Shown: positions 1 through 47,149 of the stretch, piece after piece
How the letters are laid out: every line of letters starts with the position of its first letter
Position numbering within the stretch: position 1 is the first letter of the stretch
Assembly: GCA_029882515.1 (NCBI GenBank)
Contig: JAOUKN010000002.1
Coordinates: forward strand, 1-47,149
Length of the DNA stretch: 47,149 nt
Direction: 5' to 3'
Source of the DNA: Candidatus Bathyarchaeota archaeon
GTDB taxonomy: Archaea > Thermoproteota > Bathyarchaeia > Bathyarchaeales > Bathyarchaeaceae
The notes under the pieces: generated by a model
Told to the model about the DNA's origin: nothing
Seen by the model: only the letters and a program-made list of their open reading frames with translations
Database searches by the model: none
Position numbers and translations under genes: made by a program

Positions 1-349
1 CCGCGCGTGCATACACTTCACTCACCGACAGGTTTTACGAAATGTCAGAAAAACAAGTTTTGAAATGTTTCTTCCATAATATTGCTTTTTCTTACATTAT
101 TGGCAATATCGCCAACCGCGCATCCTCTTTTTCTGTTTCAGGGACACGCTAGCAGAATTTATGAACAACATCTGTTGGTGTATGCAGCTGTGGCGCGCGT
201 GGCGCCACTGACGAGAGTTCGAATCCCCCGGGCTACAAAAACCCTACAATCTGGTTACAATTCAAGCGTAAATTAAGCTTATTTTTCGCTCAGCTATACG
301 TCCTTCACAAGTTTAACTCAGCCAATTCTGAAAATTCTAAAATTGGCTT

Positions 350-898
350 ATGCTAGTTATAGCCTATCTTAGAAAGGTGAACGATTTGAAGTGGGTGACC
401 CGCGATTTTGTTCATGTAGACAGAACGGCATGTCCTTGGCTAATCAGAGAATTCATAGATCCACAAGCTGAATTCATTTTTGTGCCTACAGAGAAGATAG
501 AAGAAGTCGCGAAAAAACAAGGGGCGACACCCTTTGACGCACCTGGAGCCAAGCTTGGGCATAGAAACGGGAAGTGCAGCTTCGAAACAATAATAGAGGA
601 ATACAAGCTGAAAGACCCAGTGCTCCATGAACTCGCGAAAATAGTACATTCCGCAGATACTCGTGACACAGGTCTGGCGCCTGAAGGATTAGGGTTAAGT
701 GCAATGATGACTGGGGCATGGTTCAATGTGAAGGACGATTTCGAAGCGGTTAGGAAAGCTGCATATGTTTACAATGCGCTCTACAGTTACTGCAAATTCA
801 AGATGCTTCGCGAGAAACACAAGGATGAATTGGGGAAAATGAGCAGAAAAGAGCAAAGAGAATTACTGATAGAGAAGATGCGAGAGAAAACGAGTTAG
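350..898 (+). CDS. ChrB C-terminal-domain-like (chromate-resistance family) protein
   Basis: 182-aa ORF. The segment VDRTACPWLIREFIDPQAEFIFV resembles the ChrB/Chrome_Resist C-terminal family as I remember it. The true start may be TTG at 386, with AGGTGA a few nt upstream. Confidence 0.6.
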   Translation: MLVIAYLRKVNDLKWVTRDFVHVDRTACPWLIREFIDPQAEFIFVPTEKIEEVAKKQGATPFDAPGAKLGHRNGKCSFETIIEEYKLKDPVLHELAKIVHSADTRDTGLAPEGLGLSAMMTGAWFNVKDDFEAVRKAAYVYNALYSYCKFKMLREKHKDELGKMSRKEQRELLIEKMREKTS

Positions 899-1493
899 AC
901 ATTCACCTCCCCTTATTTTTATTATTATTCAAACACCCATAGGGAAACCTGGACTTGTGCGCGCAGTGAACCGTTCTTTCAAATTTTGCGGAATTCAAAT
1001 ATTCAGTCGTTCATTTTTGTCTTTAAATAAACGTTGTTTTTCAGTCACAAATTCACTCTTTGGGCTGGTTGTTAATTGTAAGTGACGTGAAAGTCTTTGC
1101 AAAAAGACTGTTCAAAACTATTGAAAGCTTGTCAATTTGTTTATTCACTGCAGATTCGCAAAAAGAACCTCAATTCAGGGTTTTACGTTCTTTCTTTTCA
1201 GGAATGCCAAAGAATTGTAATCAGAACGGATTGGAACCAAGTTTCACATTGTATTCAATAGAGAATTCTGAATTTTTGCCAAAAAAGGGTTTTAGAGGGT
1301 AATTAGAGGCAAGCTTAACATCAAATTCTCTAAAATAATACACATCTACTTCTGCGCGCGCGAGCCATTGGCGATATCTAGTTCTTCTCACCGAACATGC
1401 TTGGAATTTCCGTTTCACTACACAATCCTTATATAGTTTTATATCGTACTATCTGATATCGAACAATAAGTAGATCGAATTCGGTGGTTCGAG

Positions 1494-1964
1494 ATGGAAG
1501 AAAGTGAAGCAAAGCAATTAAGCCTTGGATTAATGGAGATGTCAAAAGCTGCGTATCTCACGACAATTGACTCAAATGGGTTCCCTCACACCCGGGCTAT
1601 GACCAATTTGAGAAACACAGAACAAAAACCACACTTGATATCTCTGTTTCGTGATCATCAAAGAGATTATCTAATCATCTTTTCGACTAATACTTCGTCA
1701 ACAAAAGTTAAACATGTCAAAGATAATCCCAAAGTCTCGGTGTACTACAGTCGCCCTGAGAAATGGCAAGGCGTAATGTTTGGAGGCGAGATCGAAATTG
1801 TCCTTGACGCTGAATTGAAACGAGCCATCTGGGAAGATGGAATGGAGCGGTATTATCCAGGTGGCTATGATGATCCTGACCACACCATTCTTCGGCTTCG
1901 TCCACAAATAGCCAAAGGATGGAATGGCGAGAAATTCACAACATTTGCCTTCAAGATTAGTTGA
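1494..1964 (+). CDS. Pyridoxamine 5'-phosphate oxidase-like FMN-binding protein (general stress protein 26-like)
   Basis: 156-aa ORF with the split-barrel PNPOx-like pattern (AYLTTIDSNGFPHTRAM ... VSVYY ... RLRP). Its end overlaps the following MarR gene by 4 nt, which suggests an operon. Confidence 0.7.
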   Translation: MEESEAKQLSLGLMEMSKAAYLTTIDSNGFPHTRAMTNLRNTEQKPHLISLFRDHQRDYLIIFSTNTSSTKVKHVKDNPKVSVYYSRPEKWQGVMFGGEIEIVLDAELKRAIWEDGMERYYPGGYDDPDHTILRLRPQIAKGWNGEKFTTFAFKIS

Positions 1965-2425
1965 TTACTTTGAGACAACGACGAGAAGGTGGATTTCTCA
2001 TTGCAAAAATCCATCACATATCAGGAAGAATATTTGGCAAAATATTGAAGAAGGCAGGTATCAACGAAATCAATCCGGCACAAGGGCGAATCCTATTCGT
2101 CCTTTGGAAGACCGATGAAATTCCTATCAGCGAATTGGCAAAAAGAACACTGCTGAGCAAATCGACTTTGACAAGCATGCTTGACCGTCTCGAAAAAACA
2201 GGCTATGTAACTCGGGTCCGTTCCAAAGAAGATCGCCGAACAATTCTAATAAAACGCACGGAAAAAGACAGAATCCTTGAGAAGAAATACACCCAAGTCT
2301 CCAATGAGATGACTGATTTGTTTTACGGTGGGTTTGCTCCGAGAGAAGTTAATGCTTTCGAAGATTATCTAAGGCGAATCTTGACTAACCTAATGAAAAA
2401 GACCCAAGCGCGCGCGAGAGTCTAG
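1961..2425 (+). CDS. MarR family transcriptional regulator
   Basis: 154-aa ORF with a winged-helix MarR pattern (ISELAKRTLLSKSTLTSMLDRLEKTGYVTRVRSKEDRR). Translationally coupled to the upstream gene. Confidence 0.85.
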   Translation: MITLRQRREGGFLIAKIHHISGRIFGKILKKAGINEINPAQGRILFVLWKTDEIPISELAKRTLLSKSTLTSMLDRLEKTGYVTRVRSKEDRRTILIKRTEKDRILEKKYTQVSNEMTDLFYGGFAPREVNAFEDYLRRILTNLMKKTQARARV

Positions 2426-2586
2426 TAGGCTGACCCTAGGGAAATTCCGCGCGCCCTTCATTCTTTGAAACCATACTCGTCTGTTTCTCTGAAACGATCC
2501 TGCCACGTGCGCATTAAAGGGTTTTGCACCCTATGAGGTAATCATAATATATGCTATAGTACACAACATAGTCTGCAGGGTGATTT

Positions 2587-3033
2587 ATGAGGAACGTTGA
2601 GAAGAGTGATCCTTCTGCGCCCAGTCTTGTCAAAATAAAGTGGATAGATGGTTTGCGATTTGTGGCAACAGACAGCACGGGACACTCTATTGTGATGGAT
2701 GCTTCAACGGAGTCTGGCGGTGAAGGGTCAGGTTTTAGCCCTATGCAATTGCTTCTAATCGCCTTAGGAGGTTGCACAAGTATGGATGTTGTACATATTC
2801 TGCAGAAACAAAGGCAGCAGGTCAATGGTCTTGAGGTGTCGGTGACTGGACACCGAGTTAAGGACCCACCCCGAATCTACCACAACATCCGCGTAGAATA
2901 CAAAATCATGGGAACAAACATCAAAGAAAATGCGATCCAACGTGCTATACAGCTTTCCGAAGACAGATACTGCTCTGTTGGAGCCATGTTGAAGACCAAG
3001 GCCAAAGTAGTAAGCGATTACGTCATACAATAG
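2587..3033 (+). CDS. OsmC/Ohr family peroxiredoxin-like protein
   Basis: 148-aa ORF carrying the two OsmC-family cysteine contexts (LGGCTSMDV and DRYCSVGAML). Confidence 0.85.
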   Translation: MRNVEKSDPSAPSLVKIKWIDGLRFVATDSTGHSIVMDASTESGGEGSGFSPMQLLLIALGGCTSMDVVHILQKQRQQVNGLEVSVTGHRVKDPPRIYHNIRVEYKIMGTNIKENAIQRAIQLSEDRYCSVGAMLKTKAKVVSDYVIQ

Positions 3034-3118
3034 AAGCAGATTGCGCGCGCGGGTGAGAAATAAATATGAAGAAAGCCATTATGGATAAATGAGTCATGAA
3101 CTAGTTGGAGGTGAGTCA

Positions 3119-3448
3119 ATGGGAAAAGACCTCATTTTAGCGACGATGCCTATGATCCCGAAATATGAAGTTGAGGAAGTTTTCGGAGTCATATATGGGT
3201 CCAGCACCAGGACAAGAGGATTGGGAGGTAGATTCGTTTCAGGCATTCAATCTATCACTGGAGGAAAAGGAACAGCATATGCAGAAGAAATCGAAAAAGC
3301 GAGAAAAGAAGCGCTAGAAGACTTAAAGAATGAAGCTAGAAAATTAGGCGCCAACGGAGTTCTCTCTATAGACTTTGAAACCGCAGAAATTCTCGAAGGG
3401 TTCATTCTCGTAACTGCCTATGGAACAGCTGTTAAACTGAAAAAATAA
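3119..3448 (+). CDS. YbjQ/UPF0145 family protein
   Basis: The ORF track gives 3089..3448. I prefer ATG 3119, preceded by GGAGGTGA with a 5-nt spacer. The sequence (EVFGVIYGSSTRTRGL ... GANGVLSIDFE ... VTAYGTAVKL) is typical of YbjQ-like proteins. Confidence 0.8.
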   Translation: MGKDLILATMPMIPKYEVEEVFGVIYGSSTRTRGLGGRFVSGIQSITGGKGTAYAEEIEKARKEALEDLKNEARKLGANGVLSIDFETAEILEGFILVTAYGTAVKLKK

Positions 3449-3514
3449 CGCACACCCTTAACGCAGCGCGCGGAAATCTTCCATTTTTCTTTATAGGTCA
3501 CTGCGCGTGCTTAG

Positions 3515-3540
3515 CTGTTCTAAACTCTGGTATTAAATAT
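3515..3540 (+). promoter_or_regulatory. Shared promoter-like motif copy 1 (CTGTTCTAAACTCTGGTATTAAATAT), with a TATA-like 3' half
   Basis: One of four 26-nt copies sharing 18 invariant positions. It lies 56 nt upstream of a small TM ORF and follows a CGCG-rich patch at 3501-3510. Confidence 0.5.
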
Positions 3541-3595
3541 TCGGCATTATAGAGGATACATAAAAAGATGCGGTGGGAGGAGGTGTCTTAGAAGT

Positions 3596-3739
3596 TTGAC
3601 TTTAACAGAATTGATGCGGGCGCTTCAAGATTTTGGAATATTCGTTGTGATAATATTGCTAGCCTACGTTGTCTATAGGATAGCGATACTTGTGGAAGTA
3701 ATGAGTAAGAAAATTCAAGGCGAGAAAAATGGAGCTTAG
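3596..3739 (+). CDS. Small hypothetical membrane protein (about 47 aa, one TM helix)
   Basis: Hand-translated ORF below the track cutoff: (M)TLTELMRALQDFGIFVVIILLAYVVYRIAILVEVMSKKIQGEKNGA. TTG 3596 sits about 10 nt after GGAGGAGGTG; an alternative ATG is at 3614. It lies downstream of motif copy 1. Confidence 0.35.
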   Translation: MTLTELMRALQDFGIFVVIILLAYVVYRIAILVEVMSKKIQGEKNGA

Positions 3740-3780
3740 ACCTATATGCCATTCTTCACTTGTTCTGCTTTTAGTACACT

Positions 3781-3806
3781 CTGTTCTAAAACGTGGCATT
3801 AAGTAT
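3781..3806 (+). promoter_or_regulatory. Shared promoter-like motif copy 2 (CTGTTCTAAAACGTGGCATTAAGTAT)
   Basis: Second copy of the 26-nt motif, 35 nt upstream of ATG 3841 of the beta-propeller gene. An extra TGTTCT half-site lies about 20 nt upstream. Confidence 0.5.
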
Positions 3807-3840
3807 CTCGAGATGTCGTGTTTATAGTGAATTTAGACCT

Positions 3841-5610
3841 ATGGGTGAAAACATGAGAACAATAGTCAGAATTATCTTACTGTTTACTGTAATGACCGGT
3901 GCGATAGTGCCATTCTGTCTTCAGTCGCATTATTATTCGTTGGCATCCCCTCTGAAGAAATTCTCTTCATATGAAGAGATGAAAGTTTTTGTGAAGGCTC
4001 GGTTACGCGATCGATATTCCTATTCCCCCACATTTCTTCTTAGTGCAAGAAGCGGTACGGAAAGTTACACGAAGTCAACGGTTCCTGACTACTCAGCAAC
4101 AAACATCCAAGTTGAGGGAGTAGATGAAGCTGACATCGTAAAAACCGACGGGAAGTACATCTATTTCATTTCAAGCCAGAACGTCATTATTCTGAGAGCA
4201 TATCCTCCTGAAGAAGCTGAAATTCTCTCTCAGATAAGGTTCAACGCAACCATAAAGGGAGCTTTCATAAATGGGAATAAATTGGCCGTCTTTGAGCAAG
4301 GGAGTGAAACTCTGGTCAGAATCTATGACGTTTCAGATAAGGAAAATCCCACCTCAAAGCGAGTCGTATCTGTGAATGGTAGCTATTTCAATTCAAGAAT
4401 GATAGGGGACTACGTTTACGCAGTGATTACGCAATCAATCTACTACAAGGGAGAAATTTCTTTGCCCATCATCTGTTCAAACAACTATGTTGAGACAGTA
4501 GATGCCTCAGAAATTTACTACTCTGATATTCCAGATTATTCCTATGGATTCACAACAATAGTTTCAGTGAATATGCAAAATGATGAGGAAGAACCGACGT
4601 ACAAGACGTTTCTATTGGGACAGACAAGCGAAATGTATGTTTCTCTACACAACATTTACATAACTTTTCCCCAAAACGGAAACACCCTCATCTATCGGTT
4701 CCATATAGAGGGAAGTGCCATCGAGTCCGCTGCAAACGGTGGAGTTCAAGGCCATATTTTGAATCAATTTTCAATGGATGAGCATAACGGGTACTTCAGG
4801 ATAGCAACTACAACAGGTCAGATAGCACGAACATTTGAAGCAGCTACCTCGCTAAACCATGTGTATGTTCTTGACATGGACATGAACCTTGTTGGGGGAT
4901 TAGAAGGTCTTGCTCCAGGAGAGAAGATTTACTCAGCTAGATTTATGGGTGATAGATGTTACCTCGTAACCTTCCAAAAGATTGACCCATTGTTCGTAAT
5001 AGACCTAGAAGACCCATTCTACCCAAATGTTCTCGGTGAACTGAAAATAACTGGGTACTCAGACTACCTGCACCCCTACGATGAAAACCACATTATAGGA
5101 ATTGGCAAGGAAACCATTGAAGCTGAAACGGGTGACTTTGCATGGTTTCAAGGGGTCAAAATCTCCTTGTTTGACGTCAGTAACGTTGAAAATCCAATGG
5201 AAATCTCAAAGTACGAGATTGGTGACAGAGGAACAGATTCACCAGTTTTAAGAGACCACAAAGCGTTTCTATTCGACAAAACAAGAAGCCTGCTTGTCAT
5301 ACCAGTCTTGGTTGCAGAGATAAACGAGGAAAATTACCCTAACGGTGTCCCACCTAATAGATCCGGAAGCTATGTCTGGCAAGGTGCTTACGTATTTAAT
5401 GTAACTTCGGAGCAGGGACTTATGTTCAGAGGAGGAATCACTCACCTAGAAGATGATAACTACTTACTAAGCCACTATTACTCCCAATCTCATTACTCAA
5501 TTCAAAGGTCGCTCTACATAGAAAACGTGCTCTACACAATTTCAAACAGAAAAATCAAACTGAACCTACTTTCAGATTTATCGCTTGTCAACGAAATAGA
5601 ACTACCATAA
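3841..5610 (+). CDS. Secreted or membrane-anchored beta-propeller domain protein
   Basis: The ORF track starts at 3793, but that start lies inside the promoter-like motif, so ATG 3841 (or 3853) is more likely. There is an N-terminal hydrophobic segment (IVRIILLFTVMTGAIVPF). The rest resembles the bacterial/archaeal Beta_propel family (VDEADIVKTDGKYIYFIS, RFMGDRCYLVTFQKIDPLFVIDL, GYSDYLHPYDENHIIGIG). Confidence 0.75.
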   Translation: MGENMRTIVRIILLFTVMTGAIVPFCLQSHYYSLASPLKKFSSYEEMKVFVKARLRDRYSYSPTFLLSARSGTESYTKSTVPDYSATNIQVEGVDEADIVKTDGKYIYFISSQNVIILRAYPPEEAEILSQIRFNATIKGAFINGNKLAVFEQGSETLVRIYDVSDKENPTSKRVVSVNGSYFNSRMIGDYVYAVITQSIYYKGEISLPIICSNNYVETVDASEIYYSDIPDYSYGFTTIVSVNMQNDEEEPTYKTFLLGQTSEMYVSLHNIYITFPQNGNTLIYRFHIEGSAIESAANGGVQGHILNQFSMDEHNGYFRIATTTGQIARTFEAATSLNHVYVLDMDMNLVGGLEGLAPGEKIYSARFMGDRCYLVTFQKIDPLFVIDLEDPFYPNVLGELKITGYSDYLHPYDENHIIGIGKETIEAETGDFAWFQGVKISLFDVSNVENPMEISKYEIGDRGTDSPVLRDHKAFLFDKTRSLLVIPVLVAEINEENYPNGVPPNRSGSYVWQGAYVFNVTSEQGLMFRGGITHLEDDNYLLSHYYSQSHYSIQRSLYIENVLYTISNRKIKLNLLSDLSLVNEIELP

Positions 5611-6488
5611 CACTGCGCGCGTCTGAATGACTTACGTTCCAAATGAAACTCGACGTCAGGGCTACCGTCCACAAGGGCAACCTCTTGACCCCGTCAGGAC
5701 AGTTGATGCTCGTGGCCACTTGACAAACCCTGCAGGAACAGAAGAAAGATAGTAGCTGGATTGCGGCGCCGTCAGAGTAACTCTGAGAGATCATCCTGTT
5801 ATGTCAAACTAATGCCTTCTCGTCATCCGGCAAAGGAAGATTGGGTAAACCGCAATAAAAACGTGGCGTGCGCTCTGAACAAACACTACTTTTTCTGTTT
5901 TCTTGTCATTAACCTATTCGTCTCTATTTCATTGTTGTAACACGCCAAACAGAACCATAGACCATCCAATTTCCGCATATGTGATCCAGATCTACTTGCC
6001 CCACACCTACGACAAACTTTTCTTTTTCCACTTTTTACTGTCAATTTCTAATCCATCTCATAATTCTGTTAATCAACGCTTTACCCTTCGTCAAGTGCGC
6101 ACACAAAATACTTCCTTCAAATATCAAGAAGGCTCCTGTCAACAACCTAACACTCCCAATACAAACAACGCATATTGCCACTTCTGGTTGTAATTATCCT
6201 CCTTCCTAGTCAAAGCGAGTCATGATTTAAACCTTACCTACAAGCGCAATTGAAGGGAACTATTCCTGCTTTTTCTTGCACGTGCGCTATCAATGTAAAG
6301 ACAAGTTGAAATCCCATTCCACATTTTGCAATATGCTTCCACATGGAATCATATGTAATGGACTATTTAATGTCCATTAAGGAACGATCCGAGGTAGTGA
6401 CATAACTAGCATGCTCTGCGGCACGCGGACGTCTACGTAAAAAGATCTAAATTAAGCACAAAAAGTGGCGACTTCGATCGCATTTATT

Positions 6489-7544
6489 TTACCAATTAAC
6501 ATCTGGAGGCAGGTGGACGGTGAATTCGCAGGTGTCATCGCCTTTAAGGAGTGATTTTTGGATTTTGACGCGTACTGGTTTTCCAAGAATACCTTCCCAT
6601 TGTTGACGATACCATCCAGATCCACAGTAACAGAAAGTGGGAGATATTCCTTCTTTTAGGTGGTTTCTCACCATGGCACAATGACAATAGTACTTTCTTT
6701 TCTCATCTTTGTCTGTTGCTTTTTTGTGATTCTCAGAGTCAAAGGGGATTTTTCTAACATAGATAGTGTTCCCTTCCCTTCGTGGCTTCTCATACCAAGC
6801 GGGATCTTTGTGCATTGCCTTAATGACTTCGTCTATGTTTTCACTTTGTTTGTAGATGGCTCTCAGTTTTGCGATGCGCTTTTGAGAGAAGTCATGGGCA
6901 CAACAAGACAACGTGTCATACTTTTGTTCCTCGTCGGCTCGTTCATCCAGTCGTTTCATTGCAATCTTAACCCATGCTGCTCGTTCATCGTTTGTGGATT
7001 CCAGCGTAAACAGCTTATCACTACTTTGCATTATCTCTTTTCGTGCATCAGAACCAAGAACGCGATCTAGGTTCTTGGCGAATCTCTCATCCCATTTATG
7101 TAAAACCGCTTGAACCTCAGTAACATTCTCTTCAGGGTTATCAGAATTGAATTTTAGCCTGATTTCTCGTCCAAAATTGGTGCCCACGATCCCATGTTCT
7201 CGGAAATATCCGTAGAGTTTGCTGTAGCTTTCCCGAATTTTTTCGTGCGGTCCGTTGTGTATTATGGAGAATACTTCTACGCTTTCCAGATTTCTGCTTC
7301 TGACGTCATCCGTTTCAATAGGTTGAGTTACGGGGAAACACACCTCTACATCAATACCATCGCTATAGACACCATAATCATAAAGAGTAATTGCCGGACC
7401 ACAGACGTATTCTTTGCATTGTTTGAACAGTTTCTCGAACATTGAAGGGATCTTCTTACGTTCATAGTCGTCTCGAAAATTTATACTGGCAATGAACATC
7501 TTTTCCGTCGTCTTTCTCGTTATTCCTAACCCTTCAAGCGACAT
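6489..7544 (-). CDS. GyrI-like (AraC effector-binding-like) domain protein with a C-terminal Cys/His-rich domain
   Basis: 351-aa ORF. The N-terminal ~150 aa look like a GyrI-like small-molecule-binding fold. The C-terminal ~140 aa carry CCAH, YYCHC and FCYCGSGWY motifs. Confidence 0.65.
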   Translation of the reverse strand: MSLEGLGITRKTTEKMFIASINFRDDYERKKIPSMFEKLFKQCKEYVCGPAITLYDYGVYSDGIDVEVCFPVTQPIETDDVRSRNLESVEVFSIIHNGPHEKIRESYSKLYGYFREHGIVGTNFGREIRLKFNSDNPEENVTEVQAVLHKWDERFAKNLDRVLGSDARKEIMQSSDKLFTLESTNDERAAWVKIAMKRLDERADEEQKYDTLSCCAHDFSQKRIAKLRAIYKQSENIDEVIKAMHKDPAWYEKPRREGNTIYVRKIPFDSENHKKATDKDEKRKYYCHCAMVRNHLKEGISPTFCYCGSGWYRQQWEGILGKPVRVKIQKSLLKGDDTCEFTVHLPPDVNW

Positions 7545-8288
7545 AACATCACTCCGTTAGTGGTCATTGAGTTAGAGAGTTTTCCCCCATTTATTGATTG
7601 AGCAATCACGTGACGTGTGTCGTAGTCCAATCTGTTAAATCCATTTCTGGGATTTTGTCGATGTATGCACACGCTAGACAGTTTGATGATAAAATAGTGG
7701 TAATTGTTCTGTTGTCCGGCTGCAAAACGGTACCATTTGCGCACGCGCCGCACTGGCCTAGTCGGTACATCTCCGCAATTTTCATTAGCCGTACGGCGTG
7801 GGGAAGCATAGTTGGATCCAAATATTCATGAAACATGAAAACCGAGGGGGTACCAGGCAAGGTTCAACGCGTTCCTAAGACGTTTGACGGCCACACGCAA
7901 CCGACTCGTGGACAGTTAATTCTGGATTTAAAGGTTATCCAAGAATTACGCAGTGACCAAGCTATCGATACACATCCCAAAAGTGGAAGGAAAAACAGAA
8001 CCGGGCTCACCAAACCTTCGTTACTTAATCAAGACGAGAAAAACGTTCAAACACTACATCAAATGCGCGCGGTCAGTGGCTAGAGCGTGTTGTGTTGCCG
8101 ATCAGTAAGAAACTAACTGCAACGTGATCGCCCTGCGGCTTTCCTTGATGGTTAGAGCTCTATGCAGGATTTATTCAAACTGTCAGCGATGGTTTATTGC
8201 AACAATGTGCACAGGCTTATAAGTTGCAAGCGTTCCTTGCATTCATACTTCCAAGCGCATGAAGTCAAACTAAAAGGTTGCAAAGGAA

Positions 8289-9628
8289 ATGAATCAGCCC
8301 AACAAGGAACACCACAAACTAGCAACCACTGGTCCCACAGGCATGTTGGCATTTACCATCATCTGGATTGGTCAAGTAATTTCCCTCCTAGGCACAGCTA
8401 TGACAGGATTCGCGCTCACAATCTGGGCGTGGGAAATCACTGGAGAGGCCACAGCCTTAGCATTGGTTGGATTCTTTACCTTTGCGCCAACTTTGCTGAC
8501 CAGTCCCTTCGCAGGGGCACTGGTGGATCGCTGGAGCCGCAAATTCGTCATGATGCTCAGCGATCTCGCTGCGGTTTCATCAACAGTAGTTGTGTTACTA
8601 CTGTATTCAACCGGAAACCTGCAGATTTGGCATCTCTACCTAACAGGAGCGTTTGCCGGTGCTTTTGGAGCTTTCCAATTCCCAGCATACTCTGCAGCCG
8701 TGACTACATGGTATCCAAGAGACAGTACGGTCGCACAAGTGGCATGCTCTCTGCAGCTCAATTTGCTTCCAACATCTTCGGTCCAGCACTTGCTGTAATC
8801 TTCTTGAGCATAATCGGCATTACCGGCATCTTGACAATTGACATCATCACTTTCTTCGTCGCCATTGGCGCATTGCTTTTCGTTCATGTGCCTCAACCCG
8901 TGATTACTGCAGAAGGACAGAAGAGCCGCGGTAGTCTTTGGAAAGAGTCAGCTTATGGGTTCCCGTATATCTTCAAGCGACGAGGTCTACTCGGTCTGTT
9001 ACTAGTTTTCTTCGGGATCAATCTTGTTGCCACCTTCGCCTTTACACTGTTGGCACCTATGATTCTCGCCCGAACCGGAAACGATGAAACTGCGCTAGGG
9101 ATTGTCCAGTCGGCTATCGGAGTTGGTGGAGTGGTAGGTAGCATAGTACTCAGTATTTGGGGTGGTCCAAAGCGAAGGATACATGGTGTTTTAAGTGGAT
9201 TAGTACTTGTCATGCTGGGTGTTCTATTCATAGGCTTTGGACGTAATCCTTATGTCTGGGCGTTGGCCGCCTTTTTCACAATGTTTTTTATTCCAATCGT
9301 CCAGGGATCGAGTAATGCTATCTGGCAGGCCAAGGTTGCTCCAGACGTGCAAGGGCGGGTATTTGCAACCCGTGGAATAATTGCAACTATCAGTCGGCCT
9401 GTGGCGTTATTAGTGCTTGGTCCTCTGGCCGATCGTGTCTTCGAGCCAGCCATGATGCCGGGTGGCAGTCTGGTACCCGCACTCAGTTGGTTAGTCGGTA
9501 CTGGTCCAGGTGCTGGCATGGCGCTGATGTTTATCATCTCTGGATGTTTGGGGATGTTAGTAGGCCTAGGGGGCTACATCTTCCGTGTTGTGCGGAACGT
9601 TGAAGATATTTTGCCTGATCATACGTAA
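8289..9628 (+). pseudogene. MFS transporter (MFS_3/EntS-like) interrupted by a 1-nt frameshift near 8706-8708
   Basis: The N-terminal 139 aa read in the frame starting at 8289 (...FQFPAYSAAVTT). The family-typical continuation MVSKRQYGRTSGMLSAAQ... reads in the frame of ORF 8162..9628, from ATG 8708. One base appears to be missing. Confidence 0.7.
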
Positions 9629-9835
9629 CAAGTTACATCGCTTGCTGAAACTCAAGTCCAATAAACCTATGTGTACGAAATTTCTATCGCATTTCAGCCA
9701 TGCATCTTCTGAACATCCCCATGCCGAAAGAAAGCAAGGGGAGCGAGGCATGCACAACACGCTATGCTGAACAAGTGAGATTGGCGATCTCTCAGAAGTT
9801 TACGAGCTTAATATCATAGACACCGTACATGCGTA

Positions 9836-11230
9836 TTATCCAACGATTGAAAAGCCATCAAAGATCAAGGTGGGGGTTTCAACAGCGAAAATAGTTTTTT
9901 CCAAATCGTCTCCAACAGCTAGTAATTGTCTAAGCCCTGCATAGAAATTGCCCGAGACCGAGACTGGCTGGAGTGGAAACTTCTTCTCACCCTTTTCAAC
10001 TAGGAAGACGCTTTGAGCAACTGCTGAAAATTCTCCTGTCGCTACATTGCTATGGAATATCCCTATAGGAGTATCAACTATCAAAATAGCCTGTCCATCG
10101 ATTGAGGCAATCAGATCATCTAAACTCTTCCGCCCAGGTTCGACTTCCATGTTTTTAGGAAGGATCGAAGGCGAGGTTTCATAGGGGAGGGTAGAGCCAA
10201 AAGGTCGGCTGTGGCGTGCGCAATTACCTGTTGATTCGCTGCCATAAATGTGCGCATAGTACGTGTCAAAAACAAATTGGCTAAGCTCACCTTTTGCTAT
10301 AAGAGTAGTCTTCTGCTGCGGGTGCCCTTCCGCGTCGATAGCATCCGTGTTTACGCCCGATGGGCTCTGTCCATTGTCCGTAATCGTCAGTTTTGGGTTG
10401 CCAACTTCTTTTCCAAGTTTGTCGGCAATAGGTGAGCGCCCTTCAACTACATGCTCACCACTTGCGGCTTGTCCCAGGCCTGCAACAACATAAGCAGCAG
10501 CAGCTACAGGACTCCAGATCGTTGGCAAAACCGTTGTCTTGTTGAGTTTCTGTGCACCCAGTAGATTGACGGCTTTCCGTGCAGCTTCCACCCCCACACC
10601 ACTAGTCTTGATTAGACGTTCGCGGGTGACGTCGGCTTCCCAAGCTGTTCTGCGCTCCTCTCCCGCGACCGCAATGCAGTAGACTTCACAGCGGTTTATG
10701 GCTGATCTCGAGGCTTGTTGGAGCCCGAGCGTGTTTCCCACAGCGAATCCACCCCATTCTGCGGCGCATTCACTTCCTACCGTGTGTATTCTTTTGTCAA
10801 AGTCTTGGGCCTCTTTGACCATACCGTTAGCGATCTCGATGAGTTCTTCTTTACCTAAATTCAATATTTTATCTGTAAATGCTCCTTCCTTTCCTGGTTT
10901 TTTAGGTTCACAGAAACGTTTGAATCGTGTGTCTTTGATGGAGACTGATCTTAGACTGGCTACCGCTTCATTGACGCTCCTCTTTATCCTCTCAATTGAA
11001 ATTCCACTGGATGAGGCGAAACTGAGTCGGTTCTGCTTGGCAACGCGCACCGCGTTTCCTTCGACAATTCCATCGGCGGCATCAACCACTCCTTGCGTGA
11101 TGTTCACTAAAGTTCTTTGCTGATAAAACAAGTATAGTTCGAATTCTGCGTTCCTATCGACGGTTGAAGCATATTTCAGACCCATATCAACATTGGAAAG
11201 TAAAGCGTTCTTCAAGTTCTCATATTCCAT
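9836..11230 (-). CDS. pmbA: PmbA/TldE family metalloprotease component
   Basis: 464-aa ORF directly downstream of tldD. It has the TldD/PmbA-family layout but lacks the HExxxH motif, as PmbA/TldE does. Confidence 0.8.
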   Translation of the reverse strand: MEYENLKNALLSNVDMGLKYASTVDRNAEFELYLFYQQRTLVNITQGVVDAADGIVEGNAVRVAKQNRLSFASSSGISIERIKRSVNEAVASLRSVSIKDTRFKRFCEPKKPGKEGAFTDKILNLGKEELIEIANGMVKEAQDFDKRIHTVGSECAAEWGGFAVGNTLGLQQASRSAINRCEVYCIAVAGEERRTAWEADVTRERLIKTSGVGVEAARKAVNLLGAQKLNKTTVLPTIWSPVAAAAYVVAGLGQAASGEHVVEGRSPIADKLGKEVGNPKLTITDNGQSPSGVNTDAIDAEGHPQQKTTLIAKGELSQFVFDTYYAHIYGSESTGNCARHSRPFGSTLPYETSPSILPKNMEVEPGRKSLDDLIASIDGQAILIVDTPIGIFHSNVATGEFSAVAQSVFLVEKGEKKFPLQPVSVSGNFYAGLRQLLAVGDDLEKTIFAVETPTLIFDGFSIVG

Positions 11231-11250
11231 AATTACTACACCTTCCTCCT

Positions 11251-12690
11251 TTAGCTTGCCTTACCTCCAAACCTAACTTCGCCAATCACCAATTCTGGGC
11301 CACCCAATCCACAAGGCAAGGGAGCTTGACCACTTTTTCCACACCCTCCAAAGTATCCCGCGTGTATGCTAAGATCTCGGGTTGCGCCTTCTACTTTGGA
11401 TAAAAGATCAAGAATGTTGCCCGATAGAGATACTTCACGGAGAGGCTCTTTGATTTTTCCATTTTGCACCCAATAGCCTCGTATCGCCTTGAACAGAAAG
11501 CTTCCATCGCCTTCAACCTGACCGCCTAAAGTCTGAATTGCATAGACCCCAGTATTCAACAATTCCAGAGCCTCTTCCTTGGTGAGGTCTCCTGGAGCGA
11601 AGTAAGTGTTTGTCATTCTTGGTATTGGCACAAAACCAAAATGCACTGCTCTACAGTTTCCCGTCGGTTCCTGATGCAGATGGTGGGCGGTTCCTCTGCT
11701 GTGTAGATAATGTTTGAGTATTCCAGCGTCCAGAATAGTGGTTTCGTTTGCTTTCACACCTTGATCATCGTACGGTAACCACAAGCCACCAAGTTCCGAA
11801 ATGTTTGGAGTTCCATAATCAATAATCGTAGCATGTTCAGTGCCGAGTCTTGCCCCTATTTTCCCAGCTAAAGGAGAACCACCGACAACCACAAAATCAC
11901 CTTCACTGAGGTGCCCAAAGGATTCATGCGCCAGAACACCTGCGAGTCTGTTCTCTATGAGCGCCCTGAAGACACCAGCCGGGCAGGGTCTCGCTTTCAA
12001 TTGTTCTTTTGCGTGTGCCCCTGCTTCATTCCCAATGTCTTCTGGAGTTGAACCTTCAGTGTTGAAATGCTCCAGACCCACTGTTCCGCCAGCTCGACCA
12101 GCCCCATTCACAAGATCTCCTGATGCTGTCTTAGAAGTAACACGGCATTGTAGATCGACTATTTCGAAATTCCAATCAACCACCGAGCCTTCACTGTTTG
12201 TGAAGAGTTTGCGTCCATGAAGCTCTCCATATAGTCCCATAATGTTAGTGATGTTTTTGCCAGATTCTTGGGCCTTTTCAACCGTCCTATTAACCAATTC
12301 GGTCTTGTATCCCAGATTTTCAGCTTGAGGGTGAATCTTGACTTGAAATGTGTCAGCCCTTTGACTCTTGACTGATGGCTTTCTGTCAAAATCTAGCTTT
12401 AGCGAAACTGCCCTAGCAGAGGCTTTAGCCATCTTGAATGCTTTATTAACTGTTTGCTCTAATTCTTCATGATCATCACTGCTTGTGAAGGAGTATCCCG
12501 AGGCTCCACCATAATAACATACAACACCGACTCCAGCACGGGATCGTAGTATTATGTCCTTCCACGTGCCATTTACGCGGTAAAGTGTTCTCAGAGTGAG
12601 GTCATCAAACCTTGCTTCAACAAAACCAGCGCCCAGCTTCTCTCCCAGTTCCACACACTTCTGTAATTTTCCTAACATACAACCCCTCAT
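11251..12690 (-). CDS. tldD: TldD family zinc metalloprotease
   Basis: 479-aa ORF with an HExxxH motif (LAHESFGHLSEGD) and the conserved C-terminal GGxxxxG/CGK region (GYFGGCGKSGQ). Confidence 0.85.
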   Translation of the reverse strand: MRGCMLGKLQKCVELGEKLGAGFVEARFDDLTLRTLYRVNGTWKDIILRSRAGVGVVCYYGGASGYSFTSSDDHEELEQTVNKAFKMAKASARAVSLKLDFDRKPSVKSQRADTFQVKIHPQAENLGYKTELVNRTVEKAQESGKNITNIMGLYGELHGRKLFTNSEGSVVDWNFEIVDLQCRVTSKTASGDLVNGAGRAGGTVGLEHFNTEGSTPEDIGNEAGAHAKEQLKARPCPAGVFRALIENRLAGVLAHESFGHLSEGDFVVVGGSPLAGKIGARLGTEHATIIDYGTPNISELGGLWLPYDDQGVKANETTILDAGILKHYLHSRGTAHHLHQEPTGNCRAVHFGFVPIPRMTNTYFAPGDLTKEEALELLNTGVYAIQTLGGQVEGDGSFLFKAIRGYWVQNGKIKEPLREVSLSGNILDLLSKVEGATRDLSIHAGYFGGCGKSGQAPLPCGLGGPELVIGEVRFGGKAS

Positions 12691-13082
12691 AGATTTAGCA
12701 ATGTTGAATCAGATAATGAGCCATCACATTATATATGTGCTGTGCATCGTGTTTGAGACGTGAGCAGATCCATCCGCACGACGCCTTCTGTAATGCTGAT
12801 TTTCCCTTCACGTCTTTGTCTATCATCCTATTCCATCCCATTTCTTATCACCAGTTAGACATCACCAATGGTCACAATAGTTAACGATTCTGGGGAAAAG
12901 TGATCAGCTCGTTGATCATTCAATGATCTCACTCTTTGTCCCAAACAGGAATGCCTGAGTTAGTTGTGGGATGAGCGAGCACTTGAACGAAATAGACATG
13001 CACTTGCACAGGTACCAGACGTCTAGTAGGGTGCCTTTGAGTGAATCTAGAACTTGGTTTGATGCTAAAATCCATGCGCTTA

Positions 13083-14054
13083 TTATGACAGTAGTTTGCT
13101 CACTAGAAGCACAAGACACATGAAGACAATTGTTTGGGTCACCAAGGTGATCCACTGCGGATTGTGTGCAGACAAATTTTCGATCTCTTGTGCGATAGAA
13201 CTCTGATTTTCTGAGGATGCGTGTCTTTTGGAAAGATGGTAAAGGGTCTTGTATTTTTGCAGTACAAAACCGTAGGTAACTGCCATAGCAAGCAGAAAAC
13301 CTACTAATATCGGGTGAGATGCATATGCCAGTTTTAGGAATAAACCTGCTCCACAGAGGAAACCTCCCAAACTCAATAACACCATACTGAAGAATGAAGC
13401 CTTGACCAAGCCAAGCCGCACTGTCATAGTTTTGATGCCTAATGCCTTGTCTCCAAAGTAATCCCGGATTTCAGCTGGCACAATTACGCTATAAACCGTC
13501 AAAGCCTGCCCTGAAAGGAAAATGAGGAACAAAGGCTCCAATTCAGATGTGAAGGTGTGAAACACAAATGTTACCGGTAGAATGCTAAGGACAATAAGTA
13601 GTGTGATTACAGCAAGCCATGATCTGGACTTCAACCTAAGGGGTGGAGCAGAATAGGCGTAAGCCAAGAAAACGGCTGCCATCCACATAAATATTGAAGC
13701 AAGTTTTCCCTGAATTCGAAACAACATTGCTATGAAAACCAAACTCAGCAGAACTTCGACAACTATAAACAATTTGAGCTTGCCTCTTCCTAGGTGGCTC
13801 ATGGCTTTAACGAGTTCCTTTTTCCGGCTGTCTCGTGAGTCCAATTCGTAATCGGATATTGTGTTCACTTGGGCCGCTACAGCAGAAACAAGTGTGATTA
13901 TAGTGAAGACTAAAGTTGCTGGAATTCCCAAATCCCAAACGACATCCAAGGGCGGAACAATGCCCCATGAGAGCCCAATAATGAGCGAAGCCGAATTCGC
14001 CGGAAGAAACTCTGGTCTGGAAACAGTAACAAGTAATCTTGCAGTCTTAGACAT
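13083..14054 (-). CDS. UbiA family prenyltransferase (polytopic membrane protein)
   Basis: The ORF track extends to 14153. I prefer Met at 14054 (MSKTARLLVTVSRPEF...). It has the NxxxDxxxD motif (NTISDYELD) and multiple TM helices. Confidence 0.75.
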   Translation of the reverse strand: MSKTARLLVTVSRPEFLPANSASLIIGLSWGIVPPLDVVWDLGIPATLVFTIITLVSAVAAQVNTISDYELDSRDSRKKELVKAMSHLGRGKLKLFIVVEVLLSLVFIAMLFRIQGKLASIFMWMAAVFLAYAYSAPPLRLKSRSWLAVITLLIVLSILPVTFVFHTFTSELEPLFLIFLSGQALTVYSVIVPAEIRDYFGDKALGIKTMTVRLGLVKASFFSMVLLSLGGFLCGAGLFLKLAYASHPILVGFLLAMAVTYGFVLQKYKTLYHLSKRHASSENQSSIAQEIENLSAHNPQWITLVTQTIVFMCLVLLVSKLLS

Positions 14055-14475
14055 TACTGGATTCCTCTTGAAGCCAATAAGCTTGAATAAAGCTATATAA
14101 ACGATGACAGTGGCGATTGCTCGGAAAGAACAGCTACCCGTGTAGAATGGCAATCTTTTTTAATAAGTATACGTGCATGCATGGGATACACCACAAAAGC
14201 GGAGGTCCAAATTTGGCTAAAAAAAGCAAGAAAGAGAAAGCTGCAGGTCGAGAACAGCATAGACAATTGCAGAGATCTAAGAAAATGAAGAAGAAACAAA
14301 AGAAGAATACTGAGCTTCCTCAAAGACATAAGAAAAAAAAGTGATAGTCTTTTACTAAAAAGCATATCTATCTGACCATATCATGTGGCAGAATAGTTCT
14401 GTAGTCCGTCAACTGCAAACGGAATAAAACATATAATTCCTTACTTCTATTATTTTGGCAGTGATCAAATTGGGT

Positions 14476-14565
14476 ATGGGAAAAGGGTCTAAAAAGAAAC
14501 CAATGACCAAGAAGGAAAGAGCAGAGAAAAGAAAAAAGCGCAAGGAGAAACGCTCAAAGCAATAG
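14476..14565 (+). CDS. Possible 29-aa Lys/Arg-rich micro-protein
   Basis: Hand-translated: MGKGSKKKPMTKKERAEKRKKRKEKRSKQ. There is no SD. An AT-rich TATA-like stretch about 25 nt upstream would fit a leaderless transcript. It could equally be chance in A-rich DNA. Confidence 0.2.
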   Translation: MGKGSKKKPMTKKERAEKRKKRKEKRSKQ

Positions 14566-14623
14566 CGAAACGATATTTTCTTCTTTTACACACGTGTGAA
14601 GTGTTGGTACGGGAGAAGTTGCC

Positions 14624-14902
14624 TTGAAGATTCTTCTTGACGAAATGTACACAGGCCTTAAAGAATATTTTCAGACGTTGGGGTGGGATGTCCTAACCGT
14701 CCAAGATGTCGGATTGAAGGGAGCAGAAGATAGAAAAGTCATAGAGTACGCTGAGAAGAGCGGCGTATTAATAGTGACTCAAGATCAAAAACCTGCAGAT
14801 CTTGCTGATCTTAGAGGAGTTCCATATGTGTTGATCTCTAAGAAAATGATTGCCAAGATGGCTGATGCCCAGATTAGAGAAAAATACCCAGATGTCAGAT
14901 AA
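14624..14902 (+). CDS. DUF5615 / Mut7-C-like PIN-like domain protein (putative toxin-like nuclease)
   Basis: 92-aa ORF with a TTG start. The sequence MKILLDEMYTGLKEYF ... RKVIEYAEKSGVLIVTQDQ is typical of the DUF5615 family as I remember it. Confidence 0.65.
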   Translation: MKILLDEMYTGLKEYFQTLGWDVLTVQDVGLKGAEDRKVIEYAEKSGVLIVTQDQKPADLADLRGVPYVLISKKMIAKMADAQIREKYPDVR

Positions 14903-15024
14903 TCGTTGAATTTGCAGAACGTATGTGTGCGCCAATAAGTTATGATTTTGATAAGATCGTTTCCTAGTCAATGGAACCGTAAATCGAAAAAGTTTACTTC
15001 AACATACGCGTTCATGTCTTCCAT

Positions 15025-15102
15025 GGGCCGGTAGTTCAGTCTGGAACGAATGCCTGACTTGCACTCAGGAGGCCGCGGGTTCAAATCCCGCCCGGTCCAC
15101 CA
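15025..15102 (+). tRNA. tRNA-Ala (anticodon UGC) with encoded CCA
   Basis: Hand-folded cloverleaf. Acceptor GGGCCGG/CCGGTCC includes the G3:U70 alanine identity pair. Anticodon arm CCTGA-CTTGCAC-TCAGG, T-arm GCGGG-TTCAAAT-CCCGC, discriminator A, then CCA. Confidence 0.9.
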
Positions 15103-15261
15103 TCGTAAACTCCACATTTGTCCCAAGCAACTAAGCAGACGCGTAGCTTCAATTTTTAAAAGTATGCGCGCGACTCGTCTTTATAAAAGACTAAATATGT
15201 GAATAGGTCTAATTTCTTTGACAAACACCTAACCTGAGACACTATTGCACAGTAGAGTCGA

Positions 15262-17553
15262 TTGCAGTTGCATGCCGAAATCAAAGTCAGTGGAATTGTA
15301 CAAGGCGTGGGTTTTCGACCTTTTGTCTATCGTGTGGCTGTAGAAAACGCTTTGACGGGCTATGTGCGAAATCGGGGAGACGCTATTGTTGAAATAGTAG
15401 TAGAAGGTAAAGAAAATAACATCAAGCGCTTTCTTAGCGATCTGAAGAGAAGAAAACCGCCTCTTGCCAAGATATACAATATCGCAACCAAATACACGGG
15501 CAACCAGAGTGGATTCGAGAACTTCACGATAGAAGCCAGTTCCAAGAACGCCGAACTTTCAGGTTCGGTCATTCCACCAGACGTTTCGATCTGCAACGAA
15601 TGCTTGAAGGAACTTCGAGATCCTAGGGACAAAAGGCACAACTATTTCTTCATAACTTGTACAAATTGTGGTCCAAGATTTACAACAATTAGAGATCTCC
15701 CATACGACCGTTTTAACACGACTATGACGAAGTTTCCAATGTGTGACTTCTGTTCAAAAGAATATCGTGATCCACTTAACCGCAGGTTTCATGCCCAAAC
15801 AGTCGCATGTAGTCAATGTGGCCCAAAAGTTTATCTCGCCACAAGAACCGGCGCACTCTTAGACTATAACGACCCAATTGGAGAGGCTAGCAAGCTCCTT
15901 GAAGAAGGCCACATTGTGGCAATAAAAGGGAATGGCGGCTTCCACGTTGCAACTGCCACCACCCAATCAGAACCAATAGAAAGATTACGAAACGTGAAAT
16001 ACAGAACCCAGAAACCCTTTGCAATCATGGCCAGAGATCTTCAAACTGTCAAGTCGTTCTCTGAAGTGAATCAGGACGAAGCTAAACTGCTTACTTCTTA
16101 CTTGAAGCCTATCGTTTTGTTGAAGAAGCGAGATGACTATTACCTCTCAGAACTAATTTCTCCTGGCCTCCATAACGTTGGAGTGATGCTTCCCTATACC
16201 GGTTCACATGTGATGCTATTTGACAGAGTGAAAGAACCAGCTTTCGTGATGACCAGTGCCAACCCTCCTAACGAACCCATAGTTACAGAAAACGATGAAG
16301 CCATAAAGAAACTTGGATCAATAGTCGATTTCTTCCTATTTCATAACAGACCTATTGCCCAAAGATGTGACGACTCAGTCGTTCGACTTCATGGCAAAAA
16401 CCCAAGTATGATTCGTCGATCGCGAGGATATGCTCCAGCACCTATTCATCTCCAGTACTCAGTAGACAAATGTGTTTTGGGCGTTGGTGCCGAAGAAAAT
16501 GTAACTTCCTGTGTATTGCTAGGAGACAAAGCATTCATTTCTCAGTTTATTGGAGACGTAGAAAATGTTGAAACACTCGAGTTCCTGAAAGAATCCATCA
16601 ACCACTTACTCAAACTACTCAACAGCAAAGTCGACATCATAGCTTGTGATTTGCATCCAAAATTTGCTACTACAAAAATGGCTAGTGATCTTGGAAACGA
16701 ACTTCAGCGTCCAGTTGTTCCAGTTCAACACCACCATGCTCACCTAGCGGCCCTCATGGGTGAACACAATCTCAGCGAAATTATTGCCGTAATCTGCGAT
16801 GGCTTTGGTTACGGCTCAGATGGAACTGCCTGGGGTGGAGAAATCTTGTATGGGGATCGTCATGGAGTCCAACGTCTAGGTCATCTTCAAGAGCAACCTA
16901 TGGCTGGAGGTGACTTGGCGACGCTGTATCCGTTGCGAATGGCCGCTGGAATACTCTACAAGTCTGCAAATGTCGAAGAGTGGGTATTAGCTCACAGCCA
17001 CCATTTTCCTCATGGCAAAAGGGAAGTTGAGATTCTCATGAGACAGCTGGAAAGAGGCGTGATACCCAAGACTACAAGTTGCGGAAGGATCTTAGATGCG
17101 GTCTCAGCTATACTGGATATATGTTATGAACGTACCTATGAAGGTGAACCTGCCATGAAGTTGGAGTCAGCTGCCCTTGGAGGGCGAGATGTTTTGAACT
17201 TGCAGCCTAAGATTGATGGAAATATAATCAACACAACCTCTATGGTTGAGGGAGTGTTTCGGCAGAGAGGCAAACACCCTGTTGCTGATCTAGCCCATTC
17301 TGCTCAAGCTTACATCGCTAGGAGTCTTGCTCAACTTGCCATAGAGAAGGCAGAACAACTGAACATTACGACAATAGGTTTCTCCGGGGGGGTTGCATAT
17401 AACGAAGAAATAACATTAACCATCAAGCGACTGGTTGAAGAAAATGGGTTCATATTTGTTGTTCACCGTATGCTCCCCCCTGGAGATGGTGGAATATCTT
17501 TCGGTCAAGCAATGACGGCTAGCTTCCAAGCCCAAAAAAAGGGCAGGGGATAA
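15262..17553 (+). CDS. hypF: [NiFe]-hydrogenase maturation carbamoyltransferase HypF
   Basis: 763 aa. It has an acylphosphatase-like N-terminus (GIVQGVGFRPFVYR), two CxxC-x18-CxxC zinc-finger motifs, a YrdC-like middle region and a Kae1-like C-terminus. Confidence 0.95.
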   Translation: MQLHAEIKVSGIVQGVGFRPFVYRVAVENALTGYVRNRGDAIVEIVVEGKENNIKRFLSDLKRRKPPLAKIYNIATKYTGNQSGFENFTIEASSKNAELSGSVIPPDVSICNECLKELRDPRDKRHNYFFITCTNCGPRFTTIRDLPYDRFNTTMTKFPMCDFCSKEYRDPLNRRFHAQTVACSQCGPKVYLATRTGALLDYNDPIGEASKLLEEGHIVAIKGNGGFHVATATTQSEPIERLRNVKYRTQKPFAIMARDLQTVKSFSEVNQDEAKLLTSYLKPIVLLKKRDDYYLSELISPGLHNVGVMLPYTGSHVMLFDRVKEPAFVMTSANPPNEPIVTENDEAIKKLGSIVDFFLFHNRPIAQRCDDSVVRLHGKNPSMIRRSRGYAPAPIHLQYSVDKCVLGVGAEENVTSCVLLGDKAFISQFIGDVENVETLEFLKESINHLLKLLNSKVDIIACDLHPKFATTKMASDLGNELQRPVVPVQHHHAHLAALMGEHNLSEIIAVICDGFGYGSDGTAWGGEILYGDRHGVQRLGHLQEQPMAGGDLATLYPLRMAAGILYKSANVEEWVLAHSHHFPHGKREVEILMRQLERGVIPKTTSCGRILDAVSAILDICYERTYEGEPAMKLESAALGGRDVLNLQPKIDGNIINTTSMVEGVFRQRGKHPVADLAHSAQAYIARSLAQLAIEKAEQLNITTIGFSGGVAYNEEITLTIKRLVEENGFIFVVHRMLPPGDGGISFGQAMTASFQAQKKGRG

Positions 17554-17557
17554 GAAT

Positions 17558-18343
17558 GTGCACATAAGAAAAGTCATCTCGGCGAACCAGCTAAGGGCTT
17601 GTAGAAGATTCCTCGTACAGGATCCGATTGCCAATGTTTTGCCGCTAGGTGACCTCTATACGCCGCTTCTTCAAGTCAGCGATGTCTACAGTGCTGTCAA
17701 GGGCAATCAAGTTGTTGGTGTATGTGCCATCTACCGTGCATACCCGATGCCGAGTATAGTCTTCGGAGCAGCCGAGTCAGAGGTTAAGCAACATCTTGTT
17801 CAGAAAGCAGTAAGTGAAGTTTCAAGTGAATTCATTTCGCTCTGTCAACCAAATGACGCCATCTTTTTCAAAGAACATTCACCCATTCTACACTCTCACT
17901 CAGAGTACCAGATGGTCGCAGATCCTCCAAGAAATATCGACTGTGGTCATGTTAAAGTTGAGAAAGTTGGCAGAGATGATTTAGAACTGCTAAGCAAATT
18001 CTACGCTAATCATCAAGCTGAAGCATGGGTTCCAATACAGTTTGAAGCTGGACCATACTACTGTGTAAAACACGATAGCAAAATAGTTAGCGCCGCTGGG
18101 GTTCATCTGGTCACGCCTCGAATTGCACAGCTTGGGAACATCGTCACAGATGAAGCTTATCGAAATCGAGACTTCGCAACGGCATGCACAAATATTTTAG
18201 CAGCAGATTTGGCTTCCAAAGGGCGAACTGTCAGTTTGTTCGTGAGAATGGATAACACCCCTGCCATTCACATATATGAAAAGTTGGGATTTTCCAAAGC
18301 ACGGAAGATCGCATTTCTAGTCATGCGAAAGAGCGGGGCATAA
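17558..18343 (+). CDS. GNAT family N-acetyltransferase-like protein
   Basis: 261 aa. The C-terminal half has an acetyl-CoA-binding-like pattern (LGNIVTDEAYRNRDFATACTNILAADL ... NTPAIHIYEKLGF). It starts 4 nt after the hypF stop. Confidence 0.7.
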   Translation: MHIRKVISANQLRACRRFLVQDPIANVLPLGDLYTPLLQVSDVYSAVKGNQVVGVCAIYRAYPMPSIVFGAAESEVKQHLVQKAVSEVSSEFISLCQPNDAIFFKEHSPILHSHSEYQMVADPPRNIDCGHVKVEKVGRDDLELLSKFYANHQAEAWVPIQFEAGPYYCVKHDSKIVSAAGVHLVTPRIAQLGNIVTDEAYRNRDFATACTNILAADLASKGRTVSLFVRMDNTPAIHIYEKLGFSKARKIAFLVMRKSGA

Positions 18344-18390
18344 TGCGTAATGAATTTATTCCTGATGCTTCGTCTTTTAGATGATGTACA

Positions 18391-18636
18391 ATGTGTCTTG
18401 CGATTCCAGCAAAAATCATCGAAGTGCAAGGCGATGTTGCCAAAGTTGATTTTGGCGAAGGCGTTCTTCGAGACGTAAACGTCATGCTTGTAGACGCCAA
18501 AATCGGGAAATATGTTCTGGTTCATGCTGGATACGCAATTCAGGTTATTGACAGAAAGGCTGCTGAAGAAACCCTCCAACTCTGGAATGAGATTCTTAAA
18601 TATGAAGAAACTTCTACGGATGCATTTCAATCATAG
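18391..18636 (+). CDS. hypC: Hydrogenase maturation chaperone HypC/HupF
   Basis: 81 aa starting MCLAIPAKIIEV, the canonical HypC N-terminal Cys2 motif. Confidence 0.9.
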   Translation: MCLAIPAKIIEVQGDVAKVDFGEGVLRDVNVMLVDAKIGKYVLVHAGYAIQVIDRKAAEETLQLWNEILKYEETSTDAFQS

Positions 18637-18639
18637 GAA

Positions 18640-19320
18640 GTGGTCTGCGTGAAAGACGTGGTTGAGGCTGAGAAAGGAGAAATCTTCGACATAGAACTAG
18701 ATGTCAATATTCTTGAGGCAAACAGGAAACTCGCAAATGAAAACAAGGAACTCCTACAGAAAAACGGTGTACAAGCAATCGACGTTATGGGTGCTATAGG
18801 ATCAGGAAAAACCTCCCTCATCGAGAAGTTAGTTCAAAACTTGAAAGGAAAGTACAGGATGGCAGCCTTCAAGGGTGATTTAACAACAACTATTGACGCC
18901 GAACTGATCGCAAGACATGGAGTCGAGGTCATCCCCATAAACACCGGAAAAGAATGCCACTTAGACGCAAATCTAGTGAAAAAGGCTCTCAAAAGAATCA
19001 ACCTCGAGGGCATTGATCTGCTATTCATTGAGAATGTCGGGAATCTTATTTGTCCTGCAGAGTTTCCTCTGGGCTCTGACAAACGGATTGTAGTAGTCAG
19101 CATTACCGAAGGACCTTACATGGTGGTTAAGCACCCCTTCATCTTCATGGACGCAGATGTCGTAGTTATTAACAAATTGGACTTGGCACAGGCAATGGGA
19201 GTGGATGTTAAAAAACTGGAAAATGATGCTAAAACGATTAATCCTAAGGTGAAAGTTGTGGCAACAAACTGCAGAAGCGGAGAAGGCATCATCAACGTCA
19301 TTAACGCATTAGAACTCTAA
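18640..19320 (+). CDS. hypB: Hydrogenase nickel-incorporation GTPase HypB
   Basis: 226 aa with a P-loop (GAIGSGKTS), ENVGNLICP and NKLDL GTPase motifs. There is no His-rich N-terminal tract. Confidence 0.9.
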   Translation: MVCVKDVVEAEKGEIFDIELDVNILEANRKLANENKELLQKNGVQAIDVMGAIGSGKTSLIEKLVQNLKGKYRMAAFKGDLTTTIDAELIARHGVEVIPINTGKECHLDANLVKKALKRINLEGIDLLFIENVGNLICPAEFPLGSDKRIVVVSITEGPYMVVKHPFIFMDADVVVINKLDLAQAMGVDVKKLENDAKTINPKVKVVATNCRSGEGIINVINALEL

Positions 19321-19344
19321 GAAGAAATCTTGAGGCATTTGAAC

Positions 19345-19743
19345 GTGCATGAATTTTCTGTGACTTCTCAAATTGTTGAGGCTATTTTAAAGGAAGCTGG
19401 GAAACATAACGCAAAGAGGGTCGTAGCTGTTCATTTGGACATAGGAAAACTCACGTTTTTAGGTTTAGAGCAAGTTCGGTTTTCCTATGAAGTACTTGTT
19501 AAGGGCACGATACTGGAAGGGTCAAAGCTCTACATCGAAGAAAAAGATGGCATTGTAAACTGTCGCAGTTGTGGGTATGAAGGAGGGTTCCAATACGAAG
19601 ATGACCCCATTTACCACATTCCTACACCTACACTCCGTTGTCCAAACTGTGGAGAAACAGTTGAGATCGAAGGAGGACGAGAATGTACAATAAGAGACAT
19701 GAAACTTCTCATAAGTGAGGACGACAAAACGGATGCAGATTAA
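19345..19743 (+). CDS. hypA: Hydrogenase nickel-insertion protein HypA
   Basis: GTG 19345 gives the canonical MHE N-terminus (MHEFSVTSQIVEAI). Zinc site CRSCG ... CPNCG. The ORF track start at 19330 is probably too early. Confidence 0.85.
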   Translation: MHEFSVTSQIVEAILKEAGKHNAKRVVAVHLDIGKLTFLGLEQVRFSYEVLVKGTILEGSKLYIEEKDGIVNCRSCGYEGGFQYEDDPIYHIPTPTLRCPNCGETVEIEGGRECTIRDMKLLISEDDKTDAD

Positions 19744-20809
19744 AGAACGGTTCAGGGACCCAACACTCGCAAAGAAAATTGCAGGTTACATCCGAAAACT
19801 GGCTCCTCCTTACGAAGTTAAGTTTTGTCATGTCTGCGGAACCCACGAGTGGACAATAACCCATTATGGACTTAGAGCACTTCTTCCAGAAACAGTTGAC
19901 GTAATCGCTGGACCAGGCTGTCCAGTTTGCGTTCTCCCTGCTGCTGAGATAGATGAGGCGATACAACTGGCGCTGAACGGAATAGCGGTTACAACTTTCG
20001 GCGATGTGATTCGAGTTCCTGGCTCAGAGAGTTCCCTTCAGGAGGCTAAGGCTTCTGGTGGAGACGTTAGAATCGTTTACAGTGTAAGAGATGCAGTGAA
20101 AATGGCTGAAAAGGAATCAGAAAAGGAGTTTGTGTTTTTTGCTATAGGTTTTGAGACAACAGCTCCCTTGACAGCCATAGAAATTCTCGACAAACAGCTT
20201 GAGAATCTTAGCTTTCTAGTTTCCCATAGGTTAATTCCTCCAGCCATGGAGCTATTGTTAGGTGTGGGAGACTTGCACATAGATGGCTTCATTGCGCCAG
20301 GACATGTATCAACCATTATTGGAGTGAAACCTTATGAGATATTTCCAAAAGCCTACCACATGCCAACCATAGTAGCAGGATTTGAACCCTTAGATGTTCT
20401 TTTTGCTGTTTCGATGCTTCTCAAACAGTTACGGACTGGGGAGGCAAGGTTGGAAAATGAGTATACTCGTTCCGTGGATTGGAAAGGTAATGTTAAGGCG
20501 CAGCAACTCATGGAGAAAGTGTTTGACGTCGTGGGTGGGCGTTGGAGAGGACTTGGGAAAATTCCGTTATCTGCATTAGCTTTGAAGGAAGAATTTATGG
20601 CTTATGATGCGCGAAAAAAGTATGGTATAAAGATTGAGCGTTCAAGAGACTTATTGCCTGGCTGTCTCTGCCATTTGGTTATGATTGGGAAGATTAAGCC
20701 CTCCGAATGTGGTCTCTTTATGAAGACTTGTAGACCAGAGTCGCCGAAAGGAGCCTGCATGGTTTCTATGGAAGGCACTTGTAGAATATGGGCGAGACAC
20801 AAGGCCTAG
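19733..20809 (+). CDS. hypD: Hydrogenase maturation protein HypD
   Basis: Contains CHVCGTHEW and GPGCPVCV motifs and a C-terminal Cys cluster. The likely start, ATG 19733 (MQIKERFRDP), overlaps the hypA end. Confidence 0.9.
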   Translation: MQIKERFRDPTLAKKIAGYIRKLAPPYEVKFCHVCGTHEWTITHYGLRALLPETVDVIAGPGCPVCVLPAAEIDEAIQLALNGIAVTTFGDVIRVPGSESSLQEAKASGGDVRIVYSVRDAVKMAEKESEKEFVFFAIGFETTAPLTAIEILDKQLENLSFLVSHRLIPPAMELLLGVGDLHIDGFIAPGHVSTIIGVKPYEIFPKAYHMPTIVAGFEPLDVLFAVSMLLKQLRTGEARLENEYTRSVDWKGNVKAQQLMEKVFDVVGGRWRGLGKIPLSALALKEEFMAYDARKKYGIKIERSRDLLPGCLCHLVMIGKIKPSECGLFMKTCRPESPKGACMVSMEGTCRIWARHKA

Positions 20810-20818
20810 TTGCTTGGT

Positions 20819-21865
20819 TTAACAGATCCTTGGAACTGGATCTCCTATTGGTGGTGCCAGTATTCTTTTTCCACCCACTTCGGTCTCCAGAGCGACTTCT
20901 CTAAATTGTTTTGTCGCTTCTCCTATTATCTGTGCATTTTTGCCTTCCTTTGTCTTCTTTAGTATTGACAGTATCTCTTCGGCTTTCTCATGGACCATCC
21001 CTATCAGTATTTTCCCTTCGTTCCCTATTTCGAGGGGATCAATACCCAGCATTTCGCATGCGGCTTTAACGTCTTCACGTATGGGTATCCTATCCTCTTG
21101 CACTAGTATACCGACATTGGACTTTTCACTCCACTCATTTAAGGCGTTGGCTAAACCGCCTCTTGTGGGGTCTTTCATCGATACTATTCCGCCCACACTC
21201 AGGAGTCGGATAATCAGCTTGTTTAGAGGCGTTACATCAGATTTGATTTGGCTTCCGAAATTGTAGCCTTCTTGCGCCGACAAAACAGCAAGCCCATGGT
21301 CTCCCACTGTGCCAGAAACTATCACTTTGTCGCCTTCTCGTAAATTGGAGTCAAGAATCCAACGGCTATTGAAAGAACGGTATTTTTTCACTTCTGCAAT
21401 ATTTCCTTCTAAGGCTTCATTTCTCTTGCCAATTCCAGATGTGTTGATGACACATCCGCTTAAATTTCCCTTTTCCACGACCTTTGTATCGCCAGTAATG
21501 ATGTAGGCACCTGCTTCTTTGCAGGTTTGTTTCATACTCTCGAGAATTCTTTCGAAGTCAGTTATTTGGAGTCCTTCTTCTAGGACGAAGCCGCAAGAAA
21601 GGGCTATCGGTTCTGCCCCCATCACCGCAATATCGTTTACCGTGCCTGCAACTGCCAATCTTCCAATGTCCCCACCCGGGAAAAAGATGGGCTTGACCGC
21701 GTGGGAATCCGACTTCAAAACAATGTCGCCGATTACGGCTGCATCATCTAATGCTTCCAGCGGAACCTCAGAGCCACTTCCACCCAGATGCGTTACGATA
21801 TGTTTCTTGATTAAGTCATGCATGATTGTTCCGCCAGCGCCATGAGCCATGGTGATCCTTTTCAA
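20819..21865 (-). CDS. hypE: Hydrogenase maturation carbamoyl dehydratase HypE
   Basis: 348 aa with a PurM-like fold pattern and the diagnostic C-terminal PRIC motif. TTG start is preceded by AGGAGG. Convergent with hypD. Confidence 0.95.
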   Translation of the reverse strand: MKRITMAHGAGGTIMHDLIKKHIVTHLGGSGSEVPLEALDDAAVIGDIVLKSDSHAVKPIFFPGGDIGRLAVAGTVNDIAVMGAEPIALSCGFVLEEGLQITDFERILESMKQTCKEAGAYIITGDTKVVEKGNLSGCVINTSGIGKRNEALEGNIAEVKKYRSFNSRWILDSNLREGDKVIVSGTVGDHGLAVLSAQEGYNFGSQIKSDVTPLNKLIIRLLSVGGIVSMKDPTRGGLANALNEWSEKSNVGILVQEDRIPIREDVKAACEMLGIDPLEIGNEGKILIGMVHEKAEEILSILKKTKEGKNAQIIGEATKQFREVALETEVGGKRILAPPIGDPVPRIC

Positions 21866-21877
21866 TTCTAATCCTCC

Positions 21878-22021
21878 TTAGCGATCGAGAAGAAGAGAGG
21901 AATTAAGGGTCTTAAGAAGGTTGAGGTATGCACGCGCATAACGAACTTTGTCATCTTTGTCTACAAAAGATATTTCAACTAGGAGAGAATCAGGCATGGT
22001 TTCAATCAACGTGTAAGGCAT
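21878..22021 (-). CDS. Possible 47-aa ORF immediately upstream of hypE
   Basis: Hand-translated: MPYTLIETMPDSLLVEISFVDKDDKVRYARAYLNLLKTLNSSLLLDR. Its TAA stop abuts the hypE Shine-Dalgarno. The open frame extends upstream to 22126 without another ATG. No family recognised. Confidence 0.2.
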   Translation of the reverse strand: MPYTLIETMPDSLLVEISFVDKDDKVRYARAYLNLLKTLNSSLLLDR

Positions 22022-22287
22022 TCTTCTATCATACGTTTTTTCTCCATTTTCTTTTGGAAGATGAGGAGCCGAAGTTTTAGATTTCTTCTTGAGGGAGTAG
22101 TTTACAAATGTAAAGACTGATATGTGTCATAACAATGTTATGAAATGGTGGCAGAAAGAACTTAAAACATAAAGAATTTAAAACACAAACTCAAATTAAC
22201 TCCTTCCAACGACTGGAATCGAACCAAGCATGCAAGTCTGTAACATTCCCAGAATTTCTCAAACCCAGATTGCTGGAGAAAAATAGT

Positions 22288-23211
22288 ATGCCCATGAAAT
22301 TGGTAAAAACTGAGAGTGAAAATGAGCTCGAAGTTGAAAGAATTTTACATGCTAAACGATATTCCTTAACATTAGACAGGAACTTATGCGTAGGTTGTGA
22401 GATCTGCAAGACAATCTGTCCAAGAGAAGCCATTGAGATCAAAATTGTTCCGAAGGTAAACGGAGAAAAAGCAAAGCAGCCAATCATTGATGTTGATGAG
22501 CAGAAATGCCAGTACTGTGGAATCTGCAATACTCTTTGTCCCTTTGGCGCCCTAAAAGTAAGAGTAGATGGTGAACACGTGATTTCAGTAGTTAAAACTG
22601 AGAGCTTCCCTCAACTTATCCGCGACATTGAGGTTGACACAACCAAGTGCGATTTGGATTGTGTGGAATGTGAGAAGGCCTGTCCTTTGGAAATTATCGA
22701 GGTTAGTGTACGAACACCTGATGGTAAAGAGGTGTCAGATATTGCAAAGTCCAAAAAGAAGAATGTGTCAGTTCATGTTGACATTAAAACAGATTTATGT
22801 CCTTCCTGTCGGTTGTGTGAAATGCAATGTCCAGAAGGTGCTGTCCGTGTTCGCAAAATGTTCCACGGAGTTATGAAAATAAACCAAGAGAAATGTCCAG
22901 AAGGTTGCCAAGACTGCCTTGACGTTTGCCCCATCACAGGAGCCCTCTACTTAGGCGACAATGAGAAAGTGCACGTTAACGAGTTATACTGCATCTACTG
23001 CGGTGTTTGTAAACTTGTGTGCCCAGAAGAGGAAGCTCTAGAATTACAAAGAACCTCTGTGCATCATACACCAGTTCGTTCTGGCGCATGGAATAAGGCA
23101 CTGGAAAAATTAACATCCACAACAGAGATGACTAAGGAGTTGAGAGCAAAAGGCTCCATGAAAGCGCGAGGATCAGTTGAAAAACGACTTGCATATAAGG
23201 AGGTATCATAA
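22288..23211 (+). CDS. Polyferredoxin (six CxxCxxCxxxCP-type 4Fe-4S motifs)
   Basis: Six cluster-binding motifs counted by eye (CVGCEICKTICP, CQYCGICNTLCP, CDLDCVECEKACP, CPSCRLCEMQCP, CPEGCQDCLDVCP, CIYCGVCKLVCP). ATG 22288 follows GGAG. The stop directly abuts the hdrA start. Confidence 0.85.
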   Translation: MPMKLVKTESENELEVERILHAKRYSLTLDRNLCVGCEICKTICPREAIEIKIVPKVNGEKAKQPIIDVDEQKCQYCGICNTLCPFGALKVRVDGEHVISVVKTESFPQLIRDIEVDTTKCDLDCVECEKACPLEIIEVSVRTPDGKEVSDIAKSKKKNVSVHVDIKTDLCPSCRLCEMQCPEGAVRVRKMFHGVMKINQEKCPEGCQDCLDVCPITGALYLGDNEKVHVNELYCIYCGVCKLVCPEEEALELQRTSVHHTPVRSGAWNKALEKLTSTTEMTKELRAKGSMKARGSVEKRLAYKEVS

Positions 23212-25182
23212 GTGTCTGAAGAACCGCGAGTTGGAGTTTTCGTTTGCCACTGTGGACTTAACATAGCAGGAGTGATAGATGTAGAAGAAGTCACTGAATA
23301 CGCCAAAACGTTGCCTAATGTAGTCCTCGCCGTTCACAACCGATATATATGTACAGCTCCCGGACAAGCCGAAATTAGAACGGCAATAAAAGAGCACAAG
23401 TTAAATAGAGTTGTTGTTGCAGCCTGCTCACCACGCCTTCACGAATCTACATTCAGAAGATGTATCACAGAAATCGGGTTAAACCCCTACGTTCTTGAGA
23501 TGGCCAACATCCGAGAATTTTCTTCGTGGTGCCACCTAAGCACTCCCAGAGAAGCAACTAATGAGGCAAAAAAAATTGTAAAGATTGCAGTAGCCAAGGC
23601 TCGGCTACTTCAGGCACTCGAAACAATTGAATTCCCAGTAACCAATAAGGCTCTCATTATAGGTGGCGGAATTGCTGGAATAAGCGCCGCATTAGATCTT
23701 GCTGACATGGGCTTCAAAGTATATTTAGTCGAAAAGAGCGAAAGTATCGGAGGTCATATGGCCCAACTCGACAAGACCTTTCCGACCCTTGACTGCTCCA
23801 TCTGCATTGAAGGCCCAAAAATGGTGGATGTCTCTCGTCATCCGAATATCGAAATAATATCATACGCCAACATTCTCCACGTAGAAGGATTTGTTGGAAA
23901 CTTCAGAGTCAAAGTTCGAAAGAACCCACGATACGTAATTGCCGATAATTGTACAGGATGTGGCGAATGCCGAGATGTCTGCCCCATCGAATTTCCCAAC
24001 AAATGGGACTTGAATATGGGCGTTAGAAAGGCAATTTCACTCCCCTTCGATCAAGCGGTCCCACTTGTTTACACGATCAACATGGATCATTGCATCGAAT
24101 GCTACAAATGTGTTGATGTTTGCGGTGCCCGTCAAGCCATAAATTTCGACCAGCAACCTGAAGAAATCGAATTAAACGTAGGGGCAATCATCGTTGCGAT
24201 AGGCTTTGAAAGTTATCTACCATACACCGATCACCAGTACGGTTACGGAAAATACGATAATGTCATCACCGCATTGGAATTTGAGAGACTGATTCTGGCA
24301 GCAGGTCCGACCAGTGGAAAAGTCATTCGGGCTTCCGACGGTGAGAAACCTCATTCTATAGTCTTCATTCAGTGTGTTGGTTCGCGAGACGTTAACAAGT
24401 ACGAATATTGTTCTGGCTTCTGTTGCATGTACACTTTAAAGCACGCAGTTATGCTTAAGGAGAAGTATAAAGATGATATTCAAATTTACATCATCTACAC
24501 TGACATGCGTAGCGATTTTAAAGGATATGAAGAATTCTACAATAGAGCTCAGAAAGCTGGGGTTCATTTTGTACGAGTGAAACTGGAAAACAGGTCTGTA
24601 ACTGAAGATCCGGGAACCAAGAATCTTATTGTGCACGCTGAAACAGAAGGCGACCAACCAGTGGAGATAGCGGCTGAGATGGTGGTTCTGGCAAACGCAG
24701 CCATTCCAGTCCAAGACGCAGCAGATCTAGCGAAACTCCTAAACATTCCAATCGAAACAGACGGCTTTTTCGTAGAATGCCAGCCGAAGATTAGGCCTAG
24801 TGACACGGATATACCGGGAATATTCCTAGCGGGGGCCTGTCTAGGGTTGAAAGATATACCGTATAGTGTGGCACAAGGAAGTGGTGCAGCAGCCCAAGCA
24901 TCAACAATTCTGAGTAGGTCTACGTGGATTATCGAGCCCTTCATTGCAAAAGTGGATGAGGGCATCTGTAGTGGGTGCAAGATTTGTAAGTCTGTTTGTG
25001 ATTACAATGCCGTGCAAATCGAGAAAACCCACGAAAAGGAGTTGGCAAAAGTTATAGACGGTCTTTGCAGGGGATGTGGCACCTGCAGTGCAGCATGTCC
25101 TACGGGAGCTATAACAATGCCCCTTTATACCGATGCGCAAGTTATTGCGCAAGTCAGAGCAGCTCTGGAAGAGGTAATGTGA
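23212..25182 (+). CDS. hdrA: Heterodisulfide reductase subunit A-like flavoprotein (HdrA paralog 1)
   Basis: 656 aa with a GTG start 7 nt after AAGGAGGT. It has the N-terminal CHCG cluster motif, an FAD dinucleotide fold (IIGGGIAGISAALDLA), inserted and C-terminal ferredoxin motifs, and FIQCVGSRD. Confidence 0.9.
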   Translation: MSEEPRVGVFVCHCGLNIAGVIDVEEVTEYAKTLPNVVLAVHNRYICTAPGQAEIRTAIKEHKLNRVVVAACSPRLHESTFRRCITEIGLNPYVLEMANIREFSSWCHLSTPREATNEAKKIVKIAVAKARLLQALETIEFPVTNKALIIGGGIAGISAALDLADMGFKVYLVEKSESIGGHMAQLDKTFPTLDCSICIEGPKMVDVSRHPNIEIISYANILHVEGFVGNFRVKVRKNPRYVIADNCTGCGECRDVCPIEFPNKWDLNMGVRKAISLPFDQAVPLVYTINMDHCIECYKCVDVCGARQAINFDQQPEEIELNVGAIIVAIGFESYLPYTDHQYGYGKYDNVITALEFERLILAAGPTSGKVIRASDGEKPHSIVFIQCVGSRDVNKYEYCSGFCCMYTLKHAVMLKEKYKDDIQIYIIYTDMRSDFKGYEEFYNRAQKAGVHFVRVKLENRSVTEDPGTKNLIVHAETEGDQPVEIAAEMVVLANAAIPVQDAADLAKLLNIPIETDGFFVECQPKIRPSDTDIPGIFLAGACLGLKDIPYSVAQGSGAAAQASTILSRSTWIIEPFIAKVDEGICSGCKICKSVCDYNAVQIEKTHEKELAKVIDGLCRGCGTCSAACPTGAITMPLYTDAQVIAQVRAALEEVM

Positions 25183-25183
25183 C

Positions 25184-27676
25184 ATGGTACAAGATTCTCT
25201 TCAAGCTATAGAAGAGATACGAATCGGTGTATTCATCTGTTATTGCGGGCTTAATATCGGCGCTGTAGTAGACGTAGAGGATGTGGCAGATTACGCTCGC
25301 TCTCTGCCGAATGTAGTCTATGTGAAGACCAACCGGTACACATGTGCTGACCCGGGACAAGAAGAGATTAGGAAAGGAATAGCGGAGTACAAGTTAAACC
25401 GAGTGATTGTAGCTGCTTGTTCTCCAAGGATGCACGAGCCAACGTTTCGGCGAACCGTTTCGGAAGCTGGTATGAACCCGTTTCTCTTTGAGATGGCCAA
25501 CATCCGGGAGTTTTCGTCATGGTGTCATCCAAGCACACCAGAAGAGGCCACAAAAAAAGCTAAAGAAATTGTGAAAATGGCTGTTGCAAAGGTTAGATTG
25601 CTACAACCGCTTGACATCATCGAAGTTCCAGTTACCAATGAAGCGTTAGTAGTGGGCGGTGGGGTCGCTGGTGCAAGTGCAGCGTTGGCCCTTGCTGACA
25701 TGGGGTACAAAGTATACTTAGTTGACAAAGCTGAGACCATCGGGGGCCACGTGGCTCAACTGGGCAAAACGTTCCCGATGTTTGAGTGTTCAAACTGTCC
25801 ACAACAGAATCGTTGTCCACGATTCTCGTGTGTTGCTACGAGAGTAGGAGATGTTGCTACGCATCCAAATATCCAGATATTTACTTATTCTGAAGTTAAA
25901 GAGGTTGAAGGTGTTATTGGAAGCTATAAGGTCAAGGTCGTTAAGAACCCGAGATTTGTTATCGAGTCAAAGTGTTTGGGATACTGTAACATTTGTGAAG
26001 AAAAATGCCCTGTTCAAGTGTCAAATGAATTTGACGCACGTGTACATATGCGGAAGGCAATCTACATGCCATTCAACCAAGCTATACCTCTGGTCTACAG
26101 GATTGATAAAGAGAACTGTCTCTACTTCAAGGATGGTAGTTGCACTGAATGTAAAGATGTATGCGAAGCAGGCGCGATAAATTTTGGGCAAACACCCGAA
26201 GAGATCACACTTGAAGTAGGGACTATCGTAATTGCGACTGGATTCGACATTTACGAACCTTATGATTTAAAAGAATATGGATATGGGCAATATAGGAATG
26301 TGATAACTGAACTTGAACTTGAACGAATTTTGAACACGGGCACTCAACTTACAGGCGAACTCTTAAGGCCTTCAGACGGCAAAAAGCCCAACAGCCTAAC
26401 TTTCATTCAGTGTGTTGGTTCACGAGACGTTGACAAGTACGAGTATTGCTCCAGCTTCTGTTGCATGTTAACACTAAAGAACGCGATTTTGCTCAAAGAG
26501 AAGTACGGGGATGACCTACAAATTAATGTGCTTTACATGGATATGCGCACCAACAAGAAAGGGTACGAAGAGATCTTCAGAAGAGCCCAAAATATGGGAA
26601 TCAACTTCATACGAACAAAGCTTACCAATAGAAAGATTACAGAAAACCCGAAAACAAAAAGCTTGACTGTATATGCAGAAACAGAAGGCAACAATTCAGT
26701 GAAGATAACGACTGACATGGTAGTATTAGCAACAGCGGCGATTCCAAGTAAAGGGTCCGAAGACATAGCCAGAATCTTCAACATCTCCCGAGGAGCCGAC
26801 GGCTTCTTTATGGAAAGCCATCCAAAACTTAAGCCCCTCGACACAGCTGTGGATGGCACCTTTCTAGCTGGGGCCTGTCAGGGACCTAAAGACATCCCCT
26901 ACAGTGTGTCACAAGGAAGTGGAGCTGCATCCAGAGCTGCAACAATTCTTTCAAAGTCAACGTGGGAAATCGAACCTATCATTGCTGTTGTTAATCCTGA
27001 TGAATGTAGAAATGTCAAGACGAAGTGTGGCATTTGTTCACAAAGGTGTCCTTATGGTGCCATTAAAGCTCCTGAAGGGCAGCCAGCAGAAGTTGCTACT
27101 GCTATGTGTCATGGATGTGGCACTTGCGTTGCTGAATGTCCAGCTGACGCCATTACTCAAATGCATTTCACTGACGCTCAGATTTTTGCTCAGATCCGGG
27201 CTGCTTTGGAAGAAAATCCTGAGGATAAGATTCTGGCTTTTCTCTGTACCTGGTGTAGTTATGCGGGAGCTGATTTGGCTGGAACAAGTCGTTTCGAGTA
27301 TCCACCTACTATACGTCCCATTCGAGTCATGTGTTCCGGAAGGGTTGATAGAGACTTCGTTATGGAAGCCTTCAGACTTGGCGCAGGAATGGTGCTGGTT
27401 GCTGCTTGCCATTTACCCTATGATTGCCACTACATTTCTGGCAACTGGAAAATGAAAACAAGAATGGAAGCCTTAGCGGGCATGCTGGAAAAACTAGGTC
27501 TTAGCCCAGAAAGGTTCAAAGTGGACTATGTATCTGCCGCCGAAGGCGTCAAATTCGCTGAACTCGTAAACGACATGACAGAACAAATGCACACACTGGG
27601 CAAGGACAAGATAAACACGGAGAACGGAAAATTAAAGCCTATACTGGAAAAAATGCTGTCACGAAAACGAAAGTAG
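25184..27676 (+). CDS. hdrA: HdrA paralog 2 fused to a C-terminal MvhD-like domain
   Basis: 830 aa. HdrA-like throughout the first ~660 aa. The C-terminal ~140 aa (KILAFLCTWCSYAGADLAG ... IRVMCSGRVD ... VAACHLPYDCHY) match the MvhD (methyl-viologen-reducing hydrogenase delta) pattern. Confidence 0.9.
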   Translation: MVQDSLQAIEEIRIGVFICYCGLNIGAVVDVEDVADYARSLPNVVYVKTNRYTCADPGQEEIRKGIAEYKLNRVIVAACSPRMHEPTFRRTVSEAGMNPFLFEMANIREFSSWCHPSTPEEATKKAKEIVKMAVAKVRLLQPLDIIEVPVTNEALVVGGGVAGASAALALADMGYKVYLVDKAETIGGHVAQLGKTFPMFECSNCPQQNRCPRFSCVATRVGDVATHPNIQIFTYSEVKEVEGVIGSYKVKVVKNPRFVIESKCLGYCNICEEKCPVQVSNEFDARVHMRKAIYMPFNQAIPLVYRIDKENCLYFKDGSCTECKDVCEAGAINFGQTPEEITLEVGTIVIATGFDIYEPYDLKEYGYGQYRNVITELELERILNTGTQLTGELLRPSDGKKPNSLTFIQCVGSRDVDKYEYCSSFCCMLTLKNAILLKEKYGDDLQINVLYMDMRTNKKGYEEIFRRAQNMGINFIRTKLTNRKITENPKTKSLTVYAETEGNNSVKITTDMVVLATAAIPSKGSEDIARIFNISRGADGFFMESHPKLKPLDTAVDGTFLAGACQGPKDIPYSVSQGSGAASRAATILSKSTWEIEPIIAVVNPDECRNVKTKCGICSQRCPYGAIKAPEGQPAEVATAMCHGCGTCVAECPADAITQMHFTDAQIFAQIRAALEENPEDKILAFLCTWCSYAGADLAGTSRFEYPPTIRPIRVMCSGRVDRDFVMEAFRLGAGMVLVAACHLPYDCHYISGNWKMKTRMEALAGMLEKLGLSPERFKVDYVSAAEGVKFAELVNDMTEQMHTLGKDKINTENGKLKPILEKMLSRKRK

Positions 27677-27736
27677 GAATTCTCATCAACACTCATCTCT
27701 TGTTACCTCACAATTATACTGCTTGGTGCGGCACAG

Positions 27737-28540
27737 ATGAATACTTGGAGGCTTCTAACGCTTGAGGTAAGAAATGCCTTCATGAACATGGCTATCGACG
27801 AGGCCATCTTGAGAGCTAGAATCGCAGAAATGGTGCCAAACACTCTACGCTTCTACAGGTGGAAGCCCTCAGCCGTTTCCTTTGGTCGTTTCCAAAATAT
27901 CTTCACGGAGATTAACGTGGAAAACTGCAGGAAGTATGGCGTTGATTTTGTGAGGCGAATCACGGGTGGAGGAGCTGTTTACCACGATTATGAGGGAGAA
28001 ATAACCTATAGTGCAATTGTGGGCAAAAGGGACTTGAAAACCGCCGATGTTTTTCATGCCTATAGACTAATTTGTAATAGCTTAGTGGAGGCAACGAATA
28101 TCTTAGGAGTCCAAGCCGATTTTGATTCAGGCAATCTGAAACATTGTCCAAACGTGTTGGTGAACAGAAGAAAGATTTCTGGAAGTTCTCAGTATCAGAG
28201 AGGAGGGATTCTTCTTCAACATGGAACATTCCTGATAGATGTGGACTTGGAGAAGATGTTTACATTTTTGAAGGTTCCGTGGGCTACAGCCTCTGCGGAA
28301 GTAGTTCCTGTAGCCAGAAAGAAGATAACTTCAATGAAACACGAACTTGAGTCACACACGTCTATACAAGATGCCTACGAAGCGTTAGTCAAAGGTTTCC
28401 AGAATGCACTGAAAATCAGATTAATTGAAGGGAAGTTGACAAGCTACGAGAAAGGCCTCGCAGAAAAACTTTGCATGGAGAAATTTGCAACTGAGAATTG
28501 GATCCTACGAGGCAAAACAGTGGTCCCTTCTTTTCAATGA
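27737..28540 (+). CDS. lplA: Lipoate-protein ligase A family protein (catalytic domain only)
   Basis: 267 aa with motifs RFYRWKPSAVSFGRFQ, VRRITGGGAVYHD and KISGSSQ. There is no C-terminal accessory domain, as in bipartite archaeal LplA. Confidence 0.8.
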   Translation: MNTWRLLTLEVRNAFMNMAIDEAILRARIAEMVPNTLRFYRWKPSAVSFGRFQNIFTEINVENCRKYGVDFVRRITGGGAVYHDYEGEITYSAIVGKRDLKTADVFHAYRLICNSLVEATNILGVQADFDSGNLKHCPNVLVNRRKISGSSQYQRGGILLQHGTFLIDVDLEKMFTFLKVPWATASAEVVPVARKKITSMKHELESHTSIQDAYEALVKGFQNALKIRLIEGKLTSYEKGLAEKLCMEKFATENWILRGKTVVPSFQ

Positions 28541-28762
28541 AACCATTCTGATATATCTTCATCTCTTTTGGGCTTGAAGTCAAAGTCCATGGACACAAAA
28601 GTCGGATCTAAATCCGTTCTCGAGTTTCCGATGTAGTCTGCAACATTTATTTGTGTTGCATCTGTTAAATAGGCGCTGATTCTCACGGTGATTTTTTCAT
28701 TTATAGCGCGCGCACAGGAGAATAACAACGAATAAAGTCTGTTGTTCTAGTCGTAGAACTTG

Positions 28763-28788
28763 CTGTTCTAAACCGTGGAATTATATAC
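28763..28788 (+). promoter_or_regulatory. Shared promoter-like motif copy 3 (CTGTTCTAAACCGTGGAATTATATAC)
   Basis: Third copy of the motif, preceded by the palindrome GTTCTAgtcgTAGAAC (28744-28759). About 60 nt upstream of the 111-aa membrane-protein ORF. Confidence 0.45.
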
Positions 28789-28845
28789 TCCCACCTTCTA
28801 CAATTATGTTGATTAACAGCGTGAGTTGAAAGCCTACTATACCGC

Positions 28846-29181
28846 GTGACCATGGAGAAGGTGGACTTGAAAAAAATCCTCGCATATACCTTCACTGCAG
28901 TCTTGCTAGGATCAGTGATAATGCTTTCTCCGCTTCAGCTATTCTATGTCTCTCAAGGAGAGGGAGGGCTACTCACCTGCAACGCACCTTACATCAGAAC
29001 CCCTGACCAGTTAGCGAGTTGGGGCTCGCCCGACGCTGAAAAAGTAGCCACTCATCCAACCGATCCCTTTGTCGGGGCGTTAGCCCTTAGTTTCTTCGTA
29101 GCGTTAGTTGCGTACTTACTCCTTAGAAGACGCCGACCTGACGTATCGTATCGTCATTCTCAATATTTCCTCCGTTCATAA
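28846..29181 (+). CDS. Small hypothetical membrane protein (N- and C-terminal TM segments)
   Basis: 111-aa ORF (GTG 28846, or ATG 28852). Hydrophobic segments ILAYTFTAVLLGSVIML and VGALALSFFVALVAYLLL, the latter followed by RRRR. No family recognised. Confidence 0.5.
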   Translation: MTMEKVDLKKILAYTFTAVLLGSVIMLSPLQLFYVSQGEGGLLTCNAPYIRTPDQLASWGSPDAEKVATHPTDPFVGALALSFFVALVAYLLLRRRRPDVSYRHSQYFLRS

Positions 29182-29206
29182 TGCGCGCGCCCAGCTGAAG
29201 CAAGGG

Positions 29207-29995
29207 TTATTTGAGGGCTTTGCGTGCGTGGGTGATGTAGCCCGTGTGCCCGGTCATCAAGGTTTGCGGTCGAGTTTTTCCTCTTTCAATCTGCATGCCA
29301 CGCATAAGACATTCAACAGTTTCAATGGCTACAAACCCGTTTTCTTTTAGGGCTTCAACTGTCTTCACAACCTGATCAATAGTCGGACTGAAGGAGACAA
29401 GTACGCCGCTTCCTTTTAGGGCTGCGTAGGCGTGAGGAATGACCAGCCATGGAGTTGCGAGGTCTAGAACTACTGCGTCGACTTCTGTCTCATCGATGCC
29501 TTCTGTTATGTCTTTGTTCTTGACAGTAACATACTCTGAAACTCCTGCTCTCTTCAGGTTTTTCAGCGCCGACTCCATGAACTTCGTTCTAACTTCGTAG
29601 CTGTACACATGACCTGTGGGGCGGACATGACAGGCGAGAGATGTGGTTAAGGCGCCAGTTCCAGTTCCCGCCTCAACAACTCTGTTGCCTGGACCAGCAT
29701 CGCTGAACATAAGGATGAGAGATATGTCCTTTGGATACGTTATCTGGGTCTTTCTCTGCATCTTAAAAATATGGTCTCGTAACGTGGGTTTCAAGGCTAC
29801 GAATTCTATGTTCATGCTGCTGGCTATGCGAGTCCCGTACTGTTTTCCAACCAACTCTTCTAGTTGCACAAATCCTTTATGTGTGTGGAAACTCTTCTCC
29901 TGCTCAACTTTAACCAGGTAAGTTCTCTTCCGATCTAAGTAGAGAAGAACGTCATTACCTTCGTGGATTTCAGACAAACTGGACTCACACACCAT
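29207..29995 (-). CDS. trmI: tRNA (adenine-N1)-methyltransferase TrmI/Gcd14 family
   Basis: 262 aa with a SAM-binding motif (VVEAGTGTGALT) and the Gcd14-like N-terminal beta domain pattern. Confidence 0.8.
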   Translation of the reverse strand: MVCESSLSEIHEGNDVLLYLDRKRTYLVKVEQEKSFHTHKGFVQLEELVGKQYGTRIASSMNIEFVALKPTLRDHIFKMQRKTQITYPKDISLILMFSDAGPGNRVVEAGTGTGALTTSLACHVRPTGHVYSYEVRTKFMESALKNLKRAGVSEYVTVKNKDITEGIDETEVDAVVLDLATPWLVIPHAYAALKGSGVLVSFSPTIDQVVKTVEALKENGFVAIETVECLMRGMQIERGKTRPQTLMTGHTGYITHARKALK

Positions 29996-30050
29996 CTCTA
30001 AAACTCATTTGGAGATTATAACCTTATAGACTACTGTATGGTGAAGGGAG

Positions 30051-31544
30051 TTAGGGTTCGTAACGGAACGGATGCCTGGCCGACTCCTTCCTCTCCATGA
30101 GCTCCTCCGAAGTAGGTCTCGCCTCTAACGCCCTACGAATCGCCCAAACCATCGCCTTGAAGTTGTTTATCATCACTCGTTTTGGATTAGACGCAGTCGG
30201 ATGAACAAAGACGTTCGCGATCATAACCAACTCTTCTAAGGCATCTTTAGGCAGCAAACCGTCTTCCACGCTGTCCACAACAGCCTTGGCGACCCCACTC
30301 ATCGCATGCACATACACAAATTCAGCCTGACGCTCAGTTCTAATGGTGACTGTGGGGACCAATAAAGTGTCAGGCTTGACTGTTTTGCTTCCTAATCTTA
30401 CAAGTTGGGGGTCATGACCAGTTCTAGGATTTGCCAAAGTTTCCCGAAACGTCCTACCAACTGGACCATTCCTCAACCCTATGAGAAGATCAACGTGAGC
30501 AACTTCAGCTGTGCTGGGTGATGCAAAGGCTTCGCCAACTTTCAAAGAGAAATCACGTATTTTCATGGGGGTCTGAGGTGTAGCCCCAGCAAACATACTT
30601 TTAGTCACAAGATTCGGCTTAATTTCCAATTGGAGAGTTTTGCTGGAAAGTTTCCCTAACCACTCCAAACTCAATCTAAGTAGCTCTTCATCCTCATAAC
30701 GAAAGACACCCCCAGTCATAAGGGGCTTTCTCGCGGTTCCAACATCCAGCTCCATCATTCTTAATCCAGCTTTGACCGCAAGGCCTCCACCATGCCTAGT
30801 AATAATTCTTGCCAAAGTCTGAACCTTCCTTTGAAGACTACGGGCCTCCTCCAGATCGTGCTTTTCAACCAAGTCGTACAGTCGTAACCAAAGGTCAGGT
30901 ATCAGATTCGCAGAAGCTAATATCAGCCCATCAGCACCGGCGGCAAGTGCAGCCACCGCAATCTCATCATGCCCACAGATAATTGAAATCTTTCCATAAA
31001 CCTTCTCAAATAAAGCCATCATATAAGGCATGTTACCGCTGCTGTCCTTAATCCCAACTATATTATCGATTTCAGATAGGCCTTCCACGACCCACCAAGG
31101 GATCTCAACACCTGTGACCTGTGGAATATTGTAAAGAATGATTGGAAGGTCTGCAGCCTCCGCAATTTTGTCGTAGTGTTCATAGATCTCCTTGTCTGTG
31201 GGCTTGAAGTAGAAAGGCGAGACTACTAGGGCAGCGGTTGCACCTGCATCCTCAGCATGTTTGGTAAACTCTATGGCGTTCGTTGTTCTGGCGTCTCCAG
31301 TTCCAGCAATAACCGGCACCCGACCGTTAACCTCATCTATAGTAACTTCGATAACCTTCATCCTTTCTTCCACGGTCATGTTGACAAATTCGCCTGTTGT
31401 CCCACATGGAACCACTCCAGTGACGCCTTTCTCAATGACAAAATCTACCAGTCGCCTTAAACTCTCCTCATCAACCTCAAAGTTTCTTTCAAATGGTGTT
31501 ACGAGAGCGGGAATCACTCCCTTTAACCAAAATTTCTTCTCCAT
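30051..31544 (-). CDS. Fusion protein: DapA/DHDPS-NAL family class I aldolase plus formaldehyde-activating enzyme (Fae) domain
   Basis: Preferred start ATG 31544 (MEKKFWLKGVIPALVTPF). Aldolase motifs: CGTTGEF, LYNIPQ, VGIKDSSG (Schiff-base Lys context). The C-terminal ~171 aa (about nt 30054-30566) align by eye to Fae: VGEAF...EVAHVDLLIG, KPDTLLVPTVTI, VFVHPTA, ARHPF. Confidence 0.85.
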   Translation of the reverse strand: MEKKFWLKGVIPALVTPFERNFEVDEESLRRLVDFVIEKGVTGVVPCGTTGEFVNMTVEERMKVIEVTIDEVNGRVPVIAGTGDARTTNAIEFTKHAEDAGATAALVVSPFYFKPTDKEIYEHYDKIAEAADLPIILYNIPQVTGVEIPWWVVEGLSEIDNIVGIKDSSGNMPYMMALFEKVYGKISIICGHDEIAVAALAAGADGLILASANLIPDLWLRLYDLVEKHDLEEARSLQRKVQTLARIITRHGGGLAVKAGLRMMELDVGTARKPLMTGGVFRYEDEELLRLSLEWLGKLSSKTLQLEIKPNLVTKSMFAGATPQTPMKIRDFSLKVGEAFASPSTAEVAHVDLLIGLRNGPVGRTFRETLANPRTGHDPQLVRLGSKTVKPDTLLVPTVTIRTERQAEFVYVHAMSGVAKAVVDSVEDGLLPKDALEELVMIANVFVHPTASNPKRVMINNFKAMVWAIRRALEARPTSEELMERKESARHPFRYEP

Positions 31545-31545
31545 C

Positions 31546-33000
31546 CTAACCCCTCCACACTCGGAAAGCGTTTGAAAGAGCGAACTTGACTGCATCGTAA
31601 GTGTTTGTAAACAATATCTGTCTGTTTAGGGCTTCAGGATTAACAACAACCTTAACTATAATTGCATAATTCTCTAAAACTTCCTTTGAAATCACGTTTT
31701 CCTCAACTGTGTCTGAAACTGCCTTTCCAACGGCTGATTGAACTGGGCCGTACACTATGCTCGCTTGCCGTAGACTCTCAATTTTGATTGCTGGAACAAT
31801 AAGCGTAATCGGTTTGGCAGAGAGGTTTGGCTCTAAAATAGCTGTTAGGGCTTCGTGGCCAGGCTCAGGATTTGCTAAGGCTCTTGCCCACACATAACCC
31901 ACTGCACTTTGCTTTGGACCAGCCAGCAGAAAGACGTGCAACTTTTCTCTTCCTTCTCCAACTGAGGCTTCACTTACCAAGAGCTTTGACTGTTCGATGT
32001 CTTTGGCTGTGATCCCCAAATCTTGAAATCTATCCTCTAAGCGTTTTGGGAGTTCGGTTTTGACTTTAATCTGTTTTGCCGTTATTTTTCCAAGTTTTTC
32101 AAGTTCCATCCGTATCTCTTCTTTCACTTCCCATGCCAAAACTCCGCCACTTACCAGTGGTCTCCTTACTTTGCCAACATTAACGCTCATCATCTTTAAG
32201 GCTGCTTTAACGGCTACGGCTCCGCCATGTCTGCAGAAGATTCTTGCCAACTTTTGGGCACTCATCTGGATTTTTCTAGCAGAATCAACATCTCCTTTTT
32301 GAACAGCCTTATACAGTTTGACCCATATATCCGGGATAACATTCGCCGAAGCTAATATTGCTCCTTTGGCTCCAGCTGCTAATGCCGGCAAAACCACTTC
32401 GTCATGACCACAAACAATGGTGATCTTATCTCCAACGAAGCTTAGCAACTCGAGCATGTAGGGAAGGTGTCCACTGCTATCTTTTAGCCCTGTAATGTTG
32501 TCTATCCGAGCCAAGTCTTCGACGACTTCTCTGCTCAGAAATCCACCAGTACACTGCGGAATATTATATAACACGATTGGTATGTCTGCAGCTTTGGTAA
32601 CCTCATAGAAATGTTGATACGCACCTTTGTCTGCCGGACGCAAATAATAAGGGGTGACGACCAAAGTGGCGTCTGCTCCGACATCCTTAGCGTGTCTACA
32701 TAACTCTATTGTTTCTATAGTTGAGCTCGCACCAGTTCCAGCAATCACAGGAACTCTGCCGTTAACCTCATCAATAACCGTCTCCAATGCCCTCTTCCGT
32801 TCTTCTTTTGACATGTAAACAAATTCTCCAGTCGTACCAACGGGTACAACGCCATTTACTTCCCATTCAATCATGAAATTGACTAGATATCTCAAGGCTT
32901 CTTCATCAATTTCCCCTTCATTCTTGAATGGAGTAACTAATGCAGGAAAAATTCCTTCTAAATTGAACCTCTTTATCCTTATCACCACCAGAATAGACAA
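31546..33000 (-). CDS. Paralogous fusion: DapA-family aldolase plus a divergent Fae-like domain
   Basis: 484 aa. Aldolase motifs are intact (VGTTGEF, LYNIPQ, TGLKDSSG). The C-terminal ~147 aa are Fae-like but divergent: LHVFLLAG replaces AHxDLxxG, and there is no terminal HPF motif. One nt separates its stop from the next gene's ATG. Confidence 0.8.
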   Translation of the reverse strand: MSILVVIRIKRFNLEGIFPALVTPFKNEGEIDEEALRYLVNFMIEWEVNGVVPVGTTGEFVYMSKEERKRALETVIDEVNGRVPVIAGTGASSTIETIELCRHAKDVGADATLVVTPYYLRPADKGAYQHFYEVTKAADIPIVLYNIPQCTGGFLSREVVEDLARIDNITGLKDSSGHLPYMLELLSFVGDKITIVCGHDEVVLPALAAGAKGAILASANVIPDIWVKLYKAVQKGDVDSARKIQMSAQKLARIFCRHGGAVAVKAALKMMSVNVGKVRRPLVSGGVLAWEVKEEIRMELEKLGKITAKQIKVKTELPKRLEDRFQDLGITAKDIEQSKLLVSEASVGEGREKLHVFLLAGPKQSAVGYVWARALANPEPGHEALTAILEPNLSAKPITLIVPAIKIESLRQASIVYGPVQSAVGKAVSDTVEENVISKEVLENYAIIVKVVVNPEALNRQILFTNTYDAVKFALSNAFRVWRG

Positions 33001-33220
33001 GATTCGATTCTAATAATCTGGTGCCTAATATGTTTAATGAAGAGTTAAAAAAGCAAGTAGTTTGTAAATGTAAATTTTAAAATGAAGTAACTCTTCGACA
33101 CTCATATCATGTTGAGAAAAATCCCAATATTTACTAGGTAGGCTAAAACGTCAGGGTCCAAAGAGCTAGCAGAACCAGTATAGCAAATGTTTAATCCTTT
33201 TACTCGGAATTAGTTCATTC

Positions 33221-34660
33221 TTGGTGTTATCCATGTCTGTTGAGAAGGGATATGCTCTTGATTGGATTGCGAGAAATAGGGATAAGATTGTTGAGATCAG
33301 TGATAAGGTGTGGGAGCATGCCGAGCTAGGTTTAATCGAGTTCAAGTCTTCAGCGCTTCTAGCAGATGAATTGAAAAAACAGGGGTTTAAGGTTGAACGT
33401 GGAATTGCGGATATGCCTACAGCCTTCTTAGCAACTTGGGGTGCAGGAAAACCAGTCATCGGGATAATGGGCGAATATGATGCCCTACCCGGGCTATCAC
33501 AGAAAAAGGTTCCATCAAACAAAACTTTGCAACCGGGTGCCCCAGGGCACGGATGCGGGCACAATATTCATGGGACCAGCGGCATGGCAGCAGCAATAGC
33601 AGTAAGAATCGCTATGGAGAAACACAAGATAAAGGGTACAATCAGATTCTTTGGATGTCCGGCTGAGGAGAACTTCTCAGGCAAGGTATACATGGTTAGA
33701 GAGGGGTATTTCAGTGACGTTGATGCGGTGATCAGTCATCATCCAAGCACTATGAATGCAGCTGACCTAAGGAGCAGTTTGGCTGTCAACTCGATTAAGT
33801 TTCATTTCTATGGTAAGGCTTCCCATGCCGGTGCTTCCCCCGAGCAAGGCAGAAGCGCATTGGATGCAGTAGAATTAATGAACACAGGTGTAAACTACCT
33901 TAGGGAACACGTAATCCAAGATGCAAGAATCCACTACGTAATTGAAAAGGGCGGAGACCAGCCAAATATTGTGCCCCCATACGCCAGAAGCTGGTACTAC
34001 GTAAGAGCGCCAGAAAGAGATCAATTGGAATTCATATACAATTGGATACTCGAGATAGCAAAAGGAGCAGCAATCATGACAAGAACTAAGGTGAGAACAG
34101 AGTTTCTTGAAGGAAGTTACAATGTAATTCCCAATAAAGCTATCTCAGAGCTAATTGTTAAAAATATGCGTGAAATCGGGCTTCCCGAATATAGTGATGA
34201 AGATTTGAAGTTTGCAAAAGAGATTGCCAAGACAATTACACTAGAAATGAAGATTGCTCAGTTGAAGAAATCTAAGCGCCCAGGATGGGAGAAACTAGTG
34301 GACAAATTGATGGATGATGAAATTCCTGATCCTTGGGGTGAAGGTGAAGTGAGTCATGGTAGCACTGATGTAGCTGACGTGAGTTGGCAGACACCCACTG
34401 TAGAATTTACCACTGCAACTTGGGTTCTAGGTACACCTGGGCATTCATGGCAAAACGTAGCGCAAAGTGCAGTTGGACTTGGACATAATTCTCTCATCTT
34501 TTCTGCGAAGGTAATGGCTGCTACCTCCTTAGATTTCTTGATGAATGAAGAGATTCTTAACGAGGCAAAGAAGGAACATAGACAAAGAGTAGGAAACAAA
34601 AAGTATAGATCACCAATACCCCCTGAAAATAGACCGCCTCTTGACATATGGGAGAAATGA
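33221..34660 (+). CDS. M20 family amidohydrolase (AbgB-like)
   Basis: 479 aa with motifs GIMGEYDALPGL, GHGCGHN, FFGCPAEE and HHPS, typical of the M20D/AbgB-like subfamily. The true start may be ATG 33233. Confidence 0.8.
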   Translation: MVLSMSVEKGYALDWIARNRDKIVEISDKVWEHAELGLIEFKSSALLADELKKQGFKVERGIADMPTAFLATWGAGKPVIGIMGEYDALPGLSQKKVPSNKTLQPGAPGHGCGHNIHGTSGMAAAIAVRIAMEKHKIKGTIRFFGCPAEENFSGKVYMVREGYFSDVDAVISHHPSTMNAADLRSSLAVNSIKFHFYGKASHAGASPEQGRSALDAVELMNTGVNYLREHVIQDARIHYVIEKGGDQPNIVPPYARSWYYVRAPERDQLEFIYNWILEIAKGAAIMTRTKVRTEFLEGSYNVIPNKAISELIVKNMREIGLPEYSDEDLKFAKEIAKTITLEMKIAQLKKSKRPGWEKLVDKLMDDEIPDPWGEGEVSHGSTDVADVSWQTPTVEFTTATWVLGTPGHSWQNVAQSAVGLGHNSLIFSAKVMAATSLDFLMNEEILNEAKKEHRQRVGNKKYRSPIPPENRPPLDIWEK

Positions 34661-34813
34661 TTTTACCATTCTTATGCTTGCATACGCCCCGACTAAATAT
34701 TTCACGGTATGGAAACGTCTAAAGGCTTCTGAGACGTAAAAATCGTGCGCACACTCTTAGATTTGCATATGGTTCATCTTGAAAATCTAAGTATAATCTA
34801 AAAGGTGCGTGAA

Positions 34814-36097
34814 TTACTTTTTGTGCAGGTTCCAAGCAGCGATGAACGTTAGGCCTCGTTCTGTAAGCGCTTTGGCTGTTCTGTTCAGTGAATCATGTTT
34901 GTCTAGATAATTTGTTAAGAGCTTTGGCATTAACTCTTTTTCAATAATTTCTTCCTTAGGAATGAAGTAGTCCAAAATATCTGATGGGTGTTCTCGAATT
35001 TTTTCAACCTGAGGAAGTCCACCCTCATGTTTGGCACTGATGTTTTTGACATGGTCTGAGATCTTCAGAAGTTCCTCGATTCGGTCGTATGGTTGCCTGA
35101 CAATACTCTTGTAAGTTTCCACAATATGATGTTCGATGCGGATAATGTCTTCGAAGTTGAAGTTCTCTCGTGTATAGGCTGATAGTTCAATTGTTTTGTT
35201 ATTGGCAGAGTTGGAGAGATTGAAGCCAATGAGAGGTGTTGTGCCGTCATCTCGGCTAAAGAGTTTCGCAGTCATGAGAGTCCACAAACATGAATAAGGA
35301 TTATCGTTGCCCACGAAAACCGAAATCTTGAATTCTATGTCAATTCCCAGTTTATGCAGCCAATACCCGAGCATAACAGTGCCTGTGTTTATGTTCAATA
35401 CCTGCTGAACGCCATACTCTGTATGGTAATAAAGAAATTCATCAACCCACTTCAAGGCGTATTCATTTGGTACTCCTACGCCTCCGAAATAGCCTGTGAT
35501 AGTTTCAGGGCCTCCTAAATGAACGTTAATTGGTTGACCATCTGGTCCGAGCATTGTCCCTTTTGTGTCTAGTGTTTGCACGTAAGAGGCTCCGATGATT
35601 TGCATTGCTGCTGCAAACGCAAGGATGTCATCATCTTGAACTTGCTCTTTCATCGAACGGACACGAATATAGCGGGCGGGCATAAGGTCCTGTTGGGTAA
35701 TAGCCTTCTTCGCTTCTTCTATGAGCCATGGGAAAAAGTTGCAGGCACTTATCTCGAGGGTTACGGCGAATGTTTCATCAAACTTTGTAGAATTAGCCTT
35801 GTCTCCTAAAACTCTCTTGAGATATTCCGGGATGTTAATGAAAACGCTTTTGTCTCGTTGTTCAATCAACCATTCGAGGTCTTTCACATAAGGAGAATTT
35901 TTGTCTTTGAGTCGAGTCATGATGTTTTCGAGCTTGCTGGCTTCCTTCGCCTTACGGTTAATTTCGTCAACACCACCGTATTTCTCAACAGATTCTAGTA
36001 GGCCGTTTACAAGGGGGTTGTCTTCGCTTAGAAGAAGATTGTTGATCTCCTTCAGATTTTCTTCTCTGATTCTTAATCTATCTCTGAGACTGCTCAT
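34814..36097 (-). CDS. Hypothetical protein with no recognisable family (427 aa)
   Basis: Long ORF with non-repetitive, enzyme-like composition. It has a helical N-terminal ~100 aa and no TM segments. I could not match any motif. Confidence 0.7.
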   Translation of the reverse strand: MSSLRDRLRIREENLKEINNLLLSEDNPLVNGLLESVEKYGGVDEINRKAKEASKLENIMTRLKDKNSPYVKDLEWLIEQRDKSVFINIPEYLKRVLGDKANSTKFDETFAVTLEISACNFFPWLIEEAKKAITQQDLMPARYIRVRSMKEQVQDDDILAFAAAMQIIGASYVQTLDTKGTMLGPDGQPINVHLGGPETITGYFGGVGVPNEYALKWVDEFLYYHTEYGVQQVLNINTGTVMLGYWLHKLGIDIEFKISVFVGNDNPYSCLWTLMTAKLFSRDDGTTPLIGFNLSNSANNKTIELSAYTRENFNFEDIIRIEHHIVETYKSIVRQPYDRIEELLKISDHVKNISAKHEGGLPQVEKIREHPSDILDYFIPKEEIIEKELMPKLLTNYLDKHDSLNRTAKALTERGLTFIAAWNLHKK

Positions 36098-36464
36098 AGA
36101 TAATCCTCCGAATGTTCGCTATTGCGTTTTGGAAAAATTTAAGCGTTTTCGCTGAGGCATAGAGTGAAGCGTATGCTTCACCAAATGAGAAAAGTTGTGA
36201 GTAACAATAGTTGCTATAATCTTTTCGATTGGAGTTTACTCAAAAAACCAATTATTTCTGGTAGTACTGCAACTATGGGCACTGCTTAGAAATCCGATGT
36301 GGAGAGCCACTTATGGGATCGGGGCATCTTGTGAGCATGCTATGAAAGAGAACTAGGTTAGGAAAACCCATTTAAAGTTCAAGTTCATAATTATCTAGCC
36401 CTTACTGATTGGTGATCATGTTCCTCAATCTGAGATTATTGAAAAGTTGTGCTAATTAGGACGA

Positions 36465-38120
36465 ATGGTGGAAAACATGCCTCCTAAATTAGTTAGGTTC
36501 CTTCTTTCATTTGCAGTCCCCGCAAAGGACCGCAAAAAACGCTTCACAGAGAAGATGGAAAAGGGAGCTATTTTATGCTTTGCAGAGTTAGAGCGGAAGA
36601 AAGGTAAAGGGCGCATTCTGAAAAGAACGACAGAGGAGATAGCCTTTATTGCTCAAGCTTGTTACCCAACGTGGTTGGTTCCATGGAAGAGAGGGACTCT
36701 TATTTTTGACGGACTCGGTATCATGGCACACACCTTTTCTTATGCCACGTTACCCGACGTCAGAACGTTTATCACTAATATTGATGGAGATTCCATGAAT
36801 CATGAAGCGTACCTTGCCTTTCTTTCCAGCAATCTTAACTACTTTCAAGGGTTCACAAGAGAAGAAGGGAAAACCGTAAAAGGTCTTGTTACAAGTCCAG
36901 ATTTTGTCGGAGATTTTGCTTCCTATCTTTCTTCAGCCAAAAAAATCAATGGATCAGCACCAAATAAAATTCTTCTATCTCCAACAATGGATGAAGCAGA
37001 GGCCTCTATTTCCATAAAAGAGATTTCAAGCCTTAGAACAAGGTTAACACAAGATATTGCAGATTTGCATGGAGTCATGCGCTTGCTAAATAGCACTGCA
37101 GAAAGATATGTAAAGAGTTTTGAAAAAGAAATTGGGAAAGTTAGAAAGGAATTTGACAAAAGAATAGAAGTCCTTAAACCTTCAGTTATGAAAAAGATTC
37201 GAAAGATTCAGAAAGAATATGACAAGAAAATATCACTATATTCTGGAGACATAGGGGGTCAGCTCCATCTTCTCCATCAAGAATACATCAAACTTGAGAA
37301 AGAAAAAGAAAGAAAGAGTGAGAACATTAACCGTTGTGAAGTAGAAATAAAGTCCTGTAGGCTTCGCAAAGATGGGGCTGGTGAACTTCGATGGAGACAA
37401 GACATAGAAAATTACAGAAGGGAGATTTCGGCTTTAGACAAGAAACTCAAAGATGTCCAACAAAAAGTAAAGGACACAGAATCGATGAAAAAAGATGAAA
37501 TATCCAAAATCAGAGCAAAGTGTGACAAAGAAGTCGACAAGATCATGGATGACGTGCGGAACGTAGAGGCTTCACGTGATGCCAAGATTCACATAATGCA
37601 GAAAGAAATGGAGTCTCTTCAGGATATGACCTCTCAGGTCGTGGAACAGATCAATAAACTGGTTAAATTGAAGAGGCAAACCATAAGCAATCTTGATCAG
37701 GTTGGTCTGGCTAAAAAACGGAGAACCTATGCCCTAACGTACATACCCTTCTACCTTATCTGCTATCAAGCAGGGCCGAAGAGAAGATACGTCATATATC
37801 CTCCATCCATTGCGGGAAGCATGGGAATTTTGACAAAATTCAAAGGGGTTTTTGGGGTGGCAAAGACAAAGTCCCTTTTGCAGTTTCGTTCAGGGCCCAT
37901 AACCAGTCTCATCAGCCAGATCATAATGTTGTTGGAGAAGAATCCTGTGTTTGAAAAGGAAATGTATGATGCGGGAACTGAATCTAATATTTTGCGCACG
38001 AATGAATTGAAGGAACACTTAAGACAGGGATTGAGAGAATTGAAAGATGAAGGGTGGATCTCAGAAAGCGAGCTTGAAGTGTTCACTGCCCCTCTAGCAA
38101 AAGTTCAGATGAGGCAGTGA
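36465..38120 (+). CDS. Hypothetical coiled-coil protein (551 aa)
   Basis: N-terminal globular part (~160 aa), a Lys/Glu-rich heptad-like central region of about 230 aa (KKIRKIQKEYDKKI ..., KLKDVQQKVKDTESMKKDE ...), and a C-terminal globular part (YIPFYLICYQAGPKRRYVIYPPS ...). No family recognised. Confidence 0.7.
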   Translation: MVENMPPKLVRFLLSFAVPAKDRKKRFTEKMEKGAILCFAELERKKGKGRILKRTTEEIAFIAQACYPTWLVPWKRGTLIFDGLGIMAHTFSYATLPDVRTFITNIDGDSMNHEAYLAFLSSNLNYFQGFTREEGKTVKGLVTSPDFVGDFASYLSSAKKINGSAPNKILLSPTMDEAEASISIKEISSLRTRLTQDIADLHGVMRLLNSTAERYVKSFEKEIGKVRKEFDKRIEVLKPSVMKKIRKIQKEYDKKISLYSGDIGGQLHLLHQEYIKLEKEKERKSENINRCEVEIKSCRLRKDGAGELRWRQDIENYRREISALDKKLKDVQQKVKDTESMKKDEISKIRAKCDKEVDKIMDDVRNVEASRDAKIHIMQKEMESLQDMTSQVVEQINKLVKLKRQTISNLDQVGLAKKRRTYALTYIPFYLICYQAGPKRRYVIYPPSIAGSMGILTKFKGVFGVAKTKSLLQFRSGPITSLISQIIMLLEKNPVFEKEMYDAGTESNILRTNELKEHLRQGLRELKDEGWISESELEVFTAPLAKVQMRQ

Positions 38121-38167
38121 ATTGGGAAACTTACGTTCTTAGATCCATTTACATGCATAGACCATTT

Positions 38168-39529
38168 CTACAACGCATATTTCTTTCCGTATTCTACCAA
38201 CTGGACGTCTTTGTCTAGTTTTCTGAACAGATGTGGATTTTCTGTGTGTATAGGGAAGATCTTTTTTGGGTGAATGTAGTCAATTAGCTCTATTAGTTGT
38301 TGTCTGTTTAGATGACCAGAAGCGTGGAGCTGGTGAAATTTGATTCTGAAGTGATCTAGCCAGTTCTGCATGATCGTATCTTCTATATCTTCTTCACTAT
38401 ATGGTTCACTCATGCTGTGGATGAAGTGACTATTGAGATCTGGTCTTATGTCGATAAGTTCTGCGAACTGGTAAAAATCCAAATCCATGACAATTTCGCT
38501 TTGATGTTTGTGCACGAACTTGTGATTTACCATTTTTTCCATGAACTCCCGTTCCCAAACGTAATAATCTGCTTCATGGAACTTCCCAGTTTTTTTCCTT
38601 TTATAATAAATTAGAATGTTCTCATCTTTCATGGGATCTGGAAGAAGAAGACGTTTGTCTTGAGTAAGTCTGCTAAGTAGATGGGCAGTTTTCGGAGATA
38701 CGGCGAGTTTTCTGTCGTTGTCTTTAGCGACACTATAAACTGTTCTGAATCTATCTGTGTCCCGTCCGTAGCGGGTAACAAATACTATCTTGTTTGTCTT
38801 GGAGACAATATCGTTGCTCAGTTTCTCTACTTGTACTTCGGAGTAGTTCTTTCTTCTCTCATTCTCAACCATCCTAGTTCCCTCACTTATCATAGCCACT
38901 GGCTCAGATTCACATGCCTTGTCAATGAACTCTTCTGTCATATCCTTGCGAGGTCCATGAGCTCGAAGGTCTCCAGTGTACACGATTGCGCCTTTCGAAG
39001 TGTGAACTATGAAACCATAGGAAGCGGGAATAGAATGGTCAACATGAATAGGGACTATAACTACGTGTTCAATTCGTATTTTGTCTCCTGTTCTGAATGT
39101 TTTGTACGGATGTTTTCCAAAATTGGTGGTGCTGGTGGATTCCATTGATTCAATGAATATTTTCGTTCCGTAACCGCAATAAACCGTAATTTTTTCGTCA
39201 AGGAATGGAATGTGTCCTATGTGATCTACGTGGGCATGAGATAGAAACACGGCGTCAACCTTCGGTTGAGTGTAGGGAAGGTCTGTGAACGCCAATTGTT
39301 CCTTGCTATATATTCCCTTTATTCTTGGAAGTAAGTTGAACTCAAAGTAGTCTCCTAAGCCATTTACTGCTCTGGGTGTAAGCCATCTTGTGAAATAATC
39401 TGTGCCTGAAGTGAAAGACCGCCCAAAGTCTAGAAAGATTCTGACTCCTTTGTCTTCTAGGAGAACCTTGTTTCCTCCAATCTCATTTAGTCCACCATAA
39501 AATGTAAGCGTCGTCTCATGCTTTGTCAT
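38168..39529 (-). CDS. MBL-fold beta-CASP ribonuclease, archaeal RNase J-like
   Basis: 453 aa. N-terminus LTFYGGLNEIGGNKVLLE, HxHxDH motif (LSHAHVDHIGH), and later His/Asp motifs. The size matches archaeal RNase J. Confidence 0.75.
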   Translation of the reverse strand: MTKHETTLTFYGGLNEIGGNKVLLEDKGVRIFLDFGRSFTSGTDYFTRWLTPRAVNGLGDYFEFNLLPRIKGIYSKEQLAFTDLPYTQPKVDAVFLSHAHVDHIGHIPFLDEKITVYCGYGTKIFIESMESTSTTNFGKHPYKTFRTGDKIRIEHVVIVPIHVDHSIPASYGFIVHTSKGAIVYTGDLRAHGPRKDMTEEFIDKACESEPVAMISEGTRMVENERRKNYSEVQVEKLSNDIVSKTNKIVFVTRYGRDTDRFRTVYSVAKDNDRKLAVSPKTAHLLSRLTQDKRLLLPDPMKDENILIYYKRKKTGKFHEADYYVWEREFMEKMVNHKFVHKHQSEIVMDLDFYQFAELIDIRPDLNSHFIHSMSEPYSEEDIEDTIMQNWLDHFRIKFHQLHASGHLNRQQLIELIDYIHPKKIFPIHTENPHLFRKLDKDVQLVEYGKKYAL

Positions 39530-39640
39530 CTGCAGTCCTCAGCACTATTTTGAAGTGATCTTAATGATCATTAGTCTTTCTGCAAAGTCTCAGTAGTAAT
39601 TTAACCTTTAATGTTATGAATGTATGCCCCGCGCGCGTAT

Positions 39641-39666
39641 CTGTTCTAAACTCTAGTATTAAATAC
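39641..39666 (+). promoter_or_regulatory. Shared promoter-like motif copy 4 (CTGTTCTAAACTCTAGTATTAAATAC)
   Basis: Fourth copy, immediately after a CGCGCGCG run (39630-39637) and 30 nt upstream of ATG 39696. Confidence 0.5.
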
Positions 39667-39695
39667 TGCTCCGTAAGCTGAATATTGGTCTACAT

Positions 39696-41294
39696 ATGCG
39701 TAACATGAAATCTCTTTTAACATTATACTCGTGCATTTTCATAATTCTCGTTATCAACATATCTTCTTCAATTGTACTTGCAGATAGAGGCGGCTTCTCT
39801 CCTCAAACCGAATATGTCTATGAGTCTGGACAAAAAGCGATAATTGCCTGGAACGGAACTGATGAGATACTAATCCTTTCCACTGACATAAGTTCCAATC
39901 AGGATACAATTGTTGTTGAACTTATGCCCCTTCCATCCAACCCCTCAATAACTAAGGGTGAGGATAAATCATTTAAAAAAGTCACAGAACTAATCAACGC
40001 ATATTTCACCACAATTAAACCACGTTATTCGTTCTTAAGACACTTAGGATTGGACTCTGAAGATATTCCGGGTCAACAGAAGGTCACAGTAACTTTTCAA
40101 GAGCACATTGGAATCCATTACATCACTGTGGTACATGCTGAAGAAGCTGATGACCTGACAGTATGGTTAAGAAATTTTCTTGAAACCGAGAGATATAGCA
40201 CAGACCTCCCCACAGCTCTTGACGATTTAATCTCTTTTTATATGCAGAAAGGAATGTACTTCTTCGCTATAGATGTTATAGATGCAAGCTTACCAGTACA
40301 GACTGTTGATACGTTGAAGTATGAATTTGACAGCTCTTTTCTTTACTATCCCTTGCGCATCTCTTCACTCTTCAAAGGAAACACTGATATCTCTCTGTTT
40401 ATGATAACAAGCAACGAACTTGACACTACTTCAATCTCAGAATTAGAGTTTACAAAGAAAGCCCAATTTCAAATTAAAAAAACATGTTTTCCAGAGATTG
40501 AGGAAAATCTAGCGAAGCTTTTTTCAGAAGACCCACATCTATATTATTTTAGATTTGAAGGTTCGTTAGAAAGTTTTGATGACGATATATTCGCTGAATT
40601 CCATACAGGACCTACTACAGGAGTTGTTACTTTAAGTGCACTAGTATTAGGCCTAGGATTTTTCTCTGCAGTTTTGTTCTTCCCTATAGATAAGATGGGT
40701 CTGTTAAATGTTAGAAAAGCTAAACTTTCAATAACTAGAAAACTAGAGATCATTTCATTACTTTTAGTTCTGGTTGGTGTTTACCTATTTTGGAGTGGAC
40801 TTGAGCATCCTTGGAGATTAGAAGAATACGGAGCAAAAGAAGAAGTGCTTATCCCTCTCAGCGGATTACTCGAAAGTAACTTTGCTTTGAATCCCTTAGT
40901 TCTCTTCTCATTTTTAATTTTGATTCTTAGTTATGTCTATCTATTATTTGTGCAAAGAAACTCCAAAGCTTCCTCTATCATTTTGATCACGGGCGCTATC
41001 TTTACAATACTACTAACCTTAACCTCGTACAGCAATTGGTTACATAATATTGGGATACTCCAAACGTTAACAGGCTGTTTATTCATCGTTTTAGGTGCAC
41101 TATTCTCCATTCACCGAATAAGACTCCTACCAATACACGGTATAAACAGAACTCGAGGTACCCAATATGAAACTTACATTATAAGGAGATTAATAATATA
41201 CGTAATTACATTAATTATCATGGTTTTGATTATTTTCTGGATTTTCCGCATCGCTCCATGGGGCTATGTAACATACCTGATTTTTAAAACATGA
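39696..41294 (+). CDS. Membrane protein with an N-terminal DUF2330-like extracytoplasmic domain and a polytopic C-terminal half
   Basis: 532 aa with a signal-like N-terminus. The pattern DRGGFSP...ESGQKAIIAWNGTDEILILS...VVELMPLPSNPSI resembles DUF2330 as I remember it. There are about 6 TM helices after residue 300. Confidence 0.65.
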   Translation: MRNMKSLLTLYSCIFIILVINISSSIVLADRGGFSPQTEYVYESGQKAIIAWNGTDEILILSTDISSNQDTIVVELMPLPSNPSITKGEDKSFKKVTELINAYFTTIKPRYSFLRHLGLDSEDIPGQQKVTVTFQEHIGIHYITVVHAEEADDLTVWLRNFLETERYSTDLPTALDDLISFYMQKGMYFFAIDVIDASLPVQTVDTLKYEFDSSFLYYPLRISSLFKGNTDISLFMITSNELDTTSISELEFTKKAQFQIKKTCFPEIEENLAKLFSEDPHLYYFRFEGSLESFDDDIFAEFHTGPTTGVVTLSALVLGLGFFSAVLFFPIDKMGLLNVRKAKLSITRKLEIISLLLVLVGVYLFWSGLEHPWRLEEYGAKEEVLIPLSGLLESNFALNPLVLFSFLILILSYVYLLFVQRNSKASSIILITGAIFTILLTLTSYSNWLHNIGILQTLTGCLFIVLGALFSIHRIRLLPIHGINRTRGTQYETYIIRRLIIYVITLIIMVLIIFWIFRIAPWGYVTYLIFKT

Positions 41295-41301
41295 AAATCT
41301 G

Positions 41302-42999
41302 CTAATCGCGCACGTTTCTGCAAAGGTTAGAAATAGCCAGAATAATATGTGGTGGCGTAAAAATACTAAAAACTTTGGTATACTTGGGAGAACCCGCATC
41401 CCTCACAGTTTCTTCTTTCCCGCCTCCTTCTAAGTATCCTTCAATGAACTTTCGTACTATGAACTCTACCCCTTTAGTAGAAGAGAACGGAAATGCGTAA
41501 TGGCCGGAGTAATAGAGGAATTCAGCTATGTCCCACGCTTGATTTCCATCTCTTGATGCTTGTTCAAGATCCACAAAATAGAGACCTTTTTCATCTGTAA
41601 CTAGAATGTTCTCGGGTTTGCAGTCTCCAAAGGTGATTCCTAATCTATGGGCTTCAGCGATTTTCTTTCCCACTTCCTTAACTAAAGCAATACCCTCTGG
41701 TGCCTGCCTGCTATTGGATGAAATAATCCGTTTAATATCGTGAACTAAAGTTTCTCCTTTAATGTATTCTTCGAAGATTAAACCTTCTCCTGGGCTTACA
41801 TAAAGAATCTTGGGAACGAGAAACCCTTTTTTGCTCAAGAACTGGTTGATGGAATATTCTCTTTCTAATCTTGACTGCCCAAGAACTGCGAAGGCCTTTG
41901 TCCCCATTGCCCATAATGCAAGTGGAAACCATTTGAACCCGTGCCAATCTTTGAACTTCTTCACTACAATTCTTTGCTCTTCTCCGCCTTTTCGGAGTCT
42001 AAGGTAATAGACATCATTTAGAACACCTCCGGTCTTCTCCACCGTCACGTCTAAAGCTCTTCCATCCGGAACAGTTTTTCTAACGAACTCTTCGATGGTA
42101 GTCTCGTCTGAGAGTGCTACTAGCCCTAAAGGTGTTGATATTAACAGGTATTTCTCAGGTTCTTCCAACTGAGCACTCAGATCGTCGACTTCAACCTCTT
42201 GGTGTGTCTTCCTGAAAATCTCCTCTTCTCTTGTGAAGGGAACTGTCATTTTTGGGAAAACACTTAGAAGATTGGCGAGTGCTGCCTTTTGGAGGGATTT
42301 GAGGAAGGTTGGGATTCGAAGCTTTTGTGTTTTTATAGTTTTGATGAAGTTTGGAGTGATTTTGATATATTTATTGGAGAAGGTTATCTGATCCTCCTCT
42401 GCTAATTCTTTGAGTGCTCGCAGGTATCCTTTCATGGTTGATTCTATGGTTTTGGTTTTTACCGCATTATCTAGCATGTTAAGATAACTGTAAGCTATAG
42501 GTGGGAATAGTCGTGCTCTTTGCTTCATGGCTTTGTACATAAAATATTCTGCTTTGATGAGAAACTCGTGGGACAACTCAGGATATTCCAAAACCATGTT
42601 TTTCAAAAGTTCTTGAATTATTCGTTTCTTCATCTTGACTTCCTTTTGCCATAAATATTCATTATTTTCAAATGATTGGTAAGGAATAGTGATCTTGTCC
42701 GCAACAAACTCGCCTAGCCATCCCTGTTCCACATCACGTTCGAAGGCACGCTTATCAACCACTAAAACCAAGATACTTGTTTCACCCAATGACTTTTGGT
42801 AGCTTTTTAATCTAAGCCGGAAATCCTTTAGGACAAGCAAAATATTTGCGTGATCTTTGTGGTTGGTATCTCTACATATTTGCGAACCATAAAAGCACGC
42901 GGCAACTATTTCTCGGGTACCGGCAATACGCCTACAAATGTCTGAGACCTTTTCTTCGAGTTCTTCACATGAAGTCTGAATCCTTGTTCCCAACCACAT
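41302..42999 (-). CDS. Fusion of a degenerate nucleotidyltransferase-like N-terminal domain with an atypical (RIO/Bud32/Kdo-kinase-like) protein kinase domain
   Basis: 565 aa. The N-terminus has FYGS...KDHANILLVL where minimal NTases carry GS...DxD. The C-terminus has RIVVKKFK (ATP-binding Lys context), FGDCKPENILV (catalytic loop) and YFVDLEQA (metal-binding Asp). Confidence 0.7.
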   Translation of the reverse strand: MWLGTRIQTSCEELEEKVSDICRRIAGTREIVAACFYGSQICRDTNHKDHANILLVLKDFRLRLKSYQKSLGETSILVLVVDKRAFERDVEQGWLGEFVADKITIPYQSFENNEYLWQKEVKMKKRIIQELLKNMVLEYPELSHEFLIKAEYFMYKAMKQRARLFPPIAYSYLNMLDNAVKTKTIESTMKGYLRALKELAEEDQITFSNKYIKITPNFIKTIKTQKLRIPTFLKSLQKAALANLLSVFPKMTVPFTREEEIFRKTHQEVEVDDLSAQLEEPEKYLLISTPLGLVALSDETTIEEFVRKTVPDGRALDVTVEKTGGVLNDVYYLRLRKGGEEQRIVVKKFKDWHGFKWFPLALWAMGTKAFAVLGQSRLEREYSINQFLSKKGFLVPKILYVSPGEGLIFEEYIKGETLVHDIKRIISSNSRQAPEGIALVKEVGKKIAEAHRLGITFGDCKPENILVTDEKGLYFVDLEQASRDGNQAWDIAEFLYYSGHYAFPFSSTKGVEFIVRKFIEGYLEGGGKEETVRDAGSPKYTKVFSIFTPPHIILAISNLCRNVRD

Positions 43000-43005
43000 T
43001 TCGAT

Positions 43006-43476
43006 TTAGCCACATGGAACTTCCGATACGATTATTTCCCTTTTCTTTTCCTGTTTTTTAGGTTTCACTCGCTCACCAATCTTTGTTTTCTCTCCTTCAC
43101 CAGGACAGTTATGTTTTTCTGGAAGCCTGTGGCTTTCACAGTACCAACCGCTACATCTATAACAGTGATAAGGCATTAGAGTTGACTTCAGACAAAAATT
43201 GCAATGAGATGAAGCATAACCCATAGTTGCAACACGTACCTTTGATTTCGGCACGAGTTGTGACAAGATTCTCTTCGCCACTTCTTGGCATTTTTCTCTA
43301 GGTGCATAATCGGGCAGAATTATCAAAACTTCATCTGCACGCTGAACAATCGTGTATCGATAGCCCTCGACTTCTCCGTCCCCGATGCCTCTAACTCGTT
43401 CATGTAACTTCAATACTCGAGTAACTATTTCCCAAGTCAAACCTGAAAGTGCTACTCTAAAAATCAGGTTAGACAC
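43006..43476 (-). CDS. AN1-type zinc-finger protein
   Basis: 156 aa. Residues 92-124 (nt 43105-43203), CNFCLKSTLMPYHCYRCSGWYCESHRLPEKHNC, fit the full AN1 signature C-x2-C-x9-C-x2-C-x4-C-x2-H-x5-H-x-C. The N-terminal domain is unrecognised. The stop is 6 nt before the kinase gene's start. Confidence 0.8.
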   Translation of the reverse strand: MSNLIFRVALSGLTWEIVTRVLKLHERVRGIGDGEVEGYRYTIVQRADEVLIILPDYAPREKCQEVAKRILSQLVPKSKVRVATMGYASSHCNFCLKSTLMPYHCYRCSGWYCESHRLPEKHNCPGEGEKTKIGERVKPKKQEKKREIIVSEVPCG

Positions 43477-43756
43477 CAGATCAACCTCTAAATTCGTGCT
43501 TATACAACTTAATTTAAGGAACTGAATATTTAGGGGCTTCTGATTTAGAAGGGTCTAAATGTAAATGATATACACACGGGGCGAAAGGAGAAAAAATTGC
43601 AGCAACTGAACAAACAGTGAAAAAAGCAACATCAGGAGTCATCACATCACCCATCGCTGGTATTCTCATACTGATAAATGGCTTAATCTCCGTCGCTGGA
43701 GCATCTATGTTGCGTGCGCGCGTTATGTACAAAAATTGTTGTTTGAGGAAGGTTAT

Positions 43757-45118
43757 TTAAGTCGCACTAAACTGCTTCTCGATGCTTTTATAGTAGGTTC
43801 TTAACGCCTTTAATGCCTTGGCAGCTTTTTCTGGTAGGTTATAGACAGGGATGTTGGTGTCCTGTAATACTCTATGAACAAGTGTAAAGTCTTCTCCACC
43901 TGCAGCCACATCCACTACAGGTTTCCCAACATGTTTGTCTATGACTTTAGCGATTGTTAATGCGTCTTCGAGTTCGAAAAAGCATGATTTCAACATGTTT
44001 ATGACCATGACCCCATCCACGTTAGGGTCTGACAAGACTAAATCCAAAACAACTGAGTATCTGTCAGCCCTCGCATCTGCAATTAGGTCGATGGGATTAA
44101 CTGCTTCCAGCCCTGGGTAGCAGTTTTCAATTTCTTTTCTAGTTTTCTCCGACAAAACCGCAAGTTTTAACCTGTTTCTTACAATAGCGTCTGCAGCAAG
44201 GATGGCTGGCCCGCCTACATTGCTTACAATTGCTATGTTATCTCCACGTAAAGGAGGCTGTTTTGCCAAAGCAACTGCAGAATTGATCAGCTCTTCGCCG
44301 TTCTCCACCCGAATGATTCCAGCCTTTTTTAACGCGGCATCAAATACGGTGTCTGATCCGGCTATGGATGCTGTATGAGATAAGGCTCTTTGTGCTGCTT
44401 CTTTTGTCACTCCACCCTTGAGAACTAAAATTGGCTTTGTCTCTACAACTTTTTTTGCTACTTGTATGAATTCTCGTCCATTTTCAATTCCTTCCATGTA
44501 GAGGCATATCACTTTCGTTTGAGAGTCCTCATTAAGATATCTTAGTAGGTCCACATCGTTGATGTCAATTTTGTCCCCCATAAAAGCAAATTTGCTGATG
44601 CCAATATTGTAAAAACATGCCCAGTCAAGGAGACAGGCGCCAACTCCTCCACTTTGAGAGATGACTGAAATGTTGCCTTTTCTCGGCATCAAGTCTCTTT
44701 CAAAGGTTGTGTTTAGACCATTTGCTGTGTTTATTACCCCCATTATGGTGTTTGGACCTAATGTACGAATGCCATACTCCCTCTTGAGAGAAATTAACTG
44801 TTCACGCTCTTGCCTTTTGTAGCCGCCAGTTATCACCACAATCGCTTTAACTCCCATTTCAGCACATTTTTTCAACTGTTCTAACGATTGTCTGGGCGGA
44901 AGAATAATTACACCCAGATCAGGGATCTTTGGCAAATCCCCAAGCCTCATGTAATCTCTTTCTCGGGCGATGTCCAACACAAAGGTCGTTTCCCTGAAAA
45001 ACTTCAACATGTTGTAAATAACGCCATCAAACAGTTGTGGTGACGTCATACCGACCTTCTCTTGGATTTTGCTTGAGCCAATCAGTACGACGCTCTGTGG
45101 CTCAAAAAGGGGGTGCAT
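43757..45118 (-). CDS. ADP-forming acetyl-CoA synthetase (ACD) alpha-subunit-like CoA-binding protein
   Basis: 453 aa with an N-terminal CoA-binding domain (PQSVVLIGSS), succinyl-CoA-synthetase-like domains and the phospho-His context (LSHTASIAGS). No ATP-grasp beta subunit is adjacent. Confidence 0.75.
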   Translation of the reverse strand: MHPLFEPQSVVLIGSSKIQEKVGMTSPQLFDGVIYNMLKFFRETTFVLDIARERDYMRLGDLPKIPDLGVIILPPRQSLEQLKKCAEMGVKAIVVITGGYKRQEREQLISLKREYGIRTLGPNTIMGVINTANGLNTTFERDLMPRKGNISVISQSGGVGACLLDWACFYNIGISKFAFMGDKIDINDVDLLRYLNEDSQTKVICLYMEGIENGREFIQVAKKVVETKPILVLKGGVTKEAAQRALSHTASIAGSDTVFDAALKKAGIIRVENGEELINSAVALAKQPPLRGDNIAIVSNVGGPAILAADAIVRNRLKLAVLSEKTRKEIENCYPGLEAVNPIDLIADARADRYSVVLDLVLSDPNVDGVMVINMLKSCFFELEDALTIAKVIDKHVGKPVVDVAAGGEDFTLVHRVLQDTNIPVYNLPEKAAKALKALRTYYKSIEKQFSAT

Positions 45119-45185
45119 TTCATTAACCTACGGGATTTAGGAAGGACATCTAAAGGCATGTCTGTAGATAAAAGTATTGCAGAAG

Positions 45186-46490
45186 CTAATTAGCTGCTAA
45201 TCTGAAAGCCGTTGTTTGGGCTTTATGTATAACTTCATTTTCATTCAAGGTTTCCACTTCTCGGTTTTCCATTAGTATCTTTCCGTTTGCGATGACTGTG
45301 TGTACGTCGCTTCCATGGGCTGAGTATACAATGTTTGCATACACGTTGTGAAGTGGGGTTAGATGGGGCGTCTTGAAATCGATCAAAAGGATATCAGCTT
45401 TTTTGCCAATCTCTATGGAGCCTATAGAGTTTTCAATACCGAGGGCTTTAGCTGCTTCTATAGTTGCCATTTTCAAAACTGTATACGCAGGAAGGACGGT
45501 TGGATCTTGGTAGTGAAGTTTCTGTAGAAGCGCTGCCACCTTCATTGTTTCGAACATGTCAAGGGTGTTGTTACTGGCTGGTCCGTCTGTGCCCAACCCT
45601 ACAACTATGCCTAAGTCCCTGAGGTCCTTGATTTTTGCTGTACCTTGAGCGAGTTTCATGTTAGCAACTGGGTTGTGAGCAACTTTAACGTTATGCATAG
45701 CCAGTAGCTTCATCTCTTTTTTGATGAGGTGTATGCAGTGGGCAGCGAGAACATCAGATCCTAGGAAACCAATTTTCTTTAGAAGTTCAACTTCTCCCAG
45801 GTTGTGTTCCTTTCTTATTTGTTTCATCATTTCTTTCGATTCGGCTAAGTGAATCTGGATACCCAAGTTGAGTTTAGAAGCTGTCTCACGAACTTTTGCT
45901 AACAGTTCTTGGCTGCACGTATAGACTGCGTGGGGGCCAAGACGAGTTGTAACTCTTCCATCAGCATATCCATGGTATTTTGTGGCAAAGCTGATGCTGT
46001 TTTTCAGCGTTTTCTCTCCTATTCTTGGATCGCCAATTTCAATTGTTCCTTGTGTCAAGACTGCTCTCAAACCAGCTTTCTCCACCGCTTGTGCGACTTG
46101 ATCCTCATGGTAATACATGTCTGCAAGGGTTGTTGTGCCGGTCTTTATCATTTCAAGGCAGCCAAGCAAAGCGCCACTATAGACATCCTTGGGTTGAAGT
46201 TTTGCTTCGAGAGGCCATATTGTATCAGTCAGCCACGTTCTTAATGGTTGATCTTCTGCAATGCCGCGAAACAATGTCATTGCTAAGTGGGTGTGGCAGT
46301 TGATTAAGCCAGGTATTGCAACCTTACCTTGGGCGTCCAAAAGTTTTTCTGCAGTTATTTTTGGTGCTGTTGTTTGTTTTCCAACATAGGTTATTTCGTC
46401 ATTTTTTATGGCAATTACACCATTTTCTATGATGCCTTTAGCAGTCATAGAAATGATTGTGCAATTTGATATGAGAATGTTTGCTTCCAT
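45186..46490 (-). CDS. mtaD: Amidohydrolase, 5'-methylthioadenosine/S-adenosylhomocysteine deaminase-like
   Basis: 434 aa with the motif INCHTHLAMTLFRGIAEDQPLRTWL plus downstream HLAES and GTDG motifs, typical of MtaD/DadD-type deaminases. Confidence 0.8.
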   Translation of the reverse strand: MEANILISNCTIISMTAKGIIENGVIAIKNDEITYVGKQTTAPKITAEKLLDAQGKVAIPGLINCHTHLAMTLFRGIAEDQPLRTWLTDTIWPLEAKLQPKDVYSGALLGCLEMIKTGTTTLADMYYHEDQVAQAVEKAGLRAVLTQGTIEIGDPRIGEKTLKNSISFATKYHGYADGRVTTRLGPHAVYTCSQELLAKVRETASKLNLGIQIHLAESKEMMKQIRKEHNLGEVELLKKIGFLGSDVLAAHCIHLIKKEMKLLAMHNVKVAHNPVANMKLAQGTAKIKDLRDLGIVVGLGTDGPASNNTLDMFETMKVAALLQKLHYQDPTVLPAYTVLKMATIEAAKALGIENSIGSIEIGKKADILLIDFKTPHLTPLHNVYANIVYSAHGSDVHTVIANGKILMENREVETLNENEVIHKAQTTAFRLAAN

Positions 46491-46707
46491 TAAGATCGCC
46501 CTTCTTACCGTAAGTATTAGGACTTCTCCTATTCAATTGTAGAATTTCGCAATTATAGATTTACGGACGATATGATAATGTTTTGATTACAAAAACGACG
46601 ATTTCCGACAACCTAATGGTATAGGTTTCCATAGTTTCCAAATGAATGCGTCTAACAGATGTGGAAAAAAGGAAGAAATGTTTTGGCTGTGATTGCTTCC
46701 GCGAATA

Positions 46708-47100
46708 TCAGTGTTTTTCAGACGCCTTCATAGTCAAGGAATTTGAAATAGCTCCGTTGATTACGATTTTGTCTAGACCGATTGTTGATAGTTTTCGACA
46801 AATATGATTCAATGAAGCCTCTGTGTAACGTAGCAAGTCTTCACCGTTGCGGGTTAGCTCGTAAACTTTTCTTGGTCTTTCGTTGCTTAGGTCCCATTGG
46901 CTCTTGATGAAGGTTTTTTCTTCAAGGGTGTTGAGCAGAGGATAGATTGTGCTCGGTCCAAAGTAGACTCCGAAGTCTTTTCGAATTTTGGTGATGATTT
47001 GGTAGCCATGCATGGGGTGCGCCTTTAGAAACTGGAGGACTACTAAGTCGAGGAGTCCTCTCATTAATTTGACCTCTACATCCCGTAATCTGTTTACCAT
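46708..47100 (-). CDS. PadR family transcriptional regulator
   Basis: 130 aa. LLDLVVLQFLKAHPMHGYQIITKI ... GPSTIYPLLNTLEE ... RKVYELTRNGEDLL is the PadR winged-helix pattern. Confidence 0.85.
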   Translation of the reverse strand: MVNRLRDVEVKLMRGLLDLVVLQFLKAHPMHGYQIITKIRKDFGVYFGPSTIYPLLNTLEEKTFIKSQWDLSNERPRKVYELTRNGEDLLRYTEASLNHICRKLSTIGLDKIVINGAISNSLTMKASEKH

Positions 47101-47149
47101 TTTTTACTCCTTCTGTTTTTTTGTTCAACAGTTTGCGTGTTATACGTGT

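Follow-up and report, generated by a model that had tools for sequence, protein, structure and literature searches.

A 26-nucleotide motif upstream of envelope protein genes in Bathyarchaeia: a probable archaeal promoter with a built-in regulator-binding site

Background

The Bathyarchaeia are among the most abundant archaea of sediments, and we know of no genetic system for them. A search of the literature for the sequence of the motif described here, and for promoters or regulons of Bathyarchaeia, returned nothing relevant. Several systems known from other organisms provide points of comparison. The Thermococcales glycolytic motif, or TGM (TATCAC-N5-GTGATA), is bound by TrmBL1/Tgr and was found purely by comparative genomics; its position varies, an upstream site giving activation and a downstream site repression. 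TFB-RF1 and Ptr2 activate from a site immediately 5' of a weak BRE. In bacteria, ToxR unites an OmpR-type domain with a periplasmic sensor, and crosses the membrane with one helix.

Two further archaeal promoters must be considered. The flaB promoter of Sulfolobus acidocaldarius contains the ArnR/ArnR1 boxes, two inverted-repeat boxes TCGAC-N5-GTCGA at -43 to -84 (PMC6396743). At the fla promoter of Methanococcus maripaludis, a conserved site for EarA lies directly upstream of a poor BRE, and transcription depends on this site (PMC5512572).

The motif studied here, a 26-mer found upstream of genes for secreted and anchored proteins, resembles each of these archaeal elements in part. With the ArnR system it has in common two inverted-repeat boxes 5' of the BRE/TATA region and a link, here putative, to the control of cell-surface structures. 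However, the ArnR boxes are detached from the TATA box whereas the proximal site is here fused to it, and ArnR targets type IV pilus/archaellum genes in one order, whereas the genes considered here encode diverse secreted or anchored proteins in a whole class. With the EarA system it shares a short conserved site directly 5' of a poor BRE, in front of envelope or appendage genes; the EarA site, however, is another 6-bp sequence present in several copies, recognized by another protein family, in Euryarchaeota, and its regulon is a single operon. The TGM is likewise a palindromic promoter motif, order-wide in archaea, with a characteristic placement with respect to BRE/TATA and a regulon of its own, but its sequence, its regulator family (TrmB) and its function (sugar metabolism) are different, and the present motif keeps to one fixed register. 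What we propose, an operator fused to a promoter and defining a regulon, is ordinary in kind; yet this one is undescribed, and its invariance throughout an uncultured class is unusual.

Four copies in a 47-kb window

The window analysed here is a stretch of 47,149 nucleotides from a Candidatus Bathyarchaeota archaeon, and the genomes closest to it are Bathyarchaeia. A preliminary description of this sequence had reported four copies of a 26-mer, all on the + strand, with 18 invariant positions, each upstream of a gene for a membrane or secreted protein. Every part of this report is exact: the copies begin at positions 3515, 3781, 28763 and 39641, and their alignment gives 18 invariant positions out of 26. 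The pattern CTGTTCTAAANNNTNGNATTANNTA, formed by the 18 shared bases, matches the four sites without a mismatch, and a search of the whole window allowing up to 3 mismatches returns no fifth site (0.07 expected, from 100 shuffles). The features of interest are listed below, all on the + strand; loci in other genomes are designated by L and a number.

3515..3540, + strand: motif copy 1, consisting of the half-site CTGTTCTAAA, a spacer and the TATA-like ATTAAATA; probable promoter of the 47-aa gene; exact match
3596..3739, + strand: gene of a 47-aa single-helix micro-protein, from the ORF list; TTG start 9 nt after GGAGGAGGTG
3761..3778, + strand: putative distal operator of copy 2, TGTTCT-N6-AGTACA; left arm 21 nt 5' of the proximal TGTTCT
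3781..3806, + strand: motif copy 2, probable promoter/operator of the Beta_propel gene; exact match; the orthologous promoters of L030, L011 and L036 carry the motif
3841..5610, + strand: gene of a secreted or anchored beta-propeller protein (PF09826 Beta_propel, Pfam E 4.4e-154) with an N-terminal hydrophobic segment
28743..28760, + strand: putative distal operator of copy 3, TGTTCT-N6-AGAACT; 21 nt 5' of the proximal TGTTCT
28763..28788, + strand: motif copy 3, probable promoter/operator of the small two-helix F3 gene; exact match
28846..29181, + strand: F3-family gene, 111 aa, with N- and C-terminal hydrophobic helices
39641..39666, + strand: motif copy 4, probable promoter/operator of the DUF2330 gene; exact match; also present in the identical contigs L001-L004
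39696..41294, + strand: DUF2330 (PF10092) gene, Pfam E 1.2e-15, KD15 = 2.66; N-terminal signal/anchor and polytopic C-terminal half

The four downstream genes are those that had been described, a 47-aa transmembrane protein, a beta-propeller protein, a 111-aa protein with two transmembrane segments and a DUF2330 protein. The hydrophobic segment of the micro-protein has KD15 = 2.82, and the promoter and gene of copy 1 have their orthologues in L036, where a 45-aa protein (73% identity) is preceded by the same SD/TTG layout and the same motif. The 111-aa gene belongs to a family, here called F3, whose proteins of ~100 aa begin with a signal/anchor helix and end in a C-terminal helix and a basic tail; in tblastn, the window gene matches L038 (58% identity), L043 and L133. 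Genes of this family have the motif in front of them in L038, L043, L018, L020, L023, L037, L131, L133, L134, L138 and L140, and the neighbours of the window gene, TrmI and DHDPS-Fae, are the same as in L131 and L133. Beyond the genes preceded by the motif, a crude hydropathy scan of the window finds one gene with a hydrophobic N-terminus, at 13083-14153; it encodes a polytopic protein of 9 helices, which we read from its sequence as a UbiA-type prenyltransferase, and it has no motif.

From the end of the motif to the first possible start codon, the distances are 55, 34, 57 and 29 nt for copies 1 to 4. Two of these starts may have to be moved. The true start of the beta-propeller gene is likely the ATG at 3853, behind GGTGA, as read from the window and from L036, and the F3 gene may start at the TTG at 28867; with these starts, suggested by the positions of the Shine-Dalgarno sequences, the distances for copies 2 and 3 would become 46 and, possibly, 78 nt.

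Two separable parts

The preliminary description had also noted an additional TGTTCT upstream of copies 2 and 3. Both are real, at 3761 and 28743, and both are exactly 21 nt 5' of the TGTTCT of the copy itself. The hexamer by itself is not over-represented in the window, with 43 occurrences observed against 37 expected. The two additional hexamers form the left arms of palindromes, which read TGTTCT-gctttt-AGTACA at 3761-3778 and TGTTCT-agtcgt-AGAACT at 28743-28760. The distal element of copy 2 is found with equal spacing at the homologous Beta_propel promoters of L030 and L036, and also at motif sites of L038 and L010; a weaker form of the distal element of copy 3 is present at the orthologous promoter of L038.

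Full palindromes TGTTCT-N6/7-AGAACA, with an inner spacing of either N6 or N7, recur at distal sites, for example at 28743-28760 in the window and in L023, L037, L140 and L111-L119. Between the left arms of the distal and proximal sites, the distance is 21 bp for six promoters (window copies 2 and 3, L030, L036, L038 and L010) and 31-32 bp for about eight others (L020, L023, L037, L140, L111, L116, L117 and L119), that is, two and three helical turns. The motif itself contains a partial dyad, TGTTCT-N7-A/G-G-N-A, with one perfect half and one weak half, and the weak arm extends into the BRE/TATA region. Since full palindromes recur one or more helical turns upstream, the hexamer of the motif can be considered as part of an operator, and the left part of the motif, (C)TGTTCTAAA, as a separable half-site of the putative operator palindrome TGTTCT-N6/7-AGAACA. 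A distal palindrome at 42 bp in promoters of the family F1, presented below, was discounted: it overlaps the end of the upstream gene, in which ...CFW-stop is encoded by TTCTGGTAG.

The motif was also studied in F1, a family of proteins of ~196 aa with the signature DADVPxDPNNPG. In order not to force the motif, 80 metagenomic loci were retrieved by protein similarity, yielding 67 upstream regions, 60 of them distinct; the TATA-like part served as the sole anchor of the alignment, and redundancy was reduced until 29 sequences remained, with identities below 80%. The sequence (N)(T/C)GTTCTAAA is present in identical register in 26 of these 29 non-redundant promoters, and the DNA further 5' is unalike between subfamilies. 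The core of the motif can be written GTTCTAAA-N3-T-R-G-N-ATTA-W-N-TA-Y; its first C has no conservation outside the source genome. In three F1 orthologues (L044, L054 and L085), an unrelated sequence replaces TGTTCT, and TAGTATTATTTAT is kept at an equal distance from the ATG: the right part can thus stand alone.

By analogy with known promoters, and in view of these three orthologues, the right part ATTAWNTA (motif positions 18-25) is best read as a basal TATA box. It lies in sense, 29-78 nt before the start codons of the window, a distance that fits a short leader. Next to it, the purine-rich BRE is absent, positions 11-17 reading NNN-T-R-G-N; the missing A-rich BRE fits a factor-dependent promoter, and weakens the reading of the motif as a plain promoter. 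The idea of a transcription-factor site joined to a promoter, already put forward from the four copies, gains by both observations: the TATA part kept where TGTTCT is lost, and TGTTCT recurring in palindromes.

Competing explanations

Assuming that the motif is a promoter, the whole 26-mer could still be a special core promoter read by a paralogous TFB/TBP, in the manner of a sigma regulon, with CTGTTCTAAA as an extended upstream recognition element and no separate regulator. The strictly fixed register of the half-site to the TATA part, in every instance, is what one would expect of such a promoter, and the segment that separates them is not a canonical BRE. However, the hexamer returns 21 or 31-32 bp further 5', now in complete inverted repeats, at a place where no general factor is expected; the proximal site is itself partly dyad-symmetric; and the orthologues that lack the half-site hold the TATA part in place, which suggests that they are still promoters. 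We consider this explanation improbable, and prefer a promoter with a separate operator built into it.

A still less probable explanation, to which we give very little credit, is that the motif is transcribed and works in the 5' leader, as a hairpin or a protein site for the membrane targeting or the translation control of the mRNAs of secreted proteins. The motif is always in sense and near the start codons of secreted-protein genes, and its positions 4-8 and 14-18 are able to pair as a short stem. But this stem is not maintained, position 17, the partner of U5, being mostly a T, and the distal copies are inverted and are DNA palindromes. A transcribed motif would require a promoter further 5', where neither a conserved AT-rich box nor any other conservation is found, and in L131, L133 and L138 the motif begins at, or just past, the stop codon of the preceding gene. 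The Rfam scan of the window finds nothing at the motif: its sole match at gathering score is a tRNA-Ala, at 15025-15099.

That a small dispersed repeat or MITE left these copies behind in intergenic DNA, an eventuality that the preliminary description had itself raised and that four near-identical 26-mers within 47 kb might suggest, can be practically dismissed because similarity ends at the 26-nt boundaries: the alignment of 226-nt segments shows no similarity in the flanks of the four copies, no terminal inverted repeats and no target duplications around them, the orientation toward the downstream gene is constant, and many genomes (proteins 60-85% identical) have the motif at orthologous promoters, within surrounding DNA that has diverged. 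Readings of the bacterial type, such as sigma-54 or extended -10 promoters, were set aside, the contig being archaeal.

Distribution and association with envelope genes

The 18 fixed bases were searched for in one genome per species, for 185,579 species and 596 Gb. The scan yields 39 matches, 31 of them archaeal and 8 bacterial. Among the archaeal matches, 28 of the 31 are labelled Bathyarchaeia, Bathyarchaeota or Bathyarchaeum, the remaining labels being Thermoprotei, Brockarchaeota, Nitrososphaera and Thaumarchaeota, one each. The bacterial total is about the chance expectation for 596 Gb, and three of the eight are one homologous locus of Flavobacterium. All 31 archaeal matches are in sense, 15-130 nt 5' of a start codon, with a median of ~34.

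An N-terminus was called hydrophobic when the Kyte-Doolittle mean over 15 residues reached at least 2.0 within the first 50 residues. This is the case for 32 of the 35 ORFs that follow the motif in the window and the 31 archaeal genomes, and for 33 of the 35 when L039, which looks like a frameshifted signal peptide, is included; it is the case for none of the ORFs downstream of the 8 bacterial matches. In the same loci, 77 of the 281 called genes (27%) have a hydrophobic N-terminus, giving a binomial p of ~1e-16, a value that overstates independence, many instances being orthologous; counted by families, about ten in number, the probability of a chance association is still ~1e-5 or lower. These roughly ten unrelated families comprise F1, Beta_propel, F3, the micro-protein, DUF2330, SIMPL/DUF541, a DUF3426-like pair, an ICMT-like polytopic protein and others, and most of them are without annotation.

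Best matches to the motif in front of all called genes fall in two groups, with 0-3 mismatches or with at least 5. Eight sites of these loci have 1-3 mismatches, against 0.3 expected, and 28 of the 30 genes that have the motif are in the class with a hydrophobic N-terminus. The same loci contain 52 other genes of that class without the motif, pilin-like proteins and polytopic transporters included. The motif is therefore the mark of a specific regulon, rather than a general feature of genes for secreted proteins. The cell-envelope regulon conjectured from the four copies is thus borne out across genomes in its link to envelope genes, but must be narrowed: only a subset of the envelope genes carries the motif.

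A candidate regulator

We now turn to the protein that might bind the operator. Clustering of all the ORFs of the motif loci brings out a protein of ~150 aa whose gene adjoins motif-driven genes in L018, L020, L023 and L037. This protein has 4,413 homologues; for the 120 best that were listed, identities are 59-84%, and the source is Bathyarchaeota, Bathyarchaeia or Thermoproteota wherever it is named. Pfam gives LexA_DNA_bind just over threshold and weaker matches of the ArsR type. The AlphaFold model (mean pLDDT 79.6) predicts a winged helix between residues 8 and 74, with two long hydrophobic helices after it, 81-115 and 121-147, and the structural neighbours of the protein are the DNA-binding domains of CadC, LexA, YodB, HlyU and Zur.

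The gene of this protein keeps company with F3. When loci are searched for with the ~150-aa protein, an F3 gene preceded by the motif is present within 2.5 kb in 6 of 6 distinct loci. Three arrangements are found. In L131, L132, L133 and L138, the motif begins at the stop codon of the candidate regulator, or 12 nt past it, and F3 follows; in L131 and L133, TrmI and DHDPS-Fae come after F3. In L018 and L134, the gene lies at most 2.5 kb from the pair formed by the motif and F3. In L020, L023, L037 and L140, it comes second in a SIMPL operon driven by the motif, and this operon and F3 diverge from two back-to-back motifs, a layout in which the candidate regulator would control its own operon. 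The window and the 4 kb beyond it (51 kb) contain no homologue: near F3, a lipoate-protein ligase gene occupies its place.

On the strength of this gene neighbourhood, established mostly through F3, we tentatively propose that the regulator is this ~150-aa protein, with its winged helix and its two membrane helices at the C-terminus, an identification that is quite possible but falls somewhat short of probable. According to the model, its topology, an N-terminal HTH followed by two C-terminal transmembrane helices, would be that of ArnR; the likeness proposed here is one of topology. However, ArnR is much larger, with HAMP and sensor domains for which the 150 aa of the candidate leave no room, and Pfam gives the candidate only weak wHTH families. 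With ToxR/ToxS, it would have in common a membrane-tethered winged helix, a small membrane partner encoded by an adjacent gene, here F3, and the control of envelope genes; the parallel concerns the logic of the two systems, and we claim no homology.

Other candidates were rejected. In L027, an RHH-like protein is encoded by a non-membrane gene behind an exact motif, and could have been an autoregulated regulator, but three other loci of this protein, ~60 kb in all, are without the motif. This protein has 371 homologues, and occurs in tandem pairs in Bathyarchaeia. Two regulators of the window, a MarR-like protein at 1961-2425, recognized by reading its translation, and a PadR protein at 46708-47100, recognized by Pfam, have only their proximity to the motif in their favour.

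A possible mechanism

We hold it probable that the copies are archaeal promoters, each with a regulator-binding site built into it, and that these promoters define a regulon of anchored and secreted envelope proteins across the Bathyarchaeia and some neighbouring Thermoproteota. ATTAWNTA would set the start of transcription ~22 nt past the end of the motif; from the usual distance between TATA box and start site in archaea, starts are predicted near 3562, 3828, 28810 and 39688 for copies 1 to 4. The 5' leaders would then be ~8-57 nt long, and would carry Shine-Dalgarno sequences. One sequence-specific DNA-binding protein would bind as a dimer to the proximal site, adjoining the BRE or covering it; at promoters that have a distal palindrome, a second dimer of this protein would bind to the same face of the helix, and the dimers would jointly control the recruitment of TBP/TFB.

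The sign of this control may be conjectured by analogy. We lean slightly toward activation, because the combination of a poor BRE and a conserved site immediately 5' of it is that of activator-dependent archaeal promoters, such as the one controlled by EarA. However, an overlap with BRE/TATA is likewise typical of repressors.

A more daring conjecture, which we regard as rather unlikely, would make the minimal membrane-tethered winged-helix regulator and the adjacent two-helix F3 protein a sensor of the state of the envelope throughout the Bathyarchaeia, acting on genes that co-translational secretion draws to the membrane. If this were true, a regulator fixed in the membrane would meet precisely the genes pulled there by co-translational secretion, which would explain why the regulon consists almost entirely of proteins that bear a signal or an anchor. 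It would be the first regulon and the first sensory circuit for Bathyarchaeia, and an archaeal counterpart of the logic of ToxR/ToxS. Should the membrane-tethered winged-helix protein be the regulator, it would in itself provide a very compact coupling of envelope status to transcription in archaea.

The motif can be useful in several ways. It is a marker for co-regulated envelope proteins, mostly unannotated, and helps to decide where small membrane genes, for example that of the 47-aa protein, truly start. As a DNA probe, it could serve to fish out the regulator, and it offers a natural test case for the combination of an operator with a TATA box in archaeal promoters.

RNA data and origin of the window

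RNA runs, both metatranscriptomic and untyped, yield assembled contigs from relatives, 85-95% identical, or a coverage as uniform as that of DNA, or nothing at all, and give no 5' ends. One RNA contig ends inside the motif; it was rejected as a fold-back assembly artefact. Transcripts of homologues of the beta-propeller gene are present in a wetland metatranscriptome.

The window belongs to an 82.7-kb metagenome contig, ENA ERZ27296366, which is also seen in sediment runs. Among its other genes, Pfam recognizes DHDPS-Fae fusions, TrmI and a Kdo/Bud32-like kinase, and reading of the translations adds Hyp hydrogenase maturation genes and HdrA-like genes.

A conserved micro-protein gene

The 47-amino-acid micro-protein encoded behind the first copy of the motif is a real conserved gene, with an orthologue at 73% identity in one of the compared loci outside the window, L036:

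window 3596-3739: gene of the 47-aa micro-protein
L036 3809-3943, - strand: gene of the 45-aa orthologue

The two genes share a TTG start and the spacing of the Shine-Dalgarno sequence, both have the motif upstream, and in L036, as in the window, the micro-protein is followed by a motif-driven beta-propeller gene.

Genes and promoters at the compared loci

In four other loci, the gene of the candidate regulator, a membrane-tethered winged-helix protein, is predicted to share a transcript with a gene for a secreted protein of the SIMPL/DUF541 family (PF04402, E 2e-53):

L020 535-1296: SIMPL/DUF541 gene
L023 315-1085: SIMPL/DUF541 gene
L037 2164-2904: SIMPL/DUF541 gene
L140 5199-5957: SIMPL/DUF541 gene

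The motif ahead of these genes carries a perfect distal palindrome, and the SIMPL/DUF541 protein may be part of the sensing module.

A very conserved tandem pair of paralogous proteins of about 195 amino acids is found at four further loci:

L027 5074-6236, - strand: tandem pair
L124, L126 and L128, 10001-11177: tandem pair

These proteins have 371 homologues and belong to no Pfam family; their N-terminus, judged from its sequence, reads like a ribbon-helix-helix. S-layer-like (SlaA-like) and CARDB/ABC-transporter genes adjoin the pair in some loci. The motif accompanies the pair in L027 alone and is absent from L124, L126 and L128.

Three promoters of F1, the envelope-protein family of about 196 amino acids, are natural variants that have lost the TGTTCT half-site and kept the TATA part of the motif; they belong to loci L044, L054 and L085 and lie about 60 nt ahead of the F1 gene. 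An A-rich stretch, AAAAAC, replaces TGTTCT in two of the three, perhaps as a stronger BRE that makes up for the loss of an activator site.

The metatranscriptome contig L050 runs from an upstream gene into the motif, then folds back as its own reverse complement (positions 1418-1462). The fold-back was most likely created during assembly, at the palindromic putative operator; the upstream gene's transcript may also end near the motif.

GCGCGC sites

The window contains 19 occurrences of GCGCGC, where 3.5 are expected. Grouped as distinct GCGCGC-type sites, 14 of 15 are intergenic in a window that is only 15% intergenic, often a few bases 3' of a stop codon. Examples are:

193, 959, 1354-1361, 2447-2454, 3043-3050, 3466-3472, 5615-5621
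8065, 15166, 28706-28713, 29183-29190, 39629-39636, 43716

The bias is weaker in other Bathyarchaeia loci, where such sites are six times as dense between genes (0.35 per kb) as in coding sequence (0.06 per kb). GCGCGC could act as a signal of its own, marking a boundary, a terminator or a site of protein binding.

Other genes of the window

According to Pfam, each of two tandem genes fuses a DHDPS-family domain to a formaldehyde-activating enzyme (Fae) domain; in locus L131, such a fusion adjoins TrmI.

window 30051-31595, - strand: DHDPS-Fae fusion gene
window 31546-33000, - strand: DHDPS-Fae fusion gene

Finally, two long + strand ORFs, 8162-9628 and 8289-8798, overlap in different frames. 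From their sequences, they seem to encode the two halves, N-terminal and C-terminal, of a single MFS-type transporter, which suggests a frameshift near 8700-8800, the mark of either a pseudogene or an assembly error.

Follow-up and report, generated by a model that had tools for sequence, protein, structure and literature searches.

Genes at the locus

The window analysed here, a stretch of 47,149 nucleotides from a Candidatus Bathyarchaeota archaeon (contig JAOUKN010000002.1), carries two neighbouring minus-strand genes, U and D, in each of which an N-terminal aldolase domain of the DHDPS family is joined to a C-terminal formaldehyde-activating enzyme (Fae) domain. Profile searches recovered both domains in both proteins with scores well beyond chance. 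The features discussed below are as follows.

29207–29995, minus strand: TrmI/GCD14 tRNA methyltransferase (Pfam), directly downstream of D
30051–31544, minus strand: D-type fusion gene, 497 aa (Pfam, NCBIfam, PDB alignments, motif tables)
30051–31595, minus strand: open reading frame of D including its upstream extension
30066–30539, minus strand: Fae domain of D, residues 336–493 (Pfam and alignment to 1y5y)
30717–31526, minus strand: aldolase domain of D, residues 7–276 (Pfam and PDB alignment)
31542–31548, minus strand: U/D junction, with the U stop TAG at 31546–31548, 1 nt, and the D start ATG at 31542–31544
31546–33000, minus strand: U-type fusion gene, about 479–484 aa (Pfam, alignments, motif tables)
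33221–34660, plus strand: M20 amidohydrolase (TIGR01891, 267 bits), between the A2 gene and the U/D pair
34814–36097, minus strand: A2, a 427-aa protein of no annotated family and conserved genomic partner of the fusion

The original prediction had described tandem DHDPS-family/Fae fusions from the sequence, and both proteins indeed match both PF00701 and PF08714 as well as the NCBIfam models for the two domains. The single nucleotide that it placed between the U stop and the D start was likewise found, and the ATG of D is preceded by a Shine-Dalgarno-like GGAGGGG, an arrangement that suggests translational coupling. The start of U is ambiguous, with three candidate codons, the TTG at 33000 and the GTGs at 32988 and 32985. 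Database entries label the fusion proteins as either DapA or Fae, and our literature search found no publication on the aldolase–Fae architecture.

Aldolase domains

The aldolase domains match PF00701 (DHDPS) with E-values of 8e-82 in D and 4e-81 in U and score 244 and 254 bits, respectively, against the NCBIfam model TIGR00674 (dapA), above its trusted cut-off of 206. The best 60 PDB matches to the domain are all DHDPS, with a lowest E-value of about 5e-58 (5.2e-58 for D against structure 3pud). All motifs quoted in the original prediction are present in D and U; in the aldolase domains these read GTTGE, YNIPQV and GIKDSSG in D, and GTTGE, YNIPQC and GLKDSSG in U. The Schiff-base lysine (Lys166 in D, codon 31047–31049; Lys173 in U) is accompanied by Thr49/Thr50, Tyr112 and Tyr138 in D and by Thr56/57 and Tyr145 in U. 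Across 96 fusions, the DHDPS residues Thr44, Thr45, Tyr133 and Lys161 are 89–100% conserved, and Tyr107 is mostly retained.

In E. coli DHDPS, Arg138 binds the carboxylate of aspartate semialdehyde. Its equivalent is Val143 in D (31116–31118) and Cys150 in U; the 96 fusions show C, V, A, F or T here and in no case Arg. Cys occupies it in 90% of the single-copy enzymes, and within the window's pair only U has Cys. The uniform absence of Arg makes an aldehyde without a carboxylate, such as formaldehyde, a plausible substrate. The domain resembles the lysine-pathway enzyme but is probably not a genuine DapA. The 96 fusions further carry GHDE where DHDPS has GDD. The conserved Asp-Glu of this GxDE-like motif is similar to the one with which N-acetylneuraminate lyase binds its sugar, and would favour a hydroxylated aldehyde larger than formaldehyde, although the N-acetylneuraminate lyase profiles stay below their cut-offs in D and U (NF003164, 190 and 194 bits against 281; TIGR00683, 164 and 162 against 382).

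Fae domains and complementary residue loss

PF08714 (Fae) matches D at 1.9e-42 (145.4 bits against a cut-off of 27, profile positions 1–158 of 159) and U at 3.3e-37 (128.4 bits against the same cut-off, positions 2–138); because the U match ends at position 138, the Fae domain of U is truncated at its C-terminus. Against TIGR03126 (one_C_fae) in NCBIfam, D scores 157.8 and U 132.3 bits, with a cut-off of 118, and D aligns with the Fae structure 1y5y at an E-value of 2e-25. D carries the Fae hallmarks EVAHVDLLIG, KPDTLL and ARHPF. His350 (30495–30497), in the first of these, aligns with Fae His22, Asp352 is present, and His491-Pro-Phe corresponds to the C-terminal arm; the PNL loop is deleted and the GP.Q motif reads VHAM. 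In U, the first motif reads EKLHVFLLAG, with the His present and Phe replacing Asp24; HPF is absent and the last ~20 residues are gone, while LEPNL and GPVQ are retained.

A residue table of 42 single-copy, 27 D and 27 U sequences divides the Fae positions into two sets. The first comprises Glu10, Glu18, Ala20, His21 (equivalent to His22), Asp23, Phe118, His120, Asn133 and the His-Pro-Phe of 163–165; it is 89–100% retained in the single-copy and D sequences and 0–59% in U, in which the HPF arm is deleted and the catalytic His survives in only 15% of the clade. The second comprises Leu51, Pro57-Asn58, Arg77, Ala79, Gly84-Pro85 and Gln87 (equivalent to Gln88); it is retained at 90–100% in single-copy sequences and 74–100% in U, and is at 0–48% or deleted in D. 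Leu59, in the same loop as PNL, is invariant (100%) in U and deleted in D, and occurs in only 48% of single-copy sequences. The single-copy type thus has both sets.

The original prediction of a catalytic plus non-catalytic pair therefore holds in part. U has lost the Fae catalytic hallmarks that D keeps, as the motif and residue tables confirm, but D is not intact, having lost the PNL loop, Arg77, Gly84-Pro85 and Gln87 that are kept in U. Since each copy retains what the other has lost, they are complementary rather than a live/dead pair. Acharya et al. are said to have described in 2005 that Fae binds methylene-H4MPT in a cleft between adjacent subunits, that His22 is the acid catalyst, and that Gln88 and the C-terminal arm rearrange upon binding. 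With the two residue sets divided between D and U, the pair probably assembles as a heteromer whose Fae sites are composite and lie across the D/U interface; the single-copy relatives, with both sets, would be homo-oligomers. Counting against such an assembly, DHDPS is a tetramer and Fae a pentamer, so that the symmetries of the two halves are mismatched.

Distribution and paralogue clades

Species-representative genomes contain at least 579 matches to the fusion, spanning Bathyarchaeia, Loki-, Thor-, Baldr- and Atabeyarchaeia, Thermoplasmata, Chloroflexota and Myxococcota. It is common in the last two phyla, for which we know of no H4MPT synthesis, a point against H4MPT-linked chemistry. Three separate clades emerge, one each for the D, U and single-copy sequences. 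Archaeal and bacterial members occur together in both the main D and the main U clade, in line with U and D being old paralogues of a single bifunctional enzyme. U is 49–57% identical across Bathyarchaeia, Baldrarchaeia, Thermoplasmata and Chloroflexota, and lies immediately upstream of D in 26 of 27 scored pairs; in the exception (locus L004) the two are 3.8 kb apart.

Genomic partners and context

The consistent partner of the fusion is a TIM-barrel protein of 427 aa (A2) or 312 aa (A1), not the M20 hydrolase. A2 lies directly upstream of the fusion on the same strand in 17/17 Loki loci and adjoins it in 19 of 28 Bathyarchaeia loci; with A1 in two more, 21 of the 28 have one or the other. 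The order A1+U+D recurs in Thermoplasmata, Baldrarchaeia and Chloroflexota. No A1 or A2 gene adjoins the fusion in Thorarchaeota and in many Chloroflexota loci, a point against the function proposed below. A2 has no Pfam, NCBIfam or PDB sequence match. Its AF2 model (pLDDT 89.9, pTM 0.89) places a (beta/alpha)8 barrel after a helical bundle at the N terminus; for this model Foldseek returned only weak TIM-barrel matches (TM 0.3–0.45), the best being class II FBP aldolases at TM 0.33–0.46 and an rmsd above 9 Å. A1 and A2 are weakly homologous (hhalign probability 71–84%, E 4e-5 to 8e-6). Among the matches listed, the partner families are at least 79–83% identical within Bathyarchaeia, and the 427-aa type is 59–67% identical between Bathyarchaeia and Lokiarchaeia.

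The M20 gene is divergent and adjacent, as originally noted, but is not a conserved partner: among the 88 fetched loci a homologue recurs only in the closest relative (L009), and the gene is a lineage-specific insertion, probably outside the module. The TrmI/GCD14 gene is syntenic in 22 loci, all from Bathyarchaeia, and is likely functionally unrelated to the fusion. The window contains no H4MPT, folate, C1 or Wood-Ljungdahl genes and no dapB or other lysine-pathway genes. Neither C1-pathway nor lysine-pathway genes occur among the 25 most frequent of 100 Pfam families in 132 flanking genes from other genomes, the neighbourhood absence of lysine genes being weak evidence. In locus L035, from Anaerolineales, the gene next after the pair encodes threonine synthase (598 bits) and is itself followed by that for adenosylhomocysteinase, which also lies just downstream in three related loci (L065, L066 and L070); this context is a weak hint in favour of the reaction proposed below. 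The link to the Wood-Ljungdahl pathway comes not from genes in the window but from published surveys, which place the H4MPT form of that pathway, together with 'fae', in most Bathyarchaeia (PMC10321748).

Proposed function and alternatives

We tentatively propose, with confidence slightly short of even, that the fusion is a bifunctional aldolase–Fae that makes or cleaves a 4-hydroxy-2-oxo acid, exchanges formaldehyde with a pterin through Fae, works as a U+D heteromer and has the TIM-barrel protein as its partner. The aldolase half would be a DHDPS-derived class I (Schiff-base) pyruvate aldolase, probably acting on a small aldehyde without a carboxylate, and the Fae half would interconvert formaldehyde plus reduced pterin (H4MPT in archaea) and methylene-pterin. 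Overall, pyruvate and a pterin-bound C1 unit would most likely be interconverted with a 4-hydroxy-2-oxo acid, most simply 4-hydroxy-2-oxobutanoate, the reaction running in one direction or the other. Free formaldehyde may pass between the fused domains, as in the archaeal Fae-Hps, and the conserved partner (34814–36097) may produce or use the oxo acid. The chemistry is feasible, since pyruvate plus formaldehyde to 4-hydroxy-2-oxobutanoate is a documented aldolase reaction, catalysed promiscuously by E. coli RhmA (PMC8879981).

A somewhat unlikely alternative is an aldolase whose substrate is a larger acid of the 2-keto-3-deoxy or 4-hydroxy-2-oxo type, derived from sugar acids or amino acids, with the Fae-like domain serving another aldehyde, tetrahydrofolate, another amine or a scaffolding role. 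The likeness of GHDE to the GxDE of neuraminate lyase-type enzymes points this way, as do the occurrence of the fusion in Chloroflexota and Myxococcota, the lack of C1-pathway genes among the frequent flanking families, the loose recurrence of M20, M28 and M24 peptidases nearby, and the weak matches of the partner to class II sugar-phosphate aldolases, its closest folds. However, His22, Asp24 and the HPF arm are kept at 89–100% in the single-copy and D Fae domains, which also score above the Fae equivalog-domain cut-off, and this argues for retained Fae chemistry; the loss of the charged Arg138 to Cys or Val suits a small apolar partner no less than a sugar. We regard as distinctly improbable that the aldolase is a working DapA for lysine or diaminopimelate, with Fae independent or a regulatory or oligomerisation appendage. 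The TIGR00674 scores, the DHDPS-only PDB matches and the intact catalytic Lys, Tyr and Thr would all suit such an enzyme, and seven Thorarchaeota-type loci (five labelled Thorarchaeota and two 'uncultured archaeon') have ArgE/DapE-family M20 deacylases at a distance of ~1 kb, but Arg138 is missing throughout, lysine-pathway genes are absent from the frequent flanking families, the constant neighbour is a TIM-barrel protein and not a DAP-pathway enzyme, and the strict conservation and complementary split of the Fae motifs would be left unexplained. That U is a decaying duplicate or pseudo-enzyme without a role of its own, D being sufficient, is very improbable despite its degenerate Fae His/Asp motif and absent C-terminal arm, because U forms an old clade of its own, shared by archaea and Chloroflexota and in 26 of 27 pairs placed directly upstream of D, its aldolase catalytic residues are 100% conserved, the window's U has Cys at position 138 as in most single-copy enzymes, and the Fae domain of U keeps at 74–100% exactly the PNL loop, Arg77 and GP.Q that D lost.

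Comparison with known systems

The proposed aldolase–Fae has its nearest parallel in Fae-Hps (NF009833), which likewise joins Fae to a C–C lyase that releases or consumes formaldehyde, and both fusions occur in H4MPT-using archaea. NF009833 matches D and U only in its Fae region (positions 2–161 of 392; 117 and 119 bits against a cut-off of 274); with this score below cut-off and a DHDPS-fold non-Fae domain, assignment of U and D as Fae-Hps was rejected. Hps is a metal-dependent enzyme with an orotidine 5'-phosphate decarboxylase-type fold, whereas the domain joined to Fae here is a class I pyruvate aldolase with the DHDPS fold. Fae is C-terminal here and N-terminal in Fae-Hps, linkage is to a TIM-barrel gene instead of RuMP-pathway genes, and the present fusion occurs in complementary paralogue pairs. 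DapA/DHDPS (EC 4.3.3.7) is the best sequence and PDB match and shares the fold, Lys161, Tyr133, Thr44/45 and mostly Tyr107; the fusion differs in lacking Arg138, in reading GHDE for GDD, in its appended Fae domain of ~160 residues and in having no lysine-pathway context.

Ketopantoate hydroxymethyltransferase (PanB) moves a pterin-bound methylene onto C3 of a 2-oxo acid, the same logic as a Fae-coupled 2-oxo-acid aldolase; it is metal-dependent, has a fold unrelated to that of the fusion, takes the methylene from tetrahydrofolate and acts on 2-oxoisovalerate. The sequences of PanB and the fusion showed no relationship, nor is one expected. To our knowledge, no natural enzyme is dedicated to forming 4-hydroxy-2-oxobutanoate from pyruvate and formaldehyde. 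RhmA is a class II, metal-dependent enzyme whose pyruvate–formaldehyde activity is a side reaction without pterin coupling. The HAL reaction of the synthetic homoserine cycle (pyruvate + formaldehyde <-> 4-hydroxy-2-oxobutanoate) is identical to the chemistry proposed for the fusion, and a review describes its product, with E. coli as host, as a 'non-native metabolite' (PMC8879981).

Implications

Bathyarchaeia and Asgard archaea rank with the most abundant organisms of the subsurface, and the 'fae' and 'dapA' genes counted when their metabolism is reconstructed come from automatic annotation (PMC10321748). Where those calls are the fusion, both may be misassigned, the protein being neither a plain formaldehyde detoxifier nor a lysine enzyme. 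The partner families of 427 and 312 aa are strongly conserved yet carry no annotation, and the complementary Fae losses of U and D look like an interface active site split over two paralogues. If the proposed function is correct, the fusion would be a previously undescribed variant on the Fae-Hps principle and a natural template for synthetic methylotrophy, namely a dedicated pyruvate–formaldehyde aldolase from which free formaldehyde is never let out. Joining a pterin-bound C1 unit to pyruvate, such an enzyme would connect the Wood-Ljungdahl pathway with central carbon metabolism in a new way. More speculatively, and in our estimate rather unlikely, the fusion (single-copy or as a U+D heteromer) and the TIM-barrel enzyme could form a core pathway of Bathyarchaeia, Asgard archaea and some Chloroflexota, in which methylene-H4MPT from the Wood-Ljungdahl pathway gives enzyme-bound formaldehyde that combines with pyruvate to 4-hydroxy-2-oxobutanoate, and onward to homoserine, threonine, methionine or another essential product. 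On this reading nature would have a widespread C1 + C3 -> C4 route of its own, matching the engineered aldolase step of the 'homoserine cycle'.

Tandem aldolase–Fae fusion genes

The window carries two tandem minus-strand genes, U (upstream) and D (downstream), each joining a DHDPS-family aldolase to a formaldehyde-activating enzyme (Fae) domain. This was the core of the original prediction, and open reading frames, Pfam and NCBIfam bear it out fully. The genes are ordered as follows, with TrmI after D:

34814–36097 (−): 427-aa protein, member of partner family A2
33221–34660 (+): M20 amidohydrolase
31546–33000 (−): U, aldolase–Fae fusion
30051–31544 (−): D, aldolase–Fae fusion

The corresponding minus-strand open reading frames span 31546–33000 (U) and 30051–31595 (containing D). 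The TAG stop of U (31546–31548) is separated by 1 nt from the ATG at 31542–31544, which is preceded by a GGAGGGG stretch and is most plausibly the D start codon; the start of U is ambiguous (TTG 33000, GTG 32988 or GTG 32985). Pfam searches matched DHDPS in the two fusion proteins (E 8e-82 and 4e-81) and Fae in both D (E 1.9e-42, full profile covered) and U (E 3.3e-37, profile positions 2–138 of 159). Both proteins also lie above the NCBIfam cut-offs for the Fae equivalog domain and for dapA, and all motifs previously quoted for U and D were found. The nearest relatives of U, D and the neighbouring genes come from Bathyarchaeia MAGs, and the host is a member of this group.

Distribution of the fusion

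In a protein search, full-length DHDPS+Fae proteins made up more than 100 clusters with identities of at least 53%; the named ones were labelled just "DapA" or "formaldehyde-activating enzyme". At least 579 confirmed fusion matches came from a scan that took a single genome per species, and the best 80 of these belong to Bathyarchaeia, Promethearchaeota (Loki), Thorarchaeota, Thermoplasmata, many Anaerolineae/Chloroflexota and Myxococcota; further carriers are Baldrarchaeia, Atabeyarchaeia and one genome labelled Methanomassiliicoccales. A large survey of Bathyarchaeia describes "fae" as widely present (PMC10321748), and a paper on Atabeyarchaeia mentions Fae-HPS alone (PMC11291895). The fusion is widespread and, by a full-text literature search pairing Fae with DHDPS/DapA terms that found nothing published on this architecture, undescribed.

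Fae residues are divided between U and D

Identity matrices and a neighbour-joining tree resolved three clades: a single-copy type, S, comprising proteins from Bathyarchaeia, Loki and Atabeyarchaeia, and the paired types U and D. Archaeal and bacterial sequences are mixed within the main U clade and within the main D clade, with the Thorarchaeota U and D proteins forming deep branches. Identity across phyla is 54–65% among D proteins and 49–57% among U proteins, but only 41–48% between D and U, even inside one genome, which argues that the pair is old and travels together.

When the Fae domains of 42 S, 27 D and 27 U proteins were aligned to the M. extorquens enzyme, two sets of residues emerged. 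Retention of each set, by fusion type:

Set 1 (Glu10, Glu18, Ala20, His21, Asp23, Phe118, His120, Asn133 and the C-terminal His-Pro-Phe): S 93–100%; D 89–100%; U 0–59%, with the tail deleted
Set 2 (Leu51, Pro57-Asn58, Arg77, Ala79, Gly84-Pro85 and Gln87): S 90–98%; D 0–48%, with the loop deleted; U 74–100%

Leu59, in the set 2 loop, is present in 100% of U domains and deleted in D, and is only 48% conserved in S. In the Fae structure of Acharya et al. from 2005, methylene-H4MPT reportedly occupies a cleft between adjacent subunits, His22 is said to be the acid catalyst, and cofactor binding is said to rearrange Gln88 and the C-terminal arm; His21 and Gln87 (PDB-chain numbering) correspond to His22 and Gln88 of that work. 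U and D had been proposed to be a catalytic and a non-catalytic copy, a view that must be revised in that their Fae residue sets are complementary. This conservation pattern is most simply read as a partition, between the two paralogues, of the interface site that S-type homo-oligomers possess, so that only the D/U interface would be complete.

The aldolase domain

The solved structures closest to the aldolase domain belong to bona fide DHDPS enzymes (3pud, 5e-58; M. jannaschii 2yxg, 7e-55). Across 96 fusion proteins aligned to E. coli DapA, Thr44, Thr45, Tyr133 and the Schiff-base Lys161 are kept in 89–100%. Arg138 of DHDPS binds the carboxylate of aspartate semialdehyde; this position is Cys, Val, Ala, Phe or Thr in all 96 fusions and never Arg, the window residues being Val143 in D and Cys150 in U. 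The fusions additionally carry GHDE where DHDPS has GDD, a motif reminiscent of sugar-binding lyases. Neither dapB nor another lysine-pathway gene occurs in the window, and none is found among the 25 commonest Pfam families of 132 fusion-flanking genes elsewhere. The domain derives from DHDPS, but a DapA function is unlikely: given the loss of Arg138, the replacement of GDD by GHDE and the lack of lysine genes nearby, the database name of the fusion proteins, "4-hydroxy-tetrahydrodipicolinate synthase", is probably wrong.

The aldolase domains of the pair are asymmetric, lineage by lineage. The S-like state (Tyr107 and Cys138) is kept by D in most Chloroflexota pairs and by U in Thorarchaeota; in the window, both U and D have Tyr107, and U only has Cys138. 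In one Thorarchaeota D-type protein (L088 7025–8473), the Schiff-base position holds Ser instead of lysine and residue 138 is Phe; the aldolase domain of D may have lost its catalytic activity in this lineage.

Conserved partner genes

The M20 gene, originally noted as the divergently transcribed neighbour, was rejected as a partner of the fusion, as among the 88 loci compared (L-numbered here and below) it recurs only in the closest relative, L009. The conserved partner is instead A2 or a second family, A1. The typical Bathyarchaeia order is a divergent 427-aa gene, a single-copy fusion and TrmI. Six loci of distant homologues held a neighbour of ~312 aa (five loci) or 427 aa (one locus), both without a Pfam match, and the 427-aa protein of that one locus shares 71% identity with the ORF at 34814–36097 in the window. 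Beside U+D pairs, A1 occupies the position that A2 otherwise holds. Members of the two families are:

A2 (427 aa): window 34814–36097 (−); loci L006 and L010–L077
A1 (312 aa): L008 5494–6426; L003 5588–6529; L007 5628–6566; L004 253–1203; L001 5321–6259

HMM searches across the 88 loci placed the partners as follows:

Loki: A2 directly upstream of the fusion, same strand, in 17/17 loci
Bathyarchaeia: partner adjoins the fusion in 21 of 28 loci, A2 in 19 (mostly divergent) and A1 in 2
Thermoplasmata, Baldrarchaeia, some Chloroflexota and Bathyarchaeia: gene order A1, U, D
Myxococcota: A1 near the fusion
Thorarchaeota, many Chloroflexota: no partner adjoining the fusion

A2 had no match in Pfam, NCBIfam or, by sequence or profile, the PDB, and its 505 relatives from an exhaustive search of representatives were mostly fragments and included no annotated family. 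A1 likewise had no Pfam match at E<=10 and no PDB match by single sequence or profile. Profile comparison points to weak homology between the two (probability 71–84%, E 4e-5 to 8e-6). Strand-end motifs common to both are EIS, FK[IV]S, FN, [ED]xH and K.E.G. A confident AF2 model of A2 from a diverse alignment (pLDDT 89.9, pTM 0.89) predicts an N-terminal helical bundle and a (β/α)8 barrel. Foldseek gave it only loose TIM-barrel matches (TM 0.3–0.46), with class II fructose-bisphosphate aldolases, DAHP synthase and MTHFR at the top, and no close structural relative. The A1 matches were generic TIM barrels and are only suggestive, since its model is poor (pLDDT 57). Identities are at least 79–83% for A1 and A2 among the Bathyarchaeia matches listed, at least 79% for A2 across more than 100 Bathyarchaeia clusters, 59–67% for A2 between Bathyarchaeia and Loki, and 60–75% for A1 across Asgard archaea, Thermoplasmata and Chloroflexota. 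Both families are strongly constrained, a pattern more in keeping with a core than with a peripheral function.

Other neighbouring genes

Divergent from the 427-aa gene lies a gene for a 551-aa protein (36465–38120, +) with no significant Pfam match and weak ones suggesting a coiled coil. Other features of the window are:

9836–12690 (−): tandem TldD/PmbA metallopeptidase pair
15262–17553: HypF
18640–19320: HypB-like
19330–19743: HypA
19715–20809: HypD
20819–21865: HypE-like
22270–27676 (+): polyferredoxin, then two HdrA-like flavoproteins, the second (25184–27676) with a C-terminal MvhD/FlpD domain

The polyferredoxin/HdrA-like set, which the hyp maturation cluster adjoins, looks like an electron-bifurcation module.

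Elsewhere, the U+D pair of L035 (Anaerolineales) is followed directly by threonine synthase (8517–9686; NF006050, 598 bits) and then adenosylhomocysteinase (10158–11423). The latter also lies just downstream of the fusion in three related loci (L065, L066 and L070), with a threonine synthase homologue ~5 kb off in L066 and L070. This adjacency would fit a link to homoserine, threonine or methionine, but is only a hint, since no more than a few related Anaerolineales genomes show it. A small nitroreductase-family protein lies within ~2 kb of the fusion in 16 loci from Atabeyarchaeia, Chloroflexota and Loki (L001, L004/L005, L030, L046–L067; e.g., L067 9217–9801), and a peroxiredoxin (AhpC/TSA) recurs nearby in Loki. 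Metallopeptidases are loosely recurrent: L001, L003 and L004 have M28 or M24 peptidases close to the fusion, and an ArgE/DapE-family M20 deacylase lies ~1 kb downstream of U+D in seven loci of the Thorarchaeota type, of which five carry the label Thorarchaeota and two 'uncultured archaeon' (L075, L081, L083–L085, L087 and L088; e.g., L081 9397–10542, TIGR01910, 237 bits).

Proposed reaction

The fusion joins two apparently competent catalytic domains. We propose that the aldolase domain may condense pyruvate with formaldehyde, or cleave a 4-hydroxy-2-oxo acid to release formaldehyde, and that the Fae domain would exchange this aldolase-linked formaldehyde with H4MPT. It is established that aldolases can form 4-hydroxy-2-oxobutanoate from pyruvate and formaldehyde, though solely as a side activity (PMC8879981). 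We rate the fusion as a variant on the theme of Fae-Hps, in which Fae is likewise joined to a formaldehyde-handling lyase. Several observations weaken this reading: C1 and H4MPT genes are absent from the 25 commonest Pfam families of the 132 fusion-flanking genes; the hosts include bacteria that are not known to use H4MPT; the GHDE motif is a further caveat; and the symmetries differ, DHDPS forming tetramers and Fae pentamers. A PanB-like role in ketopantoate synthesis is not favoured, because classical-order methanogens, the archaea said to lack PanB, are absent among the named relatives, whose sole methanogen-order label is a Methanomassiliicoccales MAG. The formaldehyde-aldolase/Fae interpretation is therefore plausible and partly strengthened, though unproven, and there is a realistic chance that the fusion marks a C1-to-C4 reaction not yet described, in lineages that are uncultured and very abundant.

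Follow-up and report, generated by a model that had tools for sequence, protein, structure and literature searches.

A divergent gene pair in a Bathyarchaeia genome encodes a predicted orphan TIM-barrel enzyme with one-carbon and 2-oxo acid enzymes as genomic partners, and a predicted lineage-specific coiled-coil rod

In the window analysed here, a 47,149-nt stretch of DNA from a Candidatus Bathyarchaeota archaeon, two large genes are transcribed outward from a common spacer, and the question that they raise is whether their products are partners in one system and what each of them does. A first-pass annotation, made from the letters alone, had singled out the pair and quoted three motifs from the two proteins, which it could assign to no family. 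The open reading frames and the spacer are present where that annotation placed them (Table 1), and all three motifs occur in the translations. Judged by their relatives, of which there are more than 8000 for the 427-aa protein (X427) and 154 for the 551-aa protein (CC551), both are genes and not chance frames. The absence of a family assignment also held, as neither protein has a match at curated cut-offs in Pfam, NCBIfam or the PDB sequences. The spacer matched no Rfam family and gave no consensus promoter or terminator match in a scan limited to bacterial-type consensus motifs.

Table 1 Features of the divergent locus and its flanking genes (window coordinates).
Feature	Coordinates	Strand	Basis
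TrmI (GCD14-type tRNA methyltransferase) gene	29207..29995	-	Pfam
Two tandem DapA-Fae fusion genes (30051-31595, 31546-33000)	30051..33000	-	Pfam DHDPS + Fae
M20-family peptidase/amidohydrolase gene, between fusion genes and X427	33221..34660	+	Pfam
X427 gene (427 aa, orphan, predicted TIM-barrel enzyme)	34814..36097	-	ORF list, full-length relatives, model
X427 residues 106-427, predicted (beta/alpha)8 barrel	34817..35782	-	Model, alignment, fold searches
X427 residues 181-210, conserved Gly-rich loop GGPETITGYFGGVG after strand 3	35468..35557	-	Model, conservation
X427 residues 1-105, predicted N-terminal helical bundle	35783..36097	-	Model secondary structure, conservation
Spacer between divergent X427 and CC551 genes, 367 nt	36098..36464	.	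Rfam, promoter and terminator scans
CC551 gene (551 aa, predicted coiled-coil hairpin protein)	36465..38120	+	ORF list, relatives, model
CC551 residues 1-176, predicted N-terminal alpha/beta half-head	36465..36992	+	Model, alignment, charge
CC551 residues 177-411, predicted antiparallel coiled-coil hairpin (helices 177-300, 304-411)	36993..37697	+	Model, alignment
CC551 residues 412-551, predicted C-terminal beta + helical half-head	37698..38117	+	Model, alignment, charge
Metallo-beta-lactamase/RMMBL (RNase-like) gene	38168..39529	-	Pfam
Kdo/WaaP-like kinase-fold gene, backbone member	41302..42999	-	Pfam

Synteny of the two genes

The first-pass annotation had implied that the two genes form a pair and had named conserved synteny as the test, which the pairing fails. 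The CC551 gene adjoins X427 in none of 80 genome loci centred on X427. When loci were centred on CC551, X427 adjoined it in one of 30 genome loci, solely that of the window's own genome, and in two of 65 metagenome loci (those with at least 1000 nt of upstream flank), both of which belong to the closest relatives (69-70% identity). Genome-wide co-occurrence was likewise not found: CC551 is present in 14 of 23 X427 carriers vs. 53 of 178 non-carriers, 53 of the 67 class genomes with a CC551 gene have no X427 gene, and in all ten other genomes that strongly match both, the genes lie on separate contigs. Nor is the pair restricted to Asgard archaea or related lineages, as had been considered, since X427 spans both domains and CC551 is essentially confined to Bathyarchaeia. 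Taken together with the readings of the two proteins set out below, it is fairly probable that X427 and CC551 are independent genes, made neighbours by an accident of genome architecture; here, adjacency and divergent orientation in a single genome gave no sign of partnership.

Gene order around the two families suggests how the adjacency could have arisen. TrmI is the usual divergent neighbour of CC551 (first upstream gene in 33 of 65 loci) and the metallo-beta-lactamase (MBL) gene its usual convergent neighbour (first downstream gene in 35 of 52 loci); neither arrangement is co-transcribed with CC551. The kinase-fold gene is found in 40 of 80 CC551 loci and 12 of 80 X427 loci, while TrmI, near X427 in 29 of 80 loci, also flanks the module of DapA-Fae and X427. 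The X427 loci of Bathyarchaeia have the order TrmI<, DapA-Fae<, X427>, ..., MBL<, kinase<, and three CC551 loci carry DapA-Fae with no X427 between TrmI and CC551. These orders are consistent with a common Bathyarchaeia backbone of TrmI, CC551, the MBL-type RNase-like gene and the kinase-like gene, in which a module of DapA-Fae and X427 would, in some lineages, take up the position adjoining TrmI. In the window's genus, the two fusion genes, the M20 hydrolase gene and X427 appear to have been inserted between TrmI and CC551, a placement through which X427 would have ended up divergent from CC551; the order of these events is read from gene orders and not from a dated tree.

Distribution and predicted fold of X427

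Members of the X427 family are spread over both domains, in at least 593 species genomes, and their identity of 60-84% is as high as that usually seen for core enzymes; carriers include Bathyarchaeia, Asgard archaea and Thermoplasmatales as well as four or more bacterial phyla. All 120 relatives among the matches listed cover at least 95% of its length, and mean column identity is 70% in an alignment of 46 sequences from both domains. In Pfam nothing matched at E up to 1, NCBIfam gave no match either, and a profile built from the 46 sequences failed to match any PDB chain up to an E of 10. No recognisable nucleotide-binding or pterin-binding family emerged from the Pfam and NCBIfam searches, and the labels carried by family members are 'hypothetical protein' only.

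The first-pass description of X427 as enzyme-like, with a helical N-terminal region and a Gly-rich core, was borne out by structure prediction. The model (pLDDT 91.2, pTM 0.90) contains eight beta/alpha units, with strands at residues 112-117, 142-145, 171-175, 232-234, 255-258, 289-293, 320-326 and 353-357 and a helix after each of them, and all top structural matches are TIM barrels. The helical bundle that precedes the barrel is the least conserved part of the protein, with a mean column conservation of 0.59 vs. 0.74-0.76 elsewhere. Invariant or near-invariant polar residues (E115, R145, R147, D177, N235, N237, K257, D265, N293, R320, E322, H324, K356, H357 and E358) sit on or just past the barrel strands, and E115, D177, E322, H324, H357 and E358 among them are candidates for a divalent-metal site of the class II aldolase kind (His/His/His or Glu, at the C-terminal face of the barrel). 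The Gly-rich motif falls in the conserved loop of residues 181-210, the sole low-confidence part of the model (pLDDT 53-54), which may serve as a mobile lid or as a phosphate or cofactor loop. Structural matches are to generic TIM barrels, with Foldseek E values of ~1e-4 and TM scores of 0.3-0.45, and a search with VIA, an aligner independent of Foldseek, returned Z scores from 11.8 down to 10.1 over 50 unrelated rows. Together these predictions mark X427 as an orphan enzyme, without a solved or curated relative, in which a helical bundle precedes a (beta/alpha)8 barrel.

Genomic partners of X427 and candidate reactions

In 38 of 80 loci a DapA-Fae fusion is encoded no more than 6 kb from X427, and 21 of the 23 X427-carrying genomes have one; 36 of the 57 fusion-bearing class genomes are without X427, so the fusion does not need it. 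PanB is encoded directly upstream of X427 and co-directionally in nine loci from three bacterial phyla, and in two Loki-type loci a DHDPS-like aldolase gene overlaps X427 from upstream. In 13 Thor-type loci no aldolase stands beside X427, and an ECF-type S component is found upstream instead. Beside X427, the M20 gene was seen solely in the window and a single close relative, and in none of the 80 X427 genome loci. The recurrent partners of X427 are C1-pterin:2-oxoacid hydroxymethyl-transfer enzymes, namely DapA-Fae, an extra PanB and the DHDPS-like aldolase.

From these partners we infer that X427 most likely makes or consumes a 4-hydroxy-2-oxo acid, such as 4-hydroxy-2-oxobutanoate, the product class common to DapA-Fae and PanB. 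It would act together with enzymes for the transfer of a pterin-bound one-carbon unit to or from a 2-oxo acid (DapA-Fae with H4MPT in archaea, the extra PanB with folate in bacteria), in a catabolic or a biosynthetic direction, and its own chemistry would be acid-base or metal-based, at the conserved Glu/Asp/His/Lys/Arg residues of the predicted barrel. One possible assignment, which we put forward tentatively and well short of conviction, is that X427 supplies the third enzyme, so far missing, of a widespread natural route linking 4-hydroxy-2-oxobutanoate with pyruvate and a pterin-bound one-carbon unit, using H4MPT and DapA-Fae in Bathyarchaeia and Asgard archaea, and folate and a dedicated PanB paralogue in Chloroflexota, Thermotogota and Bipolaricaulota. 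Among the matches listed in a literature search, this chemistry occurred in engineered pathways only. If true, the route would couple the carbon of amino acids directly with the Wood-Ljungdahl C1 pool in some of the most abundant subsurface microbes.

The keto acid of homoserine is 4-hydroxy-2-oxobutanoate. As an alternative, the same enzymes could run towards biosynthesis: X427 with DapA-Fae, or with the extra PanB, would convert pyruvate and pterin C1 through 4-hydroxy-2-oxobutanoate to homoserine, threonine and methionine, replacing the aspartate-semialdehyde pathway in carriers. Within the window's order, homoserine dehydrogenase (HSDH) was found in one of 12 X427 carriers vs. 36 of 39 non-carriers and aspartate-semialdehyde dehydrogenase (ASADH) in none of seven vs. 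five of five; each of 14 control genomes encodes the two enzymes. One genome has HSDH, the fusion and X427 side by side. This complementarity, attractive as it was, vanished once a neutral control gene was run: the unrelated HisG splits alike (0 of 10 carriers vs. 22 of 24 non-carriers), which marks the carriers as broadly auxotrophic and leaves the lack of HSDH and ASADH too unspecific to serve as pathway logic. ThrC-type genes above cut-off are kept in four of 10 carriers but fall under it in the other six, canonical ThrB is uninformative (0 of 5 vs. 1 of 5), HSDH is kept in two of three bacterial PanB-X427 genomes tested, and related genomes are non-independent data points. We regard a homoserine pathway of this kind as unlikely.

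The PanB-linked loci also invite a role for X427 in the synthesis of pantoate and coenzyme A, for instance as a ketopantoate reductase of non-Rossmann type that follows PanB. Besides the nine upstream PanB genes, this would fit the finding of no more than weak ApbA/PanE-type matches (E ~1e-10) in three PanB-X427 genomes, the presence of PanB in seven of 10 carriers vs. one of 24 non-carriers in the window's order, and the vitamin-type S component of the Thor-type loci; the PanB co-occurrence may, however, be the same lineage effect as that seen for HisG. X427 itself has no Pfam or NCBIfam match to PanE/ApbA (PF02558) and is predicted to be a TIM barrel and not a Rossmann fold, although an analogous activity could still reside in it, and it shows no recognisable nucleotide-binding family. 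Three small genomes whose X427-linked PanB is their sole copy are all without PanC, while in two Anaerolineae genomes the linked PanB is a second copy, apart from a complete panB-panE-panC cluster elsewhere. A pantoate role would also leave the far commoner pairing with the Fae-fused pyruvate-type aldolase unexplained, and we consider it improbable.

Besides a keto acid, the one thing common to DapA-Fae and PanB is methylene-pterin, and X427 could instead be a pterin-binding barrel that makes, reduces or transfers a methylene or methyl group for Fae and PanB. Several pterin enzymes are TIM barrels, and C1 genes occur nearby in single loci, with a formate-THF ligase in one and a homocysteine S-methyltransferase in another. 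A folate-binding barrel (3ijd, Z 10.1) is among the tied structural rows, but it matches no better than 49 unrelated barrels, and X427 matches no pterin-binding family. Identity of 60-70% between the X427 proteins of H4MPT-using archaea and folate-using bacteria also fits poorly with recognition of two pterins, which makes a pterin-binding function quite improbable.

Turnover of a 4-hydroxy-2-oxo acid is the role that we prefer for X427. A wide, conserved family tied to C1 and 2-oxo acid enzymes points to an undescribed reaction of carbon metabolism. The organisms concerned, Bathyarchaeia, Asgard archaea and anaerobic Chloroflexota, are dominant in anoxic sediments, and naming the reaction would close a gap in the metabolic models of these microbes.

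CC551, X427 and their nearest described systems

CC551 has 154 relatives at 40-76% identity, 120 of them among the matches listed, and was found in 67 of 201 class genomes and in six genomes of the phylum outside the class; it is near-universal in one Bathyarchaeia order. At curated cut-offs it matches no Pfam family, NCBIfam family or PDB sequence, and sub-threshold matches are coiled-coil noise only. Among the 120 listed cluster representatives, three are source-named 'predicted nucleic acid-binding Zn-ribbon protein' and one 'archaellum component FlaC'.

The layout proposed for CC551 in the first-pass annotation, with globular N- and C-terminal parts that may form one head and a Lys/Glu-rich coiled coil between them, agrees with the predicted model (pLDDT 86.7). 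There, a head assembled from both termini is carried on a long coiled-coil hairpin of ~235 residues, which turns at the conserved K302-D303; each arm of ~120 residues would measure roughly 18 nm by standard helical rise. The motifs quoted from the two ends are indeed conserved, containing the invariant residues Y67, P68, W70 (a YPxW motif), Y430, Y442 and P447. The protein as a whole is basic (pI 9.5), as are both halves of the head (pI 9.4 for residues 1-176 and 9.7 for residues 412-551), and it has no transmembrane segment. The model and the charge describe a soluble, basic rod that would have no enzymatic activity. Judging by its outline, charge and gene neighbours, CC551 is most likely a structural or tethering protein whose head binds a polyanion, such as nucleic acid, or a partner; as a lineage-specific rod, it matters less broadly than X427.

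With full-length queries, the structural matches of CC551 are all coiled-coil noise that covers helices only, at Z scores of at most 12.2, within the noise for long helices. The top rows are arm fragments of SMC and Smc5/6 and hairpins of ESCRT-III/PspA. With SMC/Rad50-type proteins CC551 shares, in the model, an antiparallel hairpin that unites both termini, and this likeness raises the alternative that it is a scaffold for the chromosome or DNA repair, an ATPase-less rod acting alongside Nre, a PCNA-binding repair factor. NreA is presented in PMC4929162 as a PCNA-dependent repair factor of undescribed biochemistry. The basic head would suit such a scaffold, and an Nre gene lies 33-111 nt upstream of CC551 and co-directional with it in seven of 30 genome loci; these seven come from related genomes, however, and Nre stands beside CC551 in just one of 80 metagenome loci, where commoner neighbours are RNA-related (TrmI and the RMMBL RNase-like gene). 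CC551 furthermore lacks an SMC ATPase head, with no SMC_N or AAA Pfam match and no Walker motifs, and scores 14 bits against TIGR02169 (cut-off 729) over the coiled coil at residues 216-400 only. Its apex is a three-residue turn (301-303) without a hinge or CxxC zinc hook, and a nearby pair of Cys residues seven apart is not invariant, being Ser, Tyr or Ala in several of 34 aligned relatives. Inspection of the C terminus by eye showed no PIP-type motif. A scaffold acting with Nre is doubtful.

Other coiled-coil systems differ from the CC551 rod as well. ESCRT-III/PspA/Vipp1 proteins have no globular alpha/beta head, whereas the head regions of CC551 comprise 176 and 140 residues; no Snf7 or PspA Pfam match was found, and the hairpin-only matches (Z 11-12) are within noise for long helices. 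In comparison with COG1579/HP0958-like zinc-ribbon proteins, the CC551 translation contains no CxxC pair and no zinc ribbon, and 3na7_A aligns over helices only (Z 11.7, rmsd 9.8).

For X427, the best Foldseek rows are class II (metal-dependent) aldolases (3q94, 5u7s, 1rvg and 6ofu; E 1e-4 to 5e-4), which include FBP aldolase, tagatose-bisphosphate aldolase and YdjI (PF01116) and have the TIM-barrel fold in common with the X427 model. The conserved strand His/Glu/Asp/Lys residues of X427 could serve to coordinate a metal and to enolise a keto acid, and its gene context is one of aldol chemistry. However, TM scores are only 0.31-0.45, the PF01116 profile gives no sequence match at E up to 1, and the aldolase 1rv8_A (VIA Z 10.2, between 11.8 for the top row and 10.1 for rank 50) is tied with dozens of unrelated barrels. 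Unlike these aldolases, X427 carries the extra 105-residue helical bundle and the long Gly-rich loop. GlmE (glutamate mutase), KamD (lysine 5,6-aminomutase) and Kce/BKACE resemble X427 in adding helical elements to a barrel, and all act on small amino or keto acids. Among them, 1cb7_B aligns to model residues 26-417 (Z 11.3, 252 residues), 9q1a_C is Foldseek rank 13 and Kce chains reach Z 10.5-11.0, but these scores are tied with unrelated barrels and X427 has no sequence match to these families. In the loci examined, the neighbours of X427 include no recurrent gene for a B12-binding protein or a small subunit.

The nearest described systems to the X427 module are PanB and the archaeal Fae-Hps fusion, in which an aldolase-type enzyme likewise exchanges a pterin-bound C1 unit with a carbon acceptor, and PanB itself is the operon partner of X427 in bacteria. 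The PanB beside X427, however, is an extra or pantothenate-independent copy, and the Fae domain of the module is fused to a DapA-type aldolase and not to Hps. X427 is neither PanB nor Fae-Hps, but an unnamed third component.

Gene content and the adjacency of X427 and CC551

Source names on close relatives assign the window to a Bathyarchaeia genome. Both open reading frames were found where the first-pass annotation had placed them, diverging from a 367-nt spacer, and both are genuine genes (X427, encoding 427 aa, and CC551, encoding 551 aa). The protein collection contains more than 8000 relatives of X427 (79–100% identity among the 120 matches listed) and 154 of CC551 (40–76% among the 120 matches listed). 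The proposal that neither belongs to a curated family was upheld by sequence searches of Pfam, NCBIfam, and the PDB. X427 has no Pfam match at E values up to 1, a single meaningless NCBIfam match (E 0.13), and no matching PDB chain, either with the single sequence or, at E values up to 10, with a 46-sequence profile; CC551 returned sub-threshold coiled-coil noise alone from the same three databases. In the protein atlas, the similarity of X427 to unrelated small clusters (0.83–0.84) is noise, and the N-terminal head of CC551 reaches unnamed Bathyarchaeota clusters only (0.91). A promoter and terminator scan of the spacer gave no match, with a bacterial consensus that is uninformative for archaea.

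Coordinates of features in the window and at other loci
Feature	Location	Strand	Remarks
TldD/PmbA-family metallopeptidase genes	window, 9836-12690		tandem pair
tRNA	window, 15025-15099		sole match in the Rfam scan of the window
Hydrogenase maturation set	window, 15262-21865 and 22270-27676		HypF, HypB, HypA, HypD, HypE; ranges include the electron-bifurcation-type genes that follow
DapA-Fae genes (aldolase-Fae fusions)	window, 30051-33000		two in tandem, ~50 nt overlap
Second DapA-Fae gene	window, 31546-33000		covers Fae profile positions 2-138 of 159 only
M20-family amidohydrolase gene	window, 33221-34660		between the DapA-Fae genes and X427
X427	window, 34814-36097	-	427 aa
CC551	window, 36465-38120	+	551 aa
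Metallo-beta-lactamase gene (MBL)	window, 38168-39529		453 aa, with RMMBL RNA-specificity domain; RNase J/CPSF-like
Homoserine dehydrogenase gene adjoining DapA-Fae	G163:C3:13138-16686		class genome; X427 adjacent as well
Homoserine dehydrogenase gene adjoining DapA-Fae	G135:C8:518030-520186		class genome; fusion frameshifted
X427, then Fe-alcohol dehydrogenase and aldehyde:ferredoxin oxidoreductase genes	L075 (Acidobacteria), 5959-10160	all on the same strand
Threonine-synthase-like PLP enzyme gene	L046 (Thor-type), 3737-5230		two genes upstream of X427; likewise at six other Thor-type loci

The hydrogenase maturation set is followed by genes of electron-bifurcation type, namely a polyferredoxin, two HdrA-like flavoproteins, and an MvhD (FlpD) fusion; no hydrogenase large subunit is encoded among the annotated ORFs of the window.

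The reading of X427 and CC551 as a pair is refuted, since both synteny and co-occurrence fail. When all window proteins were searched by tblastn against 80 genome loci around X427 relatives, CC551 was found at none of them, and among 30 class (Bathyarchaeia) genomes X427 lies near a CC551 relative only in the window's own genome. In metagenomes, the single CC551 protein as query recovered no relative and the CC551 alignment recovered 80 loci, 65 of which have at least 1000 nt of upstream sequence. X427 is the upstream gene in two of these 65, which carry the closest CC551 relatives (69–70% identity), and one of the two repeats the M20/X427 order of the window. The 201 class genomes of a fixed sample include 23 with X427 and 67 with CC551; X427 is absent from 53 of the 67 CC551 genomes and CC551 from 9 of the 23 X427 genomes. 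Ten other genomes have strong matches to both genes, on different contigs.

The gene orders suggest how the two came to be adjacent here. The tRNA methyltransferase gene trmI is the first recognizable gene upstream of CC551 in 33 of 65 loci, divergent and at a median gap of 192 nt, and the RNase-like MBL gene with its RMMBL domain is the first downstream in 35 of 52, a conserved convergent neighbor at a median gap of 67 nt that is followed by a Kdo-kinase-like gene. Together, TrmI and MBL define an RNA-processing neighborhood for CC551. At Bathyarchaeia X427 loci the order is TrmI< DapA-Fae< X427> membrane protein< ... MBL< kinase<, and three CC551 loci have DapA-Fae without X427 between TrmI and CC551. 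These orders indicate that the slot between TrmI and MBL holds CC551, a DapA-Fae/X427 module, or both. The window holds both (TrmI, two DapA-Fae genes, M20, X427, CC551, MBL), and the apparent divergent pair would be the junction of a metabolic module with a backbone gene. Tandem DapA-Fae pairs are also found in three other genomes (G015, G057, and G051), with a single copy at most other Bathyarchaeia loci. The M20 gene is present at none of the 80 X427 genome loci and is retained in the closest metagenomic relative (L112).

Host range and genomic partners of X427

A genome scan confirmed 593 of 600 candidate stretches, which places X427 in at least 593 species, at 60–84% identity. The named archaeal hosts include Bathyarchaeia, Asgard archaea of the Thor, Heimdall, and Loki types, and Thermoplasmatales, and the named bacterial hosts include Chloroflexota, Thermotogae, Bipolaricaulota, and Acidobacteria. 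Further relatives carry the labels Deltaproteobacteria, cyanobacteria, and Euryarchaeota, all as "hypothetical protein", and a search with a divergent relative (P0251) recovered no annotated family member. Among 1.84 billion cluster representatives, X427 has 505 matches that form few full-length clusters at 50% identity, indicating a tight family. Several of these representatives (P0253, P0256, P0258, P0259, and P0310) come from high-GC organisms as frameshifted translations, in which Arg/Pro/Ala-rich segments stand where conserved blocks would be; the family therefore also extends to high-GC bacteria absent from the 80 loci.

In a quick tree, from which fragment rows P0242, P0243, P0246, and P0269 were omitted, 14 of 15 bacterial sequences group together with an SH-aLRT support of 99, while the sequence from Acidobacteria clusters with the Loki-type pair; internal branches are short. 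This topology fits strong constraint with few transfers, not recent spread. One sequence, from a locus labelled Thermoplasmatales (L054), has a long branch (0.67) and falls among the Bathyarchaeia, a placement that could reflect gene transfer or a mis-binned contig.

To identify partners, the ORFs of the 80 X427 loci were clustered de novo and then annotated with Pfam. DapA-Fae lies within 6 kb of X427 in 38 of the 80; most Bathyarchaeia have the two genes divergent, and Heimdall-type loci have the fusion immediately downstream of X427 on the same strand. Within the class sample, the fusion occurs in 21 of 23 genomes with X427 (19 full length, two split or frameshifted) and in 36 of 178 without it. 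A predicted complex of X427 and DapA-Fae scored 0.00 against a mark of 0.32, which is neutral on binding. No paper in the literature library searched refers to the fusion as DapA-Fae, Fae-DapA, Fae-DHDPS, or DHDPS-Fae.

Other lineages show different partners. A PanB gene (PF02548, E 4e-109) is immediately upstream of X427 on the same strand at nine loci from Bipolaricaulota, Thermotogae, and Chloroflexota. Two Anaerolineae genomes encode a panB-panE-panC cluster elsewhere in addition to the X427-linked copy, and three small genomes have the X427-linked PanB only and no PanC, so that the bacterial PanB linked to X427 is not the pantothenate enzyme. A DHDPS-family gene overlaps the X427 start at two Loki-type loci, and an ECF riboflavin-type S component is encoded upstream at 11 Thor-type loci. 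Seryl-tRNA synthetase is found nearby at 13 loci, mostly of one lineage. Minor neighbors include aldehyde:ferredoxin oxidoreductase (four loci), glutamine synthetase (four loci), Fe-alcohol dehydrogenase, an aminotransferase, a beta-eliminating lyase, formate-THF ligase, and homocysteine S-methyltransferase. Aldehyde:ferredoxin oxidoreductase genes flank X427 in L002, L011, and L057 as well as in the Acidobacteria locus listed in the table, which may point to production or consumption of an aldehyde close to X427. The threonine-synthase-like enzyme of the Thor-type loci (497 aa) ends in a fused PadR winged-helix domain, and ThrC-type matches in Bathyarchaeia genomes with X427 are of similar length (478–499 aa).

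A putative role for X427

By the established chemistry of PanB, Fae, and DapA-type aldolases, what PanB and DapA-Fae have in common is moving a pterin-bound hydroxymethyl unit onto a 2-oxo acid or off it. From this shared chemistry we infer that X427 handles a 4-hydroxy-2-oxo acid; a pterin is the less likely substrate.

The gene content of carriers (genomes with X427) at first pointed to replacement of the homoserine route by one from pyruvate and a C1 unit. Among the 51 genomes from the window's order, X427 and the fusion occur together without exception (12 of 12), and homoserine dehydrogenase is found in one of these 12 carriers versus 36 of the 39 others; similarly, aspartate-semialdehyde dehydrogenase is found in none of seven carriers versus five of five non-carriers. 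The reading was downgraded after a control with the unrelated histidine gene HisG, which showed the same split as homoserine dehydrogenase (0/10 carriers versus 22/24 non-carriers). Carriers thus form an ecotype with broad auxotrophy, which makes the anticorrelation with homoserine dehydrogenase unspecific. The presence of ThrC above cut-off in just four of ten carriers also counts against replacement, and the canonical homoserine kinase ThrB (TIGR00191) does not discriminate (above cut-off in 0/5 carriers and 1/5 non-carriers). For a route from pyruvate and formaldehyde to 4-hydroxy-2-oxobutanoate and homoserine, the titles returned by the literature search were from synthetic biology only.

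A second candidate, which makes DapA-Fae the H4MPT counterpart of PanB and predicts that the two are complementary in distribution, was rejected because PanB co-occurs with carriers (7/10 versus 1/24 non-carriers), an association that may be a lineage effect too. In this peptide-scavenging type of organism, a catabolic or salvage role of the pathway would be no less likely than biosynthesis.

Predicted structures and comparison with known systems

The AlphaFold2 model of X427, built from a 46-sequence alignment (pLDDT 91.2, pTM 0.90), consists of a helical bundle (residues 1–105) and an eight-stranded beta/alpha barrel (106–427). Foldseek returned weak generic barrels (E 1e-4 to 1e-3, TM 0.3–0.45), including DAHP synthase, lysine 5,6-aminomutase, psicose epimerase, and a U32 peptidase, and an aligner independent of Foldseek gave a flat list in which 50 rows, from many unrelated barrel superfamilies, span Z 11.8 to 10.1. 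X427 is accordingly a TIM barrel to which no solved structure is close. Polar residues that are invariant or nearly so are located on the strands or just after them (E115, R145/R147, D177, N235/N237, K257, D265, N293, R320/E322/H324, and K356/H357/E358), a pattern that would fit an acid-base or metal-dependent barrel enzyme. The Gly-rich motif noted in the first-pass annotation is present and highly conserved; it lies within loop 181–210, the sole low-confidence part of the model. X427 is an unnamed, orphan enzyme family.

Of the 51 genomes in the window's order, 46 encode CC551. The protein diverges fast, falling to 20–30% identity within the class. A profile search found it in six genomes of the phylum outside the class, one full length and three with the N-terminal motif alone in ORFs of 554–579 aa. 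An Nre gene lies 33–111 nt upstream, co-directional, at seven of 30 genome loci, farther away at two more, and upstream at only one of the 80 metagenome loci. PMC4929162 describes NreA as a PCNA-binding repair factor whose activity is not known.

The AlphaFold2 model of CC551 (34 sequences, pLDDT 86.7) contains an alpha/beta N-terminal region (1–176), an antiparallel hairpin of two helices of ~120 residues each (177–300 and 304–411), and a beta-plus-helical C-terminal region (412–551), so that the head is assembled from both termini, as had been suspected from the sequence. CC551 is basic over its whole length (pI 9.5, with 9.4 and 9.7 for the two halves of the head) and lacks a membrane segment, its 19-residue hydropathy peaking at 1.12. 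These properties suggest a lineage-specific, rod-shaped protein with a basic head and a structural or tethering role.

X427 looks like an enolising barrel enzyme, but sequence tests of membership do not place it among the class II aldolases, and by structure class II FBP aldolases are among the weak generic Foldseek barrels. Searches with the whole CC551 model matched coiled-coil fragments only, from SMC and Smc5/6 arms, ESCRT-III/PspA hairpins, and HP0958, all inside long-helix noise (Foldseek E >=1.5e-3, Z <=12.2). Neither the CC551 sequence itself, nor Pfam or NCBIfam searches, nor the 34-sequence alignment revealed ATPase motifs, a hinge, a zinc hook, or a zinc ribbon, and the likeness of CC551 to SMC and Rad50 proteins is one of layout only.
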